DNA of 64,000 nt from an uncultured Acidobacteriota bacterium (GTDB lineage: Bacteria; Acidobacteriota; Thermoanaerobaculia; UBA5066; Gp7-AA6), in assembly GCA_963764715.1 (NCBI GenBank), contig CAVXTP010000023.1, forward strand, positions 24,085-88,084, in the 5' to 3' direction. Below the pieces are notes generated by a model. It was not told the DNA's origin. It did no database searches and worked only from the letters and a program-made list of their open reading frames with translations. The position numbers were made by a program, and so were the translations under genes. Shown here piece by piece: positions 1 through 64,000 of this stretch (position 1 is its first letter; the number at the start of each line of letters is the position of its first letter).

Positions 1-600
1 CTTTCCGCGCGCCTGCTCGGGCGACATGTAGGCCGCCGTTCCCAGGATGACGCCCTTCTCGGTCCCGCCGGACGTGATGGTGGGCGAGATCGAGACGTCT
101 CCCTGTGGCGCGGCGTCCCCTCCGAAGGCCTTCGCGAGGCCGAAGTCGAGCACCTTGACCTTGCCCGCCGGCGTGACCTTGACGTTGGACGGCTTCAGGT
201 CCCGGTGGACGATTCCCTTCTCGTGCGCCGCTTCCAACGCTTCGGCGATCTGCCGGGCGAAGACCAGGCTCTCGTCCACCGGGATCGCCCCGGCGGCCAC
301 CCGCTCGGCCATCGTTTCGCCTTCGACGAGCTCGAGAACCAGGAAGCGGATGCCATTGGCCTCTTCGAGGCCGTAGATCGAGGCGATGCTCGGATGGTTG
401 AGCGAGGCGAGCAGGCGGGCTTCGCGATCGAAGCGTGACAGCCGCTCGGGATCCTGCGAGAACCCGGCCGGCAGAACCTTGACGGCGACCTGGCGCCCGA
501 GCTTGGTGTCCCGCGCCCGATAGACCTCGCCCATCCCGCCGGCGCCCAGAGGCGACAGGATCTCGTACGGGCCCAGACGCGTGCCGGCGGAGAGGCTCAC
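1..600 (-). CDS. Hanks-type Ser/Thr protein kinase, N-terminal part (runs off the window)
   Basis: Manual translation from GTG 600: [27 protein letters not shown]...VAVK...HRDLKPSN...DFGLAK...GTAAYMSPEQ. Confidence 0.93.
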   Translation of the reverse strand, partial: MSLSAGTRLGPYEILSPLGAGGMGEVYRARDTKLGRQVAVKVLPAGFSQDPERLSRFDREARLLASLNHPSIASIYGLEEANGIRFLVLELVEGETMAERVAAGAIPVDESLVFARQIAEALEAAHEKGIVHRDLKPSNVKVTPAGKVKVLDFGLAKAFGGDAAPQGDVSISPTITSGGTEKGVILGTAAYMSPEQARGK

Positions 601-601
601 T

Positions 602-3145
602 TCACTCGAGTCCTTCTATCATCCAGATCTCGCCTCCCTGCGGGCGGAAGCGATCGAAGAGGACCCACTTCCCGTCCGGCGACCAGACCGGGTAGTCGAT
701 GCGGGCGTCCGGATCGTCGAACTCGAAGACTTTCTCCGGGGTGCCGCCGTCGAGCCGGGAGACCCAGAGCTCCCGGTGTCCCACGACGTCCATGATGCGC
801 GAAAAGTCGGGGGAGAACGACATGTGGGCGCCGCCGGCGACTTCCCCGACGGGCTCCAGCTCGCCGCCCGCGAGGGGCGCCCGCAGCGTTCGCGAGGGGG
901 TTTCCGAGGAGCGGAAGATCACGGCGCTCGCGTCCCGGGTCCAGCGCAGGAAATGGCCCACCACGCGCGTCCGCGTCAGCGCCCTCGGCTGTGACCCGTC
1001 GGCGTGCATCACCCAGATTTCGAAGCGGCCGTTGCGGTCCGACTGGAAGGCGATGAAGCGTCCGTCGGGCGAGAACGAGGGATTGATGTCGAGCGACGGC
1101 GTGCGCGTGAGCGGCCGCAGGGCGCCCGAATCGAGGTCCGCGGTCCAGATGTCGGGAGAGCCCGCGCGCGACGAAAAAAACGCGATCGTCTTCCGGTCGG
1201 GCGACCAGTTCGCCTGGTAGTCGCCGCCGGGCCCTCGCGAGATCTGACGGGCCGCGCCGCCGCCGAGGTCCTGGATCCAGATGTTCATCTCTCCGCTGCG
1301 GTCGGAGTTGAACGCGATCGACCGGCCGTCCGGCGACCATGCGCCCCGGCTGTCCTCCCGATTGGTGGCGATGGTTTCCCGGGGAGCCCCCGTCGGACGC
1401 CCGCTCGATGGATCGACGGGCAGCGTCCAGATGTTGGCGTTCTGGCGCCGGATGGAGAAGGCGAGGCGCGCGCCGTCGGGCGAGGGCGTCGGCTCGAGAT
1501 CCTGGCCGGCGCCGGTCGTGACTTGCTGCGGGGCACCCCGCGGCTTGCCGCCGGCGGTGACGGCGACCCGCCAGAGGTTCAGGCCGCCGCTGCGGTACGA
1601 CGAGAAGTAGATGTAGCGCCCGGACGGCGACCAGACGGGCTGGAGATCCTGGAACGAGTCGCTCGTGACCCACTCGAGCTTCTGGGTGGAGAGGTCGACG
1701 ATGCGCACGTCGAACTTGGTGCTCTCGCGGTTCTGGAAAACGATTCGCCGGCCGTCCGGGGAGAAGCGGGGGCGAACGTGGACGATCGCCTCGGAGACGT
1801 CGCTCGTCACCTGTCGGGGATTGTGCCCCCACGGGTCGACGGTCCAGATCCGCCGCTGCCCGGCCCAGGGCGCGTCGCACGCGATCCGCTCGCCGCCGGG
1901 CGAAAAGGCCGGATTGTAGGCATCGTCGACGAGCTTCGACTCGCGGCCGGTCGCGCGGTCGAGCTTCCAGATGTCGCCTTCGCCCTGCTCGCCGAACAGG
2001 ACGTGGGGCTCGAGCTTGCGCCCGGCCCGGCGGGCCCGGACGAACAGGATCGACGCGCCGTCGGGCGACCAGCACGGCTGGATGTCGTCGAACGGGCCCG
2101 TCGTCACCGCGGCCTCGCCGCCTCCCCCGGGGCTGCGGACGAAGATCTTTCGCACGCCGCCGACGTCGGCGGCGTAGACGAGCTCGTCGCCGGCGGGGGA
2201 GAACGCGGGCGACTGCTCCAGTCCCTTCGCGATCGTGAGCAGAGTCAACCGGGGCGTCCCGGACGGGACGACGGCGCGACCGCGCGTGCGCCGCGAGAAT
2301 GTCCGCGCCTCCTGGATACGCGAGTCCGCCTCCCGCGCATTTTGCAGGCGCCGGTCGGGATCCTTCTCGAGGCAGGCGCGGAGCAGGCGGCGGATCGCGG
2401 CGGGCGTGCCCGAAGGCAGCCGCTTCCAGTCGGGCTCGTCGTGGAGAACCGCCGCGAGACAATCCGCGACCGTCTCGCCCGGGAACGCGAGGCGGCCGGA
2501 GAGCATCTCGTAGAGGAGGCACCCGAAGGACCAGAGGTCGGTGCGGTGATCGAGGGCCTGGCCCCGCGCCTGCTCGGGGCTCATGTACGCCGGCGTGCCG
2601 ACGATCGTTCCCGCGGCCGTCGCGGACGTGGGGGAGGTCATCAGGGCCGACGCGCCGCCGGGCGCGGCGACGGGCTTCGCCAGGCCGAAATCGAGCACTT
2701 TGGCGTGGCCCGCCGGCGTGACGATGACGTTGCCGGGCTTGAGGTCCCGATGCACGAGGCCTCGCTCGTGCGCCGCCGCCAGGGCGTCGGCGATCTGGGC
2801 GGCGATCTCGAGCGCCTCGGGTATCGGTATCGGACCCTGGGCCAGCCGGGCGTTGAGCGCCTGCCCCTCCACGAGCTCGAGCACGAGGAAGCTCGTCCCG
2901 TTGCGCTCCTCGAGGCCGTGGATCTGCGCGATGTGAGGGTGGTTGAGCGCGGCGAGCATGCGCGCCTCGCGCTCGAAACGCGCCAGATGCTCGGGCTCCC
3001 GCGCGAGGCGGGCGGAGATGAGCTTGATGGCGACGTCGCGCTCGAGCCGCGTGTCGCGGGCCCGGTACACCTCGCCCATGCCCCCCGCGCCGAGGAGGCT
3101 CAGGATCTCGTAGGAGCCGAGCCGGGCGCCTGGGGCGAGGGTCAT
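602..3145 (-). CDS. Ser/Thr kinase with C-terminal PD40/TolB-like beta-propeller; no evident TM helix
   Basis: GAGGMG, HRDLKPGN, DFGLAK and YMSPE motifs, then many WSPDG repeats; ATG 3145 overlaps the upstream stop (ATGA). Confidence 0.93.
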   Translation of the reverse strand: MTLAPGARLGSYEILSLLGAGGMGEVYRARDTRLERDVAIKLISARLAREPEHLARFEREARMLAALNHPHIAQIHGLEERNGTSFLVLELVEGQALNARLAQGPIPIPEALEIAAQIADALAAAHERGLVHRDLKPGNVIVTPAGHAKVLDFGLAKPVAAPGGASALMTSPTSATAAGTIVGTPAYMSPEQARGQALDHRTDLWSFGCLLYEMLSGRLAFPGETVADCLAAVLHDEPDWKRLPSGTPAAIRRLLRACLEKDPDRRLQNAREADSRIQEARTFSRRTRGRAVVPSGTPRLTLLTIAKGLEQSPAFSPAGDELVYAADVGGVRKIFVRSPGGGGEAAVTTGPFDDIQPCWSPDGASILFVRARRAGRKLEPHVLFGEQGEGDIWKLDRATGRESKLVDDAYNPAFSPGGERIACDAPWAGQRRIWTVDPWGHNPRQVTSDVSEAIVHVRPRFSPDGRRIVFQNRESTKFDVRIVDLSTQKLEWVTSDSFQDLQPVWSPSGRYIYFSSYRSGGLNLWRVAVTAGGKPRGAPQQVTTGAGQDLEPTPSPDGARLAFSIRRQNANIWTLPVDPSSGRPTGAPRETIATNREDSRGAWSPDGRSIAFNSDRSGEMNIWIQDLGGGAARQISRGPGGDYQANWSPDRKTIAFFSSRAGSPDIWTADLDSGALRPLTRTPSLDINPSFSPDGRFIAFQSDRNGRFEIWVMHADGSQPRALTRTRVVGHFLRWTRDASAVIFRSSETPSRTLRAPLAGGELEPVGEVAGGAHMSFSPDFSRIMDVVGHRELWVSRLDGGTPEKVFEFDDPDARIDYPVWSPDGKWVLFDRFRPQGGEIWMIEGLE

Positions 3146-4257
3146 TCCTTCTTCACGGCCGCGAGGACCCGGGAGAGCGCCCACGCGGGGTCGAGCGATT
3201 CCTTCTCGTAGATGTTCCACCCCGTGAAGACCGCGATGAGCTCGAGGTCAGGGACCACGATCAGGAACTGTCCCCCGTAACCCCATCCGGCGTAGGCGTC
3301 GTGCGAGCCCGGGCCCTTGCCCGGCATGACCCACCACTGGTAGCCGTACCCGAAGGCGCCGTCCTTCGTGTGAGTGCTCGCGTGCGTCGAGGCCGCGACC
3401 CAGCCTTCGGGGAGGATGCGCTTTCCGTCCCAGACGCCGTCCTTCAGATACAGGTATCCGATTTTGGCGAGGTCCCGCGGCGCGAGGTACAGCCCGCCTT
3501 CGGTGTCCGCGAGGCCCTTCGGCGTGCGCTTCCAGTAGTACTCGATCCCGAGAGGACCGAAGAGATGCTCCTTCGCGTAGTCGTCGGCCTGTTTCCCCGT
3601 CGCCTTCCAGATAAGGTACGAGAGCAGCTCCGTCGCGCCGCTGTTGTAGACGAAGACCTTCCCGGGATCCTCCGCCATCGGCTGCTCGAGGACGTAGCGG
3701 ACCCAGTCCTCACGGCCCTCCATCACGGCGCAGTTGTTCGCGGGGTCGGTGTACTCGGTCGACTCCTCGTCCCAGCGGATCCCGGCAGTCATCGTCAGGA
3801 TGTCGCGCAACTTCATCCGGTCGCGGCGCGGGTCCGGCGGAATCCTGAAATCCGCGAAGTACGGCATCGCCTTGACGTCGGCGCCCGGGATCTCCCCGCG
3901 GCGGATCGCGATCCCGACGAGCGCGGAGGTCACGCTCTTGGAGACCGACTGCATCGTGTGAAGGGGCGTGCCCTTGTAGTACGGGTGCCAGCCCGGGTCG
4001 TAGTAGTTGTAGATGCCGGGCTCGCCCTTGCCGGCGAAGAGCCGCGCATAGTCCTTCGCCCGGTCGTAGGTCTTCTCGTAGACGACCTTTCCGTGGCGGA
4101 TCACGAGCATCGAGTCGACGTAGCCGTGCTTGCCCGAGGCGAGCTCGCGGTCGAGGGAGTCCAGAGTCGCGGAGTGGAGGCCCTCGTGCTCCGGCGTGGA
4201 TTCGGCCCAGGCCTTCGCAGGGAACTGCATCGCGAGAAACAGGATGAATGGAATCAT
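3142..4257 (-). CDS. Exported serine hydrolase, beta-lactamase/class C-like family
   Basis: SxxK (SVSK), YNS and GWGYGGQ motifs; hydrophobic N-terminus; GGAGG before ATG 4257. Confidence 0.88.
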   Translation of the reverse strand: MIPFILFLAMQFPAKAWAESTPEHEGLHSATLDSLDRELASGKHGYVDSMLVIRHGKVVYEKTYDRAKDYARLFAGKGEPGIYNYYDPGWHPYYKGTPLHTMQSVSKSVTSALVGIAIRRGEIPGADVKAMPYFADFRIPPDPRRDRMKLRDILTMTAGIRWDEESTEYTDPANNCAVMEGREDWVRYVLEQPMAEDPGKVFVYNSGATELLSYLIWKATGKQADDYAKEHLFGPLGIEYYWKRTPKGLADTEGGLYLAPRDLAKIGYLYLKDGVWDGKRILPEGWVAASTHASTHTKDGAFGYGYQWWVMPGKGPGSHDAYAGWGYGGQFLIVVPDLELIAVFTGWNIYEKESLDPAWALSRVLAAVKKE

Positions 4258-4279
4258 CGATTGCCTCCGGCGGACAGAC

Positions 4280-6973
4280 TCATGGGCCCTTCCTGAGCTC
4301 CTCGGCCCAGTTGAGCACGACGACGAGGGGCGTCGGAGCATCGTCTCCTCCCCGGAGGAGGGCGAAGAAACGGCCGTCCGCTGCGACGTCGTAGCGGGAG
4401 ACCACGTCGAACCCGGGGTCGAAGGTGGAAAAGAGCGACAGCCGGAAGAGGGGATGGCTGTCGCCGAACGTGAGGTCGTCACCGCTGCGGCCGACGGCGG
4501 CGGACCAGAGCTGTCCGGACTGGATGTAGAAGAGCTCGTTGCCGTTCCGCGCCCACCGCGGTTGCGTGCCTCCCTGGGAGGAGACCCGGAACCGGCGGGT
4601 CGGCTCGGGAAACGAGGCCACGTAGATCTCCTTTCGCCCGGACTCGTCCGAGGCGTAGGCCACCCATCGACCGTCCGGAGAGAAGTCGCCGTTGGTCTCG
4701 TCGTCCTTCGAGGCGACGAATGTACGGGGCGGCGACGTTCCGCTCGTTTCGACGAACTTGAGATCGCCTCGGGTGCTCGGGTTGAACTCCCGGTAGAGCA
4801 GAAAGCGCCCATCCGGTGAGACGTCGTTGGCCGTCTTGGACGAGTCCGAATGAAGGAAGACCTTCGCCTCGCCGCCGTGAGCGGGAATTTGCCAGAGGTC
4901 CCACGGGCCGTCGGGAAACTCCGAGAAGAAGATTCGCTGCCCGTCGCTCGCGAATATCGGCGAGACCTGGGGAACCGAGTCGCGTGTGAGCCGGAGCCCC
5001 CGGCCGACTCCCGTGTCGTAGAGCCAGAGGTCCGGCGGCAGCGGCGCGGCAAACTCCGTCACCGCGGCCGAGCGCCCGTCGGAGGAGAGCGCCATCTGAA
5101 GAAATTGTCCCGGAGGGCCCACCGTCGAAAGCTCTCGTCCCGACCGATCCAGCCACACCAGCCGCGACGGCGGGACCTCGACCTTAGGCGAGTAGACGAG
5201 AAGCGTCTCGCTGACCGAATAGACGGAAGCTCCGGCCGCCCCGAAGGCCTGGATGTCTCGGACGATTGCGACGGGCTCGCCCGTCACGACCGCCGATTTC
5301 GGGTCGAAGGCGACGGCGAGAAGATCGCTCGCTCGCCGGAAGAGGAGGCGGTCGGGCGGGCCGAAGAGGGCGCTCGTCGCCTCGGCGAGAACCTGCCGCT
5401 TTTCCGGGCCGTCCAACGACCCAACGAAGACGGCATTCGAAACCTGTCGCGACTTCGGATCGGGAATTCGGATCCCGTAGAGGAACCGTCTTCCGCCCGG
5501 GAGGAACTGAGGCCACCGATGGGACACTTCGCCGGCGGCGCGATCGAGCCGTGTCACTACGGTGGGCGCCCCTCCGGATGCGTTCACGCGCATCAGGCCC
5601 GTGGAATTCTCGGAAGCGTAGAGGATCGTGCCATCCGCGCCCCAGGTGGCGCCACGCCCTTCGGTGACGTCCGCCAGCACTCTCGCGGGAGGCGGCGAAT
5701 TCGAGACCTCGACGACTTTGAGTTTTCCTTGCGCGAAGAAGCCGATCGAACGGCTGTCGGGGGACCAGAACGGAAAGAGGGCGCCTTCGCCCCCCGGCAA
5801 GGGGTACGGCTCGCGGTCCTTGAACTCTCGAATCCAGAGGCGGGGCGGGCTTTCCGCGTCTCGCGCCCCGAAGGCGAGGCGAAGGCCGTCGGGCGACACG
5901 GCGACGCTGCCGATGTTGGCACCGACGACATGGAAGGTCGTCTTCGCCGGCGGAAGAATGACCGTGATCATCGTGCGGGGCGCGGCCGCGTTTCGATGTC
6001 CGCGGGTCAGGCCGAACACGGCGAGGGCCAGGCCGGCCGCGGCGACGATCCACGGAAGGGCGGCGGACGGGCCTCGCCGTGTTCCAGGAGCCGGCGTCGC
6101 CGCCTCCGGCGCGGAGCGTTCCTGTCGGATGCCCTCGAGCTGGAGGGCGACGTCGCGGGCGGTCTGCCAGCGCTCCTCCGGCTCCTTCGCGAGGCAGGTC
6201 GCGACGACGCGATCGAGGGCTCGGGGCGAGAGGGGCTGCTCGCGCGAGATGGGCGCCGGCTCGTCGCGCAGGATCGACCCGATGAGCGAAGCCCGCGTCG
6301 CGCCCGAGAAGGCCTGGCGGCCGGTCGTCATCTCGTACAGCACGAGGCCGAGCGCGAAGATGTCCGTGCGTGCGTCCGCCTCCTTGCCCTCGAGCTGTTC
6401 GGGGGCCATGTACTGCACGGTGCCGAGGACCATGCCCGCTTCGGTCAGCGGCGTCTCCGTCGGCAGGCCCGTCGCCGACACGACCGCATCGGAGGGACCG
6501 AGCGCCCTCGCCAGGCCGAAGTCGAGGACTTTGGCGCCCGAGGACGTCACCATGATGTTGCCGGGCTTCAGGTCGCGATGGACGATCCCCTGTCGATGCG
6601 CATTCTCGAGCGCGTCGCCGATCTCGGCTCCGAGGCGCAGCGACTGGTCGAGCGGCAGCGGTCCCTTCGCAAGGCGGTCCGCGAGCGTCTGCCCCTCGAG
6701 GAGCTCCATGACCAGGTATTCGGTCGAACCTTCCCTCCCGACGTCGTAGAGCGCGCAGATGTGCGGGTGCGAAAGCTGCGAGATCGTCCTCGCCTCGCGC
6801 TCGAAGCGCTGGCGCGCCTGCTCGGAATCCGTCAGCCCGGGCGGCAGGACCTTGACTGCCACCTCGCGGCCGAGGCGCGTGTCCCGCGCCCGGTAAACCT
6901 CTCCCATCCCGCCCGCGCCGAGCGGCGAAAGGATCTCGTACGGGCCGAGGCGGGTACCGGGAGAAAGGCTCAT
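4280..6973 (-). CDS. Ser/Thr kinase, TM helix, TolB-like beta-propeller (897 aa)
   Basis: Complete kinase motifs; TM ALPWIVAAAGLALAVFGL; FWSPD/SPDG repeats. Confidence 0.94.
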   Translation of the reverse strand: MSLSPGTRLGPYEILSPLGAGGMGEVYRARDTRLGREVAVKVLPPGLTDSEQARQRFEREARTISQLSHPHICALYDVGREGSTEYLVMELLEGQTLADRLAKGPLPLDQSLRLGAEIGDALENAHRQGIVHRDLKPGNIMVTSSGAKVLDFGLARALGPSDAVVSATGLPTETPLTEAGMVLGTVQYMAPEQLEGKEADARTDIFALGLVLYEMTTGRQAFSGATRASLIGSILRDEPAPISREQPLSPRALDRVVATCLAKEPEERWQTARDVALQLEGIRQERSAPEAATPAPGTRRGPSAALPWIVAAAGLALAVFGLTRGHRNAAAPRTMITVILPPAKTTFHVVGANIGSVAVSPDGLRLAFGARDAESPPRLWIREFKDREPYPLPGGEGALFPFWSPDSRSIGFFAQGKLKVVEVSNSPPPARVLADVTEGRGATWGADGTILYASENSTGLMRVNASGGAPTVVTRLDRAAGEVSHRWPQFLPGGRRFLYGIRIPDPKSRQVSNAVFVGSLDGPEKRQVLAEATSALFGPPDRLLFRRASDLLAVAFDPKSAVVTGEPVAIVRDIQAFGAAGASVYSVSETLLVYSPKVEVPPSRLVWLDRSGRELSTVGPPGQFLQMALSSDGRSAAVTEFAAPLPPDLWLYDTGVGRGLRLTRDSVPQVSPIFASDGQRIFFSEFPDGPWDLWQIPAHGGEAKVFLHSDSSKTANDVSPDGRFLLYREFNPSTRGDLKFVETSGTSPPRTFVASKDDETNGDFSPDGRWVAYASDESGRKEIYVASFPEPTRRFRVSSQGGTQPRWARNGNELFYIQSGQLWSAAVGRSGDDLTFGDSHPLFRLSLFSTFDPGFDVVSRYDVAADGRFFALLRGGDDAPTPLVVVLNWAEELRKGP

Positions 6974-7009
6974 GGCCCTCCGGGGAATGGCCCGGATTCT
7001 ATCGCCCGG

Positions 7010-8419
7010 TCAGAGGGGCGGCCCGGGTTCCGGGCGCCGGCGGCGACGCTCGGCGATGGCGTAAAGGACGAAGCCGGCGACGACGAAGCCGAAGGAGCCG
7101 ACGGCAACCTGCAGGAAGAACCCGGCACGGTCCTTCGTATCCGCCGGAGGGATCAGCGCGAGGACGATCGCGACCGACGTCGTCACGAATCCGAGGCTGT
7201 TCCAGAACCAGCTGCCGGCGGCTCCGCCGGGCACCGGAACCGCGCCGTCCTGGCGAAGGACGTCGAGACGGAGCTTGATCGCGGCGGCGAACATGTAGAG
7301 GTACGGGAGGAAGTAGACGATCAGCGTCGCGTTGACGAGCTTGAGATACGCGTTCTTGACGGTCTCGCCCTGCGTCGCGGCGAGTATGAAGACCGCGGAG
7401 AGCCCGGCCTGGAAGAGCAGAGCGAACCAGGGGGTCTTCCACTTCGGGTGCGTGCGGCCGAAGATCGGCGGCAGGTAACGGTCGAGGCCGCCGACGAAGA
7501 GGATGCGCGCCGAGCCCACGAGCCAGGCGCCAACGCCGCCGAGGCCCGCGAGCGTCATCAAGATCGCGATCGGCGGCCCGAGCCAGGGAAGCCCGATCCG
7601 GGCCCCGGCCTTCGTCACCGCCTGGTTGACGCCCGAGATGATCGAGGTCTCGGCGGGGGGGAGGGCCCAGAGGAGCGAGATCGTGCCGAGCAGGTAGCAG
7701 GCCGCGATCGTCAGGCCCGAGATCACCACGGCCCGGGGGAACGTCCGGCGAGGTTCCACGACCTCGCCGGCCATCACGGGCGCGAGCTCGAGCCCCGCGA
7801 ATCCGAAGCAGAGATTGGCGAAGAACAGAATCGTCGGCAACGCTCCGAAGTCCGGGATGAGCGAGACCGCGGGCATGGGCGTCGCCGAGCCGAAGCGCGC
7901 GAGCGCCACGAGACCGACGAGCAAAAGAGCGGCCGACGGAATCCATTGCGCGATGCCGCCGATGTTCTGCACCCAGCGGCCCGACTTCATTCCGATGATG
8001 TTGAAGAAGAGGGCGATCAGAAGCAGCGCGAGCGCCGCACCCGCCGTGTACGTGCGGCTCTGTTCCAGATGCGCGAATCGGAGGCCGAACACGTACAGGG
8101 CGAAGACGACGGTCGAAAGCGTCAGCGTCGGAAAGTAGAGGATGTTGTTGGCCCAGTAGAGCCAGCCCGCCATGAAACCGTGACGCTCCCCGAAGGCCCG
8201 CCTCGTCCAGACGTAGAGGCCGCCCTCTTCCGGGATCGCGGAAGCGAGGGCCGTGACGGCGAACCCCTGCGGGATGAAGAACGCGACGCCGGCGAGGACC
8301 CAGAGGAAGAGCGAGGACGGGCCGTTCGCCGCCGCGAGCGCAATCCAGCGCATGCCGACGATCGCGGCGACGTTGAAGAGGACGATGTCCTTCGTCTTGA
8401 GGGCGCGTTCGAGCGCCAT
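7010..8419 (-). CDS. APC-family amino acid permease
   Basis: About 12 hydrophobic segments; PEEGGLYVW and FAGLE motifs. Confidence 0.9.
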   Translation of the reverse strand: MALERALKTKDIVLFNVAAIVGMRWIALAAANGPSSLFLWVLAGVAFFIPQGFAVTALASAIPEEGGLYVWTRRAFGERHGFMAGWLYWANNILYFPTLTLSTVVFALYVFGLRFAHLEQSRTYTAGAALALLLIALFFNIIGMKSGRWVQNIGGIAQWIPSAALLLVGLVALARFGSATPMPAVSLIPDFGALPTILFFANLCFGFAGLELAPVMAGEVVEPRRTFPRAVVISGLTIAACYLLGTISLLWALPPAETSIISGVNQAVTKAGARIGLPWLGPPIAILMTLAGLGGVGAWLVGSARILFVGGLDRYLPPIFGRTHPKWKTPWFALLFQAGLSAVFILAATQGETVKNAYLKLVNATLIVYFLPYLYMFAAAIKLRLDVLRQDGAVPVPGGAAGSWFWNSLGFVTTSVAIVLALIPPADTKDRAGFFLQVAVGSFGFVVAGFVLYAIAERRRRRPEPGPPL

Positions 8420-8428
8420 GCCTCTCCT

Positions 8429-10987
8429 CTACTTCCAGCCCCGGACGAGATAGAGGTCCGAGGCCGTCACACGGTTGTGCGAGTACGCCCAGGATCGTCC
8501 GTCGGGCGTTACGCACACGGTTTCGATCCGAACGACGCCCGCGCGGTCGGCCGGCACGAGCTCCTTCCAGGGTTCCTTCTTTCCCGTCGCCAGGATCAAA
8601 CGCGTGATCGGCAGGGGCATCTCGCCGAACCGGGCGACGAAGAGCGACGCGCCGTCCGCGCTCCACTGGATCACGTCGTCGCCCGGCTCGAGGCCCGCGA
8701 TCGGCCGCCGCTCTCCGCCGTCGACGGGATAGATCCAGCCGTGGCCGCCCGGAGCGGAAACGGCGACGAGCTTGCCGTCGGGCGAGAACGCGACCCCGGA
8801 AAAGCCTGACGACGTGAGCAGGCGGGGAGCTCCGCCCGCGAGGTCGAGGACGTACCCGAGCGCATCCTTCTCCGGCTCGTTCGCTGAAAGAAAAAGCCGC
8901 TTTCCGTCGAGGGGCAGAAAGCTGGCCCACCGAATGCGCAGCTTTCCGGCCGAGATCGGCCGCGGATCCCCGGCCGCCGTCGGCAGCAGGACGAAGCGGG
9001 ACTCGGGGCCGCGGCCCAGACGCGTCAGTGCCCACTTTCCGTCGGGTGAGAGGTCGACGGCTTCACCGTCCCCCAGACGGGCGGCCGGTGCTCCGTCCGT
9101 CGAACGCAGGTAAACGGAACCCTCCGGTCCGCCTCCCTCGCCCTGCTCGGAGAAGAGCATCATCTGACCATCGGGTGAGAGGGAGGTGAGCTGGCTCTGG
9201 TCGAGCCAGGACAGGTCCCGGGGGGCAGTGCCCGCCGAGGCGAAGATGACCTCGCGCGTATTGATCTCCCGCTCCACCAGCACGCTTCCGTCCTTCGCGA
9301 TGTCGTGGAGGACTTCGAGATCGGCGGTCGGCGCGATGGTCCGGATGCGGCCGTCGAGATCAGCCGCGAAGATGCCCGTGCCCGTCTCGGGACGAATCGC
9401 CGTGAACCACACCTCGCGTCCCGATGGATGCCAGGCCAGGCTGTCGACGTAAATGAAATCCTTCGCGATCGTCCGGTGCTTGCCGGCCGTGTCGATCAAC
9501 ACGACCAGACCTTTTTCGATCATCGCGACGTTACGCCCGTCCGGCGAAACGCGCGGGAAACCCCCATCGACGGCGGACAGGCGTTTTCCGATCGGATATT
9601 CGAGCACGCCCTTGCCATCGACATCCCTCAACACGGCGAGGCTCGCGCCGTCGGGCGCCCAGTCGGCGTTGAGGACGTTCTCCAGGATCTGGCGCGGCGT
9701 GCCGCCCGCCAGCGGGACGCGGGCGAGCGTACCGGTTCCGACGACGCCGAAGAGGTTGCTCTTCTTCAGGAGAATCGCGAGCTCGCCGGTCGGGGAGACC
9801 GAAAGGAGATTCGCGCCCGGAATCCCGAGGGAGCGCGTCTCCGGGCTGCCGATGCGCGTGAGGTAGATCTCCGCAGGGCGGTCTCCCCAGGAGGCGCTGT
9901 AGACCACGTTCTGAGCGTCGGCGGTCAGACGCGCGTAGAGGACGTTGCCCCGCCGGAAGGTGACCCGCTGGTGGACTGGTGTCGAGGCCTGTCTGGCCGA
10001 GGCCGCGGGGCGCCGACCAATCCAGAAGCCCAGGAGCACGAGGGCCGCCGCGGCCGCGGCAACCCCCAGAACGATCCCCCCACGGGAGCCCCGACGGGTG
10101 GCACCGACGGGCGCCATGCCGGAAACTGCGGAGGTTCCGGAAAGCGCCTCGAGATCGAACGCAAGATCGTGCGCCGAGTGAAAGCGCTGCTCCGGATTTT
10201 TCTCGAGGCAGTGGCGGACGATCCGCTCGAGGCCGGGCGAGATGTTCTGGTTGGTGACCGAGAGCTCCGGCGGATCCTCCCGGAGGATCGCCGACATGGT
10301 GTCCGCCGCCGAGTCGCCGTGGAAGGCGCGGCGGCCCGAAAGCATCTCGTAGAGGATCGCGCCGAAGGAGAAGATGTCGGAGCGGGCGTCGGCGGGCCGG
10401 CCCCGCACCTGCTCGGGCGACATGTAGCCGAGCGTGCCCATGACGACGCCGGGCTCGGTCCCCGCCGTCGCGGTCGGGAGCCCCGTGACCTGGGAGCCTT
10501 CTTCCTGGTGCGTGAGCTTGGCGAGACCGAAGTCGAGGATCTTGAGACGTCCGTCCTTCGTGACGAAGAGATTTTCGGGCTTGAGGTCCCGATGGACGAT
10601 GCCCTTCTCGTGCGCGGCGGCGAGGCCGTGCGCGATCTGGAGCGAGTAGTCGACGGCCTTGCGGGGCGAGAGCTTGCTTCCGGCGAGCACCGACCGCAGG
10701 GATTCGCCCTCGAGCAGCTCCTGGACGACGTAGGGAGCGCCGTCGGCGGAGCCGATGTCGTAGACCGCCGTGATGTTGGGATGATTCAGGACCCCCGCAG
10801 CCCTGGCCTCCTGCTCGAAGCGGCGCAGGCGGTCGGGGTCGGCGGAGAACGAAGCGGGCAGAATCTTGACCGCCACCTCGCGCCCGAGGCGCGGATCGCG
10901 GGCCCGGTACACCTCGCCCATCCCTCCCGCGCCGATCGGGCCGAGGATCTCGTAAGGCCCGAGCTTCGAGCCGACGGCGAGGGTCAC
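8429..10987 (-). CDS. Ser/Thr kinase, TM helix, beta-propeller (852 aa)
   Basis: GTG 10987 ([14 protein letters not shown]) overlaps the upstream TGA; [14 protein letters not shown]; TM IVLGVAAAAAALVLLGFWIG. Confidence 0.92.
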   Translation of the reverse strand: MTLAVGSKLGPYEILGPIGAGGMGEVYRARDPRLGREVAVKILPASFSADPDRLRRFEQEARAAGVLNHPNITAVYDIGSADGAPYVVQELLEGESLRSVLAGSKLSPRKAVDYSLQIAHGLAAAHEKGIVHRDLKPENLFVTKDGRLKILDFGLAKLTHQEEGSQVTGLPTATAGTEPGVVMGTLGYMSPEQVRGRPADARSDIFSFGAILYEMLSGRRAFHGDSAADTMSAILREDPPELSVTNQNISPGLERIVRHCLEKNPEQRFHSAHDLAFDLEALSGTSAVSGMAPVGATRRGSRGGIVLGVAAAAAALVLLGFWIGRRPAASARQASTPVHQRVTFRRGNVLYARLTADAQNVVYSASWGDRPAEIYLTRIGSPETRSLGIPGANLLSVSPTGELAILLKKSNLFGVVGTGTLARVPLAGGTPRQILENVLNADWAPDGASLAVLRDVDGKGVLEYPIGKRLSAVDGGFPRVSPDGRNVAMIEKGLVVLIDTAGKHRTIAKDFIYVDSLAWHPSGREVWFTAIRPETGTGIFAADLDGRIRTIAPTADLEVLHDIAKDGSVLVEREINTREVIFASAGTAPRDLSWLDQSQLTSLSPDGQMMLFSEQGEGGGPEGSVYLRSTDGAPAARLGDGEAVDLSPDGKWALTRLGRGPESRFVLLPTAAGDPRPISAGKLRIRWASFLPLDGKRLFLSANEPEKDALGYVLDLAGGAPRLLTSSGFSGVAFSPDGKLVAVSAPGGHGWIYPVDGGERRPIAGLEPGDDVIQWSADGASLFVARFGEMPLPITRLILATGKKEPWKELVPADRAGVVRIETVCVTPDGRSWAYSHNRVTASDLYLVRGWK

Positions 10988-13649
10988 TTGGTCGCGTCCG
11001 GCAGCGTCATCTGCCAGATGTCGGCGTTGTCGCTCGTGCGCACGACGTAACAGGTGCCGGCCCCCCGGACGCACGCGACGTCCTGGAAGGCGCCGTTCGC
11101 GGGCCGCTCGAGGACGACGCGGGTCTCTCCCGACTCGAGGTCGGTGACCACCAGATCGCGGTCCACGGTGAGAAGGAAGTGCGTTCCGAGAAACGCGCCG
11201 CGGCGGACCCGGCCGATCGACTCCGTTCCGCGAACGGGGCGGACGACCGCGCCCGGTCCCGGCGAATAGACGGCCAAAGACTGGCTGACGAGGTCCGGGA
11301 GCCGGATCACGGAGCCGGCCAGCGTCTTGCCGTCGGGCGACCAGGCGAGGGGGTCGAAGAAGGTGCCGGGAGCGGGCGGCGGAATGACCTCGATGCGGGG
11401 AGCGGCGCCCGAGTCGTCCAAACGGATGATCGAGCCGCTGTGGCCGCTGTTGGTCGAAATGGCCCGCCCGTCGGGCGACCACGCGGCCTCGATGATCAGA
11501 TCGGTCGCCTGCGTGAGCGGCTTCAAGGCGCTGCCGTCGCGCCCGACGGTCCAGATCTGGTATCGGTCCCCGCGATCGGAATGAAACGCGATGCGCTTGC
11601 CGTCGGGGGAAAAGCTCGGGCCGCGGTCCTTCGGGACGTCGTCGGTGATCTGCCGGAGATTCTTGCCGTTGCTGTCGACGAGGAAGAGGTCGTCCTGGGC
11701 GGCGCCGCGGGAGTCGAAGGAGATGACGCTGCCGTCGGGCGAGACGTCGATGTCCGCCATCTCCTGCGATCCGCCGAGGATCTGCTCGGGCTTGCCCGCG
11801 AGCTTTCCGGAGGCGGCGTCGAACACGAGGCGGTCGATCGAATAGGTGTTCTCCCGGACGACGTAGGCGGCTCGCCGCCCGTCGCGCGAGAGCGCGAAGC
11901 CGCCCACCTCGCGCGCCGGAAGGACCTGCGCCTCGGGCGGCCCGAGCGGTCGGCCCGTCGCCTCGTCGATCGGAACCTTCCAGAGGTTCATCGAGCCGCT
12001 GCGATTCGAGAGGAAGTAGAGTGTTTTTCCGTCCGGTCCCCAGACCGGATACCAGTCGATCGCCGCGTCCTGCGTCACGGGGACCGGCTTCTCTCCGGCC
12101 GCGAGGCCCTTGGACGGCATCGTCCAGATGTCGCGCTGGCTGCCGCCGGCCGGGAGGCCCCAGTAAGCGATGCGAAGCCCGTGGGGCGAGACGTCCGGCT
12201 GGATGGCGTCGACGTCCCCGGAGAGCTTCCGCGTCTTTCCGCTGGCGACGTCGATCGACCAGAGCTCGCTCGTCCCCGTGCGGCCGTACGGCCCGACGAC
12301 GAGCTCCGTCGCGTAGACGATCTCCTTGCCGTCGGGCGACCACGCGGGGCTCGAACCGACGCTCGTCAGACGCCGCGCGCTCTCGCCGGTGGCGCCCATG
12401 ACGAAGAGCCCTCCCTCGCCGCACTGCCCCCCGTACGCGATGAGGTTCCCGTCGGGGGAGAAGGCCGGCGTGTAACTGTCGCGGTCGCAATCCGGGGTCA
12501 GGTCGATCGGATTCCGGCCGCCGGCCCGCTGGACCCAGATGTCGGTCTTGGCGCCGGCGCGGTGGACGAAGGCGACCGTCTGGCCGTCCGGCGAGAGGGT
12601 CGGCGAGGTCTCGGTTCCGGAGAGGTTCGTGAGCCTTCGGAACGTGGCGCCGGCGAGCGCCCCGGTTCCGGGAGCCGGCTTCGTCCCGCGCAGCGCGAGG
12701 TACGCGGCCGCCGCCCCCGCGAGCGCCCCGAGCACGACGAGAACCGCCGGCATGAGCTTGAGCCGCCGCCGGGCCGGAGCGACGACGGCCTGCCCGGTCG
12801 TGCCGGAGAGCGCGGCCAGGTCGAATCCGAGATCGTGCGCGGAGTGGAACCTCTGCTCCGGATTTTTCTCCAGGCAGTGCCGCACGATCCGCTCGAGGCC
12901 CGGCGAGATGCTCTGATTGGTGACCGAGAGGTCCGGCGGGTCCTCCTTGAGGATCGCCGCCATCGTCTCGCCGGCGGAGTCGGCGTGGAACGCGCGCTTG
13001 CCCGAGAGCATTTCGTACAGGATCGCCCCGAAGGAGAAGATGTCGGAGCGCGCGTCGGCCGGCTTGCCTTTGACCTGTTCGGGCGACATGTAGCCGAGCG
13101 TTCCCATGACGACGCCGGGCTCGGTGCCCGCGGCCGTGGGGAGATTTGTCTGGGGGCCCGATCCCTCGCCGACCTGCGTCAGCTTCGCGAGGCCGAAGTC
13201 GAGGATCTTGACGCGGCCGTCCTTCGTGACGAAGAGGTTCTCGGGCTTCAGGTCCCGGTGGACGATGCCCTTCTCGTGCGCCGCCGCGAGCCCGTGGGCG
13301 ATCTGAATCGCGTAGTCGATCGCCTTTCGCTGCGCGACGCGGCCGCCGGCGAGCACGGCCCGCAGCGTCTCTCCCTCGAGGAGCTCCTGGACGACGTACG
13401 GCGCGCCGTCGACCTCCCCGATGTCGTAGACGGCGGTGATGTTGGGGTGGTTCAGGACGCCGGCGGCCTTGGCCTCCTGCTCGAACCGGCGCAGCCGGTC
13501 GGCGTCGGCGGAGAACGACGCCGGCAGCACCTTGATCGCGACTTCGCGCGAGAGGCGGGGGTCCTTCGCGCGATAGACCTCTCCCATTCCCCCGGCGCCG
13601 ATCTGGCCGAGGATCTCGTAAGGACCGAGCTTCGAACCGGCGGCGAGAG

Positions 13650-13653
<4 letters not shown>
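10984..13653 (-). CDS. Ser/Thr kinase, TM helix, PD40 beta-propeller (889 aa)
   Basis: GTG 13653 ([14 protein letters not shown]) overlaps the upstream TGA; kinase motifs; [24 protein letters not shown]; SPDG repeats. Confidence 0.92.
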
Positions 13654-16212
<2,559 letters not shown>

Positions 16213-16254
16213 CTCAGACCATCCCCTCGTCCTCTCGCTTCACGGCACTCTCCC

Positions 16255-16415
16255 TACCGCTCGCGGCGCGAATAGTCTCCCGAGCGGAGCGAGGGAGGAG
16301 GTTCGCGCCGCGGGAGCGAAGCGCAGCGAGGGGGCCAGGCTTGCGGTCGAGCCCACAGGCGAGCCGCAAGCCGGTGCGCCCGCAGGGCGCAGACCCCCGA
16401 GCAAGCGAAGCGACG
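16255..16415. repeat. Multi-hairpin palindromic (REP/MITE-like) element
   Basis: Stems CGCGGCGCGAA/TTCGCGCCGCG, GGCTTGCGG/CCGCAAGCC and TGCGCCC/GGGCGCA; recurring GAGCGAAGCG-like motif. Confidence 0.6.
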
Positions 16416-16477
16416 GGAACCGGCGGAGAGAGACATCGGAATTGCGAGGATTCTATCCGGCCCGTCCCGTTGACTCC

Positions 16478-17836
16478 CTAATTTCGCTTCGCGCCGGTCG
16501 CGCGCTCGATCTCGTCGGCCGAGTAGGGGAGCCCCGGCGTCAGGACCTCGTGACCGTCCTTCGTGACGAGGACCATGTCTTCGAGGTAGAAGCCCTGGCC
16601 CTCGACCGAGAAAATCGGCTCGAAGGCGAGGACCATCCCGGCGCGCAAGGTGTCCGGCATGCCCTCGGCGGCCTCGAGGCCGACGCCGTGCGCCTCCCAG
16701 TACTTGAGACCATCGGGCGCGAGGAGGACCTCGGCGGCCGTTCGCCCGAGCGCCGTCGAGAGCGAGGGCTGGCGGCGCCGGATCTCGGCGAGGCTCGCGG
16801 CGAACACGTCGTCGCGCCGCGCTCCGTCCCGGAACTTCGAGAGGCCCGCGCGATAGGCGCCGATCAGGAGCTCCCAGGTCTCGCGCTGGCCCGCGTCGAA
16901 GCGGCCCGAGACCGGAACGGTGCGCCCGACGTCGCCGCGGTAGTGGTCGACGTCGCAGCCGACGTCGACCCGGACGACCTCGCCGGACTGCATCCGGCGG
17001 TTCAGGTGCCGGTAGTCGGCGAGCGACTCGAAGGGCGCCGGGAAGGCGCTCGTCGGGCCCGCCATCGTCCACGGCCAGAAGGACGGCCCCTCCGCGCCGG
17101 CGTCGATGCAGGCCGAGATGACGGCGGCCTCGGCCTCGCGCTGGGGCCGTCCCGGGCGCACGGCCGACATGCCGGCGCGCAGGGCCTGCGCGCTCGCCGA
17201 CCCGACGCGGCGCAGGACCTCGATCTCCGCCGGCGACTTGATCGAACGCATGTCCAGGAGGACCGCGTCGGCCGGCTTGAGACGCCCCGCGGGCCAGAGC
17301 TCCGCGATCGCGTGGTTCCAGGCCGCCTGCGGATCGTCGAGGGCGATGTCGAGGGGAAAGCCGTGGGGATCGACGGCCCCGACGGTGTAGAGGAAGACGC
17401 CCGTCGCCTCCTGGCGGCGCGTGAGGAAGGCCGACAGTCCCTTCCGACTGACCACGTGGTCGAGGCCGAACGCCTTCTCCGACGCGGCGCCCGAGGCGAT
17501 GAGCGGCGTCTTGAGGTGGCGTGCGATGCCGGAGAGCTTCTCGGGCACGAACAGCCACGTCTCCTTCGCGGCCCCGTCGATGGCGAGGACCGCGCCGGCG
17601 GCGCTCGAGAGTCCGGTGAAGTAGAGGAAGTTCGGGTCCTGCAGGTAGCCGTACTGGACGAAATCGGCCTCTCGGGGAGTGGCGGAGGCAAGCAGCAGCA
17701 CGCCGTCCGGCATCCGCCGCATGGCCTCGGCTCGCCGGGCCGCGAACTCGGAGGGCGCGAGCTCGGCTCCGGCAGCCGGGGAGGCGAGCGCCAGGCTCGC
17801 CGCCGCCGCAAGCAGGTATGAAACGTGCACTCTCAT
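16478..17836 (-). CDS. Exported Xaa-Pro aminopeptidase-like M24 peptidase
   Basis: Signal peptide; AMP_N-like QDPNFLYFTG; metal ligands in DVG, DVGRT, HGVG, FEP and LED. Confidence 0.88.
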   Translation of the reverse strand: MRVHVSYLLAAAASLALASPAAGAELAPSEFAARRAEAMRRMPDGVLLLASATPREADFVQYGYLQDPNFLYFTGLSSAAGAVLAIDGAAKETWLFVPEKLSGIARHLKTPLIASGAASEKAFGLDHVVSRKGLSAFLTRRQEATGVFLYTVGAVDPHGFPLDIALDDPQAAWNHAIAELWPAGRLKPADAVLLDMRSIKSPAEIEVLRRVGSASAQALRAGMSAVRPGRPQREAEAAVISACIDAGAEGPSFWPWTMAGPTSAFPAPFESLADYRHLNRRMQSGEVVRVDVGCDVDHYRGDVGRTVPVSGRFDAGQRETWELLIGAYRAGLSKFRDGARRDDVFAASLAEIRRRQPSLSTALGRTAAEVLLAPDGLKYWEAHGVGLEAAEGMPDTLRAGMVLAFEPIFSVEGQGFYLEDMVLVTKDGHEVLTPGLPYSADEIERATGAKRN

Positions 17837-17885
17837 CGGCCGACCTCCTGGAGGAGGAGATAATCCCACGTCACGAGGTGAGCTC

Positions 17886-18743
17886 ATGGAAGACGGAAGC
17901 GGCGGAGGACTGGTTCGCAACCGCGGCTGCGGCCGGCTGCTCATCGCGCTCGTGATCGCGGCGGTCGGCATCATCGCGTACATGAGCCGCACCGAGGTCA
18001 ATCCCGTGACGGGCGAGAAGCAGCACGTGGCCCTGTCGGTCGACCAGGAAAAGGTCCTGGGCCTCGAAGCGGCGCCCGAGATGGCCCAGAAGATGGGGGG
18101 CGACGTCGACCCCAGCGACCCCTCCGCGCGCCTGGTCGCCGAGGTGGGCGGGCGCGTCGTTTCCCGCAGCAACGCGGGCACGAGCCCGTACGCCGGCAAT
18201 TTCCGGTTCCACCTTCTCGCAGACCCCGAGACCGTGAACGCTTTCGCGCTCCCGGGGGGTCAGATCTTCGTCACGCGGGGCCTCGTCGAACGGCTCCGGA
18301 CCGAGGCGGAGCTCGCGGGCGTCCTCGGCCACGAGGTCGGCCACGTCATCCACCGGCATTCCGCGGAGCAGATGGCCCAGGGCCAGCTCGGCGCGATGCT
18401 GTCGCAGGCGGTCGGCGTGGCGGCGTCCGACGGTTCGGACGGAGGCCAGCACGCCGCGATGGTCGCGGCGATGGTCAACCAGATGGTGCAGTTGAAGTAC
18501 AGCCGCAAGGACGAGTCCGAGTCGGACCGGTACGGCATCGACGCGATGGCGTCGGCCGGATACGACCCGAAGGCGATGCTCGAGGTCATGGAGATCCTCA
18601 AGCAGGCGAGCGGCGGGCAGCATCCGCCCGAGTGGCTCTCCTCGCATCCTCTGCCCGAGACCCGGATCGAGGAGATCCGGGAGTACCTCCGCCAGCGCTC
18701 GGCGAGCGACGCCGGGCTCAGCGAGGGGCGGTCGTTGCGGTGA
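17886..18743 (+). CDS. M48 family zinc metallopeptidase
   Basis: NAFALPGG, HEVGH (HExxH), YSRKDESESD, SSHP; N-terminal TM. Confidence 0.92.
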   Translation: MEDGSGGGLVRNRGCGRLLIALVIAAVGIIAYMSRTEVNPVTGEKQHVALSVDQEKVLGLEAAPEMAQKMGGDVDPSDPSARLVAEVGGRVVSRSNAGTSPYAGNFRFHLLADPETVNAFALPGGQIFVTRGLVERLRTEAELAGVLGHEVGHVIHRHSAEQMAQGQLGAMLSQAVGVAASDGSDGGQHAAMVAAMVNQMVQLKYSRKDESESDRYGIDAMASAGYDPKAMLEVMEILKQASGGQHPPEWLSSHPLPETRIEEIREYLRQRSASDAGLSEGRSLR

Positions 18744-19428
18744 CGGCGGGCAGGGCGAGCGTCTCGCCCTGGCGGGGAACGATCCGGTTCTGAAGAGGGG
18801 GCACCCTCTCGTCCGCCTGGTGGTGGTAGCAGACGACCTGCCGCGCGTCGATCCGCCCCTTGCTCTCGGCGACCCTCTGGATCAGCCACGGCGAGACGAA
18901 CGCGAAGTCGAGGCTCCTCATCGCGAGGAGCTCCGCCGCGCTGTCCGTGTCGCCCGTGAAATAGAGGCGAAGGCCGTGCCAGGTCACGAGGTAGGAGGCG
19001 TGGCCGACCGGCCCGTGGGGCGTCGTCTGCGCCTCGATCTCGATGTCGCGGTATCGCATCCGGGGCGCGAACGGGATCGTCCGCTCCTTCGGGACGCGGG
19101 CCTCGACGTCGGGCGGCGCGATCAGCATCGCGTCCATCTTCGAGAAGAGGGGCGGGTCGAAGTGGTCCCGGTGCCCGTGGGTCACGAGGCAGAGGGCGCC
19201 CCTGGCCTTCGGCACGGCGGCGAAGTCGTACGTCATGTAGCCCGAGTAGCCGGATTCGTAGGGGAAGTCGGTGTAGATCGTCGTCGTTCCGTCCGTGATG
19301 GCGAAGGCCATGTTGCCGATGAACGTGGCGAGCAGCGGGATGGATTTCGATCCCGCACCCTCGGCCAGAACGAGGGAGGCCGCGAGGACCGCCGCGACGA
19401 CAGCGACCGCAACCCGCACCCGGTTCAT
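18718..19428 (-). CDS. Exported MBL-fold metallo-hydrolase
   Basis: Signal peptide; THGHRDH and YFTGDT motifs; ATGA overlap with the upstream gene. Confidence 0.85.
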   Translation of the reverse strand: MNRVRVAVAVVAAVLAASLVLAEGAGSKSIPLLATFIGNMAFAITDGTTTIYTDFPYESGYSGYMTYDFAAVPKARGALCLVTHGHRDHFDPPLFSKMDAMLIAPPDVEARVPKERTIPFAPRMRYRDIEIEAQTTPHGPVGHASYLVTWHGLRLYFTGDTDSAAELLAMRSLDFAFVSPWLIQRVAESKGRIDARQVVCYHHQADERVPPLQNRIVPRQGETLALPAVTATTAPR

Positions 19429-21527
19429 TTCGTGATCCCCATCTGCGCCAGCTCGAAGGCGTAGTCGAACGCAATCTCCTTCAGCTTGTCGTAGCGCCCG
19501 GAGGAGCCGCCGTGGCCTCCCGACATGTTGATCTTGAAGATCAGGGGATTCGAGTCGGTCTTGAGCGTCCGAAGCTTCGCGACGTATTTCGCGGGCTCCC
19601 AGTACATGACCTGCGAATCGTCGAAGGACGTCTTCACGAGCATCGCCGGGTACGCCTTGGCCTCGAGGTTGTCGTAGGGGCTGTACGACTTCATGTACTC
19701 GTACTGCTCCCGGACCTTCGGGTTTCCCCACTCCTCGAACTCGCCGACGGTCAGGGGCAGCGACTCGTCGAGCATCGAGTTGATCACGTCGACGAACGGC
19801 ACCCGCGCGACGACGGCGCGGAAGAGGTCCGGACGCAGGTTGACGACCGCGCCCATCAGGAGCCCGCCGGCCGAGCCTCCCTCGATGACGAGGCGGTCGG
19901 TCGAGGTGAACTTGTCCGTCACCAGCGCCTCGGCGCAGGCGATGAAGTCGGTGAAGGTGTTCTTCTTCTTGAGCATCTTTCCCTGGTCGTGCCAGGCCTT
20001 GCCCAGGTCGCCGCCGCCCCGGATGTGGGCGACGGCGTACACGACGCCGCGGTCGAGCAGGCTGACGAGCGTCGAATCGAAGCCGGCGTCGCTCGAGGCG
20101 CCGTAGGAGCCGTAGGCCGTCAGGAGGAGCGGCGCTTTGCCGTCGGCGACGAGGCCCTTGCGGTAGACGAGCGAGATCGGGATCTTCGTCCCGTCGGCGG
20201 CCGTCGCGTAGCGCCGCTCCGAGGCGTACCGGGCCGGGTCGTATCCGCCGAGGACCTCCTGCTGCTTCAGGAGACGCCGTTCCTTCGTCTTCATGTCGAA
20301 GTCGTAGACGGAGGGCGGGGTCGTGAAGGACTCGTACTCGATGCGGAGCGTCTGCGTGTCGAATTCCTTGTTGTTCTGCACCGTGGCGTAATAGATCGCC
20401 TCCGGGAACTCGATGCGGTAACCGTTCTCGACGGCGGCGTCGGCGACCCGGATGCGGGGCAGGGCATCCTGGCGCTCGGAGAGCACGGTCCAGTTCGCGA
20501 AGAGGTCGAAGTCCTCGAGCATCACGTCGTCGCGGTGGGCCACGACTTCCTTCCAGTTCGCGCGCTTCGGGTCCGCCGCCGGCGCCGAGACCAGCCGGTT
20601 GTTGCGGCCCCGGTCGTTGGTCAGGATGTAGAAGAGGTCGCCGCGGTGGTCGACGGAGTACTCGTGCTCCTGCTCGCGCGGCGCGACGATCCGCAGCTCG
20701 GCCGCGGGGGTGGCGGCCGGGACGTACCTCCACTCCGAGGTGGTGTGGCTGTGGACCGGGAAGAAGACGTACGCGCCGCTGCGCGAGCGGAAGGTCGCGA
20801 CGCGGAAGCGCTCGTCCTTTTCCTCGTAGAGGAGCGCGTCGGTCGAGGGGTCCGTGCCGACCCTGTGGCGGTAGATGCGGTGGGGACGCTTGGCCGCATC
20901 CGTCGTCGTGTAGAAGAGGGTCTTGTTGTCCGGCGCCCAGGCGACCGAGCCGACCCGCGCGACGCTTTCCGGAAGCCGCTGGCCCGTCGTCAGGTCCTTG
21001 ATCCACAGCGTGTAGTCCCGGAAGCCGGTGTTGTCGGTCGAGTAGGCCAGGAGGCGGCCGTCGTCGGAGACGGTCCGCGCCCACACGTTCATGAAACGCT
21101 CGCCCTTCGCGAGCTCGTTGACGTCGAGGTAGATCTCCTCGGGCGCCTCGAGGCGGCCCTTCTTGCGGCAGTAGATCGGGTACTGCTTTCCCTTTTCGGT
21201 CCGCGCGTAGTAGTACCAGCCGTGCTCGCGGTAGGGGACCGAGAGGTCCGTCTCCTTGATGCGCGCGAGCATCTCGTCGTAGAGGGCCTTCTGGAACCCC
21301 TCCGTCGGTTTCATGAAGGCCTCGGCGAACGCGTTCTCCTTCTCGAGGTAGGCCTTCACCTCGGGGTTGTCGCGCTCGCGCATCCAGAAGTAGGGGTCGA
21401 CGAGCTCGTCTCCGTGCAGCTTTTGCATGTGGGGCACCTTCTTCGCGACCGGCGCCGAGCCGGTGTCGGCGGCGGCGAGCGGCAGGGCCGCGGCCAGGAC
21501 CGCGACCGCCATGGCGGTTCGGAACAT
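19425..21527 (-). CDS. ptrB: Oligopeptidase B (S9A) with signal peptide
   Basis: GGSAGG nucleophile motif; DPYFWMR, YGSYG, EEWGNP, DSQV, GHGG. Confidence 0.92.
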   Translation of the reverse strand: MFRTAMAVAVLAAALPLAAADTGSAPVAKKVPHMQKLHGDELVDPYFWMRERDNPEVKAYLEKENAFAEAFMKPTEGFQKALYDEMLARIKETDLSVPYREHGWYYYARTEKGKQYPIYCRKKGRLEAPEEIYLDVNELAKGERFMNVWARTVSDDGRLLAYSTDNTGFRDYTLWIKDLTTGQRLPESVARVGSVAWAPDNKTLFYTTTDAAKRPHRIYRHRVGTDPSTDALLYEEKDERFRVATFRSRSGAYVFFPVHSHTTSEWRYVPAATPAAELRIVAPREQEHEYSVDHRGDLFYILTNDRGRNNRLVSAPAADPKRANWKEVVAHRDDVMLEDFDLFANWTVLSERQDALPRIRVADAAVENGYRIEFPEAIYYATVQNNKEFDTQTLRIEYESFTTPPSVYDFDMKTKERRLLKQQEVLGGYDPARYASERRYATAADGTKIPISLVYRKGLVADGKAPLLLTAYGSYGASSDAGFDSTLVSLLDRGVVYAVAHIRGGGDLGKAWHDQGKMLKKKNTFTDFIACAEALVTDKFTSTDRLVIEGGSAGGLLMGAVVNLRPDLFRAVVARVPFVDVINSMLDESLPLTVGEFEEWGNPKVREQYEYMKSYSPYDNLEAKAYPAMLVKTSFDDSQVMYWEPAKYVAKLRTLKTDSNPLIFKINMSGGHGGSSGRYDKLKEIAFDYAFELAQMGITK

Positions 21528-21576
21528 CGTTTCCTCCGGGGGTTGCCGGGGTCGCGATCTTACCGCCGGGGCGGGC

Positions 21577-24366
21577 TCACGGGGCCGCCTTCGCGAAGTC
21601 GCCGGCCTTCACGATCGTCAGCTTCGCCGGGTCGAGGTTCCGGCGCATCGCGGCCAGGATGTCCGCCCCGGTCAGCGCCTCGACCTTCTTCTCGAACCCG
21701 GCGTCCCACGCGAGCGTGCGCTCGAGGTACAGCTCGGCCGCGAGCATGCGGGCGAGCGACGCGTCCTGGGCGCGCGCCATCTGGCGGGCCTGCCGCCAGC
21801 CGGACTTGGCGCGGGCGATCTCGTCGGCGTCGAATCCCTTCTCGAGGACTTTCGCCATCTCTTCGCGGAACGCGGCCTCGACCCGCGCCGCGTTCTGGGG
21901 CGCGTAGATGGCAAAGGCGGTGAATTCGCCGGATTCGTCGAGCGGCGAGGCCGAGAGCTGCGACCCGACGCCGTAGGAGAGGCCCTCCTTCTCCCGGATG
22001 CGGGCGTAGAGCCGGGCCGTGTCGGCGGCGCCGAGCATGTAGTTGCCGAGGACGAGCGCGGGATAGTCGGGGGAATCGTCGCGGAGCTTCAGGTTCTGGC
22101 CCGCGACGAAGAACGCGTTGGCCTTGTCCGGCGTCTCGAGCGTCTTCTCGATGGGCGGAACGTCCTGGTAGGGCTGGGGCACCCGCGCGTAGGCCGCCGG
22201 GCTCGACCAGTTTCCCAGGAGCTCGGCGGCGAGCTTCGCGACCTCGGCCTCGTCGAAGTCTCCGACGACGGCGAGCTGCCCGTTCGCCGCGCCGTAGTAG
22301 TCGCCGTAGAACCGGCGGGCCTCCTCGAGGGTCGCGGCCTTGTAGCTCTCGAGCGATTCCTCGAGCGTCTCGACGTAGCGCACGTCGCCCTTCGGATACG
22401 GGTTCATGTGGCGCTCGTAGAAGGTCGAGCCGACCGAGTTCGGCTCGCTCCGCTCCTGCTCGATCGCGGCGAGGTTCTCCTGCCGGAGCTCCTCGAACTC
22501 CTTCTCCGGAAAGGCGGGCTCGCGCAGGATCTCGGCCGCGAGGCGGAAGACCGCCGGAACGTTCTCGCGGATGGTCTCGAAGGAGAGGCTCGCCTGGGTG
22601 GCGCGGCCGCCGACGCTGACGCGGGCCTTCAGCCGGTCGAGCTCGTCCTTGATCTGCTGGCGGGTGTGCTTCGTCGTCCCGCGCATCAGCATGTCCGCCG
22701 CCATGTCGGCGACGGTCGCCTTTCCGGCGAGGCTCTTCTCGTCGCCGAACCGGAGCGTCAGGCTGCCGACCACCGTCGCGCCGCGGGTCTTCTTCGGCAG
22801 GAGCGCGAGCTTCATCCCGCCGGGCAGCTCCGAGCGTTTCGTTCGCGCTTCGATGTTGGCCGGCGAGGGATCGAAGGCCTCTCCCGCGGCGACGGCCGCG
22901 TCGCCCTTGTAGTCACGCACGAGCGTCGCCACGTCGGGCGGCGGCGGAATCTCGGCGCGGTCGGGCTTCGCGGTCGGCCGGAAGACCCCGATCGTCCGGT
23001 TCGAGGGCTTCAGGTACGCCGCGGCCGCCTTCCGCACGTCGTCGACCGTGGCCTGACGGATCCGGTCGCGGTTCAGGAAGAAGAGCCGCCAGTCGCCCTG
23101 GCCGATGTACTCGGAGAGCAGCAGTCCGACGCGGTTGGCGTTGTTGAGCGTGAGCTCGATGTTCTTCAGCAGCGTCGCCCGCGCCCGTTCGACTTCCTCC
23201 GGAGTCACCGGCGTCGCGCCGGCGGCGGCGTCGAGCGTCGCCACGAAGGCCGTCCGGGCCTCGGCGATCGGCTGGTCCATGCGGACCTCGGCGTCGAACA
23301 TGACGAAGCCCGGGTCGTGGAGGGCCATGAAATAGCCGCCGACCGAGGACGCCTTCTTCGTCTCGACGAGGGCCTTGTAGAGGCGGCCCGAGGGCGTCGC
23401 CGTCAGGATCTCCGTCAGGATGTCGACCGCGCCGGCGTCCGGCTCCGCGCCCGAGGGCGCGTGGTAGGCGGCGGCGATGGCCTGGACGTCGCCGATGCGC
23501 TCGAGCGCGACCTCCCGCTCCCCGTCCTGCGTCGGATCGAGCGTGTAGAGCTTCGGCCTCGGCGCCGGGGCGACGGGGATCCGCGAGAAGAGACGGTCGA
23601 CGAGCGCGAGCGTCTTCGCCTCGTCGAACCGGCCGGCGACGAGGAGCAGAGCGTTGTCCGGGCGGTAGTAGGTCCGGTAGAACGCCTGGAGCCGCTCGAT
23701 CGGGACGTTCTCGAGATCGGACTTCGCCCCGATCGTGGAGTGCCCGTAGTTGTGCCAGAGGAAAGCCGAGGAGAGGACGCGCTCCTGCAGGATCGAGCCC
23801 GGGTCGTTCTCGCCCATCTCGAACTCGTTGCGCACGACCGTCATCTCGGTGTCGAGATCTTTCTTCGCGATCCGGGCGTTGACCATCCGGTCCGCTTCGA
23901 GCTCGAGGGCCCACTTCAGGTTCTCGTCGGTCGCCTGGAGCGTCTCGAAGTAGTTGGTCCGGTCGAACCAGGTCGAGGCGTTCGAGCTCGCGCCGTGCGC
24001 CGTCAGCTCCTGGTTGACGTTGGGGTGCTTCGGCGAGCCCTTGAACATCATGTGCTCGAGCAGGTGCGCCATGCCGGTTTCGCCGTAGCCCTCGTGGCGC
24101 GAGCCGACGAGGTAGGTGATGTTGACGGTGACCGTCGGCTTGGTCGGATCCGGGAAGAGCAGGACGCGCAGGCCGTTCGCGAGCCGGTATTCCGTGATCC
24201 CTTCGACCGAGGCCACTTTCTGGGGCGACCGCGCCTTCGCCGCGGAGGCGGCGGCGGCCGTCGGCTTCGTCGCGGCGGGCTTCTTCGGGGAGGCCTGCGC
24301 CGGGAGCATCGAGGACGCGAGCAGCGCGGCGAGACAGGCGAGCGGGGCCCGGAACCGGATGGTCAT
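21577..24366 (-). CDS. M16 (pitrilysin/PqqL-like) zinc protease, exported
   Basis: HLLEH (HxxEH); IREKEGLSYG; signal peptide. Confidence 0.92.
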   Translation of the reverse strand: MTIRFRAPLACLAALLASSMLPAQASPKKPAATKPTAAAASAAKARSPQKVASVEGITEYRLANGLRVLLFPDPTKPTVTVNITYLVGSRHEGYGETGMAHLLEHMMFKGSPKHPNVNQELTAHGASSNASTWFDRTNYFETLQATDENLKWALELEADRMVNARIAKKDLDTEMTVVRNEFEMGENDPGSILQERVLSSAFLWHNYGHSTIGAKSDLENVPIERLQAFYRTYYRPDNALLLVAGRFDEAKTLALVDRLFSRIPVAPAPRPKLYTLDPTQDGEREVALERIGDVQAIAAAYHAPSGAEPDAGAVDILTEILTATPSGRLYKALVETKKASSVGGYFMALHDPGFVMFDAEVRMDQPIAEARTAFVATLDAAAGATPVTPEEVERARATLLKNIELTLNNANRVGLLLSEYIGQGDWRLFFLNRDRIRQATVDDVRKAAAAYLKPSNRTIGVFRPTAKPDRAEIPPPPDVATLVRDYKGDAAVAAGEAFDPSPANIEARTKRSELPGGMKLALLPKKTRGATVVGSLTLRFGDEKSLAGKATVADMAADMLMRGTTKHTRQQIKDELDRLKARVSVGGRATQASLSFETIRENVPAVFRLAAEILREPAFPEKEFEELRQENLAAIEQERSEPNSVGSTFYERHMNPYPKGDVRYVETLEESLESYKAATLEEARRFYGDYYGAANGQLAVVGDFDEAEVAKLAAELLGNWSSPAAYARVPQPYQDVPPIEKTLETPDKANAFFVAGQNLKLRDDSPDYPALVLGNYMLGAADTARLYARIREKEGLSYGVGSQLSASPLDESGEFTAFAIYAPQNAARVEAAFREEMAKVLEKGFDADEIARAKSGWRQARQMARAQDASLARMLAAELYLERTLAWDAGFEKKVEALTGADILAAMRRNLDPAKLTIVKAGDFAKAAP

Positions 24367-24453
24367 GCGATCCCTCCTGACGGAAGCCCCGAATACTACC
24401 CGGGGCCCGTCCCGGGCGCCTTCGCACTAGAATTTCGTCCCGAGGAGATTCCA

Positions 24454-26103
24454 ATGCGGAGACTGCTTTTCGCTCTGGCCGGCGTGGCGCTGCCGGCCGT
24501 CCTCGCCGCGCAACATGCGGACATGCCGGCGGCCCCGCCGCAGAAGCCCGTGACCCTGCTTTCGGGCACCGGTCCGCACCGCCACCCGATCGCGACCTCG
24601 AGCCCCGAAGCCCAGAAGTTCTTCGACCAGGGCGTGGTCCTTCTCTTCGGCTTCAACCACGAGGAAGCCTTCCGCTCCTTCGAAAAGGCGGCCGCGCTCG
24701 ACCCGAGGGCCGCAATGCCCCACTGGGGGATGGCGATCGTCCTCGGCGCGAACTACAACGACCCGGCGCCGGTCGACGAACGGCTGCTCAAGGCGCGGGC
24801 CGAAGTCGAGAAGGCGCTCGCGCTCTCGGCCGCCGGGCCCGAGAACGAGCGGGCGTACGCCGAGGCCCTCGCCGCCCGGTACGTCGCCGACCCGGCCAGC
24901 TCCGACAAGGCGAAGGTCGCCCGCGACTACGCCGCCGCGATGAAGGCGCTTTCCGCGCGGTACCCGGACGATCTCGACGCGGCCACGCTCTACGCCGAGA
25001 GCCTCATGAACCTGACGCCGTGGAAGCTCTGGACGCCCTCGGGTGAGCCGGGCGAGTACACGCTCGAGATCGTCGCCGTGCTCGAATCGGTCCTGAAGCG
25101 CGACCCGCGGCATCCCGGCGCCAACCACTACTACATCCACGCGGTCGAGGCGTCGAAGAGCCCCGAGCGCGCGCTCCCGTCGGCGACGCGGCTCGAGACG
25201 CTCGTTCCGGCGGCGGGGCACCTCGTCCACATGCCGGCCCACGTCTACGTCCGGACCGGCGACTACGTCGCCGCGGAGAAGTCGAACGCCGTCGCGGCCG
25301 AAGTCGACCGCGTCTACATCCGCGAGACGGGTGCCCAGGGCATGTATCCCGTCATGTATTACAACCACAACGTCCACTTCGAGTCGTACGCGGCGTTGAT
25401 GGCCGGCCGACACGCCGCGGCCAAGCGCGCCGGCGATCAGCTCTTCGACGGAGTGCTGCCGGTCGTCTCGATGGACCCGATGCTCGAAGGGTTCCTGTGC
25501 CAGCCGGCCTTCGTCGCCCTGCGCTTCCGGAAGTGGGACGACATCCAGAAGATGCCCGATCCGGGCCCGAAGCTGCCGCTCGTGCGGGCGGTCTGGCTCT
25601 ACGCGCGTGCGATGGCCGCCGCGGCGCAGGGCGATCCGCGGCGCGCCGAGACGCTGCGCGACGCGTACGCCGTAGCCCGCGACGCCATCCCCGCGGGGGC
25701 CATGGCGGGCCCGCAGAACAGCGCCGCGGCGCTTCTGTCCGTCGCGACGCCCGTCCTCGACGCCCGGATCGCCGAGGCGCGGGGCGACCGCCCCGCCGCG
25801 CTCGCCGCCTGGCGGAAGGCCGTCGCGGCGGAGGACGCGCTCGCTTACGACGAGCCGCCCGCCTGGTACTACCCGACCCGCGAGTCGCTCGGCGCCGCGC
25901 TCCTCCTGGCCGGGCAGGCGGCGGAAGCCGAAGCGGTCTTCCGCGCCGACCTCGACAAGCATCCCCGCAACGGCCGTTCGCTCTACGGCCTCTCGAAGGC
26001 CCTCGAGGCCCAGAAGAAGGACGCCGACGCCGCCTGGGCCCGCGCCCAGTTCGAAGCGGCCTGGAAGGACGCCGACACGCCGGTGCGGCTCGAGGACCTG
26101 TAG
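24454..26103 (+). CDS. Exported TPR-repeat protein
   Basis: ATG 24454 after GAGGAG; signal peptide; GFNHEEA, HPGANHYYIH, GHLVHMPAH; helical repeats. Confidence 0.8.
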   Translation: MRRLLFALAGVALPAVLAAQHADMPAAPPQKPVTLLSGTGPHRHPIATSSPEAQKFFDQGVVLLFGFNHEEAFRSFEKAAALDPRAAMPHWGMAIVLGANYNDPAPVDERLLKARAEVEKALALSAAGPENERAYAEALAARYVADPASSDKAKVARDYAAAMKALSARYPDDLDAATLYAESLMNLTPWKLWTPSGEPGEYTLEIVAVLESVLKRDPRHPGANHYYIHAVEASKSPERALPSATRLETLVPAAGHLVHMPAHVYVRTGDYVAAEKSNAVAAEVDRVYIRETGAQGMYPVMYYNHNVHFESYAALMAGRHAAAKRAGDQLFDGVLPVVSMDPMLEGFLCQPAFVALRFRKWDDIQKMPDPGPKLPLVRAVWLYARAMAAAAQGDPRRAETLRDAYAVARDAIPAGAMAGPQNSAAALLSVATPVLDARIAEARGDRPAALAAWRKAVAAEDALAYDEPPAWYYPTRESLGAALLLAGQAAEAEAVFRADLDKHPRNGRSLYGLSKALEAQKKDADAAWARAQFEAAWKDADTPVRLEDL

Positions 26104-26112
26104 GCCCGCAAG

Positions 26113-27177
26113 CTAGGCGCCCAGCTCCTTCGACGCCATCGCGTTGCCTTCGACGCGCGCCTTGATCTTGGCGAAGGCGGTGTCGCGCGAGGTCGAGACG
26201 TCGTCGCCGAACGGCGAGAAGCCGCAGTCGTCGGTCGAGCCGAGATGGGCCGGATCGATGGACCGCGCGGCCTCGAGAATGCGGTCCCGCACCTCGGCCG
26301 GCGTTTCGACTTTCGGCGAGATCGGGTCCGTGACGCCGACGAATACGCGGCGGCCGTCCTTCTTCGCGTGCGCGCCCAGGATCTTCAGGGCGCGCGGTCG
26401 GTCCGCTTCGCTCGCGAGCTGGACGAAGAAGCTGGCGACATCGACGCGGAAGAGCGCGGGCAGGAGCTCCGCGTAGTCCACGTCGGCGCTGTGAGTCGAG
26501 TCCTGGTCGCCGCCGGGGCAGGTGTGGATGCCGATCTTCGACTTCTCTTCGGCCGAGAAGGCGGCGAGCACGCGGTTGTTGAGGTCGACGAAGGAGTCGA
26601 GGAGTTTTTTCGACGGGTCGAGCTTGACGGCGAGCCGTCCCTCGGTGAAATCGATCTGCACGGTCGCGCCGGCGGCGAGGCACCGGCGGATGTCGGTCTG
26701 CGCCTCCCGCACGAGATCCTCCAGGAACTCCTCGCGGGAGTAGCCCGGAATCCCCGACGCCGGGTAGAGCAGCGACAGCGCCGAGGCGGCGATCACGGCC
26801 TCCTTCATCGGTCGGGTCGCGTACTTCTTGGCTCCCTCGAGGTACGTCGCGGCGTACGTCGCGTAGCGGAACGGGCCCGAGGCGAGGACCGGGAGCTGTC
26901 GCGTGTGCCCGTCCCGAAACGGGATGGTCACGCCGCCCGGCGCGAGGTTTCTGGCTCCGTGAACGGGATACGTCGCGAAGCTCGGCTTGCGCTGCTCGCC
27001 GTCGGTGATGACGGGCGAGCCCGTCTCCTCGAAGCGGCGGATCGTGTCGCTGACGGCGGCGTCGAAGAGCGCCTCCAGCGCGTCGGCCGAGATGCGGCCC
27101 GCTCCGTAGGCGGCCATGCCTTCGATCAGCGCCCGGGGTCGTGGAATACTTCCGACCGGCTCGGTCAAGAGTGTCAT
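26113..27177 (-). CDS. Cobalamin-independent methionine synthase II family (single barrel)
   Basis: EPVGSIPRP, ITDGEQ, HTC and DDCGF motifs. Confidence 0.85.
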   Translation of the reverse strand: MTLLTEPVGSIPRPRALIEGMAAYGAGRISADALEALFDAAVSDTIRRFEETGSPVITDGEQRKPSFATYPVHGARNLAPGGVTIPFRDGHTRQLPVLASGPFRYATYAATYLEGAKKYATRPMKEAVIAASALSLLYPASGIPGYSREEFLEDLVREAQTDIRRCLAAGATVQIDFTEGRLAVKLDPSKKLLDSFVDLNNRVLAAFSAEEKSKIGIHTCPGGDQDSTHSADVDYAELLPALFRVDVASFFVQLASEADRPRALKILGAHAKKDGRRVFVGVTDPISPKVETPAEVRDRILEAARSIDPAHLGSTDDCGFSPFGDDVSTSRDTAFAKIKARVEGNAMASKELGA

Positions 27178-27213
27178 CCCCCTAATTTATCCAACTTCGG
27201 AAGGAGTCGCGGA

Positions 27214-30200
27214 ATGCGTCGAGTGTGGATCATCCTCCTGGCTCTTCTCCCGGCGCTCGGGGCGGCGGTGGCGCAGCCGATCGACCCCGCGCTCTACGGC
27301 GACCTGCGGTGGCGCCTCATCGGGCCGTTCCGGGGCGGCTGGTCGCTCGTCGCCGAGGGCATACCGGACGACCCGGCCACGTACTACTTCGGCGCGGCGG
27401 CCGGCGGCGTCTGGAAGACGGAGGACGCGGGCCGGACCTGGTCGCCGATCTTCGACCGGGCCGGGGCGGCGTCGGTCGGGGCGCTCGCGATCGCGCCGTC
27501 GAACCCGAAGGTGATCTACGTCGGAACGGGCCAGATCCAGGCGCGCTACGACATCGCGTCCGGCGACGGGATGTACCGGTCCGATGACGGCGGGGCCACC
27601 TGGCGCCGGATCGGCCTGAATGACTCGCGGGCGATCGGGCGGATCCTGATCGACCCGAAGAATCCGGACGTCGCGCTCGTCGCAGCGCTCGGCCACATGT
27701 TCGGCCCCAACCGGGAGCGCGGGCTCTTCCGGACCGAGGACGGCGGCCGGACCTGGAGCCCGGTTCTCTTCGTCGACGAGAACACGGGCGGCGCCGATCT
27801 CGCCGCCGATCCGGAGAACCCCGCGATCCTGTACGCCTCGCTGTGGCAGGCCCGCAACTATCCCTGGCTCTCCTACTTCCAGCCGATGGTCGGGCCGGGG
27901 AGCGCCCTCTACAAGTCGACCGACGGAGGGCGCACGTGGGCGCGCCTGTCCGGAGGCGGCTGGCCGTCGACGCCGATCGGCCGCGTCGGCCTCGCCGCGT
28001 CGCCGGGGGGCCGGGTCTGGGCGCTCGTCGACGCGGCGGACGAATCTCCGGGCACCCCCTCGAGGGTGGCGGGCCTCTGGCGCTCCGACGACCGCGGCGC
28101 GACGTGGGCGCGGGTCAACGGGACGCCCGGGCTCGCATCGAGCTACATGAACCGCCTCACGGCCGATCCGCGGGCGCGCGACGTCGTGTACGTGACGGGC
28201 CAGTCGATCCGGCGGTCACGCGACGGCGGGGCGACGCTCGAGTTCTTTCGCGGCGGGCCGGGCGGCGACGACTACCACTTCCTCTGGATCAATCCGAAGC
28301 AGCCGGAGTGCATGGTGACGGCGGCGGACCAGGGAACGATCGTCACCGTGAACGGCGGGAAGAGCTGGAGCGACTGGTACAACCAGCCGACCGGGCAGTT
28401 CTACCACGTCGAAGCCGACGACCGGTTCCCGTACTGGATCTACAGCGGCCAGCAGGATTCCGGCACGGCGGGCGCCGCGACGCGGAGCGATTTCGGTCAG
28501 CTCACGTTCCGCGACTGGCATCCGGTGGGCGGCGAGGAGCGCGGCTGGGACGTCCCCGACCCGCGCGATCCCGAGATCGTCTTCGGGACCGGACTCGGCG
28601 GCACGATCACCCGGTTCGACACCCGCACGGGCCAGGTGCGCAACGTCTCGCCCGCGGCCGAGAGCACGTACGGCCGGCGTCCCGTGCCCGGCCTGTATCG
28701 CTGGTCCTGGGTGTTTCCGATCGCGATCGCGAAGACGCCGCCCCACCCGCTCTATGCCGGCGCGCAGTACCTCCTGCGCTCGCTCGACGACGGCTCGAGC
28801 TGGGAGAAGGTGAGCCCGGACCTCTCGGGCGCCGTCGCCGGGACGAAGGGCTGCGAGGGCCAGGTCACCCTCGAGAACGCCGGGCCGTGCGGGTTCGGCG
28901 TCATTTTCACGATCGAGATCTCGCCGCGCGACGCGCAGGAGATCTGGGTCGGCACCGACGACGGCCTGATCCAGCGCACGAAGGACGGCGGGCGGACGTG
29001 GAAGAACGTCACGCCGAAGGGACTTCCCGCCTGGAGCAAGATCTCGACGCTCGACGTCTCGCCGCTCGAGCCCGACGTCGTCTACGCCGCGGTCGACGCG
29101 CACCGCCGCGACGACTTCACGCCCCACGTCTACCGCACGCGAGACGGCGGCGAGAGCTGGCAGGAGATCTCCTCGGGCCTGCCGACGCCCGGTTTCGCGA
29201 TGGTCGTGCGGGCGGACACCGTGCGCCGCGGCCTCCTCTACGCCGGCACCGACACGGGCGCCTTCGTCTCCTTCGACGATGGCGATCACTGGCAGTCGCT
29301 CCGGCAGAATCTGCCGACCTGCTGGATCGGCGACCTCCAGGTGCACGGCGCCGATCTCGTCGTCGCCACGCAGGGCCGGGGGCTCTGGGTCGCCGACGAC
29401 GTGACTCCGCTTCGGCAGCTGACGCCGGCGGCGGCGAAGGCGCCCGCGACGCTCGTCGCCCCGGCCGCCGCGGTGCGCGTTCGCCACAACGAGAACCGCG
29501 ACACGCCGCTGCCGCCCGAGACCCCGTTCGCGCGCAATCCGCCGCCGGGGGCCGTGATCGACTACGTCCTCGGCCAGCCCGCGAACAGCGTCCGGATCGA
29601 GGTCCTCGACGAGAAGGGCGGGACGGTGCGGGCCTGGGCGAGCGGCGATCCGCCCGAGAAGGTCGAGGCGCGGCGGTACTTCACCGACCTCTACATCCAT
29701 CCCCCGGCGCCGCCGTCCACGGAGGCCGGCCATCACCGCTTCGTCTGGGACCTGCGGTACCCGCGGCCGAGGTCGGACCGGTACGACTACATGATCTCGG
29801 CCATCGCCGGCGAGGACACGCCGGTCGCTCCGCGGGGACCGCTCGCCGTGCCCGGCCGCTACACGGTGCGGCTGACCGTCGACGGAGCGACGCAGGAGCA
29901 GCCGCTCGTCGTGACGCCGGACCCGCGCGTGAAGGCCGCGCCGGAAGTCCTCGCGGAGCGACTCGCCTTCGAGAGGAACGTCGTCGCCGCGATGGGCGAG
30001 TCCTACGACGCGCTCGCGCGCGTGCGGGCACTCCGCAAGAAGCTCTCCGGGAAGACCGCCGAGCGGGCCCGGGTCCTGGAAGCGGGGAAGCCTCCGTCGA
30101 CGGGCCTGGCGGGCGTCAACGCGCTGCTCACGACCCTCCTCGAGGGAGTCGACGGCTCCGACGATGCGCCGACCTCCACCCAGAAAGAGGCCTATGCCCG

Positions 30201-30339
30201 GACCCGGGCCAGCCTCGACCGCCTGCTTTCGGAGTGGAAGGGCCTCGAGGCCGAGGCCCGGGCGCGCGGCATCGCCGTCAACGAAATCGACCTCGATGCG
30301 CCGGATTCCACGGAGCGCGCCGGCGTCGAGATCGAATAG
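27214..30339 (+). CDS. Exported VPS10/BNR-repeat beta-propeller protein (glycosyl hydrolase-like)
   Basis: Signal peptide; WRLIGPFRGG; many S/T-x-D-G-G-x-T-W Asp-boxes. Confidence 0.88.
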   Translation: MRRVWIILLALLPALGAAVAQPIDPALYGDLRWRLIGPFRGGWSLVAEGIPDDPATYYFGAAAGGVWKTEDAGRTWSPIFDRAGAASVGALAIAPSNPKVIYVGTGQIQARYDIASGDGMYRSDDGGATWRRIGLNDSRAIGRILIDPKNPDVALVAALGHMFGPNRERGLFRTEDGGRTWSPVLFVDENTGGADLAADPENPAILYASLWQARNYPWLSYFQPMVGPGSALYKSTDGGRTWARLSGGGWPSTPIGRVGLAASPGGRVWALVDAADESPGTPSRVAGLWRSDDRGATWARVNGTPGLASSYMNRLTADPRARDVVYVTGQSIRRSRDGGATLEFFRGGPGGDDYHFLWINPKQPECMVTAADQGTIVTVNGGKSWSDWYNQPTGQFYHVEADDRFPYWIYSGQQDSGTAGAATRSDFGQLTFRDWHPVGGEERGWDVPDPRDPEIVFGTGLGGTITRFDTRTGQVRNVSPAAESTYGRRPVPGLYRWSWVFPIAIAKTPPHPLYAGAQYLLRSLDDGSSWEKVSPDLSGAVAGTKGCEGQVTLENAGPCGFGVIFTIEISPRDAQEIWVGTDDGLIQRTKDGGRTWKNVTPKGLPAWSKISTLDVSPLEPDVVYAAVDAHRRDDFTPHVYRTRDGGESWQEISSGLPTPGFAMVVRADTVRRGLLYAGTDTGAFVSFDDGDHWQSLRQNLPTCWIGDLQVHGADLVVATQGRGLWVADDVTPLRQLTPAAAKAPATLVAPAAAVRVRHNENRDTPLPPETPFARNPPPGAVIDYVLGQPANSVRIEVLDEKGGTVRAWASGDPPEKVEARRYFTDLYIHPPAPPSTEAGHHRFVWDLRYPRPRSDRYDYMISAIAGEDTPVAPRGPLAVPGRYTVRLTVDGATQEQPLVVTPDPRVKAAPEVLAERLAFERNVVAAMGESYDALARVRALRKKLSGKTAERARVLEAGKPPSTGLAGVNALLTTLLEGVDGSDDAPTSTQKEAYARTRASLDRLLSEWKGLEAEARARGIAVNEIDLDAPDSTERAGVEIE

Positions 30340-30395
30340 GGGTCAGGTCTTCATTTTTCGGTTTTTTCTTGGTCCGAAATTTGACGACTGACCCC
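30339..30395. repeat. AT-rich imperfect palindrome (REP/MITE-like)
   Basis: Arms GGGGTCAGGTCTTCATTTTTCGG and CCGAAATTTGACGACTGACCCC. Confidence 0.55.
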
Positions 30396-30438
30396 CAACT
30401 TTCCGGGCGTTTCTCCGTAGGACCCGTCGAGGCGATCG

Positions 30439-32019
30439 ATGGCGACTCGCAAGGTCCCGGGATGGATCCGCAAGTGCGACGAGGACGACGCCCTCGGCCG
30501 CCACCTGCCGGTCCCGACGCGCATCGTCTCCAACGAGGAATACGACCCGCCCGCCCAGACGCCGGAGCAGAAGCGCGTCGAGCGCATTCTCCTCGCGATG
30601 GCCGAGACCCACGGCGGCCGCCTCGGCATGGGGCGGCGCGAGTTTCTCCGGACCTCCTGCGGCATGGCCGCGGCGTTTGCCGCGATGAACGCGGTCTTCG
30701 GCCCGTTCTTCCGGGTCGACGCGGCGGAGCTGACCGAGCCCCTCGCCGGCGACACGACGCGGTACTTCGTCTTCGACGTCCAGACGCACCACGTCGATCC
30801 GCGCCGCAACGCGCCGACGCCCGACCAGGAATTCCTCGACTACCTCGTCGCGGTCCGCGAATACGGCGGGAAGCTCAACCCGAAGCTCGCCGGGCACGAG
30901 GCCTCGATCGAGGAGCTGTACCGGCTCAATTTCATCAAGGAGGTCTTCCTCGACAGCGAGACCGCGGTCGCCGTCGTCAGCGGACTGCCGCAGATGACGC
31001 GCGAGACCTACATCATCCGTCCCGAGGAGATCGTCCGGACGCGCGAGGCCGTCAACATGCTCACCGGCTCCCGCCGCGTCGTCGCGCACGGGACGATGTC
31101 GCCGGAGCTCGGGACGATGGGCCTCGACGCCATGCGGGCGCAGGCCGAGAAGCTGAAGGTCGAAGCCTGGAAGGGATACCCGGGACAGCCCCTCGGACCG
31201 AAGGGCGAAGGCTGGTGGATGGACGATCCGAAGGTCGGCTACAAGGCCCTCGAGCTCTCGAAGACGCTCGGGATCCGCAACATCTGCGCGCACAAGGGGC
31301 TGCCCGCTCCCGGATTCTCGGCCGAGCACTGCCACCCGAAGGACATCATGCAGGCGGCGCTCGATTTTCCCGAGCTGAACTTCCTCGTTTACCACGCCGG
31401 GTTCCGCGGGATCGACGAGACGCTGGTCAAGGCGGTCGAGTCCGGCTTCACGACGTCGTCCGCGGTGCCGTGGGTGACGGAGCTCTGCGAGTGGAAGAAG
31501 AAGCACCCGCGGGTCTCGAACGTCTACATGGAGCTCGGCGCGACGTTCGGCATGACCGCGATCACGATGCCGCTCTTGACCGCGCACATGCTCGGCATGA
31601 TGATCGCGGCCTTCGGCGCCGACCACGTTCTCTGGGGCACGGACTCGATCTGGTGGGGTTCCCCGCAGTGGCAGATCGAGGCGTTCAAGCGCCTCGAGAT
31701 GCCGGAGACGCTGGCGAAGCGCTTCGGCTACGCGCCCCTGACGCCCGAAGTGAAGCGCAAGATCCTGGGTCTCAACGCGGCGCGCGTCTACGGCATCGAC
31801 CCGGCGACGCGGATCGAGCCGATGCCGGCGGACTCGATCGACCGGCTCAAGAAGCTCTACGCGGAGTCGGGCCTCGCGGCGCCGAGCAACACGCAGTACG
31901 GATGGGTGCGGGCGGGCGGGTCGGGGGAGTGGCCTGCCCGGGCGAGATTCGAACCGCCGACCTACGGCTTAGAAGGCCGTTGCTCTATCCGGGCTGAGCT
32001 ACGGGCAGACGGCGTTTGA
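30439..32019 (+). CDS. Amidohydrolase_2 family protein
   Basis: DVQTH, AHKG, YHAG and LWGTDS motifs; internal RREFL Tat-like motif; 3' end runs antisense through the tRNA. Confidence 0.85.
   Translation: MATRKVPGWIRKCDEDDALGRHLPVPTRIVSNEEYDPPAQTPEQKRVERILLAMAETHGGRLGMGRREFLRTSCGMAAAFAAMNAVFGPFFRVDAAELTEPLAGDTTRYFVFDVQTHHVDPRRNAPTPDQEFLDYLVAVREYGGKLNPKLAGHEASIEELYRLNFIKEVFLDSETAVAVVSGLPQMTRETYIIRPEEIVRTREAVNMLTGSRRVVAHGTMSPELGTMGLDAMRAQAEKLKVEAWKGYPGQPLGPKGEGWWMDDPKVGYKALELSKTLGIRNICAHKGLPAPGFSAEHCHPKDIMQAALDFPELNFLVYHAGFRGIDETLVKAVESGFTTSSAVPWVTELCEWKKKHPRVSNVYMELGATFGMTAITMPLLTAHMLGMMIAAFGADHVLWGTDSIWWGSPQWQIEAFKRLEMPETLAKRFGYAPLTPEVKRKILGLNAARVYGIDPATRIEPMPADSIDRLKKLYAESGLAAPSNTQYGWVRAGGSGEWPARARFEPPTYGLEGRCSIRAELRADGV
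31930..32008 (-). tRNA. tRNA-Arg (anticodon TCT)
   Basis: CTGCCCG/CGGGCAG acceptor stem plus G-CCA; GCTC/GAGC D-stem; ACGGC-CTTCTAA-GCCGT; GGTTCGAATC; one extra base in the T-stem. Confidence 0.92.
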
Positions 32020-32296
32020 TTATGAGCCAGACCGGCTGAGCGACCCTCAGGTTACCGCCGGCCTGCGGCCGGCGTTGCCTGCTGCCGGGGGTCTGCCTCC
32101 GGTGGTCGGCTCGCTCCATCCGAACTGAAATCCCTCGCCGGCCGCTTCGGGCGCTCGGTCCGGGGTTGCTCGCGCTCGAGCTGCCGAAGGACGAGCGGAC
32201 CTTCTTTCACAACGGGATCGTCTTCGCCGCTCTCGACGCTTACAACGATCCCGTTCGGAATCCGACGCTGACGCTGTCGGCCGACGACGTCCCTCC

Positions 32297-32725
32297 CTAG
32301 CCCCGGCGCAGGTGCGCGTAGAGCGAGTCGTAGAGGAATGCGGCCCGCTCGAGGATGTCCGGGTCGTCGGCGCCGACGTCGGTGAAGCCCTGGCTGATGG
32401 CCCAGAGGCCGGCCGACTCCGGCGTGGCCGAAATCTCCTGCGGGAAGTCGGCGCCGTGGACGATCCGCGCGAGGCGCGCGAGCGCGGGATCCGTCGGCAG
32501 CCTCTCGTCGACGAGCCGCTCGAACGAGCAGCGTCCGCGCTCGTCCCGGTGCGGGTAGCGCGCGCCCGGCGCGTCGAAACCGATCGCTCCGTCGCGCTCC
32601 TGGACTGCCGCGACCTCTTCCGGCTCGACGAAGACGATGTCGGCGGCCGGATCCAGAAATCTCCGGATCAGCCAGCCGGTCGCGGTGCGGTTGACGTGGA
32701 TCCTCCGGCGGGTCACCCATCGCAT
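32297..32725 (-). CDS. Chromate-resistance ChrB C-terminal-domain protein
   Basis: MRWVTR...WLIRRFLDP...FD...CSFE...IVHGAD...YDSLY pattern. Confidence 0.82.
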   Translation of the reverse strand: MRWVTRRRIHVNRTATGWLIRRFLDPAADIVFVEPEEVAAVQERDGAIGFDAPGARYPHRDERGRCSFERLVDERLPTDPALARLARIVHGADFPQEISATPESAGLWAISQGFTDVGADDPDILERAAFLYDSLYAHLRRG

Positions 32726-33894
32726 ACGGCTTCCTCCGAGGCCGGCGCGCCGGCCGGCAGGAAAAGGATCGCCCAGAGAGTTCCGGCCACGCCGAGGGCG
32801 CCGGCCGCGACGAAGGTCAGGGTCGGCCGGACGGTCCACAGCGCCCCGCCGGCCGCGGCCGCGCCCGCCACGGCAAATCCCCGGATCGCGTAGTACGTCC
32901 CGACCGTGCGCCCCCGGGCGGACGGGTCGGCGAGGTCCACGATGAGCGCCTTGCGCGCCGGCTCGCCGATCTCGCGCAGCCCCCCGAGCGCAAACGCGGC
33001 GGCGAGCGTGGCGAACGACCGCGAGGCGAGCACCGCGAGCGGAAAGAGCGTGAAGAAGACGTAGGTCAGGACGACGAACGGTTTCTTCTCGGCCCGTCCC
33101 GCGAGCGCCGCCGCCGGAACGTAGGACGCGATCGCGGTCGCCATCAGGATCGAGGTCAGGAGGCCGAACTGCGCCGGCGAGACGTGGACGATCTCGAGCG
33201 CCCAGACGACGAGGAAGACCTCCGGGAGCCCCTCGCAGAGACGGATCAGGCAGTCGGCGACGAGGAGCTGGCGGAGCGGCCGCGGAATCGCGGCGCCGCG
33301 CGCGGAGCCCGCGGCCGGTTGGACCGCCGCGCGCGGGGACGGCCGCAGGGCGCGCGCGAGAAACGCGAGCATCGCCAGGGAGAGCACGATCGAGACGGCG
33401 ATCCCGACGCGCATCCCGGAGACGATCCCCATGCGCTCGAGCAGCAGGCCCCCGATCGGCGGAGCGAGGACGATCGGCACGCGCTTCAGGACGGACTGCA
33501 CGGTGAACCCGACGACCCGGCCGCGACCCTCGAGCTCTTCGCCCACGAGGGAGAAGGTTGCCGGAAGTCCGAGCGAGGCCCACGCCATGACCAGCGCGAG
33601 CCCGGCGAAGACCCCGGCCGGCGACGGGAAGACCCAGAGGACGACGAAACCGGCCGTCGTGAGACCTCCGAAGAGCAGAAGGGCGCGGCGAGTGCCGAGC
33701 CGGTCGGAGATCGCCCCGCCCGGGAAGGCGTAGGCCGCGTCGAGGAGGTCCTTGAACGTTCCGAAGAGTCCCAGCCCGACGGCCGAGACGCCCAGGACGC
33801 GCAGGTACGCCGGGAGGTAGCGAAACCAGAGCTCTTCGCCGAATCCGAACACGAAAAGCGCGACGGCGAGCGCCGTCGCTCGGCGCGCGGCCAT
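32713..33894 (-). CDS. MFS transporter
   Basis: About 12 TM segments; MFS motif A GAISDRLGTRR. Confidence 0.88.
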   Translation of the reverse strand: MAARRATALAVALFVFGFGEELWFRYLPAYLRVLGVSAVGLGLFGTFKDLLDAAYAFPGGAISDRLGTRRALLLFGGLTTAGFVVLWVFPSPAGVFAGLALVMAWASLGLPATFSLVGEELEGRGRVVGFTVQSVLKRVPIVLAPPIGGLLLERMGIVSGMRVGIAVSIVLSLAMLAFLARALRPSPRAAVQPAAGSARGAAIPRPLRQLLVADCLIRLCEGLPEVFLVVWALEIVHVSPAQFGLLTSILMATAIASYVPAAALAGRAEKKPFVVLTYVFFTLFPLAVLASRSFATLAAAFALGGLREIGEPARKALIVDLADPSARGRTVGTYYAIRGFAVAGAAAAGGALWTVRPTLTFVAAGALGVAGTLWAILFLPAGAPASEEAVCDG

Positions 33895-34026
33895 GGACGG
33901 CAATCTATCAGCGGGCCGCGCCCCGAGGTCTCGGGGGAGGGCAGTCCGTGTCATGATCGCCGCAATGTCCCTGCCGCACCAACGGAACCGGGCGCTCCGG
34001 GCCCCCTGGACGGCTTCGATCTTCGC

Positions 34027-36276
34027 GTGACGACCGGACCCGCGACCACCTCCGCCTGGCGGGCCGCACTCCATCGCATTCCCGCCGCCATCGTGCGCTA
34101 CCGGTGGCCGATCGTCGGCGCCTGGGTCGTCGTCGCGGTCGTCCTCCTGCCGGCGGCCCGCCACATCGAGGACCGCCTCGAGGTCGCGGCGCGCATGCCG
34201 TCGCGCCAGGCCCAGGCGGTCCGCGACGAGCTCGAGGTCCGGTTCCGCTCGCCCTTCACGGACCGGGTGCTCCTCGTGGCCGAGGGTCTTCCGGGGCCCC
34301 ACGCGCCGGGGGGACGGCGCGTGCTCGAGCAGATCGTCGGCGCCATCCGCAACCTCCCGGGCGTCGCGGGGACGCTGTCCGCGCTCGACACCAACAACCC
34401 GGTTTTCGTCGGCCAGAAGGGCGGCGTGCTCGTGGTCGTCGGTCTCGAGTCCGGGGACGCGCCCGTCGAATCGCTGCTGCCGCGCCTGCGCGAGAGGACC
34501 GCGCAGCTCGAGACCGAGCTGCGGCGCACCTACCCCGGGGCATGGCTGGGCTGGACCGGCGAAGCCCCGCTGAACGTCGACCTGCGCCGTGCGAGCGCGG
34601 CGGACGCGCGGCGCGCCGAGGCGCGGGTATTGCCGCTGACCCTCCTTCTCCTCCTGTTCGCGTTCGGGACGGTCGTCGCCTCGATCCTGCCGCTCTCGAT
34701 CGGCATCCTCTCGATCGCGCTCTCCCTCGGCGTCGCCTCGTGGCTCGCGCACTTCTTCACGATCTCGATCCTGATCCAGACGCTGGCGTCGATGATCGGC
34801 CTGGGCCTCGGGATCGACTACGCGCTCCTGATGGTCAGCCGTTTCCGGGAGGCGCTGGGAACGGGGATGGCGACGGCCGCCGCGGCCGAGGAGGCCGCCC
34901 GCAAGGCCGGCTGGACGATCTTCCTCTCGGCCTTCCCCGTCTCGATCAGCTTCGGCGCGCTGATGATGATCCCGCTCTCGGAGCAGCGCTCGATCGGCGT
35001 CGCCGGCCTCCTCGTGACGCTCTTCGCCTGGGCCCTGTCGGTGACGCTCCTGCCGGCGGTCCTGTCGCTGCTCGGTCCGCACATCGACCGGCTGCGCGTC
35101 CGTCCGGAGCGGCCGGGCGCCGCGGCGGCCGGGTCCGCGGGATGGCGCCGGTGGGGACGGCGCGTGACGTCGCGCCCCGTGCTCGCGCTCTGCGTGACGA
35201 CGGCGCCCCTCCTCGTGCTCGCCCTGCAGGGGCGGCGCATCGACACGACCATGCCGCGCGGCGACTGGCTTCCCCGCGGGACCGAGGCCGTCGAGGCGTA
35301 TCACCGGCTGGGGGCCATGGGCCGGGCGAACATCGTCCACTCGATCCGCGTCATCCTCGATTTCCCGGCGGGCGTGACGCTCGAGAGCGACGCCGGCTGG
35401 GCGGCGGCCACGCGGCTCCACGAGAAGCTGACCGCCCAGAGCGGAGCGGAGCGCGTCGAGAGCCTGCCCGGGGTCCTGAAGGGGCGCGACCCGTCGTACC
35501 TCGCGGCGCTCTCGCCCGGGATCCGGCGCTCGCTCGCCGCCCAGGACGGCACCGCGGCCCTCCTCGAGGTGATCCCCTCGACGAAACTGACGCCGGCCGA
35601 CCAGGTTTCGTTCGCGCGCGAGATCCGGACGTGGAACGCCGAGCGGGTGACGGGGCTCCGCGGCGCCGTGATGCGCGTCGGAGGACAGCCGGCCTTCGAC
35701 GCCGACTACGAGGACACGGTCGCGGAGCATTTCCGGATGGTCGTCGGGCTGGTGATCGGCTGCACGTTCGTGGCGCTCTTCGCCGGCTTCCGGTCCCTGA
35801 TGATCGCCGTCAAGGCCGTGCTGCTGAACCTCCTGTCGGTCGGCGCGGCGTTCGGCGCCCTCGTCCTGGTCTTCCAGGACGGCTACGGAGCCGGGATCTT
35901 CGGCCTGTCCGAGCCGACCGGGAGCGTCTTCCCGATCATCCCGGTCATCGTCTTCTGCATCGTCTTCGGCCTGTCGATGGACTACGAGGTCATCCTGGTC
36001 GCCCGCATCGCCGAGGCGCGGCGGTCGGGCTTCGCCGAGTCGCCCGCCATCGCCGAGGGCCTCGCCCGCAGCGCCACCGTCATCACCAACGCCGCCGCGA
36101 TCATGATCGTGGTCTTCGCCGGCTTCACCCTCGGCGACTTCCTCCCGATCAAGATGCTCGGCTTCGCGCTGTCGGTCGCCGTCCTGGTCGACGCGGTCGC
36201 GGTCCGCATGGTCATCGGTCCCGCGCTCCTGCGTCTGGCCGGCCGCTGGAACTGGTGGCCGGGGGGACTGCGCTGA
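34027..36276 (+). CDS. MMPL family (RND) transporter; start uncertain
   Basis: GLGIDYALLMVSRFRE and FGLSMDYEV motifs; WNWWP C-terminus. Confidence 0.88.
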   Translation: MTTGPATTSAWRAALHRIPAAIVRYRWPIVGAWVVVAVVLLPAARHIEDRLEVAARMPSRQAQAVRDELEVRFRSPFTDRVLLVAEGLPGPHAPGGRRVLEQIVGAIRNLPGVAGTLSALDTNNPVFVGQKGGVLVVVGLESGDAPVESLLPRLRERTAQLETELRRTYPGAWLGWTGEAPLNVDLRRASAADARRAEARVLPLTLLLLLFAFGTVVASILPLSIGILSIALSLGVASWLAHFFTISILIQTLASMIGLGLGIDYALLMVSRFREALGTGMATAAAAEEAARKAGWTIFLSAFPVSISFGALMMIPLSEQRSIGVAGLLVTLFAWALSVTLLPAVLSLLGPHIDRLRVRPERPGAAAAGSAGWRRWGRRVTSRPVLALCVTTAPLLVLALQGRRIDTTMPRGDWLPRGTEAVEAYHRLGAMGRANIVHSIRVILDFPAGVTLESDAGWAAATRLHEKLTAQSGAERVESLPGVLKGRDPSYLAALSPGIRRSLAAQDGTAALLEVIPSTKLTPADQVSFAREIRTWNAERVTGLRGAVMRVGGQPAFDADYEDTVAEHFRMVVGLVIGCTFVALFAGFRSLMIAVKAVLLNLLSVGAAFGALVLVFQDGYGAGIFGLSEPTGSVFPIIPVIVFCIVFGLSMDYEVILVARIAEARRSGFAESPAIAEGLARSATVITNAAAIMIVVFAGFTLGDFLPIKMLGFALSVAVLVDAVAVRMVIGPALLRLAGRWNWWPGGLR

Positions 36277-36374
36277 CCGCCGCTTCCTGAAACTCGGGCT
36301 GTCCCCGCGCGGGCGCGCGTTTTGCTGCCAGAATGGACACGCCCGCCTGAGGGCGCAACATTCGGGAGGTTCCT

Positions 36375-37616
36375 ATGCGTCTGCACCGGAGTTTCATCCC
36401 CGCCATGGCGATCGTGTCGGCTCTTTCGGTCCCGGCCGTCGGCCAGGTGCTCGAAATGGGCAATACCGTGGTCAGTCCGAACGCCGACGACTCCGCGATC
36501 GCGGACGTTCGCACGGACATCGATCTCGTGCGGCCCGCGACGGCGACCGGCTCGATCGACTCGGCCACGTTCGACTGGTCGAACACGGCCTGCTCGTCCG
36601 CCGTGAAGATCAAGGTGTTCCGCCGCCACGGCGACGATCTCGCCTTCGTGGCCGAGCGCGGGCCCTTCGACGTCAGCGCGAGCCCCATGACGGTGAGCCT
36701 CACGCCGCCGATTCCTGTCCAGCAGGGGGATCTCCTCGGCATCGCGCGGGTCGCCAACTGCGGCAATGCCGAGACGCTGACCGGGATCGTCTCCGCCGGA
36801 TATGCGGGTTACGCCGGCGACGTGATCACGACGGTCTCGCTCTCGGGCGCCGACGTCCACGGCGGCGGGATCCTCGGCGTCCGGGCGACCGGAACCGCCA
36901 CCGAGTCGATTGCGCGGGTGATCCCGGCGGCCGGCTCGACGCCCGGCAATTTCGGCTCGTTCTTCCGCACCGGCGTGCAGCTCTCGAACCCCTGGACGGA
37001 AACGGTGACCGGACGGTTCGTCTATCACCCCGCGGGCGTGGCCGGCTCCTCGGCGGATCCGAGCCTCGGCTTCACCGTCGCGCCGGGCGCGACCGTGTCC
37101 TACGACGATCTCGTCCAGACGATGGGGCAGGGCGGGCTCGGGACGCTCGACGTCGTGGTGCCCTCCGACTCCAACCTCCCGGTGATCGTGGCCCGCGTTT
37201 ACAACGACGGCGGGGGATCCGGCACGTCGGGATTCACGGAGGAAGCGATCGACCCGAGCGGTTCCCAGGACAGCCGCGTCCTCTTCGCGGGCTCCACGTC
37301 CCTGCTCGTCGCCCCGCCGAACAACACGTCCCTGCGGTTCAACATCGGCGTCCGAACGCTGCTTTCGGGAGCCTTCGTGACGTTCCGGGTCCGCGACGCG
37401 AACGGCGCCGTCATCAGCAACGTCACCCGGGAGTACGACCCCACGTTCTACGAGCAGCAGTCGGCCACGACGCTCCTCGGCGCGCCGCTCGGCGCCAACT
37501 CCTCGATCGAGGTCAGCGTTTCGAGCGGAAGCGCGATCGTCTACGGGGCGACCGTCGACAACGACACCAACGATCCGAGCATCCAGTTCGCGCGGGTGAT
37601 CTTCGCGATCCTGTAG
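36375..37616 (+). CDS. Exported beta-rich hypothetical protein
   Basis: GGAGG RBS; signal peptide; C-terminal region IPAAGSTPGNFGSFFRT...YGATVDNDTNDP. Confidence 0.75.
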   Translation: MRLHRSFIPAMAIVSALSVPAVGQVLEMGNTVVSPNADDSAIADVRTDIDLVRPATATGSIDSATFDWSNTACSSAVKIKVFRRHGDDLAFVAERGPFDVSASPMTVSLTPPIPVQQGDLLGIARVANCGNAETLTGIVSAGYAGYAGDVITTVSLSGADVHGGGILGVRATGTATESIARVIPAAGSTPGNFGSFFRTGVQLSNPWTETVTGRFVYHPAGVAGSSADPSLGFTVAPGATVSYDDLVQTMGQGGLGTLDVVVPSDSNLPVIVARVYNDGGGSGTSGFTEEAIDPSGSQDSRVLFAGSTSLLVAPPNNTSLRFNIGVRTLLSGAFVTFRVRDANGAVISNVTREYDPTFYEQQSATTLLGAPLGANSSIEVSVSSGSAIVYGATVDNDTNDPSIQFARVIFAIL

Positions 37617-37789
37617 TTCTCGTCCGGCGCCCGCGGGGCCCGCGAGGGTTCCGCGGGCCCTGTTCCGCTCGGCCTTCGTGCGGTTCGTCGACCTCCAAAA
37701 AGTGGCGCTCCGCGCCCATTCCCCGACTCCTTTTTGACCGGCGACGCCGAAGAACCTCGAATTTCCTCGAAAACAGCGCGATCGCGGGC

Positions 37790-37806
37790 CTGGTCTGGCC
37801 GTTGCA
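37790..37806 (+). promoter_or_regulatory. Putative sigma54 (-24/-12) promoter
   Basis: CTGGTCTGGCCGTTGCA has exact GG-N10-GC spacing, about 115 nt before ATG 37921. Confidence 0.6.
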
Positions 37807-37920
37807 ACTCCACACGCCGTCCCAGGACTCGGACTCGGGTTGGGCCGATGTGTGCTCGCTCACGGACGCTGGCCGCGCCGGGGCGGGGAACGAAAACAGG
37901 AACGGTCAGAAGGAGTTTCG

Positions 37921-39860
37921 ATGAACGGAAGTTTTCGACGGGCCCTCGAAGCGGGAGCCCTGATTTTCGCCATGGCCGTGCCGGGCGCGATGCTCGCGCA
38001 GGCGAACGATGAGACTCTGAAGAACTGGTCGGCCCCGGCGTACTGGCATCCGGGTGAGGCGGCCGCGGCTCACGGCGGCGTCGCCGCGAAGGCGCAGGCG
38101 GTCGGCACGGTCGACAGCTCGCCGCTGCCGTTCATCGCCCTGAGCCCGTGCCGGCTCGCGGACACGCGCGTCGAGAACGGGTTCCCGCCGCCGTACGGCC
38201 CGCCCTCGATGTCGCCGGGCGTGACCCGCGACTTCGTCGTCGCCGGCCAGTGCGGCGTGCCGGTCACCGCGACGGCGGTTTCGTTCAACTTCACCGTCGT
38301 GCGGACGCTCGGGCTCGGATATCTCGCGACGTATCCCGGGGGCGAGACGTGGCCAGGGAACTCGACCCTCAACTACGTCGCGGGGCAGATCGTCGCGAAC
38401 AACGCGGTGGTCGCGCTCGGGGCCTCGGGCGAGGTGACCGCTTTCGTCGCGGGCGCCCAGGCCGACCTCATCATCGACATCAACGGCTACTACGGCGGCA
38501 CGCTCGTGACCTCGATCAACGGGCTCGACGGCGACGTGACGCTCGCGGCCGGGACCAACGTGACCATCACGCCGTCGGGCAACACGCTGACGGTGGAGGC
38601 GTCGCCGATTCCCGGACCTCCGGGACCGCAGGGGCCGGCGGGTCCGGATGGTCCGTCGGGTCCGGCCGGATCGCAGGGACCGCAGGGACCGACGGGAGCC
38701 ACGGGCGCGACGGGCGCGACGGGAGCTCAGGGTCCGATCGGTCCGGTTGGTCCGCAGGGTCCGACGGGCGCGGATGGCCCGCAAGGCGCGATCGGTCCGC
38801 AGGGCGCGTCGATGAGCTACCAGGGCGCGTGGGACGGCGGAACGACGTACCAGACGCTTCAGACGGTTTCGTTCGGCGGCTCGAGCTACGTGTCGCTCGT
38901 TGACTCGAACACGGGCAACTCGCCCGACTCGAGTCCGGCGGAGTGGGCGCTGCTGGCGCAGAAGGGCGCCGACGGCGCCGCGGGCGCCGAGGGACCGCAG
39001 GGTCCGATCGGTCCCGACGGTCCGCAGGGTGCCACGGGTGCGACGGGTGCCACGGGCGCGACGGGAGCGCAGGGCCGATCGGTCCGATTGGCCCGCAGGG
39101 TCCGACGGGCGCGGATGGTCCGCAGGGCGCGGTTGGTCCGCAGGGCGCGTCGATGAGCTTCCAGGGCGCGTGGGACGGCGGAACGACGTACCAGACGCTT
39201 CAGACGGTTTCGTTCGGCGGCTCGAGCTACGTGTCGCTGGTCGACTCGAACACGGGTAACTCGCCCGACTCGAGTCCGGCGGAGTGGGCCCTGATCGCGC
39301 AGAAGGGCGCCGACGGCGCCGCGGGCGCCGAAGGGCCGCAGGGTCCGATCGGACCCGACGGCCCGCAGGGTACGACGGGCGCGACGGGCGCGCAGGGTCC
39401 GATCGGTCCGCAAGGCCCCATCGGTCCGCAGGGACCGCAGGGTGATCCGGGCCCGGCGGGCTCCGGCGCCGCCGTCTACGCGACCCGTCACGACTTCGAC
39501 CTCAACAACGGCGCGGGGACCCGCTTCTTCAGCCCGGTGCACGTCGACGACGGCGCGGTCGAGACGTTCGACGTCCTCGGCGTCATTCCCACGGCGTGCA
39601 CGATGAGCACGCTCGTCGTGCGGGTCAGCAGCACCTTCGACGCCGGCGTGACCGGCACGTTCACGCTGCGCAAGGGCTCGTCGCTCGCGACGATGGCGGA
39701 CACCGCGCTCACCTGCAGCGTGACCAGCGCCCTGCCCACGTGCACGGGCACGGGCTCGGTTTCCCTGAACGCGACCGATCTCTTCGGCCTGCGCTTCAAC
39801 TACACGGCCGGCTCCACGGGCTCGAGCGACATCTTCCTGATCTCGCTGGCCTGCCAGTAG
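37921..39860 (+). CDS. Exported collagen-like surface protein with a -1 frameshift near 39075 (probable sequencing error)
   Basis: Signal peptide; PCRLADTR domain; Gly-X-Y tracts; two GAW..TTY...VSFGGSSY modules; joins ORFs 37840..39156 and 38943..39860. Confidence 0.82.
38698..39380 (+). repeat. Near-identical tandem duplication, about 342-bp unit, two copies
   Basis: Equivalent ATGAGCT positions at 38812 and 39153 with long identical runs. Confidence 0.85.
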
Positions 39861-39881
39861 GCGAAATCGCGTAATTCGAGG

Positions 39882-39911
39882 AACCGCCGCCCACCCGGGC
39901 GGCGGTTTTTT
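39882..39911 (+). terminator. Rho-independent terminator
   Basis: AACCGCCGCCC-ACCC-GGGCGGCGGTT followed by a T tract, 21 nt after the stop. Confidence 0.85.
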
Positions 39912-39985
39912 CTTGGGGGGTGCACGGAAGCGGCCCGCTCGGCGTCCCGCGACAACCGGGGCCCGACTCCCGTAGAGTAGTCGGA

Positions 39986-42349
39986 GTGCTTCCCGTCATC
40001 GCGCTTTCCGTCGCGATCTACGCCGTGACGGCGGCCGCACTGCTCTGGCTTGCCCACCGCTTCGTCCGTCCGGTCCGATGGGGCGTCGCTCTGGTCATCG
40101 CCCTGACGCCCCTTCTGTTCACCGGGCGGGCGACGCTGACCGGCGGGATCTACGCCCCCCTCGACATCGTCTACGACGCCGAACCGTTCCAGATCCTCCG
40201 CGGCACGATGGGGATCGCCCCGGACCGGTCGCCTCACCTCAGCGACGTCGTGTACCAGGAAATCCCGTGGCGCAAGGCCGTCCGGGCCGCCGTGGCCCGC
40301 CGCGAGCTTCCGCTCTGGAATCCCCACGTTCTCGCGGGCGAGCCGCTCCTTGCCGTGCAGCAGCCGGCGGTCCTGCACATCGGGACCTGGATGGGCTTCT
40401 TCCTTCCCCTCGCGCAGGCGTGGACGTTCGAGATGTCGCTCCGGATCCTCCTCGCTCTCCTGTGCGGCTACCTGTTCTTGCGCGACCTCGGCTGCCGCGA
40501 CGCGCCGGCGCTCATCGGGGGCGCGGGCTGGGCCTTCTCGAACTACCTGATCTTCTTCCTGGGTTACCCGCTGGCGCCGGCGGCGGCGCCGTTTCCCCTG
40601 CTGCTTCTGGGCCTGCGCGGACTCGCGCGCAAGCCCGGCCGGCGGGGGACGGCGATCGTCGTCGTCGCGCTCCTTCTGATCGTGACGTCGGGCCATCCCG
40701 AGACCCTGCTCCACGCGGTGGCGGCCGCGGGACTCTACTTCCTCTTCGAGCTCGTCCGCGCGCGAAGGGAATCGCGGGGGCGCGCCACGGCACTTTCCCT
40801 GCTCGCGGGCGTGCTCGCGCTCGGCCTGTCGGCCGTCCTTCTGCTTCCGCTGGCGGAGGCGCTGCCCCATACGCTGGAGCAGACCGTCCGGACGGGCTGG
40901 TACGCCCGCCAGCCGCGTTCGCAGCCCGAAAGCGCCGTAGCCGCGCGCCTCGCGCTCGAGCTGTCGCCGCTCGCCGTCGATCGCGGGATCCACCCGCACC
41001 CGCAAGAGGCGGCGTTCGGCCCGACCGCCTACGCCGGGGCGCTGCTCTTTCCGCTCGCTCTCGCCGGGCTCTTCTCCCGGAATCGCGATGGCTGGTTCTT
41101 CGCGGGCCTCGGGCTCGTCGGGCTCGCGGTGGCGGTTCGGACCGTGGCCGCCGACCTGGTCGCCCGCCTACCCCTCTTCGACATCGCGCTCAACGATCGG
41201 CTGATTTTCGTGGCCGCGTTCTCGCTGTGCGTTCTCGCGGCCCTCGGCGCCGAGCGGTTGCTCGAAGGGGAAGGCATCTCCGTTTTTCTGGCGGGCTCGG
41301 CCGCGACGGTCGGCGTCCTCGTCGCGATCGCGCTCCGCCACGGGCCGGTCATGACCGCGCTCGGGGTCCCGCCGGAACGGGCGCGCGAGCGGCTCCTGGT
41401 CCAGATCGTCCCGGTGATCCTCGCCGCGGCCCTCGTCGCCCTGTCCCGGCGGCGCCAGGAAGGAACCGTGCTCGCGATGCTCTTCCTGATGCTGCTCGCG
41501 GAGCGCAAGCTCGAAGCCGGCCGGCTCTATCCGACGATCCGCTCGGAGGCCTTCTACCCGCCGCTTCCGGAGCTCTCGCCGATCCCGCTCGGAGAGCCGT
41601 ACCGCTTCGCGTCGCTTCACTACAGCTTCGTTCCCAACATCGCCGCCCTTTACGGCCTGGAAGACGTGCGCGGATACGAGGCGATGACTTTCCGTCCGCT
41701 CTGGGAGACGTTTCCGCTGTGGTCGGTCCATCAGCCGGTCTGGTACAACCGCGTGGACGACCCGACGCTGCCCTTCCTGAGCTTTCTGAACGTCCGGTGG
41801 GTCCTGTCGCCGGCCGGCGTACCGGTCCCGCCGGGCTGGAAGCTCCTCGCCGAGGGAAACGGGGTGCGTCTCCTCGAGAACCCGCGCGTGCTGGCGCGCG
41901 CGTTTGCGCCGCGACGCCTGGGTTCCGAGCCGGACCCCGCGCGCCGCGTCGCGCTGCTGAAGACGATCGAGGATTTCTCGGACCGGGGCGTCGTCGGCGA
42001 GGCCGGCCCCCCGGGCTGGACGTCGAACGGCGACGCCGTCGTCACGGTCGCGGAGTACGGCGCCGGCGGCATGGCCCTCGACGTCGACGCGAAAGAGCCG
42101 ACCCTCGTCGGCACGTCGATCACCGCCTGGCCCGGCTGGAAGGCGGAGCTCGACGGCCGGCCGGCCGGCCCGGTCTCGTACAACCACGCCTTCCTCGGCT
42201 TTCGCGTCCCCCCGGGGCGCCACCGCCTCGTCTTGCGCTACCTCCCCGACTCGTTTCGCGTCGGCGCGGCGGTCAGCGCGGCCTCGCTCCTCGTCGCGCT
42301 GGCGCTGCTCCTGCGCCGGGGCCGAGCGTCCGAGCCGGCCGGCGCGTGA
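39986..42349 (+). CDS. YfhO family membrane protein (GT-C-like)
   Basis: PLWNPH..AGEP; many TM segments; C-terminal WPGWKA.LDG...VPPGRH..VLRY.P. Confidence 0.82.
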   Translation: MLPVIALSVAIYAVTAAALLWLAHRFVRPVRWGVALVIALTPLLFTGRATLTGGIYAPLDIVYDAEPFQILRGTMGIAPDRSPHLSDVVYQEIPWRKAVRAAVARRELPLWNPHVLAGEPLLAVQQPAVLHIGTWMGFFLPLAQAWTFEMSLRILLALLCGYLFLRDLGCRDAPALIGGAGWAFSNYLIFFLGYPLAPAAAPFPLLLLGLRGLARKPGRRGTAIVVVALLLIVTSGHPETLLHAVAAAGLYFLFELVRARRESRGRATALSLLAGVLALGLSAVLLLPLAEALPHTLEQTVRTGWYARQPRSQPESAVAARLALELSPLAVDRGIHPHPQEAAFGPTAYAGALLFPLALAGLFSRNRDGWFFAGLGLVGLAVAVRTVAADLVARLPLFDIALNDRLIFVAAFSLCVLAALGAERLLEGEGISVFLAGSAATVGVLVAIALRHGPVMTALGVPPERARERLLVQIVPVILAAALVALSRRRQEGTVLAMLFLMLLAERKLEAGRLYPTIRSEAFYPPLPELSPIPLGEPYRFASLHYSFVPNIAALYGLEDVRGYEAMTFRPLWETFPLWSVHQPVWYNRVDDPTLPFLSFLNVRWVLSPAGVPVPPGWKLLAEGNGVRLLENPRVLARAFAPRRLGSEPDPARRVALLKTIEDFSDRGVVGEAGPPGWTSNGDAVVTVAEYGAGGMALDVDAKEPTLVGTSITAWPGWKAELDGRPAGPVSYNHAFLGFRVPPGRHRLVLRYLPDSFRVGAAVSAASLLVALALLLRRGRASEPAGA

Positions 42350-42361
42350 GCGCGGGCCCTG

Positions 42362-44374
42362 ATGCGGATGCATCAGGAGTCGTCTCCGTGCGAAGCTGAC
42401 GATGTGGACGTGAGCTCCGCGGACCGCTCCGAGGGCGTCGTGCTCGTCGGCAATCCGAACGTCGGCAAGAGCGCTCTCTTCGGGGCGCTGACCGGCAAGT
42501 ACGTGACGGTTTCCAACTATCCGGGCACGACCGTCGAGGTCTCCGAGGGATCGATGACGGTCGGCCGGCGGCGCGGGGTCGTGCGCGACACGCCAGGGAC
42601 GGCGTCGCTGCTCCCGTTCTCCGAGGACGAACGCGTCACCCGCGACATCCTCCTGGCGGCCCGGCCGGCGGCCGTCGTCGTGGTCGGGGACGCGAAGAAC
42701 CTGGAGCGGGGCCTCGCCCTCGCGCTCGAGGTCGCCGAGACCGGCCTGCCGCTCGTCGTCTGCCTCAACATGATGGACGAGGCGCGCAGCCGCGGCTTCT
42801 CGATCGACGCCGAGCGGCTCGCGGCCCGCCTTTCGGCCGCGGTGGTCGAGACGGTCGCCGTGCGCCGCGAAGGAATCGCGCGGCTCGCGGCGGCGATCGA
42901 GGACGCCCGGCCCACGGCCTTCCGCATCGCGTATCCCGATCCGGTCGAACGGGCCCTGGAGGCGATCGAGCCCCTGATGCCGGCGGCGCCGTTCTCCGCC
43001 CGGGCGCTGGCGCTGGCCGCGCTGGCGGGGGACCAGACGCTCACGCCCTGGCTGCGCGCGCATCTGGCCGACGACGCGCTCGCGCGCGTCGAGGACGTGA
43101 CCCAGCGGCTGCGCCGCTTCTACCGCGACGATCTCGGCGCCGTCGTGCAGGACGCCCGGCGGCGCGCGGCCGCGGAGCTCGTGCGGGAGGTCCGGACGCG
43201 GCGCGCGCCGGCCGATTCCTCGATCCGGCCGCTGCAGCGCTGGCTCGACGTGGCGACGACCCATCCCGTCCTCGGGGTGCCGGTGCTGCTGGCGGCGCTC
43301 TACCTCTCCTATCTCTTCGTCGGGGTCTTCGGCGCGAAAACGCTGGTCGACGTTCTGGAGAACGGGTTCTTCGGAAGGATCGTCAGCCCCGCCGCGACCC
43401 GGGTCGCCGACGCGATCCTTCCGTGGCCCCTCGTGCGGGACTTCTTCGTCGGGCCCTACGGCCTCGTGACGATGGCGCTCGCGTACTCGCTCGCCCTCGT
43501 GCTGCCGATCGTCGGCACGTTCTTCATCGCGTTCGGGATCCTGGAGGACTCGGGCTACCTGCCGCGCCTGGCCGTGATGGTCAACCGCATCTTCAAGTCG
43601 ATGGGCCTGAACGGGAAGGCCGTGCTGCCGATGGTCCTCGGCCTCGGCTGCGACACGATGGCGACGCTGACGACCCGGATCCTCGAGACTCCCAAGGAGC
43701 GGCTCATCGTGATCCTCCTCCTCGCGCTCGGCGTCCCGTGCTCGGCCCAGCTGACCGTGATTCTCGCCATGCTCGGAGGGCTTTCGGCGCTCGCCCTGGC
43801 GATCTGGGCCTTCGTGGTGCTGTCGGTCCTCTTCCTCGTAGGCAAGCTCGCGGCGCACGTGCTGCCGGGACGAAGCAGCGACTTCGTCCTGGAGCTGCCG
43901 CCCCTGCGCGTGCCACGGCCCGGAAACCTCCTCGTCAAGACGCTCGCGCGCATCGAGTGGTACCTGCGCGAGGCCGTTCCGCTGTTCGTCCTCGGGACCG
44001 CCGTCCTCTTCGTGGCCGACCGGCTCCGCCTGATCGGCTGGATCGAGCGGGCCGCCCGCCCGATCGTGACCGGCGTGCTCGGCCTGCCGGAGGAGACGGC
44101 GCCCGCGTTCGTCATCGGGTTCCTGCGGCGCGACTTCGGCGCGGCCGGCCTCTTCGACATGGCCCGCCACGGCCGGATCGACCCGATCCAGTCGCTCGTC
44201 GCCATGGTGACGATCACGCTCTTTCTTCCGTGCATCGCCAACTTCTTCATGATCGTCAAGGAGCGCGGCTGGAAGACGGCGGGCGCGATCGCCGCCTTCG
44301 TCTTTCCCTTCGCGGTCGCCGTCGGCGCCGCGCTCAACCTGGTGCTGCGCGCCCTCGCGCTGCCTCTCCAGTGA
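42362..44374 (+). CDS. feoB: Ferrous iron transporter B
   Basis: GNPNVGKS, NYPGTTV, DTPG, NMMD; LEDSGYLPR, PCSA, FVLELP. Confidence 0.95.
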   Translation: MRMHQESSPCEADDVDVSSADRSEGVVLVGNPNVGKSALFGALTGKYVTVSNYPGTTVEVSEGSMTVGRRRGVVRDTPGTASLLPFSEDERVTRDILLAARPAAVVVVGDAKNLERGLALALEVAETGLPLVVCLNMMDEARSRGFSIDAERLAARLSAAVVETVAVRREGIARLAAAIEDARPTAFRIAYPDPVERALEAIEPLMPAAPFSARALALAALAGDQTLTPWLRAHLADDALARVEDVTQRLRRFYRDDLGAVVQDARRRAAAELVREVRTRRAPADSSIRPLQRWLDVATTHPVLGVPVLLAALYLSYLFVGVFGAKTLVDVLENGFFGRIVSPAATRVADAILPWPLVRDFFVGPYGLVTMALAYSLALVLPIVGTFFIAFGILEDSGYLPRLAVMVNRIFKSMGLNGKAVLPMVLGLGCDTMATLTTRILETPKERLIVILLLALGVPCSAQLTVILAMLGGLSALALAIWAFVVLSVLFLVGKLAAHVLPGRSSDFVLELPPLRVPRPGNLLVKTLARIEWYLREAVPLFVLGTAVLFVADRLRLIGWIERAARPIVTGVLGLPEETAPAFVIGFLRRDFGAAGLFDMARHGRIDPIQSLVAMVTITLFLPCIANFFMIVKERGWKTAGAIAAFVFPFAVAVGAALNLVLRALALPLQ

Positions 44375-44619
44375 AGCCCGAAGAAACGCCCTTCACGCCG
44401 CTGCCCGCGCACCCGGCGCCGACGACGGAGGCGAGCACGTTCGTCTGCGGCCTCTGCGGGAACCGGTTCACGCACGGCGGGCTGGTGTGCGGGACCTGCC
44501 CCATGCAGACGGGCTGCCAGCTCGTCCGGTGCCCCAACTGCGGGTTCCAGTTTCCGCGGTCGTCGCGGCTCGTCGACTTCCTGCGCCGGGTGTTCCGGCG
44601 CTCACGGAGGCATCCATGA
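44371..44619 (+). CDS. Small Cys-rich protein coupled to feoB
   Basis: GTGA and ATGA overlaps on both sides; CGLC, CGTC, C, CPNC. Confidence 0.75.
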   Translation: MKPEETPFTPLPAHPAPTTEASTFVCGLCGNRFTHGGLVCGTCPMQTGCQLVRCPNCGFQFPRSSRLVDFLRRVFRRSRRHP

Positions 44620-45284
44620 TCCTGCACCCCGATCTCGCCGACCAGGACATCGAGGAAGTCGCCGAGGAGCTCTGGACGCTCGGCGAGCGCGGCCTCGACC
44701 GGATCGAGGACCTGCGCGCGTCGAGCGAGGTCGCGGTCCTCGACGCGGCGCTGGCGGAGCTCTCGCGCCGGGGCCTCGTGCGCGTCGAGGCGGGGCGGTT
44801 CGCGCTGACGTCGGAAGGCCGCAGCCTCGCCAGCCGCCAGGTGCGCCGGCACCGGCTCGCCGAGGTCCTCTTCACGACGGTCCTCGAGGTGCGCGACGAG
44901 TCCGCGGTCGACCGGACGGCCTGCGTCATGGAGCACGTTCTCGGCGCCGGCCTCGCCGACGCCATCTGCGCCTTCCTCGGGCATCCGCGGTCCTGCCCGC
45001 ACGGCAAGCCGATTCCCCAGGGGCCCTGCTGCCGCGAGCTCTCCCGGACCATCGAGCCCCTCGTGCAGCCGCTCGACCGGCTGCCGGCCGGCGGCGAGGG
45101 GCGGATCGTCTACATCGTGCCGCGCGATCGCGAGCGTCTCGCTCCGCTGACGAACCTCGGGGTCGTTCCCGGCGCGCACGTGCGCGTGCGCCAGAAGGTG
45201 CCCGCGTTCGTCCTCGCGCTCGGCGAGACGGTCCTCGCCATCGACCCCGCGATCGCCGGCGAGATCTACGTCAAGAAGGTCTGA
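44616..45284 (+). CDS. DtxR/MntR family regulator with C-terminal FeoA/SH3 domain
   Basis: RRHRLAE, ACVMEH, CPHGKPIP; FeoA-like LGVVPG tail. Confidence 0.9.
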   Translation: MILHPDLADQDIEEVAEELWTLGERGLDRIEDLRASSEVAVLDAALAELSRRGLVRVEAGRFALTSEGRSLASRQVRRHRLAEVLFTTVLEVRDESAVDRTACVMEHVLGAGLADAICAFLGHPRSCPHGKPIPQGPCCRELSRTIEPLVQPLDRLPAGGEGRIVYIVPRDRERLAPLTNLGVVPGAHVRVRQKVPAFVLALGETVLAIDPAIAGEIYVKKV

Positions 45285-45305
45285 GCGGCCGGTCGGGCCG
45301 GGACG

Positions 45306-45944
45306 TCAGCGCGCCGGCGCGGGCCCGTGCCCCGTCGGCGGCTCCGACACGACGGGCACGGCGCTCCAGGCCAGACGGTAGGGGGCGGATCCGGTCCAGT
45401 CGAACGGGAAGCAGGTGATCAACGTGAGCCGGGGGTCGGAAGCCGGCGCGATCACCGAGAGGTCTTCCGGACGAACGATCCGGCGCTTCTCCAGGCGGTA
45501 GGTCGACGTCCCCGACGGCCCGTGCCACCGGACGACGTCGTCCTTGCGGGCCTTCGCCAGGCGGCGGAAAAACGAGTCGCGGTGGCCCGCAATCACGCAG
45601 TTGCCCGTCGCGTCGGAGTCGGGCCAGGGGGTCGAGGAGAGGTGCCCGGGCCCCTTGCGGAGCGTCGACTCGGAGGTCCCCTCGAAGACGACCAGGTCGA
45701 TCCCGAGCCTCGGGACCTCGAGGCGTCCCAGGGGCTGCCCCTCCGTGGGGCGGACGGCGGGGCGAGGAGGCAATGAAACCAGGGCCGGTCCCGCCGGGAT
45801 CGTGGAGGACTGGCCTCTCATGCCGGTCGCGACGTGGGACGCGAGCCGGAGGAGCAGCACCGCGCCGACCGCGATCAGGATGTTGCCGACGAGAAGGAGG
45901 CGCGGCCGTCGAAAGACCGGCCGCGCCTCTTCGAAGCCCTTCAA
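45306..45944 (-). CDS. Class D-like sortase
   Basis: N-terminal TM; GPGH, GNCVIAGHRD, LTLITCFPF, downstream Arg (YR). Confidence 0.92.
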   Translation of the reverse strand: MKGFEEARPVFRRPRLLLVGNILIAVGAVLLLRLASHVATGMRGQSSTIPAGPALVSLPPRPAVRPTEGQPLGRLEVPRLGIDLVVFEGTSESTLRKGPGHLSSTPWPDSDATGNCVIAGHRDSFFRRLAKARKDDVVRWHGPSGTSTYRLEKRRIVRPEDLSVIAPASDPRLTLITCFPFDWTGSAPYRLAWSAVPVVSEPPTGHGPAPAR

Positions 45945-46546
45945 ACGAGTCGCCGAACGGCGAAGCCTCCAGCCAGGAGAACGAGGCCGGCGACCGCCAG
46001 AAGGGGATCGGACGTGCCGGTGGGCGGCAGCTTCTGCTCGGGCATCGGGGCGGGCGGCTCGATCGCGGGCGCCGGGGCCGGGGGCGGGGGAACGTACGCC
46101 GGCGCCGGAGCGACCGGCTGCTCGACGACCGCCTTCGGCGGCAACACCGTGACGATGTGGATCACTTCGCGGTCGATGACCTCGCCGCTGACGTTCTTGG
46201 CGAGGAGCACGATCGTGTGCGGTCCGGGAGCGACGTTCGCGACATTGACGACGTTCTCGTCGCCCTTCATCGTTCCGTGGAAGAGATCATCGAGGAAGAC
46301 GTCCACGAAAGGATGCGGCATCGAGTGGATGTCGTGGCGGACGTCCCTCTCCGCGGGAATCTCGGTATCAACGACGACCTGGACGTTGTGCCCCGTGATG
46401 GTCGCCCCTTCCATGGGCTGCACGACCCGGAGCTTGTAGTCGTTCTTTGTCGGGGCGGCCGTGTTCTGATCCGCATTCTGCGCGAGCGCGAACCCGGCCA
46501 CCGCAAACATCAACAGTATCAATGAGATCCAGCGAAAGCTTTTCAT
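45941..46546 (-). CDS. LPXTG-anchored exported protein
   Basis: Signal peptide; Pro-rich linker; LPPTG, hydrophobic helix and RR tail. Confidence 0.88.
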   Translation of the reverse strand: MKSFRWISLILLMFAVAGFALAQNADQNTAAPTKNDYKLRVVQPMEGATITGHNVQVVVDTEIPAERDVRHDIHSMPHPFVDVFLDDLFHGTMKGDENVVNVANVAPGPHTIVLLAKNVSGEVIDREVIHIVTVLPPKAVVEQPVAPAPAYVPPPPAPAPAIEPPAPMPEQKLPPTGTSDPLLAVAGLVLLAGGFAVRRLV

Positions 46547-46652
46547 GGTCCCAACCTCCTGGCTTCGGCCGGCCTCCGATTGCCGACGCCAGCCTTTTTG
46601 TAGCCCGGAGGCCGATTTCGCGATAGACGCAGATGCATTAGGGAGGCGGGAA

Positions 46653-48182
46653 TCAGCCGGCGAAAAGGCCCTCCGAAGGGGCGACCGAGGCTCCGGAAGC
46701 CTCGGAGCGGAGGTACTCGTCGATCGCGGCGGCGGCCTTGCGCCCGTGGCCCATGGCCAGGATGACCGTCGAGGCGCCAGCCACGATGTCGCCACCGGCG
46801 AAGACGCCGCGGCGGGTCGTCATCATCGTCTTCTCGTCGACGACCAGCGTGCCATGCCGGGTCGTCGTCAGGCCGGCCGTGGTCTTCGGGATGAGCGGGT
46901 TGGGGCCGTTGCCGATCGCCTCGATGACGATCTCGACCGGGAGCTCCTCGAAGGCCCCCTCGATCGGCACGGGGCGGCGCCGGCCCTTGTCGTCCGGCTC
47001 TCCGAGCTCGCACCTCTGCACCTTGAGCGCGCGGACCCATCCGTCGGAGCCGCCGACGATCTCGACGGGCGCGCACAGCATCCGGAACTCGACGCCCTCC
47101 TGCTCCGCGTGGTGCACCTCTTCGAGGCGCGCCGGCATCTCCGCGCGGGAACGCCGATAGACGAGGTACACGTGCTTGGCCCCGAGGCGCAGGGCCGACC
47201 GCGCGGCGTCCATCGCGACGTTGCCGCCGCCGAGGACCGCCACGTTGTCGCGCCGGAGGACCGGCGTGTCTTCCACGGGGAACCGGTACGCGCCCATCAG
47301 GTTCGCGCGCGTCAGGTACTCGTTGGCCGAGTAGACGCCGTTGAGGTCCTCGCCCGGGACGTTGACGAAGTAGGGCAGCCCGGCGCCGGTGGCCACGTAG
47401 ACGGCGTCGAAGCCCTCGTCGAAGAGGTCGTCGATCGTGAACGTCTGGCCGACGATGGTGTCGAACTCGAACCGGACGCCCATCTTCGACAGGTTGTCGA
47501 CTTCGGCCTGCACGATGTCCTTGGGAAGCCGGAACTCCGGGATCCCGTAGACGAGGACGCCGCCGGCCTTGTGGAAGGCCTCGAAGACGACCGCCTCGTG
47601 GCCGAGGCGCCGCAGGTCTCCCGCGCAGGTCAGGCCCGACGGGCCCGCGCCGATCACGGCGACGCGCCGGCCGGTCGCCGCGCCGACCGGCGGCAGCTCG
47701 ACGCCGCCCTCCTCGCGCTCCCAGTCGGCCAGGAACGCCTCGATCTTGCCGACCGACACCGCGAATCCGAGGTCCTTGTGGACCTTGGCCACCATGCAGT
47801 TCTCCTGGCACTGGCTCTCCTGCGGGCAGACGCGCCCGCAGATCGCGGGCAGGAGGTTGGTTTCCTTGATGAGCCGGATCGCGCTCCGGAAGTCGCCCTC
47901 GGCCACGAGCTTCAGGAAGCCCGGCACGTCGACGCCGACGGGGCATCCCGAGACGCACGGCTCGTTCTTGCACGAGAGGCAGCGCACGGCCTCGGCGCGG
48001 GCCTGCGCCGGCGTGTAGGCGAACGGGACCTCGCGGATGTTGCGCACCCGCTCGGCGGGATCCTGCTCGGCCCAGAACACCTTGGGAAGCTGGCCCCGCT
48101 GTTTGGGGGTCAGGGCGTGGCGGCCCTCGATGCGCGTCGCGAGCTCTTCGGGGGTCGGCTGGATCCGGATCTCGTCGGACAT
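46653..48182 (-). CDS. nfnB: NfnB/SudA-like (GltD-like) NADPH-dependent oxidoreductase
   Basis: CLSC..PCVSGCP, CGRVCPQESQC, GAGPSG, YGIPEFRLP, GGGNVAMD, FAGGD. Confidence 0.85.
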   Translation of the reverse strand: MSDEIRIQPTPEELATRIEGRHALTPKQRGQLPKVFWAEQDPAERVRNIREVPFAYTPAQARAEAVRCLSCKNEPCVSGCPVGVDVPGFLKLVAEGDFRSAIRLIKETNLLPAICGRVCPQESQCQENCMVAKVHKDLGFAVSVGKIEAFLADWEREEGGVELPPVGAATGRRVAVIGAGPSGLTCAGDLRRLGHEAVVFEAFHKAGGVLVYGIPEFRLPKDIVQAEVDNLSKMGVRFEFDTIVGQTFTIDDLFDEGFDAVYVATGAGLPYFVNVPGEDLNGVYSANEYLTRANLMGAYRFPVEDTPVLRRDNVAVLGGGNVAMDAARSALRLGAKHVYLVYRRSRAEMPARLEEVHHAEQEGVEFRMLCAPVEIVGGSDGWVRALKVQRCELGEPDDKGRRRPVPIEGAFEELPVEIVIEAIGNGPNPLIPKTTAGLTTTRHGTLVVDEKTMMTTRRGVFAGGDIVAGASTVILAMGHGRKAAAAIDEYLRSEASGASVAPSEGLFAG

Positions 48183-49093
48183 CAGGCTTCGGCCTCCGAG
48201 GCGGCGGCGGGCGCCTCCAACCGGCACGTGTGGTTCTTCTCCCGGTAGCGCGCGAGGCTCGCGGCCTCTTCCGGCTTGTACATGGCCTGGCGGCGCATCA
48301 TGCCGTCGAAGTCGACGCGGTGGCCGTCGAACTCGGGCCCGTCGACGCAGACGTACCGCGCCGTGCCGTCGACCGTGACGCGGCAGCCGCCGCACATCCC
48401 GGTGCCGTCGACCATGATCGTGTTCAGGCTGACGAGGGTCGGCACGGCATAGGGCTCGGTCGTCTTCGCGCAGAACTTCATCATCAGCGGCGGACCGATC
48501 GCGATCGCGAGGTCGACGTCCTCGCCGCGGGACCGGCGCGATTCGATCGCCTCCTTCAGTACGTCGGTGACGAAGCCCTTGCGGCCGGACGAGCCGTCGT
48601 CGGTGCAGACGAGGAGCTCGTCCGAGGCCTCGCCGAGCCGGTCCTCGAACACGAGGAGGTCCCGGCGGCGGGCGCCGAGGACCGTGACGACCCGGTGGCC
48701 GGCCTCGCGGAAGGCCCGCGCGATCGGGAGCATCGGCGCGGCGCCGATCCCGCCCGCGACGCAGGCCACGGTCCCGCGGAAGCCCTCGTCCTTGCCGGGA
48801 ACGCCGATGTGGGTCGGGTTGCCGAGTGGGCCGGCGACGTTCGCGAAGTCGTCGCCCTCCTGGAACTCCTCGGTCATCTCGATCGTCGTCTTGCCGACGG
48901 CCTGGACGACGAGGGTGATCGTCCCGGCCGACCGGTCCACGTCCGCGATCGTCAGGGGGATCCGCTCGGAGCTCGAGTGCGGCCGCACCATGACGAACTG
49001 GCCCGCGCGGTGGCGCCGGGCCACGCGCGGCGCCTCGACCTCGAAGAGGCTGACGTTTTCTCCCAGGGGCTTCTTGACCAGGATCCGGAACAC
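48182..49093 (-). CDS. nfnA: NfnA/SudB-like FAD/NAD-binding [2Fe-2S] subunit
   Basis: ERIPLTI, GPLG, AGGIG, MVDGTGMCGGCR, CVDGPEF; GTG 49093 after GAGGTG. Confidence 0.87.
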   Translation of the reverse strand: MFRILVKKPLGENVSLFEVEAPRVARRHRAGQFVMVRPHSSSERIPLTIADVDRSAGTITLVVQAVGKTTIEMTEEFQEGDDFANVAGPLGNPTHIGVPGKDEGFRGTVACVAGGIGAAPMLPIARAFREAGHRVVTVLGARRRDLLVFEDRLGEASDELLVCTDDGSSGRKGFVTDVLKEAIESRRSRGEDVDLAIAIGPPLMMKFCAKTTEPYAVPTLVSLNTIMVDGTGMCGGCRVTVDGTARYVCVDGPEFDGHRVDFDGMMRRQAMYKPEEAASLARYREKNHTCRLEAPAAASEAEA

Positions 49094-49110
49094 GGGCTTC
49101 ACCTCGCTTG

Positions 49111-49989
49111 TCAGAATGCCGGGGCGAACGCGGCGAGGATCTCGGCCGTGCTCGTGACTTCGCCGACCGCGCGGGCCTTCTTCCGGACCTCGTCCATGCG
49201 CTCGACGAGCGACGGCTGCCGCACCTCGTAGAGGACGCCGGTCGTGAGGACGTCCTCCTCGCGCGTGTAGCGCAGGGCGGCGGCCCGGTCGGTCACGTCG
49301 TGGTCCGCCGGGAGGAACGCCTGTTTCGCCTTGAGGATCTTGAACTGGTCGTCGCCCCGCCACGTCACGCACGGGGACATCACGTTCAGGAACGCGAAGC
49401 CGCGGTGTTCCATCGCGCGGGTCATGAGGTCCACGAGCGTCTTCGGATCGCCCGAGAAGCCGCGGCCGACCCACGTCGCGCCGAAGGAGATCGCGAGCTC
49501 GCAGGGGTCCACGGACGGCTCGGGGTTTCCCCAGAACGTCGACTTGGTCTTGTCTCCCGCCGGCGTCGTCGGCGCGGCCTGGCCCTTCGTCAGCCCGTAG
49601 ATCTCGTTGTCCATCATGAAGTACGCGATGTCGAGGTTGCGCCGCGCGGCGTGCAGGAAATGGTTGCCGCCGATCGCGATGCCGTCGCCGTCGCCGCCGA
49701 CGGCGATGACGTTCAACTCCGGCCGCGCGAGCTTGACCCCGCTGGCGAGGGTCAGCGCCCGGCCGTGGACCCCGTTGAACCCGAAGGTCTCCACGTATCC
49801 CGGCAGGCGCGACGAGCAGCCGATGCCCGAGATGACCACGGTGTTCCACGGCTCGAGCTGGAGCTTCGCCATGGCGCGGTGGAGCGAGGCCAGGGCGCCG
49901 AAGTCGCCGCAGCCGGCGCACCAGACGGGCTTCAGGTCCGATTTGTAGTCCGACGGCTGGAAGGTCGGGAGCTCGGCGACCGTGCTCAT
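49111..49989 (-). CDS. 2-oxoacid:ferredoxin oxidoreductase beta subunit (substrate unresolved)
   Basis: WCAGCG, SGIGCS, HGR, GGDGD...NEIYGLTKGQ TPP motif. Confidence 0.92.
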   Translation of the reverse strand: MSTVAELPTFQPSDYKSDLKPVWCAGCGDFGALASLHRAMAKLQLEPWNTVVISGIGCSSRLPGYVETFGFNGVHGRALTLASGVKLARPELNVIAVGGDGDGIAIGGNHFLHAARRNLDIAYFMMDNEIYGLTKGQAAPTTPAGDKTKSTFWGNPEPSVDPCELAISFGATWVGRGFSGDPKTLVDLMTRAMEHRGFAFLNVMSPCVTWRGDDQFKILKAKQAFLPADHDVTDRAAALRYTREEDVLTTGVLYEVRQPSLVERMDEVRKKARAVGEVTSTAEILAAFAPAF

Positions 49990-51764
49990 ACGGCCACCGC
50001 TTCCCGCGCCGGCAGGGCCCGCGCCCTCTCGATTCCGGCCTCGACCTCGGCCACCGTCAGATCCTTTCCGCCAGACCGCTTGAGCACGTGGGTGCGCCCG
50101 GGCGGCAGATCCAGGAACGTCCGCAGGTACTTGTAGAACTGCGCCGTGTACGAGAGCTCGACGATCAGAAGGTCCCCGACGCTCGAAAGGAACTCCTCGA
50201 AATCCCGCTTGGGGAAGGGATAGAGCATCTGCGGAACGAACGCCGCGACCCTTTCTCCACGCGCGGTCGCCGCGGCGACGGCCTCCTGGACCGGCCCCTT
50301 GGACGAGCCCCAGCACAGCACTCCGACGTCGGCGCGCTCCGGGCCGAACCGCCGGAACGAATGGTAGCGGTCCCGGATCGGCCACATCTTCCGGTAGCGC
50401 TTGGCGTTCATCGTCTCGTGCGTGAGGAAGAGGGAGTTGGGCCGTCCCTCCGCGTCGTGCTCGAGGCCGTTGGTCTGGTACATCCCCTTCTTCGTGCCGG
50501 GGATGCTCATCGGCGAGACGCCGTTCGGCGTGTCCCGGTAGCGCTCGTAGTTTTCGAGCTCCTCCGGCGTCGGCTGGACGCGCTCGCGCACCGGGTGCTG
50601 CAGGGCGCCGGCCGAGATCGTCTCCTTGCGCTGCGACACGGCCTGGTCCGACATGACGAGGACCGGGACCTGGAACTCCTCGGAGATGTTGAAGGCCTCG
50701 ACGGTCGCGTGGAAGCAGTCCTCGACGTCGGCGCAGGCCAGCACGACCCGGGGCGCGTCGCCGTGGGACCCGAAGAGCGCCTGGAGCAGGTCGGACTGCT
50801 CGCTCTTGGTCGGGTTCCCGGTCGACGGCCCGCCCCGCTGCACGTCGATGATGACGACCGGCACCTCGGCCATCGAGGCGAGACCCAGCATCTCGGTCAT
50901 CAGCGAAAGGCCGGGGCCGGAGGTGGCGGTCATGGACTTGACGCCGGCGAAGGACGCGCCGATGACGGCGCCGATCGCCGCGAGCTCGTCCTCCGTCTGG
51001 AGGAGGGAGCCGCCGGCGCGCGGCATCCACTCCGCGAGGAAGTGGAGGATCTCGGACGAAGGCGTGATCGGGTAGCCGGCGAAGAAGCGGCAGCCCGCGT
51101 GGAGGGCGCCGATCGCCGCGGCCTCGTTTCCGGACATCAACAGGCGCGGCGCCGAGGCCGTGTAGTCGAGCCGGCGGGAGGAAAGGACCTCGCCGGCGGA
51201 CGCCGCGAACTCGCGTCCGGCGTCGAACGCGCGGGCGTTGGCGGCGAGCACGGCCTCCTTCTTTCGGCCGAACCGGCGCGCGAGCGCGCGCCTCAGGGTC
51301 TCCGGCGGAAGCCCGAGAATCTCGCCGAGCAGTCCCAGGGTCACGACGTTGATCGCGCCCGGCGTTCCGGCGGACGCTTTCGAGAGGTCGGCCAGCGGGA
51401 CCGGAACCCAGCTCAGGTTCTCTCCGCCGACGAGGCCCAGACTCTCGGCGGACGGCTGATCTTCCGAGGCCTCGTAGAGGACGAGGGCGTCGGGCGCGAC
51501 GCTGATCTCGCCCCGGAACCGGTCGAAGTCCGCCCAGCGGAAGACCACGAGGACGTCGACCGCGTCCCCCGGAGCCGAAATCGCGTCCGCGGCGATGCGC
51601 ACCGCGCAGGACGACTCGCCGCCCCGGATCTGGGGGCCGTAGGCCTCCGTCTTGATCACGTGGAGGCCCTCCTTCGCCGCGACCTGGGCGACGAGATCCC
51701 CCAGGGTCATCACGCCGTCGCCACCCGAGCCCACCACCGTGATCGTCACGTCCCTGGTCGTCAT
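49986..51764 (-). CDS. 2-oxoacid:ferredoxin oxidoreductase alpha subunit (gamma-alpha fusion)
   Basis: GSGGDG, IRGGES, YPITP, EDE, TSGPG, QRGGPSTG. Confidence 0.93.
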   Translation of the reverse strand: MTTRDVTITVVGSGGDGVMTLGDLVAQVAAKEGLHVIKTEAYGPQIRGGESSCAVRIAADAISAPGDAVDVLVVFRWADFDRFRGEISVAPDALVLYEASEDQPSAESLGLVGGENLSWVPVPLADLSKASAGTPGAINVVTLGLLGEILGLPPETLRRALARRFGRKKEAVLAANARAFDAGREFAASAGEVLSSRRLDYTASAPRLLMSGNEAAAIGALHAGCRFFAGYPITPSSEILHFLAEWMPRAGGSLLQTEDELAAIGAVIGASFAGVKSMTATSGPGLSLMTEMLGLASMAEVPVVIIDVQRGGPSTGNPTKSEQSDLLQALFGSHGDAPRVVLACADVEDCFHATVEAFNISEEFQVPVLVMSDQAVSQRKETISAGALQHPVRERVQPTPEELENYERYRDTPNGVSPMSIPGTKKGMYQTNGLEHDAEGRPNSLFLTHETMNAKRYRKMWPIRDRYHSFRRFGPERADVGVLCWGSSKGPVQEAVAAATARGERVAAFVPQMLYPFPKRDFEEFLSSVGDLLIVELSYTAQFYKYLRTFLDLPPGRTHVLKRSGGKDLTVAEVEAGIERARALPAREAVAV

Positions 51765-51909
51765 CGTGTTGGAAATCCCTCCGTCGGGTTCGAGTGTCCC
51801 GGGAGGGGGAGGGCCGTCGCATGGTGCGAATGCATCACTTGCGATGCGCCGCCCCGGCCCGAGCGGCGTGTCGCCCGGCCTGGCGCGGCGGGCCCGCCCG
51901 GGACGCGCT

Positions 51910-52302
51910 CTAGGACAGGTGGCGCGCGATCCGCGCGACCGGTCCTCGGATCAGGACGTACGGCAGGATGGCGCACGCCACGACCACGATGAGCAGCTGG
52001 ACGGCATGGAACGCACGGAACACCACGAGCTGGTAGATGGTGTCCACCACGACGGCCACGACCACAACACGCCCGATGTCCTTGAGAGCGGAGCGGAGAA
52101 ACCGCTGACGCTTTGCCGAATGGTCGCGGAGGACCTCCCGCGGGAACCCCCGCGTGGCTTCCCGCGCGTCCCTCACGCCGGCCCGGATCGCGAGGACGGT
52201 GACGACCGTCGGCATCATGACGAGCCGAAAGTGCAGGGGCCCGCTGGCCCGGCCGAGGAGCTCCTCGACGCCGCGGGACAGCATCTCCCAGATCGTGTCC
52301 AT
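51910..52302 (-). CDS. Small membrane protein of unknown function
   Basis: 130-aa ORF with 2-3 hydrophobic segments filling the gap. Confidence 0.65.
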   Translation of the reverse strand: MDTIWEMLSRGVEELLGRASGPLHFRLVMMPTVVTVLAIRAGVRDAREATRGFPREVLRDHSAKRQRFLRSALKDIGRVVVVAVVVDTIYQLVVFRAFHAVQLLIVVVACAILPYVLIRGPVARIARHLS

Positions 52303-52502
52303 CGTTCAGCCCTGTGGCCCGGACCGTCGTCGCGCCGCAGGCATTTCTCGAGGCTTCTCCACCGGTCCGGTATTCTGGGGCCGTCGGGGGGCGGTGTGCG
52401 ATGCGATCACACCATCCGCCCGCCGCCGCGGTGGGCCGACATGCCGGCGGCGGCCGTCGCACGGGGCGGGGCGGAGGCGGCAACTCGATAGAATCCCCCC
52501 CA

Positions 52503-53765
52503 ATGGGTTCCCCCGCGGTGCCACTTCTCCGACGCCGGCGGAGCCTCCGGATCGCCGTCGCTGCTGTCTTTGCGGTCGCTCTCGCCGCGGCCGCACCGGC
52601 GGGGCCGCGCATCGTCGCGGTCGGCGACGTGCACGGCGACCTCGCGGCGTTCCGCAAGATCCTCGCGGACGCCGGAGTCGTCGACGCGACGGGCGGCTGG
52701 ACGGGAGGCGACGCCGTGCTGGTGCAGGTCGGGGACCTGATCGACCGCGGACCGAGCATGCGGGGAACGCTCGACTTCGCCATGGCGCTGGAGCAGACGG
52801 CCGCGAAGGGAGGAGGGCGCGCCGTTTTGCTGCTCGGCAACCACGAGATCCTGAACCTCACCGGCGATCTGCGCTACGTCACGGCCGGCAACTACGCCGA
52901 GTTCGCCGACGCCGGATCGGAGAAACGGCGCGAGGACGCCTGGGTCCAGGTGCGCGATCTGCGGAAGCGGCGGGCCCGCGAGCTCGGGCAACCCGAGCCG
53001 TCCACGGGAGCCGAGGCGCGCAAGGCCTGGCTCGATTCGCACCCGCCGGGCTTCCTCGAGCACCAGGAGGCGTTCGGCCCCGGCGGCACGTACGGCCGCT
53101 GGCTGCGCGCCCGCCCGTCGGTCGTCGTCCTGCAGCAGATCGCGTTCATGCACGGAGGACTCTCCCCGGCCCTTTCGGGAGTGTCCCTCGAAGAGATCGA
53201 CAAGAGGGTGCGCGAAGACCTCGCGACGTTCGACCGCGACCGGGACCTCTTCGTGTCCGAGGGGCTGATCCTTCCGTTCTTCGACATCCAGGAGACGTTC
53301 CGCGCGGTCCGCGAAGCGCTCGACACGCTTTCGGCGTCCGCGAAGGACGCGGAACGGCGGAAGATCTACGAGCACTTCCTCGACTGGGGGAGCTGGACGA
53401 TGAATTCCTCCGACGGACCCCTCTGGTTCCGGGGCTACGGCCGGTGGAGCGACGCCGAGGGCGAGGCCGAGATGCCGCGGCTCCTGGCGGCGGCCGGGGT
53501 CGAGCACTTCGTCGTCGGCCACACGGTGCAGGAGGACGGCCGCATCCGCGTCCGCTTCGGCGGCGCCGCGTTCCTGATCGACAGCGGGATGCTCACGTCC
53601 TACGTCCCCGGCGGCCGGGCCTCGGCGCTCGAGTTCGTCGACGGCGTCGCGAGCGCGATCTATGCCGGCGAGCCGCGCCGGTTGATCTGGGAGCCGGCGC
53701 GCAAGGCGGCCGCCTTCGCGCAACCGGGTGCGCGGGGCCACGCGACGGGGGAGGCGGTGCGATGA
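52503..53765 (+). CDS. Exported metallophosphoesterase (PPP/Shewanella-like phosphatase)
   Basis: GDVHG, GDLIDRG, GNHE, HGG, GHT, IDSG; signal peptide; TAGAAT 8 nt before ATG. Confidence 0.9.
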   Translation: MGSPAVPLLRRRRSLRIAVAAVFAVALAAAAPAGPRIVAVGDVHGDLAAFRKILADAGVVDATGGWTGGDAVLVQVGDLIDRGPSMRGTLDFAMALEQTAAKGGGRAVLLLGNHEILNLTGDLRYVTAGNYAEFADAGSEKRREDAWVQVRDLRKRRARELGQPEPSTGAEARKAWLDSHPPGFLEHQEAFGPGGTYGRWLRARPSVVVLQQIAFMHGGLSPALSGVSLEEIDKRVREDLATFDRDRDLFVSEGLILPFFDIQETFRAVREALDTLSASAKDAERRKIYEHFLDWGSWTMNSSDGPLWFRGYGRWSDAEGEAEMPRLLAAAGVEHFVVGHTVQEDGRIRVRFGGAAFLIDSGMLTSYVPGGRASALEFVDGVASAIYAGEPRRLIWEPARKAAAFAQPGARGHATGEAVR

Positions 53766-56563
53766 GATCGAACCCGCTCGCACGGCTCTTCAACCTCGAG
53801 GCCGGAGACGGGCGCCGCGGCACGCTGCTCTTCTTCTATCTCCTCCTGATCATCACCTGCTACCAGCTCGGCAAGACCGCGCGGGACGCGCTGTTCCTGA
53901 GCGTCTTCAAGGCCTCGAAGCTTCCCTACGCGGACATGGCGATCGCGCTGTCGGTCGGCGTGGTGATCGCGGCCTACGTGACGATCGGCCGCCGCGTCAC
54001 GCTCCGCAACCTTCTCGTCGGCTGCCTGCTGCTCTTCGCGGCCCTGCAGGTCGGCTTCTGGTACCTGGCGAAATTCCGGCCGGAGCTGACCTGGCAGTAT
54101 CCCGTGTTCTACATCTGGGTCGGCATTCTCGGCGTCATCGCGCCGACCCAGGTCTGGACGCTCGCCAACTACCTGTTGACGACACGCGAGGCCAAGCGGA
54201 TCTTCGGCCTGGTCGGCGCGGGCGGCATCAGCGGCTGGATCGTCTCCGGCCTTCTCGCCGAGAAGCTCGCGAAGACCAAAGGCCTCGGCACCGAGAGCCT
54301 GCCCCTCGCGATGGCGGTCGCCCTGCTCGGATGCGCGGTGATCGTGGTGGTTCTCTGGCGCGAGCGGGGCGCGGCCCAGCCGGCGGGCGCCGCGCCGCGC
54401 GCCGAGTCCTCGGCGAAGAGCCTGCGGGAGAGCATGGCCGTCGTCTTCTCCTCGCCGTACCTGATCTCGATCGCGTCCCTCATCACCCTCTCCTCCATCG
54501 CGACCTGCTTCGCCGGCTGGCAGTTCAAGGCGATCGCCAAGGCCGCGTATCCCGACAAGAACGCGCTGACCGCGTTCTTCGGGCAGTTCAACTTCTGGGC
54601 GGGCCTGGCCTGCCTCGCGCTTCAGCTGCTGCTGACGTCGCGGTTCCTTCGCCGCTTCGGACTGGGTCCCGCCCTGCTGATGGTGCCGCTGGGGCTCTTC
54701 GCGAGCGAGCTCGGCGTCTGGATGTTCGGCACGCTGGCTGCGGCGATTCTCCTGAAGGGCGGGGATTCGGTCGTGCGCTATTCGCTCGACAAGTCTTCGG
54801 TCGAGCTGCTCTACCTGCCGATTTCCCCGGAGATCAAGCTCCAGGCGAAATCCGCGATCGACACCTTCATCTGGCGCCTGGGCGACGGTCTTGCCGGGTT
54901 CACGCTCGCGATCTTCACCGATCAGCTCAACTGGTCGGCCCGAAGGGTCTCGCTCGTCAATTTCGTCTTCATCGGCGGCTGGATCACGGCCGCCGTCATG
55001 GCGCGCCGACGGTATGCGGGCACCCTGCTCGACAGCCTCCGCCAGCGGCGGCTCGACGCCGAGCGGCAGCTCTCCCCGGTTCTCGACAGGTCCACGGCCG
55101 ACATCCTCGCGACACAGCTCGCCTCGCCCGATCCCCAGCAGGTCCTCTACGCGCTCGAGATCTTCGGCGCGTCCCAGCACCCGCCGGCGCATCCGGGCGT
55201 GCGCGACCTGCTCCATCACGAGTCGCCCGCCGTGCGGCGGCGCGCCCTGGAGCTCCTCGACGCGGCCGGCGACCTCTGGGTCCTGCCGCGCGTCGAGGAA
55301 ATGCTGCGCGACCCGGACGGGGACGTGCGGTCGGCGGCCCTGCTGTTCCTGGATCACCACGCGCCGGCGGATCCCCTGATGCGGGTCCAGAAGCTCGAGG
55401 ACTTCGAGGACGTGTCGGTCGCCTCCGGGATCGTCACGTTCCTCGCGCGCAGCGGGGACGGGGAGCGTCTCCCCGAAGCGCGGATCGTGATGGACCGGAT
55501 GATCGCCGAGAGCGGGGAGGCGGGAAAGCGCGCGCGACTCGAGGCCGCGAGCCTCCTCGGAATCGTGGGCGAGGGCTTCGACGACCAGCTCGACGCGCTG
55601 CTCTCCGACGAGGACTCGGATGTCGTGCGAGCGGCCGTGCGCGCGGCGGGGAAGCTTCGCAATCGGCGGGTGGCGCCGACGCTGATCGGTCTGCTCGGCG
55701 ACGCGCGGGTGCGGGACGAGGCGGCGGACGCGCTCGTCGCGATGGGCGACCGGGTCCTCGGAGCCATGCGCGATCAGTTGACCGACGGGAACGCGCCTCT
55801 CTCGGGCCGCCTCGAAATCCCCGCCGTCCTGGCCCGCATCGGAGGGAGCGGCGCCGCGAGCGCCCTCGAGGAGAACCTGCTCGAGAGCGAGCCGGAGCTG
55901 CGCTTCCGCACGATCTGCGCCCTCAACGACCTGCGCAAGGAGCAATCGGCGGCCGTGATCGATCCGGTCCGCCTTCGCGCGGCGCTCGGCTTCGAGATGA
56001 TGCTCCACTGCCGCACGAACCAGATCCTCTCGGTCGCCGGACAGGCGCGGGCCGCGGGGCCCGCAGCGGCGTCCGCGACGGAGGTCCTCCGGCGGCTCGA
56101 GGCGAGCCAGGAGCAGGAGATCGAGCGCATCTTCCGGCTCCTCTCCCTGCTCTACCCGGACACCGACTTCCGCAACGCCCACTACGGGCTGCGGTCGAGC
56201 GACGTGACGGCGCGCGATCACGCCATCGAGTTCCTCGATCTCGCCCTCGACCGCGACATGCGCAAGACCCTCGTGCCGCTGCTCGATCCGACGGCGTCCC
56301 TCGACCAGCGCGTCCTTCCGATCCTGACGCGCACGGGGCTCGAGGCGCCGACGGCCGCGGAGCTCGTCGCCGCGCTGGTCGAGAGCGACGACCCCTGGCT
56401 CAAGGCCTGCGGCATCTCGTCCGTCGGGTCCCTCGACATGACCGATCTCGCCTTCCACGTCGACGCCTGCCTCGACGCCGAGGACGAGCTCCTGCGGGAG
56501 GCCGCGCGCGCGGCGAAGAAGCGGCTGACGGACGCGGCGAAGGAGCGGCGGGCGATCCGTTGA
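53762..56563 (+). CDS. Npt1/Npt2 (TLC, ATP/ADP translocase)-like transporter fused to HEAT repeats
   Basis: About 12 TM segments with KTARDALFL, REAKRIFG, RYSLDK..ELLYLP, AKSAID...RLGD; Leu/Ala-rich helical repeats follow. Confidence 0.82.
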   Translation: MRSNPLARLFNLEAGDGRRGTLLFFYLLLIITCYQLGKTARDALFLSVFKASKLPYADMAIALSVGVVIAAYVTIGRRVTLRNLLVGCLLLFAALQVGFWYLAKFRPELTWQYPVFYIWVGILGVIAPTQVWTLANYLLTTREAKRIFGLVGAGGISGWIVSGLLAEKLAKTKGLGTESLPLAMAVALLGCAVIVVVLWRERGAAQPAGAAPRAESSAKSLRESMAVVFSSPYLISIASLITLSSIATCFAGWQFKAIAKAAYPDKNALTAFFGQFNFWAGLACLALQLLLTSRFLRRFGLGPALLMVPLGLFASELGVWMFGTLAAAILLKGGDSVVRYSLDKSSVELLYLPISPEIKLQAKSAIDTFIWRLGDGLAGFTLAIFTDQLNWSARRVSLVNFVFIGGWITAAVMARRRYAGTLLDSLRQRRLDAERQLSPVLDRSTADILATQLASPDPQQVLYALEIFGASQHPPAHPGVRDLLHHESPAVRRRALELLDAAGDLWVLPRVEEMLRDPDGDVRSAALLFLDHHAPADPLMRVQKLEDFEDVSVASGIVTFLARSGDGERLPEARIVMDRMIAESGEAGKRARLEAASLLGIVGEGFDDQLDALLSDEDSDVVRAAVRAAGKLRNRRVAPTLIGLLGDARVRDEAADALVAMGDRVLGAMRDQLTDGNAPLSGRLEIPAVLARIGGSGAASALEENLLESEPELRFRTICALNDLRKEQSAAVIDPVRLRAALGFEMMLHCRTNQILSVAGQARAAGPAAASATEVLRRLEASQEQEIERIFRLLSLLYPDTDFRNAHYGLRSSDVTARDHAIEFLDLALDRDMRKTLVPLLDPTASLDQRVLPILTRTGLEAPTAAELVAALVESDDPWLKACGISSVGSLDMTDLAFHVDACLDAEDELLREAARAAKKRLTDAAKERRAIR

Positions 56564-56578
56564 CGCGCGGAGCCGCGG

Positions 56579-57493
56579 CTACGGGGCCGGGGCCTCCTCC
56601 GTGTACGTGTACAGGACCTTGTCCTCGCCGCGCTCGGCGATGAGCTTGTCGAGGTGCTGCACGAGCAGGGCGCGCCGCTTGAAGAGCGCGTCGAGCTCGT
56701 AGTCCGAAAGGTCCTCCTTCAGCTGCGCGCGCACGGCGGCCTCGTCGAGCGCCTTCATCTTCTGGTACAGGCCGCGCTCGCACTGGTTGATCGCGTCGGG
56801 CCTCTGGAGGTTCGGGTTCCGGCGGAAGGCGCGGGTGTGGTCGATCATCCAGATCTTCCAGTCCGGCGTGATGATCAGGTTGCCGCTGTTCCGGTCGGTG
56901 TTGTAGATGAGCGCGTCGAACGTATTGATCATCTGCAGCTGCTTGTTCCAGCGCTTTAGGTCGGGCGGCTGGATGTTCTTCTCCTTCATCGACTTCTGGG
57001 TCATGGCGTTCTCGACCCAGATCTGCATGCTGCCGCTCTTGTGGTTGAGCTTGCGCAGCGTGGCCGGCGGGACGTTGTCGAGTCCGAGCATGCGGCTGAG
57101 CTTGTAAGCGGCCGGTTCGTAGATGTAGCTGTCGCGGAAGTAGAGACCGTCGCGGCCGCCGCCGAAGCTCGCCGTCGTCGACTCCTCGTTGACGTCGCGG
57201 AAGATGGCGTCGGCGCGCACACCGTCCTTCTCGAGCAGGACCTTGGTGGGGAACGTGACCCCTCCGGCGAAGCGTTTTTCCGACTTCACCTCCGCGGTGG
57301 CGAGAAACGCGAGCAGCTCGGCGTCGGAAGCGAACGGCAGCGGCTTGCCCTCCGGGTCGGTCCAGTGCACCCCGCCCCCGGCGCGCGGCGGCTCGGGCGC
57401 GGGCGTCACGGCGGCTTCCTGCGCGGCGAGCGCTCCGGCGAAGGCGAAGGCTCCGGCGAGGAGCAGGCCCAGGGGATGACGCCGTCCGATCAT
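56579..57493 (-). CDS. Exported atypical kinase-fold protein (PI4K type II/Fam20C-like)
   Basis: Signal peptide; GGVT, AIFR, EPAAYKLSRMLGLDNVP, GSMQ, DALIYNTDRNSGN, IDH; AGGAGG before ATG 57493. Confidence 0.78.
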   Translation of the reverse strand: MIGRRHPLGLLLAGAFAFAGALAAQEAAVTPAPEPPRAGGGVHWTDPEGKPLPFASDAELLAFLATAEVKSEKRFAGGVTFPTKVLLEKDGVRADAIFRDVNEESTTASFGGGRDGLYFRDSYIYEPAAYKLSRMLGLDNVPPATLRKLNHKSGSMQIWVENAMTQKSMKEKNIQPPDLKRWNKQLQMINTFDALIYNTDRNSGNLIITPDWKIWMIDHTRAFRRNPNLQRPDAINQCERGLYQKMKALDEAAVRAQLKEDLSDYELDALFKRRALLVQHLDKLIAERGEDKVLYTYTEEAPAP

Positions 57494-57692
57494 CGCAACC
57501 TCCTGAAGGGTATGGCCGGGGCGGCCGCCGCCGGTTTCCAGAGTCTGGATCCGGCGCGGCGTCCTCGGTTTCCAGTCTCTCACGGGGCCCTCCTGCCCTC
57601 CCGGACCCCGGGGCCTCCGAGCCGCGGGGAAGGCCCCGATCTGATGCAAGTGAATCAACCGCTTCCCGTCGGCCCGCCCCTACGATCGCTCC

Positions 57693-59078
57693 ATGGCTAC
57701 CAACGAAAAGCGGGTCGTCATCCTGGGCGCCGCAGGCCGCGATTTCCACGATTTCAACACCGTCTTCCGGGACGATCCCGGGACGCGCGTGGTCGCCTTC
57801 ACGGCGACGCAGATTCCCGGGATCGCCGGGCGGCGCTATCCGGCGGTCCTCGCGGGGCCGCGCTACGCGTCGGGCATCCCGATACTTCCCGAGGAGGACC
57901 TCGGGCGGCTGATCCGGGAGGAGAAGGTCGACACGTGCGTCTTCTCGTATTCGGACGTGACGCACGAGCACGTGATGCACCTGGCGTCGCAGGCCGTCGC
58001 CCTCGGCGCGGACTTCCTGCTGCTCTCGGCCCGCCGCACCATGCTTCCGGCGAAAGTCCCGGTCATCGCCGTGACCGCCGTGCGGACCGGCGCGGGCAAG
58101 AGCCAGACGACGCGCTATCTCTCGAACATCCTGAAGAAGCTCGGGAAGCGGGTCGTCGCGATCCGGCACCCGATGCCCTACGGGGACCTGGCGGAGCAGA
58201 TCTGCCAGCGCTTCGCCACTTACGCCGACCTCGACCGCGAGAAGTGCACCATCGAGGAGCGCGAAGAGTACGAACCCCACATCGACAACGGGTTCGTCGT
58301 CTACGCCGGGGTGGACTACGGGGAGATCCTCGCCCGCGCCGAGCAGGAGGCCGACGTCATCCTCTGGGACGGCGGCAACAACGACCTGCCGTTCTACGTC
58401 CCGGCGCTGCACATCTGCGTCGCGGACCCCCATCGGGCCGGGCACGAGACCTCGTACCATCCGGGCGAGGCGAACTTCCGGCGCGCCGACGTCATCGTCC
58501 TCAACAAGTGCGACACGGCCAACGCCGCCAGCGTCGCCGCGGTCGAGGCGACGGCGGCGCGGCTGAACCCGCGGGCCCGGGTCCTGCGGGCGGACTCGCC
58601 GGTCGCGATCGAGCACCCGGAGTGGGTCGCCGGCAAGAAGGTGCTGGTCGTCGAGGACGGGCCGACCCTCACGCACGGAGGGATGCGCTTCGGCGCGGGA
58701 GTCGTCGCGGCGAGACAGGCGGGCGCGGCCGAGTTCGTGGACCCGAGCCCGTACGCCGTCGGCTCCATCCGGGACACCTATGCGAAGTACCCGAACGCCG
58801 TCGGCATCCTGCCGGCGATGGGTTACGGCGAGGCCCAGGTCGCCGAGCTCGCGGAGACGATCCGGCGGACGCCCTGCGACGCCGTGGTCATCGGAACGCC
58901 GATCGATCTGCGGCGCGTTCTCCGGATCGACCGGCCCGCCGTCCGGGTGCACTACGACCTGCGGGAGCAATCGCCCGGCGCGCTCGAGTCGGAGGTCCGG
59001 AGGGTGCTCGGGGAGCCGGAGCCCGGCGTGTCAGCGGTCGGGAGTCTTCTCGAACACGAAGAAGTGCTGCACCGGTAG
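57693..59078 (+). CDS. cDPG synthase-like P-loop protein, probable arginine synthetase (ArcE-like)
   Basis: GAAGRDFH, FTATQIP, RTGAGKS, RHPMPYG, TIEEREEYE, WDGGNND, EDGPTLTHG. Confidence 0.8.
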   Translation: MATNEKRVVILGAAGRDFHDFNTVFRDDPGTRVVAFTATQIPGIAGRRYPAVLAGPRYASGIPILPEEDLGRLIREEKVDTCVFSYSDVTHEHVMHLASQAVALGADFLLLSARRTMLPAKVPVIAVTAVRTGAGKSQTTRYLSNILKKLGKRVVAIRHPMPYGDLAEQICQRFATYADLDREKCTIEEREEYEPHIDNGFVVYAGVDYGEILARAEQEADVILWDGGNNDLPFYVPALHICVADPHRAGHETSYHPGEANFRRADVIVLNKCDTANAASVAAVEATAARLNPRARVLRADSPVAIEHPEWVAGKKVLVVEDGPTLTHGGMRFGAGVVAARQAGAAEFVDPSPYAVGSIRDTYAKYPNAVGILPAMGYGEAQVAELAETIRRTPCDAVVIGTPIDLRRVLRIDRPAVRVHYDLREQSPGALESEVRRVLGEPEPGVSAVGSLLEHEEVLHR

Positions 59079-59759
59079 AAACTCGTGGAGCTTGACGAGT
59101 CGGAAGCCGGCCGGCTCCCACTCGGCGAGGACCTGTTTCGTCGACATGCGGTGCTCCTCCCGGACGTGGACGGCGGTCAGCCCCTCGAGGCGGTACTCCA
59201 CGAGCGCGACCTTGCCGTCGGTCTTCAGGGCTTCGCGCATCCGCGCGAGCGTCGCCTTCGGCTGCTGGAGCTCGTGGTAGACGTCGACGAGCAGGACCCA
59301 GTCGAGTGATCCCGGCGGCAGCTTCGGGTCGTCGTTCGTCCCGAGAATCGGCACGACGTTCCGGACGCCCGCCTTCTCCATGTTCTCCTTCAGCCGGGAG
59401 AGCATCTCGGGCTGGATGTCGACGGCGTACACGCGCCCGGAGGGGCCGACGGCCTTCGCGAGGCGCCGCGTGAAGTAGCCGGTTCCCGCGCCGAGGTCGG
59501 CGACGACGTCGCCCTTCTTCAGGCCCATGCTCCGGACGATCTCGTCGGGCCGCTGCTCCTCGTCGCGGCCGGGCCGCTCGAGCCAGTCCGCCCCCGACGC
59601 GCCCATGACCGGCGCGGGACGCCGCTCGTCGCTCGTCGGGGCCTGGGCGGGGGCGATCGCCGCCGCGCCGAGGAGAAGGAGCAGGAAGGGCAGAGCGAGG
59701 ATCCGCCGCACGGGGCGGGAGGGACTCTTTCCGGGAACGCCCGGGTTCACGTCGGCCAT
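59031..59759 (-). CDS. Class I SAM-dependent methyltransferase with signal-peptide-like N-terminus
   Basis: VADLGAGTG, AVDIQ, DVYHE. Confidence 0.87.
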   Translation of the reverse strand: MADVNPGVPGKSPSRPVRRILALPFLLLLLGAAAIAPAQAPTSDERRPAPVMGASGADWLERPGRDEEQRPDEIVRSMGLKKGDVVADLGAGTGYFTRRLAKAVGPSGRVYAVDIQPEMLSRLKENMEKAGVRNVVPILGTNDDPKLPPGSLDWVLLVDVYHELQQPKATLARMREALKTDGKVALVEYRLEGLTAVHVREEHRMSTKQVLAEWEPAGFRLVKLHEFLPVQHFFVFEKTPDR

Positions 59760-59864
59760 CGCATCGACTCCCGATAACAGCGGTCCGGCTCCGGACCTTC
59801 GCGATTTTTCACGGTGGGGGGACGAGCGCGGAGTCGTTGCGGACGAAGGGCTCGAACGAAAGCG

Positions 59865-60419
59865 TCAAGCGCCCTTCAGCGTTCGGCGAAGAGCGCGTGC
59901 GCGCGATGACCCGTAGCGGAAGAGCTTGTGGCACTCGTCGCGAAGAAACCCTCCCGTGACCGGGATGGGGTGGTTTCCCTTTTCGAAGACGAGCCGGCAG
60001 GGGATGAGACAGGCCCGCCACTTGTAGTCGTCCGTGCCCCGCCTGACCCCGAATTCGGCGATGTCCTCCTGGGAGACGCCGTAGACGACCGCGCCGATCC
60101 TCGACCACACGCAGGCGCCGGCGCACATGGCGCAGGGCTCGTGCGTCGAGTAGAGGACAAAGTCCGGCAGGTAACGGCCGTAGCCGCTCGAGACGTACTT
60201 GAGCGTCTCCAGCTCCACGTGCTTGATGCTCGAGCCCGACGTCTTGACCCGGTTTCCCGCGCTGGCGATGACCACTTCGGCCCCGCGCGTCACGCGCGTG
60301 ATGACCGCGCCGATCGGGTAGTCGCCCCGGTCCCCGGCGCGCTTGGCCTCCGAGACCGCGAGCTCCATGAACTTCCGGCGCGGCTTGTAGGAGGGGAGGA
60401 TCATGGGAAAAGAATACAT
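59865..60419 (-). CDS. Nucleoside deaminase (TadA/guanine deaminase-like)
   Basis: PIGAVI, HVE, EPCAMC zinc motif. Confidence 0.85.
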   Translation of the reverse strand: MYSFPMILPSYKPRRKFMELAVSEAKRAGDRGDYPIGAVITRVTRGAEVVIASAGNRVKTSGSSIKHVELETLKYVSSGYGRYLPDFVLYSTHEPCAMCAGACVWSRIGAVVYGVSQEDIAEFGVRRGTDDYKWRACLIPCRLVFEKGNHPIPVTGGFLRDECHKLFRYGSSRARALRRTLKGA

Positions 60420-60449
60420 GGGCCGGAGTGGCTCGCCGGTTCGCGATCC

Positions 60450-60908
60450 TCAGCCGCCGTCCAGCATCGTTCCCCGGCAGGTGGCGGCCCCGCAATGACA
60501 GGCGTACCGGCTCCGTCTCGAGCGCGAGGCGCCCTTCTCGATCTCGAGCGCGTAGTCGTACGTCAGCTCGGCGCGGGGCTGAATGTTCCGGATCGCCCGG
60601 ATCGAGACCGTGCCGTCGGACACCTCGGCCTCACAGTTCGGATCGCACGAATGGTTGATGAATCGCGCGTCGTTGCCGCCGACGGAGGCGTCGATGTAGA
60701 GGTCGCCCCCGGCGTGGAAGAGCAGCGTGTGGGGATCGTCCGCGGCCGCCTCGTCGTACCGGGCCTGGACGGCCTTCGACGTGAGGGCCTGGCCCGCGTA
60801 CTCGATCAAGTTCCGGCCCGCGCGGATGCGCCGCGTCGCAAAGACTCCGTAGCCGTGGATCGCGGAGCGCCGCTTCGCGAAGGACGGTCGGATTCGCCGG
60901 CGCGGCAT
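60450..60908 (-). CDS. SET-domain protein-lysine methyltransferase
   Basis: HGYGVFA, RFINHSCDPN, ELTYDY, post-SET CHCGAATC. Confidence 0.93.
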   Translation of the reverse strand: MPRRRIRPSFAKRRSAIHGYGVFATRRIRAGRNLIEYAGQALTSKAVQARYDEAAADDPHTLLFHAGGDLYIDASVGGNDARFINHSCDPNCEAEVSDGTVSIRAIRNIQPRAELTYDYALEIEKGASRSRRSRYACHCGAATCRGTMLDGG

Positions 60909-60973
60909 GTCTCAGCGTATCAACGGCTCGTGGACGGGGCAGGCGTTGGTCGGGGCGCCGCCGACCATCTGCT

Positions 60974-61366
60974 CTACGGGCGGGAGCGACGCCGACGTAC
61001 GGCGTCGACGATGATGCCGACCGCATACCACCAGAGGGCCGACTCCACGCCGAGCGTGGCGAAGAAAGCCTCGTCCGCCCACCGGGCGCCGACCGCGGCC
61101 TCGACCTGGTGGCCGACGAGAGCTCCCAGGACAGTCGTCGGATTACTCGGCACCAGGACGAGCCAGCCCGGGAATCTGCCTCCCGTCAGGTACTCGAACG
61201 TCAGCAGCAGGAGACTCAGCCCCAAGCCAACGAGAAAGATCTTCGAGGCCGAAAAGAACGACACCCTCGATCGCCCCGGGGTCGCTGCCGCCGACGGCGT
61301 CCGCTCCGAGCGGGGGATCGGCAACGGAGTGGCCGGGTGGGCGGCGGAGGGCGAGAGTCGGGTCAC
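60974..61366 (-). CDS. Hypothetical membrane protein
   Basis: 130-aa ORF with two hydrophobic segments; start uncertain. Confidence 0.5.
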   Translation of the reverse strand: MTRLSPSAAHPATPLPIPRSERTPSAAATPGRSRVSFFSASKIFLVGLGLSLLLLTFEYLTGGRFPGWLVLVPSNPTTVLGALVGHQVEAAVGARWADEAFFATLGVESALWWYAVGIIVDAVRRRRSRP

Positions 61367-61395
61367 AGGTTCAGCCTACCTACGTGGAGGTACGA

Positions 61396-61459
61396 TGACG
61401 TATTCTAACGTAATTTGACGTAATATAGCGTTGTTTCTTGAAGTTGAGAGGATTATAAG
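61396..61459 (+). promoter_or_regulatory. Phased 10-bp direct repeats next to a possible sigma70 promoter
   Basis: TGACGTATTC/TAACGTAATT/TGACGTAATA/TAGCGTTGTT; TTGTTT-N17-TATAAG. Confidence 0.6.
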
Positions 61460-61500
61460 GCAGCATGATGCTTGGGTCGACGAAGGCAGGGAGGTCGGGG

Positions 61501-62217
61501 GTGGAAGACCGCTTGATGACGGTGAAGCAACTGGCCGCCTACCTGAGCGTCAACGACCGGACCGTACTGAAGCTGGTGGCCGACGGCGCGGTTCCGGGCG
61601 TGAAGGTCGGCAGCCAGTGGCGCTTCCGCAAGGCGATGATCGATACCTGGCTGGACGATCAGATGCTGGGGGTGTTGCCCCCGTATCTCGGGCCGCCGAC
61701 GGAAGGCTCGCCCCGCCGCATGCTGGATCTCGCGACGTGCTTTCAGCCCGATCACATCATCCCGGAGCTCATCGCCCACACCAGGAACGGGGTGATCGAA
61801 GAATTGTCCGGACTGGCGCACCGCCTCGGACTCGTCCGCGACAAGACGTGGTTCGTGGGGGCCTTGATTCAGCGGGAAAACGTGTTTCCGGGCGCCTTCG
61901 GAGGCGGGATCGCTTTCCTGCACACCCTTCGCCGCAACCCCGAGCAAATCGCCCGGCCGTTCATGGTGCTCGGCCGGTCCGTCGAGGGAGTCGAGTTCGA
62001 CGCGCTCGACGGAAAACCGACGCACCTCTTCTTCGTGTTGGGCCTGAAGTACGAGGAGCTGCATCTTCCCTGGCTCTTCAAGCTGTCGCAGATGCTGGCG
62101 CGTGAGCACGCGCTCGAGGACCTGCTCAAGGCTCCCGATACGACGGCTCTCTACGAAACACTCATTCAAGCGGAGCGGACCCTGGAGCCGGAGCTCTCCG
62201 CGAGGGGAGGCAAGTGA
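61501..62217 (+). CDS. Excisionase-type HTH fused to a PTS EIIA (Ntr/Fru-type) domain
   Basis: MTVKQLAAYL...KVGSQWRF; GIAFLH; FDALDGKP; GGAGG before GTG 61501. Confidence 0.88.
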   Translation: MEDRLMTVKQLAAYLSVNDRTVLKLVADGAVPGVKVGSQWRFRKAMIDTWLDDQMLGVLPPYLGPPTEGSPRRMLDLATCFQPDHIIPELIAHTRNGVIEELSGLAHRLGLVRDKTWFVGALIQRENVFPGAFGGGIAFLHTLRRNPEQIARPFMVLGRSVEGVEFDALDGKPTHLFFVLGLKYEELHLPWLFKLSQMLAREHALEDLLKAPDTTALYETLIQAERTLEPELSARGGK

Positions 62218-62223
62218 GGAACG

Positions 62224-62580
62224 ATGGCGTCTGAGTTCTCTCCGAAGGCCGACGACTTCCAGGGAGTGGCGGATCGACCCGCGACGGCGGAGGTCCGTGG
62301 CGCTCACTGTGGCGGCTGCCACCTGAGACTCCTGCCGCAGCTTCTCCAACAGGTTCGTCGGAGCCAGGGCCTCGTGGGGTGCCCGCACTGCGGGCGCCTG
62401 CTTTTTCACGAGGACCCGGGGAAGCCGTCACTTCGGGGCGCGCCCGATGAAGGAACCCGTTCGACGCGTGCGTCGAGCTCCGGCCGCCGCGCGAGACGCC
62501 CCGCTTCGGGGAAGATCGCACCGGCAAGCGGCCGGGCTCCCGGGGCGGTCCGGTCCTCGCCCCCGACAGAGTCTCTCTGA
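62224..62580 (+). CDS. Stand-alone C4-type zinc-ribbon protein
   Basis: CGGCH-x-CPHCGRLLF; GAGG RBS; stop abuts the next ATG. Confidence 0.65.
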   Translation: MASEFSPKADDFQGVADRPATAEVRGAHCGGCHLRLLPQLLQQVRRSQGLVGCPHCGRLLFHEDPGKPSLRGAPDEGTRSTRASSSGRRARRPASGKIAPASGRAPGAVRSSPPTESL

Positions 62581-62581
62581 C

Positions 62582-63310
62582 ATGGGTTCGCAGGACAGGG
62601 AGGCGCGCGACGCCGGGGAGACGATGTCCGTCAGCGACGCCGTGCGCTATCTCTCGCTTTCGCCGACGACCGTCCGGCGCCTCGCCGGCGAAGTGCACGC
62701 CGTCCGCGTGGATGGGCGCTGGCGCCTGCGTGTCAGCGAGCTCGAAGAGTGGATCGCGAGGCGCCGGTCCGTCGAGCAGATTCCGGCCGAGCCCGTCAGT
62801 TACCCGGGCTGCGAGATCAGCCTTCATCCCTATCTCGACGTTCAAAACGTCTTCCTCGACGCGCCCCAGACCGAGGCCGAACCGTTGATCCGCGCCGCCT
62901 TTCGCCGCGCTCGCCTCGTGCGGGCCGAGAGCCCTGGACCGGCCGGGGACGAGTCGGCGAACGATCGGATCTGCCGGTCCGTCCTCGAGCGCGAGGCGCT
63001 TTCCAGCACGGCGTTCCATCCCGATGTCGCCTACCCGCATCCGAAGGACGAGGGCCGGCGCCTGCTCGGGGCGAACCAGATGCTCGTGGTTCGGGCGCTC
63101 CGACCGGTCGACTTTCACGACGCCTGCGGCCACCGGCCGAGACTCGCTTTCATCCTGCTGACCCAGTCGATCTCGGTCCAGCTCCTCTGGGAGGCTCGAC
63201 TGAGCTACCTCGTCCACAAGGAAGATCTGGTCCGGAGGCTGCTCGAGGCGCGCTCGGCCGGAGACGCCCACGAACTCTTCACCGGGACACCGGACGGGAC
63301 CGGGAGCTGA
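62582..63310 (+). CDS. Excisionase-type HTH fused to a PTS EIIA domain (paralogue 2)
   Basis: MSVSDAVRYL...RVDGRWR; REALSST...VAYPH. Confidence 0.82.
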   Translation: MGSQDREARDAGETMSVSDAVRYLSLSPTTVRRLAGEVHAVRVDGRWRLRVSELEEWIARRRSVEQIPAEPVSYPGCEISLHPYLDVQNVFLDAPQTEAEPLIRAAFRRARLVRAESPGPAGDESANDRICRSVLEREALSSTAFHPDVAYPHPKDEGRRLLGANQMLVVRALRPVDFHDACGHRPRLAFILLTQSISVQLLWEARLSYLVHKEDLVRRLLEARSAGDAHELFTGTPDGTGS

Positions 63311-63433
63311 TCCTGCTTCTTGCCGCCGCCTCGGGCACGCCAGGCCCCCGCCCCTCGTGCTGAGCCCCGCGCGAGCTCGGAAGGTCGCCCGGCCCGCGAT
63401 CTCCAGCGCCCTCGAGCCAGCGAGCTAGGTCCG

Positions 63434-64000
63434 ATGCGCCTGACTGTCCGAGAGGTCGCGACGCTCCTGAACTCTCCCGAGGAGACCGTTTACCGCTGGA
63501 TCGAGTCGGGAGAGATGCCGGCGTACCGCATCCACGACCAGTACCGCATCAACCGAAGCGAGCTTCTCGAGTGGGCCACCGCGATGAGGATTCCCGTGGC
63601 GCCGGAGCTCTTCCGCGAGACCGACGACGCCGACCACATTCCCTCGGTGAGCGAGTGCCTTTCCCGGGGCGGCGTGTTTCACGACGTCCCCGGAGCGACC
63701 CGTTCCGAGGCCTTGAGCGAGATCGTGCGGCACCTCCCTCTGGGCGAGGGCGACCGGGAGCTGCTTCGAGAGCTGCTTCTGGCGCGAGGGGCGGCGGCCA
63801 CGGTCGCGGTGGGAGGCGGAATCGCGATCCCTCACGTGCGCAAGCCGATCGTTCTCGCCGAGGACGAGCCGCTGTTGACGCTCTGCTTCCTGAAGACTCC
63901 CGTGGATTTCGGCGCGCCGGACGGGGAGCCGGTCTTCGCGCTCTTTCTTCTGGTCTGTCCGACGGTCCGGCTTCATCTGCAGATGCTCGCGAAGCTCGCG
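63434..64000 (+). CDS. Excisionase-type HTH fused to a PTS EIIA domain (paralogue 3, runs off the window)
   Basis: Manual translation: MRLTVREVATLL...TVYRWI...GIAIPHVR...VDFGAPDGEPV...HLQMLAKLA. Confidence 0.87.
   Translation, partial: MRLTVREVATLLNSPEETVYRWIESGEMPAYRIHDQYRINRSELLEWATAMRIPVAPELFRETDDADHIPSVSECLSRGGVFHDVPGATRSEALSEIVRHLPLGEGDRELLRELLLARGAAATVAVGGGIAIPHVRKPIVLAEDEPLLTLCFLKTPVDFGAPDGEPVFALFLLVCPTVRLHLQMLAKLA

Follow-up and report, generated by a model that had tools for sequence, protein, structure and literature searches.

The metazoan Fam20 family includes the Golgi casein kinase Fam20C, the xylosylkinase Fam20B and the pseudokinase Fam20A. These animal enzymes rely on a carrier to deliver ATP to the lumen. 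The textbook view of bacteria is that their periplasm lacks ATP, and energy-requiring steps in this compartment are thought to draw on inner-membrane energy. Carriers of the NTT type have been characterised in parasites and plastids, where they are importers or exchangers, according to the available portion of Major, Embley and Williams 2017 (PMC5381601). The same portion describes fusions of NTT and HEAT domains as a monophyletic group that is widespread in free-living bacteria and whose function is unknown. A review of the Fam20 family (PMC7948968) contains the word 'bacteria' once, in its reference list, and the terms 'prokaryot', 'HipA' and 'ATP transport' are absent from it; the available part of that review lists SidJ among its references. 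Literature searches, which covered listings and abstract openings, found no published account of a bacterial module of the kind described below.

The window, that is, the whole stretch of 64,000 nucleotides that was analysed, comes from a soil-type Acidobacteriota bacterium with a 70% G+C genome. It encodes an NTT-HEAT transporter between a metallophosphatase and a kinase-fold protein, here called KIN. The features of this locus are as follows.

52503..53765, plus strand: phosphatase gene, a predicted exported Shewanella-like (SLP/PPP-type) metallophosphatase of 420 aa
53762..53765, plus strand: ATGA in which the phosphatase stop and the transporter start overlap (translational coupling), read directly
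53762..55072, plus strand: NTT/TLC-type transporter domain, aa 1-437, with 12 predicted membrane helices
55094..56563, plus strand: C-terminal HEAT-repeat domain, aa 445-933 of the transporter protein, Pfam HEAT_2
56564..56578, no strand: 15 nt separating the convergent genes for the transporter and KIN, read directly
56579..57493, minus strand: KIN gene, a Fam20/PI4K-II-like kinase-fold protein of 304 aa, from structure model and family profile

Direct reading of the DNA bears out the gene layout proposed in the initial annotation, including the ATGA overlap, the convergent 15-nt gap and the location of all three genes. The transporter gene (53762-56563, plus strand) ends in a TGA codon at 56561-56563. 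The KIN gene, on the minus strand, has its stop codon at 56579-56581 and an ATG start at 57491-57493, which is preceded by GGAGG five nucleotides upstream on its own strand. All three genes are real; third codon positions are GC-rich in all three frames (0.86-0.92 where measured), as is typical of genuine genes in a 70% G+C genome. A search for RNA runs matching the 4991-base stretch listed none.

The initial annotation described KIN as a protein with a signal peptide and motifs like those of PI4K-II and Fam20 kinases. Structure prediction, fold search and profile comparison agree with this: the protein has a kinase fold that is closest to Fam20 and then to PI4K-II. With the AlphaFold2 model (pLDDT 80, pTM 0.78), the first 26 Foldseek ranks are taken by Fam20C, Fam20B and Fam20A, with the exception of ranks 24-25, which are two chains of PI4K-II alpha. 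E values for the top ranks lie between 2e-10 and 2e-8, with a TM score on the query of about 0.6. When the KIN family profile is compared with PDB sequences, Fam20 is the sole significant match among solved structures (E 1e-6 for Fam20A, 2e-5 for Fam20B and 2-4e-5 for Fam20C).

The window's KIN reaches no family cut-off in Pfam or NCBIfam, and Pfam Fam20C (PF06702) does not match it at E 0.1 or better. Its scores against Pfam FAM198 (13.6 bits, cut-off 25), PI3_PI4_kinase (16.3 bits, cut-off 27.1) and TIGR03843 (62.8 at E 3e-17, cut-off 172.4) are all too low for assignment. Among relatives, Pfam Fam20C matches 27 of 107 representatives at E 0.01 or better, and one tandem protein (P0004) exceeds its cut-off (29.4 vs 26.8). 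The Pfam family touched by most representatives at this threshold is PI3_PI4_kinase (52/107). At E 1e-30, the KIN family has 918 representatives in the library searched.

The helix-C glutamate, the catalytic aspartate and the metal-binding asparagine and aspartate are all present in KIN and align to those of Fam20. Conservation of the active site was counted in 153 domains, from 150 family representatives together with the window's own KIN. D121 and D218 are kept in every one of them, D200 in 152 and the helix-C glutamate, E126, in 126; N205 is kept in 147 and is replaced by Asp in the remaining six. In KIN an arginine takes the place of the lysine that binds ATP in Fam20 and PI4K-II, a change that the initial annotation overlooked: the beta-3 lysine of Fam20 ('FKP') aligns to R99. 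Among the same 153 domains this position holds Arg in 118, His in 22, Lys in nine and other residues in four. An arginine at the ATP-binding beta-3 position is unusual for an active kinase.

The phosphatase is a PPP-type enzyme preceded by an export-type N-terminus, much as the initial annotation had it. It has the features that mark PPP/SLP members: GDxHG, GDxxDRG and GNHE (here GDVHGD, GDLIDRG and GNHE), downstream His motifs and a Pfam Metallophos score above the cut-off (45.1 bits vs 21.5). Among solved proteins it comes nearest to the Shewanella cold-active protein-tyrosine phosphatases 2ZBM, 1V73 and 2Z72 (E 3e-27), and Rhizobiales-like phosphatase 2 is next. Residues D42, H44, D78, R82, N113, H114, H217 and H340 are invariant in all 41 module phosphatases compared. 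The best NCBIfam match is the nucleotide hydrolase ApaH (E 2.7e-8), and there is a weak match to bacterial polynucleotide kinase-phosphatase; both are far under cut-off.

The middle gene, an Npt/TLC-like transporter with a HEAT domain in the initial annotation, has Pfam TLC and HEAT_2 matches that both lie above cut-off. TLC scores 84.7 bits (cut-off 21) over aa 110-417, a match that spans profile positions 145-490 only. The NCBIfam NTP/NDP-exchanger model TIGR00769 gives 81.9, under its cut-off of 387.2, and phmmer matches Arabidopsis AtNTT1 (9J3J) at E 2.4e-18. In the AlphaFold2 model, 12 long helices precede residue 437, and Foldseek matches it best to NTT1 of Chlamydia and Arabidopsis (E 1e-10, TM 0.70-0.75 on target), with ATP- or ADP/Pi-bound NTT1 at the top and other MFS carriers ranking below (TM about 0.62). 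The signatures EAK[KR] and YSL..E..Y.P...K.K.AID align with AtNTT1. In the C-terminal part, HEAT_2 scores 70.2 bits (cut-off 27.7) in three stretches after aa 448, and the modelled domain is an all-helical repeat that resembles alphaRep and PP2A-A scaffolds. Because an even number of predicted helices (12) precedes it, the HEAT domain is placed on the cytoplasmic side of the membrane.

Both enzymes are predicted to leave the cytoplasm. Each begins with basic residues that lead into a hydrophobic segment, at about aa 1-32 in the phosphatase and about aa 1-24 (57422-57493) in KIN. A simple but strict rule based on this pattern was applied across the KIN family after 40 of 150 representatives had been excluded as truncated. 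Among the short forms, 45 of 61 show the pattern, as do 38 of 42 among the long forms, so that most relatives, like the two enzymes themselves, would be exported by this rule, as initially supposed. The phosphatase signal contains RRRR, which prompted the idea of twin-arginine export; the arginine pair is not conserved in all relatives.

Co-occurrence and fusion of the three families had been proposed as a check on their functional connection. In many genomes the three do occur together, and the phosphatase and KIN are also found fused. All three families are present in 19 of 20 loci around KIN matches in relatives, with differing flanking genes. Among 79 public KIN loci, the phosphatase lies within 6 kb in 42 and the carrier in 34. 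Where 5 kb is available on both sides (37 loci), KIN is accompanied by both partners in 20, by the phosphatase only in four, by the carrier only in none and by neither in 13. Partner-linked copies are scattered over the whole KIN tree. Their gene orders vary, with P for phosphatase, T for transporter and K for KIN: P-T followed by reversed K, P-K-T, T-P-K and T-T-P-K-K. At seven loci a signal peptide, the phosphatase and KIN are in one reading frame. Metallophos is found in 35 of 107 KIN representatives, and 45 of 150 representatives are at least 550 aa long, with KIN at the C-terminus.

The occurrence of the families is nested. Among 301 Acidobacteriota genomes, 75 have KIN and 137 have the carrier; every KIN genome, from 57 genera, also has the carrier, although these counts overstate independence because the sampled genomes are related. 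It is likewise present in all five KIN genomes whose titles name another phylum or give no classification. The phosphatase subtype is present in 65 of the 301 genomes, 64 of which have KIN, and 11 of the 75 KIN genomes lack it at E 1e-30. The carrier is more widespread. It is present in 62 of 226 KIN-negative genomes (one of which, G109, is flagged as unpublished), and only three of 20 carrier-centred loci hold KIN. A co-fold prediction of mature KIN and the membrane part of the transporter (aa 1-430), run without controls, scored 0.00 and speaks neither for nor against contact.

Among 99 loci, only two other families recur near the module, sensor histidine kinases or sigma-54 activators at 21 and Hanks-type Ser/Thr kinases at 18. 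Since both families are abundant in Acidobacteriota, they are treated as background. No nuclease, nucleotidase or binding-protein gene is recurrent among the module loci. The window's own flanks hold a POR/Nfn-like cluster, a CobW-like gene and a methyltransferase; these were excluded as module members because they are common to the nearest relatives only and are rearranged in one locus (L043).

Taken with the conserved active sites, fusion, synteny and nested occurrence, these folds and export-type N-termini are consistent with a single module that adds and removes phosphate outside the cytoplasm and is supplied by nucleotide exchange, a reading to which we give about even chances. Exported KIN, whose catalytic aspartate and metal-binding asparagine and aspartate are intact, would use a nucleotide, most likely ATP, to phosphorylate an extracytoplasmic target that could be a protein, a glycan or a lipid. 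The exported phosphatase beside it would strip the same phosphate or process the nucleotide product; erasing KIN's own mark is one of several roles compatible with the enzyme. The inner-membrane NTT-HEAT carrier would supply the nucleotide by exchange, with ATP moving out and ADP (plus phosphate) moving in. Kinase, phosphatase and carrier could then form a closed cycle that costs the cell no net nucleotide or phosphate. Donor, transport direction, substrate and any role of the HEAT domain in regulation are inferred. The grouping of the three genes suggests, short of proof, that some bacteria export ATP beyond the cytoplasm to drive phosphorylation there.

The initial annotation cast the three proteins as writer, eraser and fuel supply, with a HEAT domain that would gate transport; on this last point the model shows only where the domain lies, on the cytoplasmic side behind 12 helices. 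Of the four conditions named as refuting this scheme, three were examined, and it survived each: the genes co-occur, the enzymes have export-type N-termini and the protein has a kinase fold. The scheme is thus supported in part; the replaced beta-3 lysine and the presence of the carrier in genomes without KIN weigh against it. Its most complete form, in which diderm bacteria run a closed, ATP-driven periplasmic cycle, is tentative and on balance doubtful. Here the carrier would swap cytoplasmic ATP for periplasmic ADP and phosphate, a Fam20-like kinase would put a phosphate mark on envelope targets, a PPP phosphatase, fused or adjacent, would erase it, and the cytoplasmic HEAT domain would adjust the supply to the state of the cell. 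ATP in the periplasm could escape through porins, and a kinase fused to a phosphatase would run a futile cycle in the absence of regulation.

Other readings of the locus have to be weighed against a phosphorylation module. KIN may combine a kinase fold with other chemistry, acting as an AMPylase, as a nucleotidyl- or other group-transferase, or as a regulated binding module, while the carrier supplies a nucleotide or cofactor other than ATP as phosphate donor. SelO and SidJ are kinase-fold enzymes with non-kinase chemistry, and NTT carriers elsewhere move NAD, SAM and other nucleotides. The change of the beta-3 lysine to Arg or His in 140 of 153 KIN domains fits this reading, as does the pseudokinase Fam20A among the closest solved relatives. 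We nonetheless regard it as unlikely because the phosphate-transfer triad of D200, N205 and D218 is nearly invariant, unlike that of typical pseudokinases, and because its constant partner, a PPP-type phosphatase whose active site is intact, is easier to reconcile with phosphate as the mark than with AMP or glutamate. Rather unlikely, too, is a linkage without fuel supply, in which KIN and the phosphatase cooperate outside the cytoplasm, the carrier is tied to them only by shared regulation or envelope physiology, and KIN uses another donor or acts after release. The carrier is indeed common in genomes without KIN and often has a different place in the genome (KIN is missing from 17 of the 20 loci centred on the carrier), and in the window it converges with the KIN gene and is not co-transcribed with it. 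A loose association of this kind sits poorly with the total lack of KIN genomes without carrier (0/75, across 57 genera, and again 0/5 beyond the sampled set), with the failure of fully flanked loci to pair carrier and KIN without the phosphatase, and with an adjacency that is kept through several gene orders.

The locus might instead serve to scavenge nucleotides or phosphate. The carrier would then import nucleotides from outside, like the NTTs of intracellular bacteria, and the exported phosphoesterase and the kinase-like protein would prepare external nucleotides or the ends of nucleic acids for uptake by trimming or converting them. Import or exchange is what the available portion of PMC5381601 reports for characterised NTTs of parasites and plastids, and the sub-threshold ApaH and polynucleotide kinase-phosphatase matches point the same way. 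Yet an external kinase would still require a phosphate donor, which leaves the constant pairing of KIN with the carrier unexplained; the closest solved relative of the phosphatase is a protein-tyrosine phosphatase and not a nucleotidase; and the only recurrent neighbours are the sensor and Ser/Thr kinases, with none of the scavenging genes named above. Scavenging thus seems quite improbable.

The proposed phosphorylation module matters because the linkage of an exported kinase, an exported phosphatase and a relative of ATP/ADP carriers makes the idea of periplasmic ATP directly testable. If it is true, the periplasm is not ATP-free, and the Golgi-type secreted-kinase system gains a bacterial counterpart or ancestor. 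The finding would give NTT-HEAT proteins their first functional context and supply a bacterial relative of the animal Fam20 secretory kinases. It would also open a route to envelope regulation in the Acidobacteriota, a dominant yet little-studied soil phylum.

Each protein of the locus can be compared with a described system. The plastid and chlamydial ATP/ADP translocators NTT1 (PDB 9J3J-9J3O) are the best fold match for transporter aa 1-437 and have the same signature motifs, whereas the window's protein is only about 18-20% identical and carries an extra HEAT domain. Compared to parasite NTTs, the proposed exit of ATP from the cytoplasm would run in the opposite direction. By architecture, an NTT/TLC domain followed by a C-terminal HEAT domain, the transporter resembles the NTT-HEAT fusions of PMC5381601. 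Here the carrier is additionally tied to KIN by synteny and nested occurrence, and the available portion of that account makes no mention of exported kinase-like or phosphatase neighbours. The phosphatase has all PPP metal-binding and catalytic motifs in common with the Shewanella-like phosphatases (SLP; 1V73/2Z72). It differs from the solved Shewanella enzyme in two long insertions, at about aa 128-188 and 224-302, and module phosphatases, unlike the Shewanella SLP, are often fused to KIN.

KIN itself can be compared with two groups. Type II phosphatidylinositol 4-kinases form the second tier of its fold matches and are joined by the actinobacterial SCO1664 family (TIGR03843); both are cytoplasmic, and KIN scores under their cut-offs. 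Metazoan Fam20 is the best structural match. The two have in common an E-x-AA[YF] helix, VPP, a catalytic loop of the form [GN]xDR..x..N, the Asp that binds metal and a conserved Cys that follows the activation segment, as well as a signal peptide and a place of action outside the cytosol, which for KIN is predicted. KIN differs from Fam20 in its low identity (14-18%), the Arg in place of the beta-3 Lys, its single cysteine and its smaller size (about 260 aa when mature), and it is a bacterial protein with a phosphatase as its partner or fused to it.

The module consists of three genes, which encode a predicted exported Shewanella-like (SLP/PPP-type) metallophosphatase, an NTT/TLC transporter with a C-terminal HEAT domain (the carrier), and KIN, a predicted exported protein with a Fam20/PI4K-II-like kinase fold. 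The layout proposed in the initial annotation is borne out in its positions, start-stop overlap, intergenic gap and convergent orientation, as read from the sequence:

52503-53765, + strand, phosphatase, 420 aa
53762-56563, + strand, transporter, 933 aa; start codon and phosphatase stop overlap in ATGA
56579-57493, - strand, KIN, 304 aa; convergent with the transporter gene across a 15-nt gap

A GGAGG motif lies 5 nt ahead of the KIN ATG, on the strand of that gene. Each gene is present in a single copy in the host genome (4.36 Mb, 26 contigs, approximately 70% G+C). A literature search found no description of such a kinase-phosphatase-carrier module among titles and abstract openings.

KIN occurs in 21 of 36 other genomes of the same genus. 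Elsewhere in the order, where 24 genomes of other families were searched, it was found in one. All three families are found in 19 of 20 loci fetched from relatives, where flanking genes vary, and the remaining locus holds a phosphatase-KIN fusion alone. The KIN profile found 79 public loci, of which 42 have a phosphatase and 34 a carrier within 6 kb. For the 37 loci with 5 kb of sequence on both sides, both partners are present in 20, the phosphatase only in four, the carrier only in none, and neither in 13. The gene orders seen are phosphatase-transporter followed by a reversed KIN, phosphatase-KIN-transporter, transporter-phosphatase-KIN, and transporter-transporter-phosphatase-KIN-KIN. When 92 KIN domains are placed in a midpoint-rooted tree, copies linked to the partners appear to occupy most deep branches and solitary ones to represent local expansions.

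On the scale of whole genomes, occurrence is nested: the genomes with the phosphatase subtype fall within those with KIN, and these within the genomes with the carrier. Of 301 sampled Acidobacteriota genomes, 75, from 57 genera, have KIN and 137 have the carrier, including all 75 with KIN, counts that are not independent trials because the genomes are related. The carrier occurs without KIN in 62 genomes, one of which (G109) is flagged as unpublished. The phosphatase subtype, counted at E 1e-30 or better, is present in 65 genomes, 64 of them with KIN, and at this threshold is absent from 11 of the 75 KIN genomes. Five further KIN genomes, labeled in their contig titles as Latescibacterota, Gemmatimonadota, Polyangiaceae, Chondromyces and unclassified bacterium, all have the carrier.

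KIN has expanded to at least eight scored copies in some genomes (genomes G154, G273, G293, G307 and G312; loci L114, L089 and L090). At L114, a solitary KIN resides within an array of Hanks-type Ser/Thr kinases bearing extracytoplasmic domains (FGE-sulfatase, TPR, PD40).

No Pfam or NCBIfam model meets its curated cut-off for the window KIN. Weak matches below cut-off are to HipA_2, PI3_PI4_kinase, ABC1, FAM198, the SCO1664 family and Kdo kinase, and relatives are annotated as 'hypothetical protein' in public sources. A structure model built on 23 relatives (pLDDT 80, pTM 0.78) has its best matches in Fam20C, Fam20B and Fam20A (E 2e-10), followed by PI4K-II alpha; the three Fam20 proteins are also found on sequence by the KIN family profile (E 1e-6 to 4e-5). 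Among 1.84 billion cluster representatives, 6341 match the family at E 1e-3, and 918 still do so at the stricter E 1e-30. The family representative P0004 (671 aa) carries two KIN domains in tandem and is the one relative seen to exceed the Pfam Fam20C and HipA_2 cut-offs.

Across 153 KIN domains, the catalytic Asp (D200) is kept in 152, the metal-binding Asn (N205) in 147 with Asp in the remaining six, and both the metal-binding Asp (D218) and the conserved D121 in every domain. The helix-C Glu (E126) is kept in 126. R99 aligns with the Fam20 'FKP' lysine, and this position is Arg in 118 domains, His in 22, Lys in nine and another residue in four. The sole cysteine of the window KIN, C238 in a QCER motif, is invariant in 23 close relatives, is kept in 111 of the 153 domains, and aligns with a Cys conserved among Fam20A, Fam20B and Fam20C. 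Export-type N-termini appear from sequence to be the rule among KIN relatives. By a strict home-made N-terminus rule, 45 of 61 representatives of the short form have one, as do 38 of 42 of the long form (40 of 150 were left out as truncated), and many failures are visibly cut gene models.

The window phosphatase reaches Pfam Metallophos. It is assigned to the Shewanella-like members of the PPP group because its closest solved relatives are Shewanella cold-active protein-tyrosine phosphatases (E 3e-27); Rhizobiales-like phosphatase 2 is a more distant solved relative. Compared with the solved Shewanella enzyme, it has two long insertions. Residues D42, H44, D78, R82, N113, H114, H217 and H340 are invariant in all 41 module phosphatases. 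The N-terminus is basic and then hydrophobic, with the catalytic GDVHGD beginning at residue 41.

In seven relatives' loci, a single reading frame encodes a signal peptide, phosphatase and KIN. Metallophos is present in 35 of 107 KIN family representatives, and 45 of the top 150 are at least 550 aa long with a C-terminal KIN. All five long proteins among ten representatives scanned have an N-terminal Metallophos domain. Several genomes of the same genus (L033, L035, L042, L045, L048, L049) carry a second, phosphatase-fused KIN besides the convergent copy, located between phosphatase and carrier. The window's genome has the convergent KIN alone, and there the phosphatase gene runs straight into the carrier start. 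At L035, L036, L043 and L050, phosphatase, carrier or KIN matches are split into several pieces in different frames, reflecting either MAG assembly indels or decaying copies.

The transporter matches Pfam TLC and HEAT_2 and scores far under the cut-off of the NCBIfam NTP/NDP-exchanger model. Its AlphaFold2 model (pLDDT 79) has 12 long helices to residue 437, then helical repeats to the C-terminus. The best fold matches of the membrane part are ATP-bound Chlamydia NTT1 and ATP- or ADP/Pi-bound Arabidopsis NTT1 (TM 0.70-0.75 on target), above other MFS carriers. On sequence, Arabidopsis NTT1 is matched at E 2.4e-18, and the EAK[KR] and YSL..E..Y.P...K.K.AID signatures line up in the alignment. 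Given a count of 12 helices, the HEAT domain and the carrier N-terminus share one side of the membrane, which by the usual MFS/NTT topology is probably the cytoplasm. NTT-HEAT fusions are already described, in passages of PMC5381601, as widespread in free-living bacteria and of unknown function. Among 20 carrier-centered loci, KIN occurs in three, a phosphatase in three and a divergent pair of NTT-HEAT paralogs in eight (L130-L136 and L139, from other Acidobacteriota). These head-to-head paralogs share approximately 42-45% and 28-30% identity with the window's carrier, have no KIN beside them in seven of the eight loci, and may form a two-carrier system of their own.

The following genes surround the module:

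46653-48395, - strand, NfnB/GltD-like protein
48182-49921, - strand, NfnA-like flavoprotein
49986-51764, - strand, 2-oxoacid:ferredoxin oxidoreductase subunit
57693-59078, + strand, 461-aa protein divergent from KIN, with a partial CobW/HypB/UreG match (aa 240-298)
59031-59759, - strand, SAM methyltransferase
59865-60419, - strand, cytidine/dCMP-type deaminase
60450-60908, - strand, bacterial SET-domain protein
61465-62217, 62447-63310 and 63320-64000, + strand, array of three paralogs, in each of which an HTH_17 DNA-binding domain is fused to a PTS EIIA_2 domain

The upstream redox cluster (46653-51764) is ordinary energy metabolism with no link to the module. Among the fetched loci, the CobW-like neighbor adjoins the module elsewhere only in the nearest relative, L032. 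Next comes a run of small enzyme genes (59031-60908). The triple array of HTH_17-EIIA_2 regulators is unusual, and its third member continues past the window edge.

We give about an even chance to a mechanism in which the carrier would deliver nucleotide outside the cytoplasm, KIN would use it to phosphorylate a target there, and the phosphatase would undo this mark or else process the product. The nested occurrence is what would be expected if KIN depended on the carrier and the carrier also had roles apart from KIN; linkage of the genes without any fuel supply is rather unlikely. The modeled fold and the catalytic loop say that KIN is a putative active phosphotransferase, though the 'FKP' lysine position is altered, and some non-kinase chemistry on a kinase fold is an unlikely reading. 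Under the phosphorylation mechanism, hints to the KIN substrate class point to glycans (Fam20B, the weak Kdo-kinase match), lipids (PI4K-II) and proteins (the PPP partner). Nucleotide scavenging, with the carrier working as an importer, is quite improbable.

Plastid NTT1 exchanges ATP for ADP together with phosphate, in agreement with the title of a PDB entry, 'ADP/Pi bound AtNTT1'. Between them, a kinase and a phosphatase turn ATP into exactly ADP and phosphate, and therefore the trio could close a lossless cycle. A eukaryotic parallel to the bacterial module would be Fam20C, which acts in a lumen that is supplied with ATP by a dedicated antiporter.
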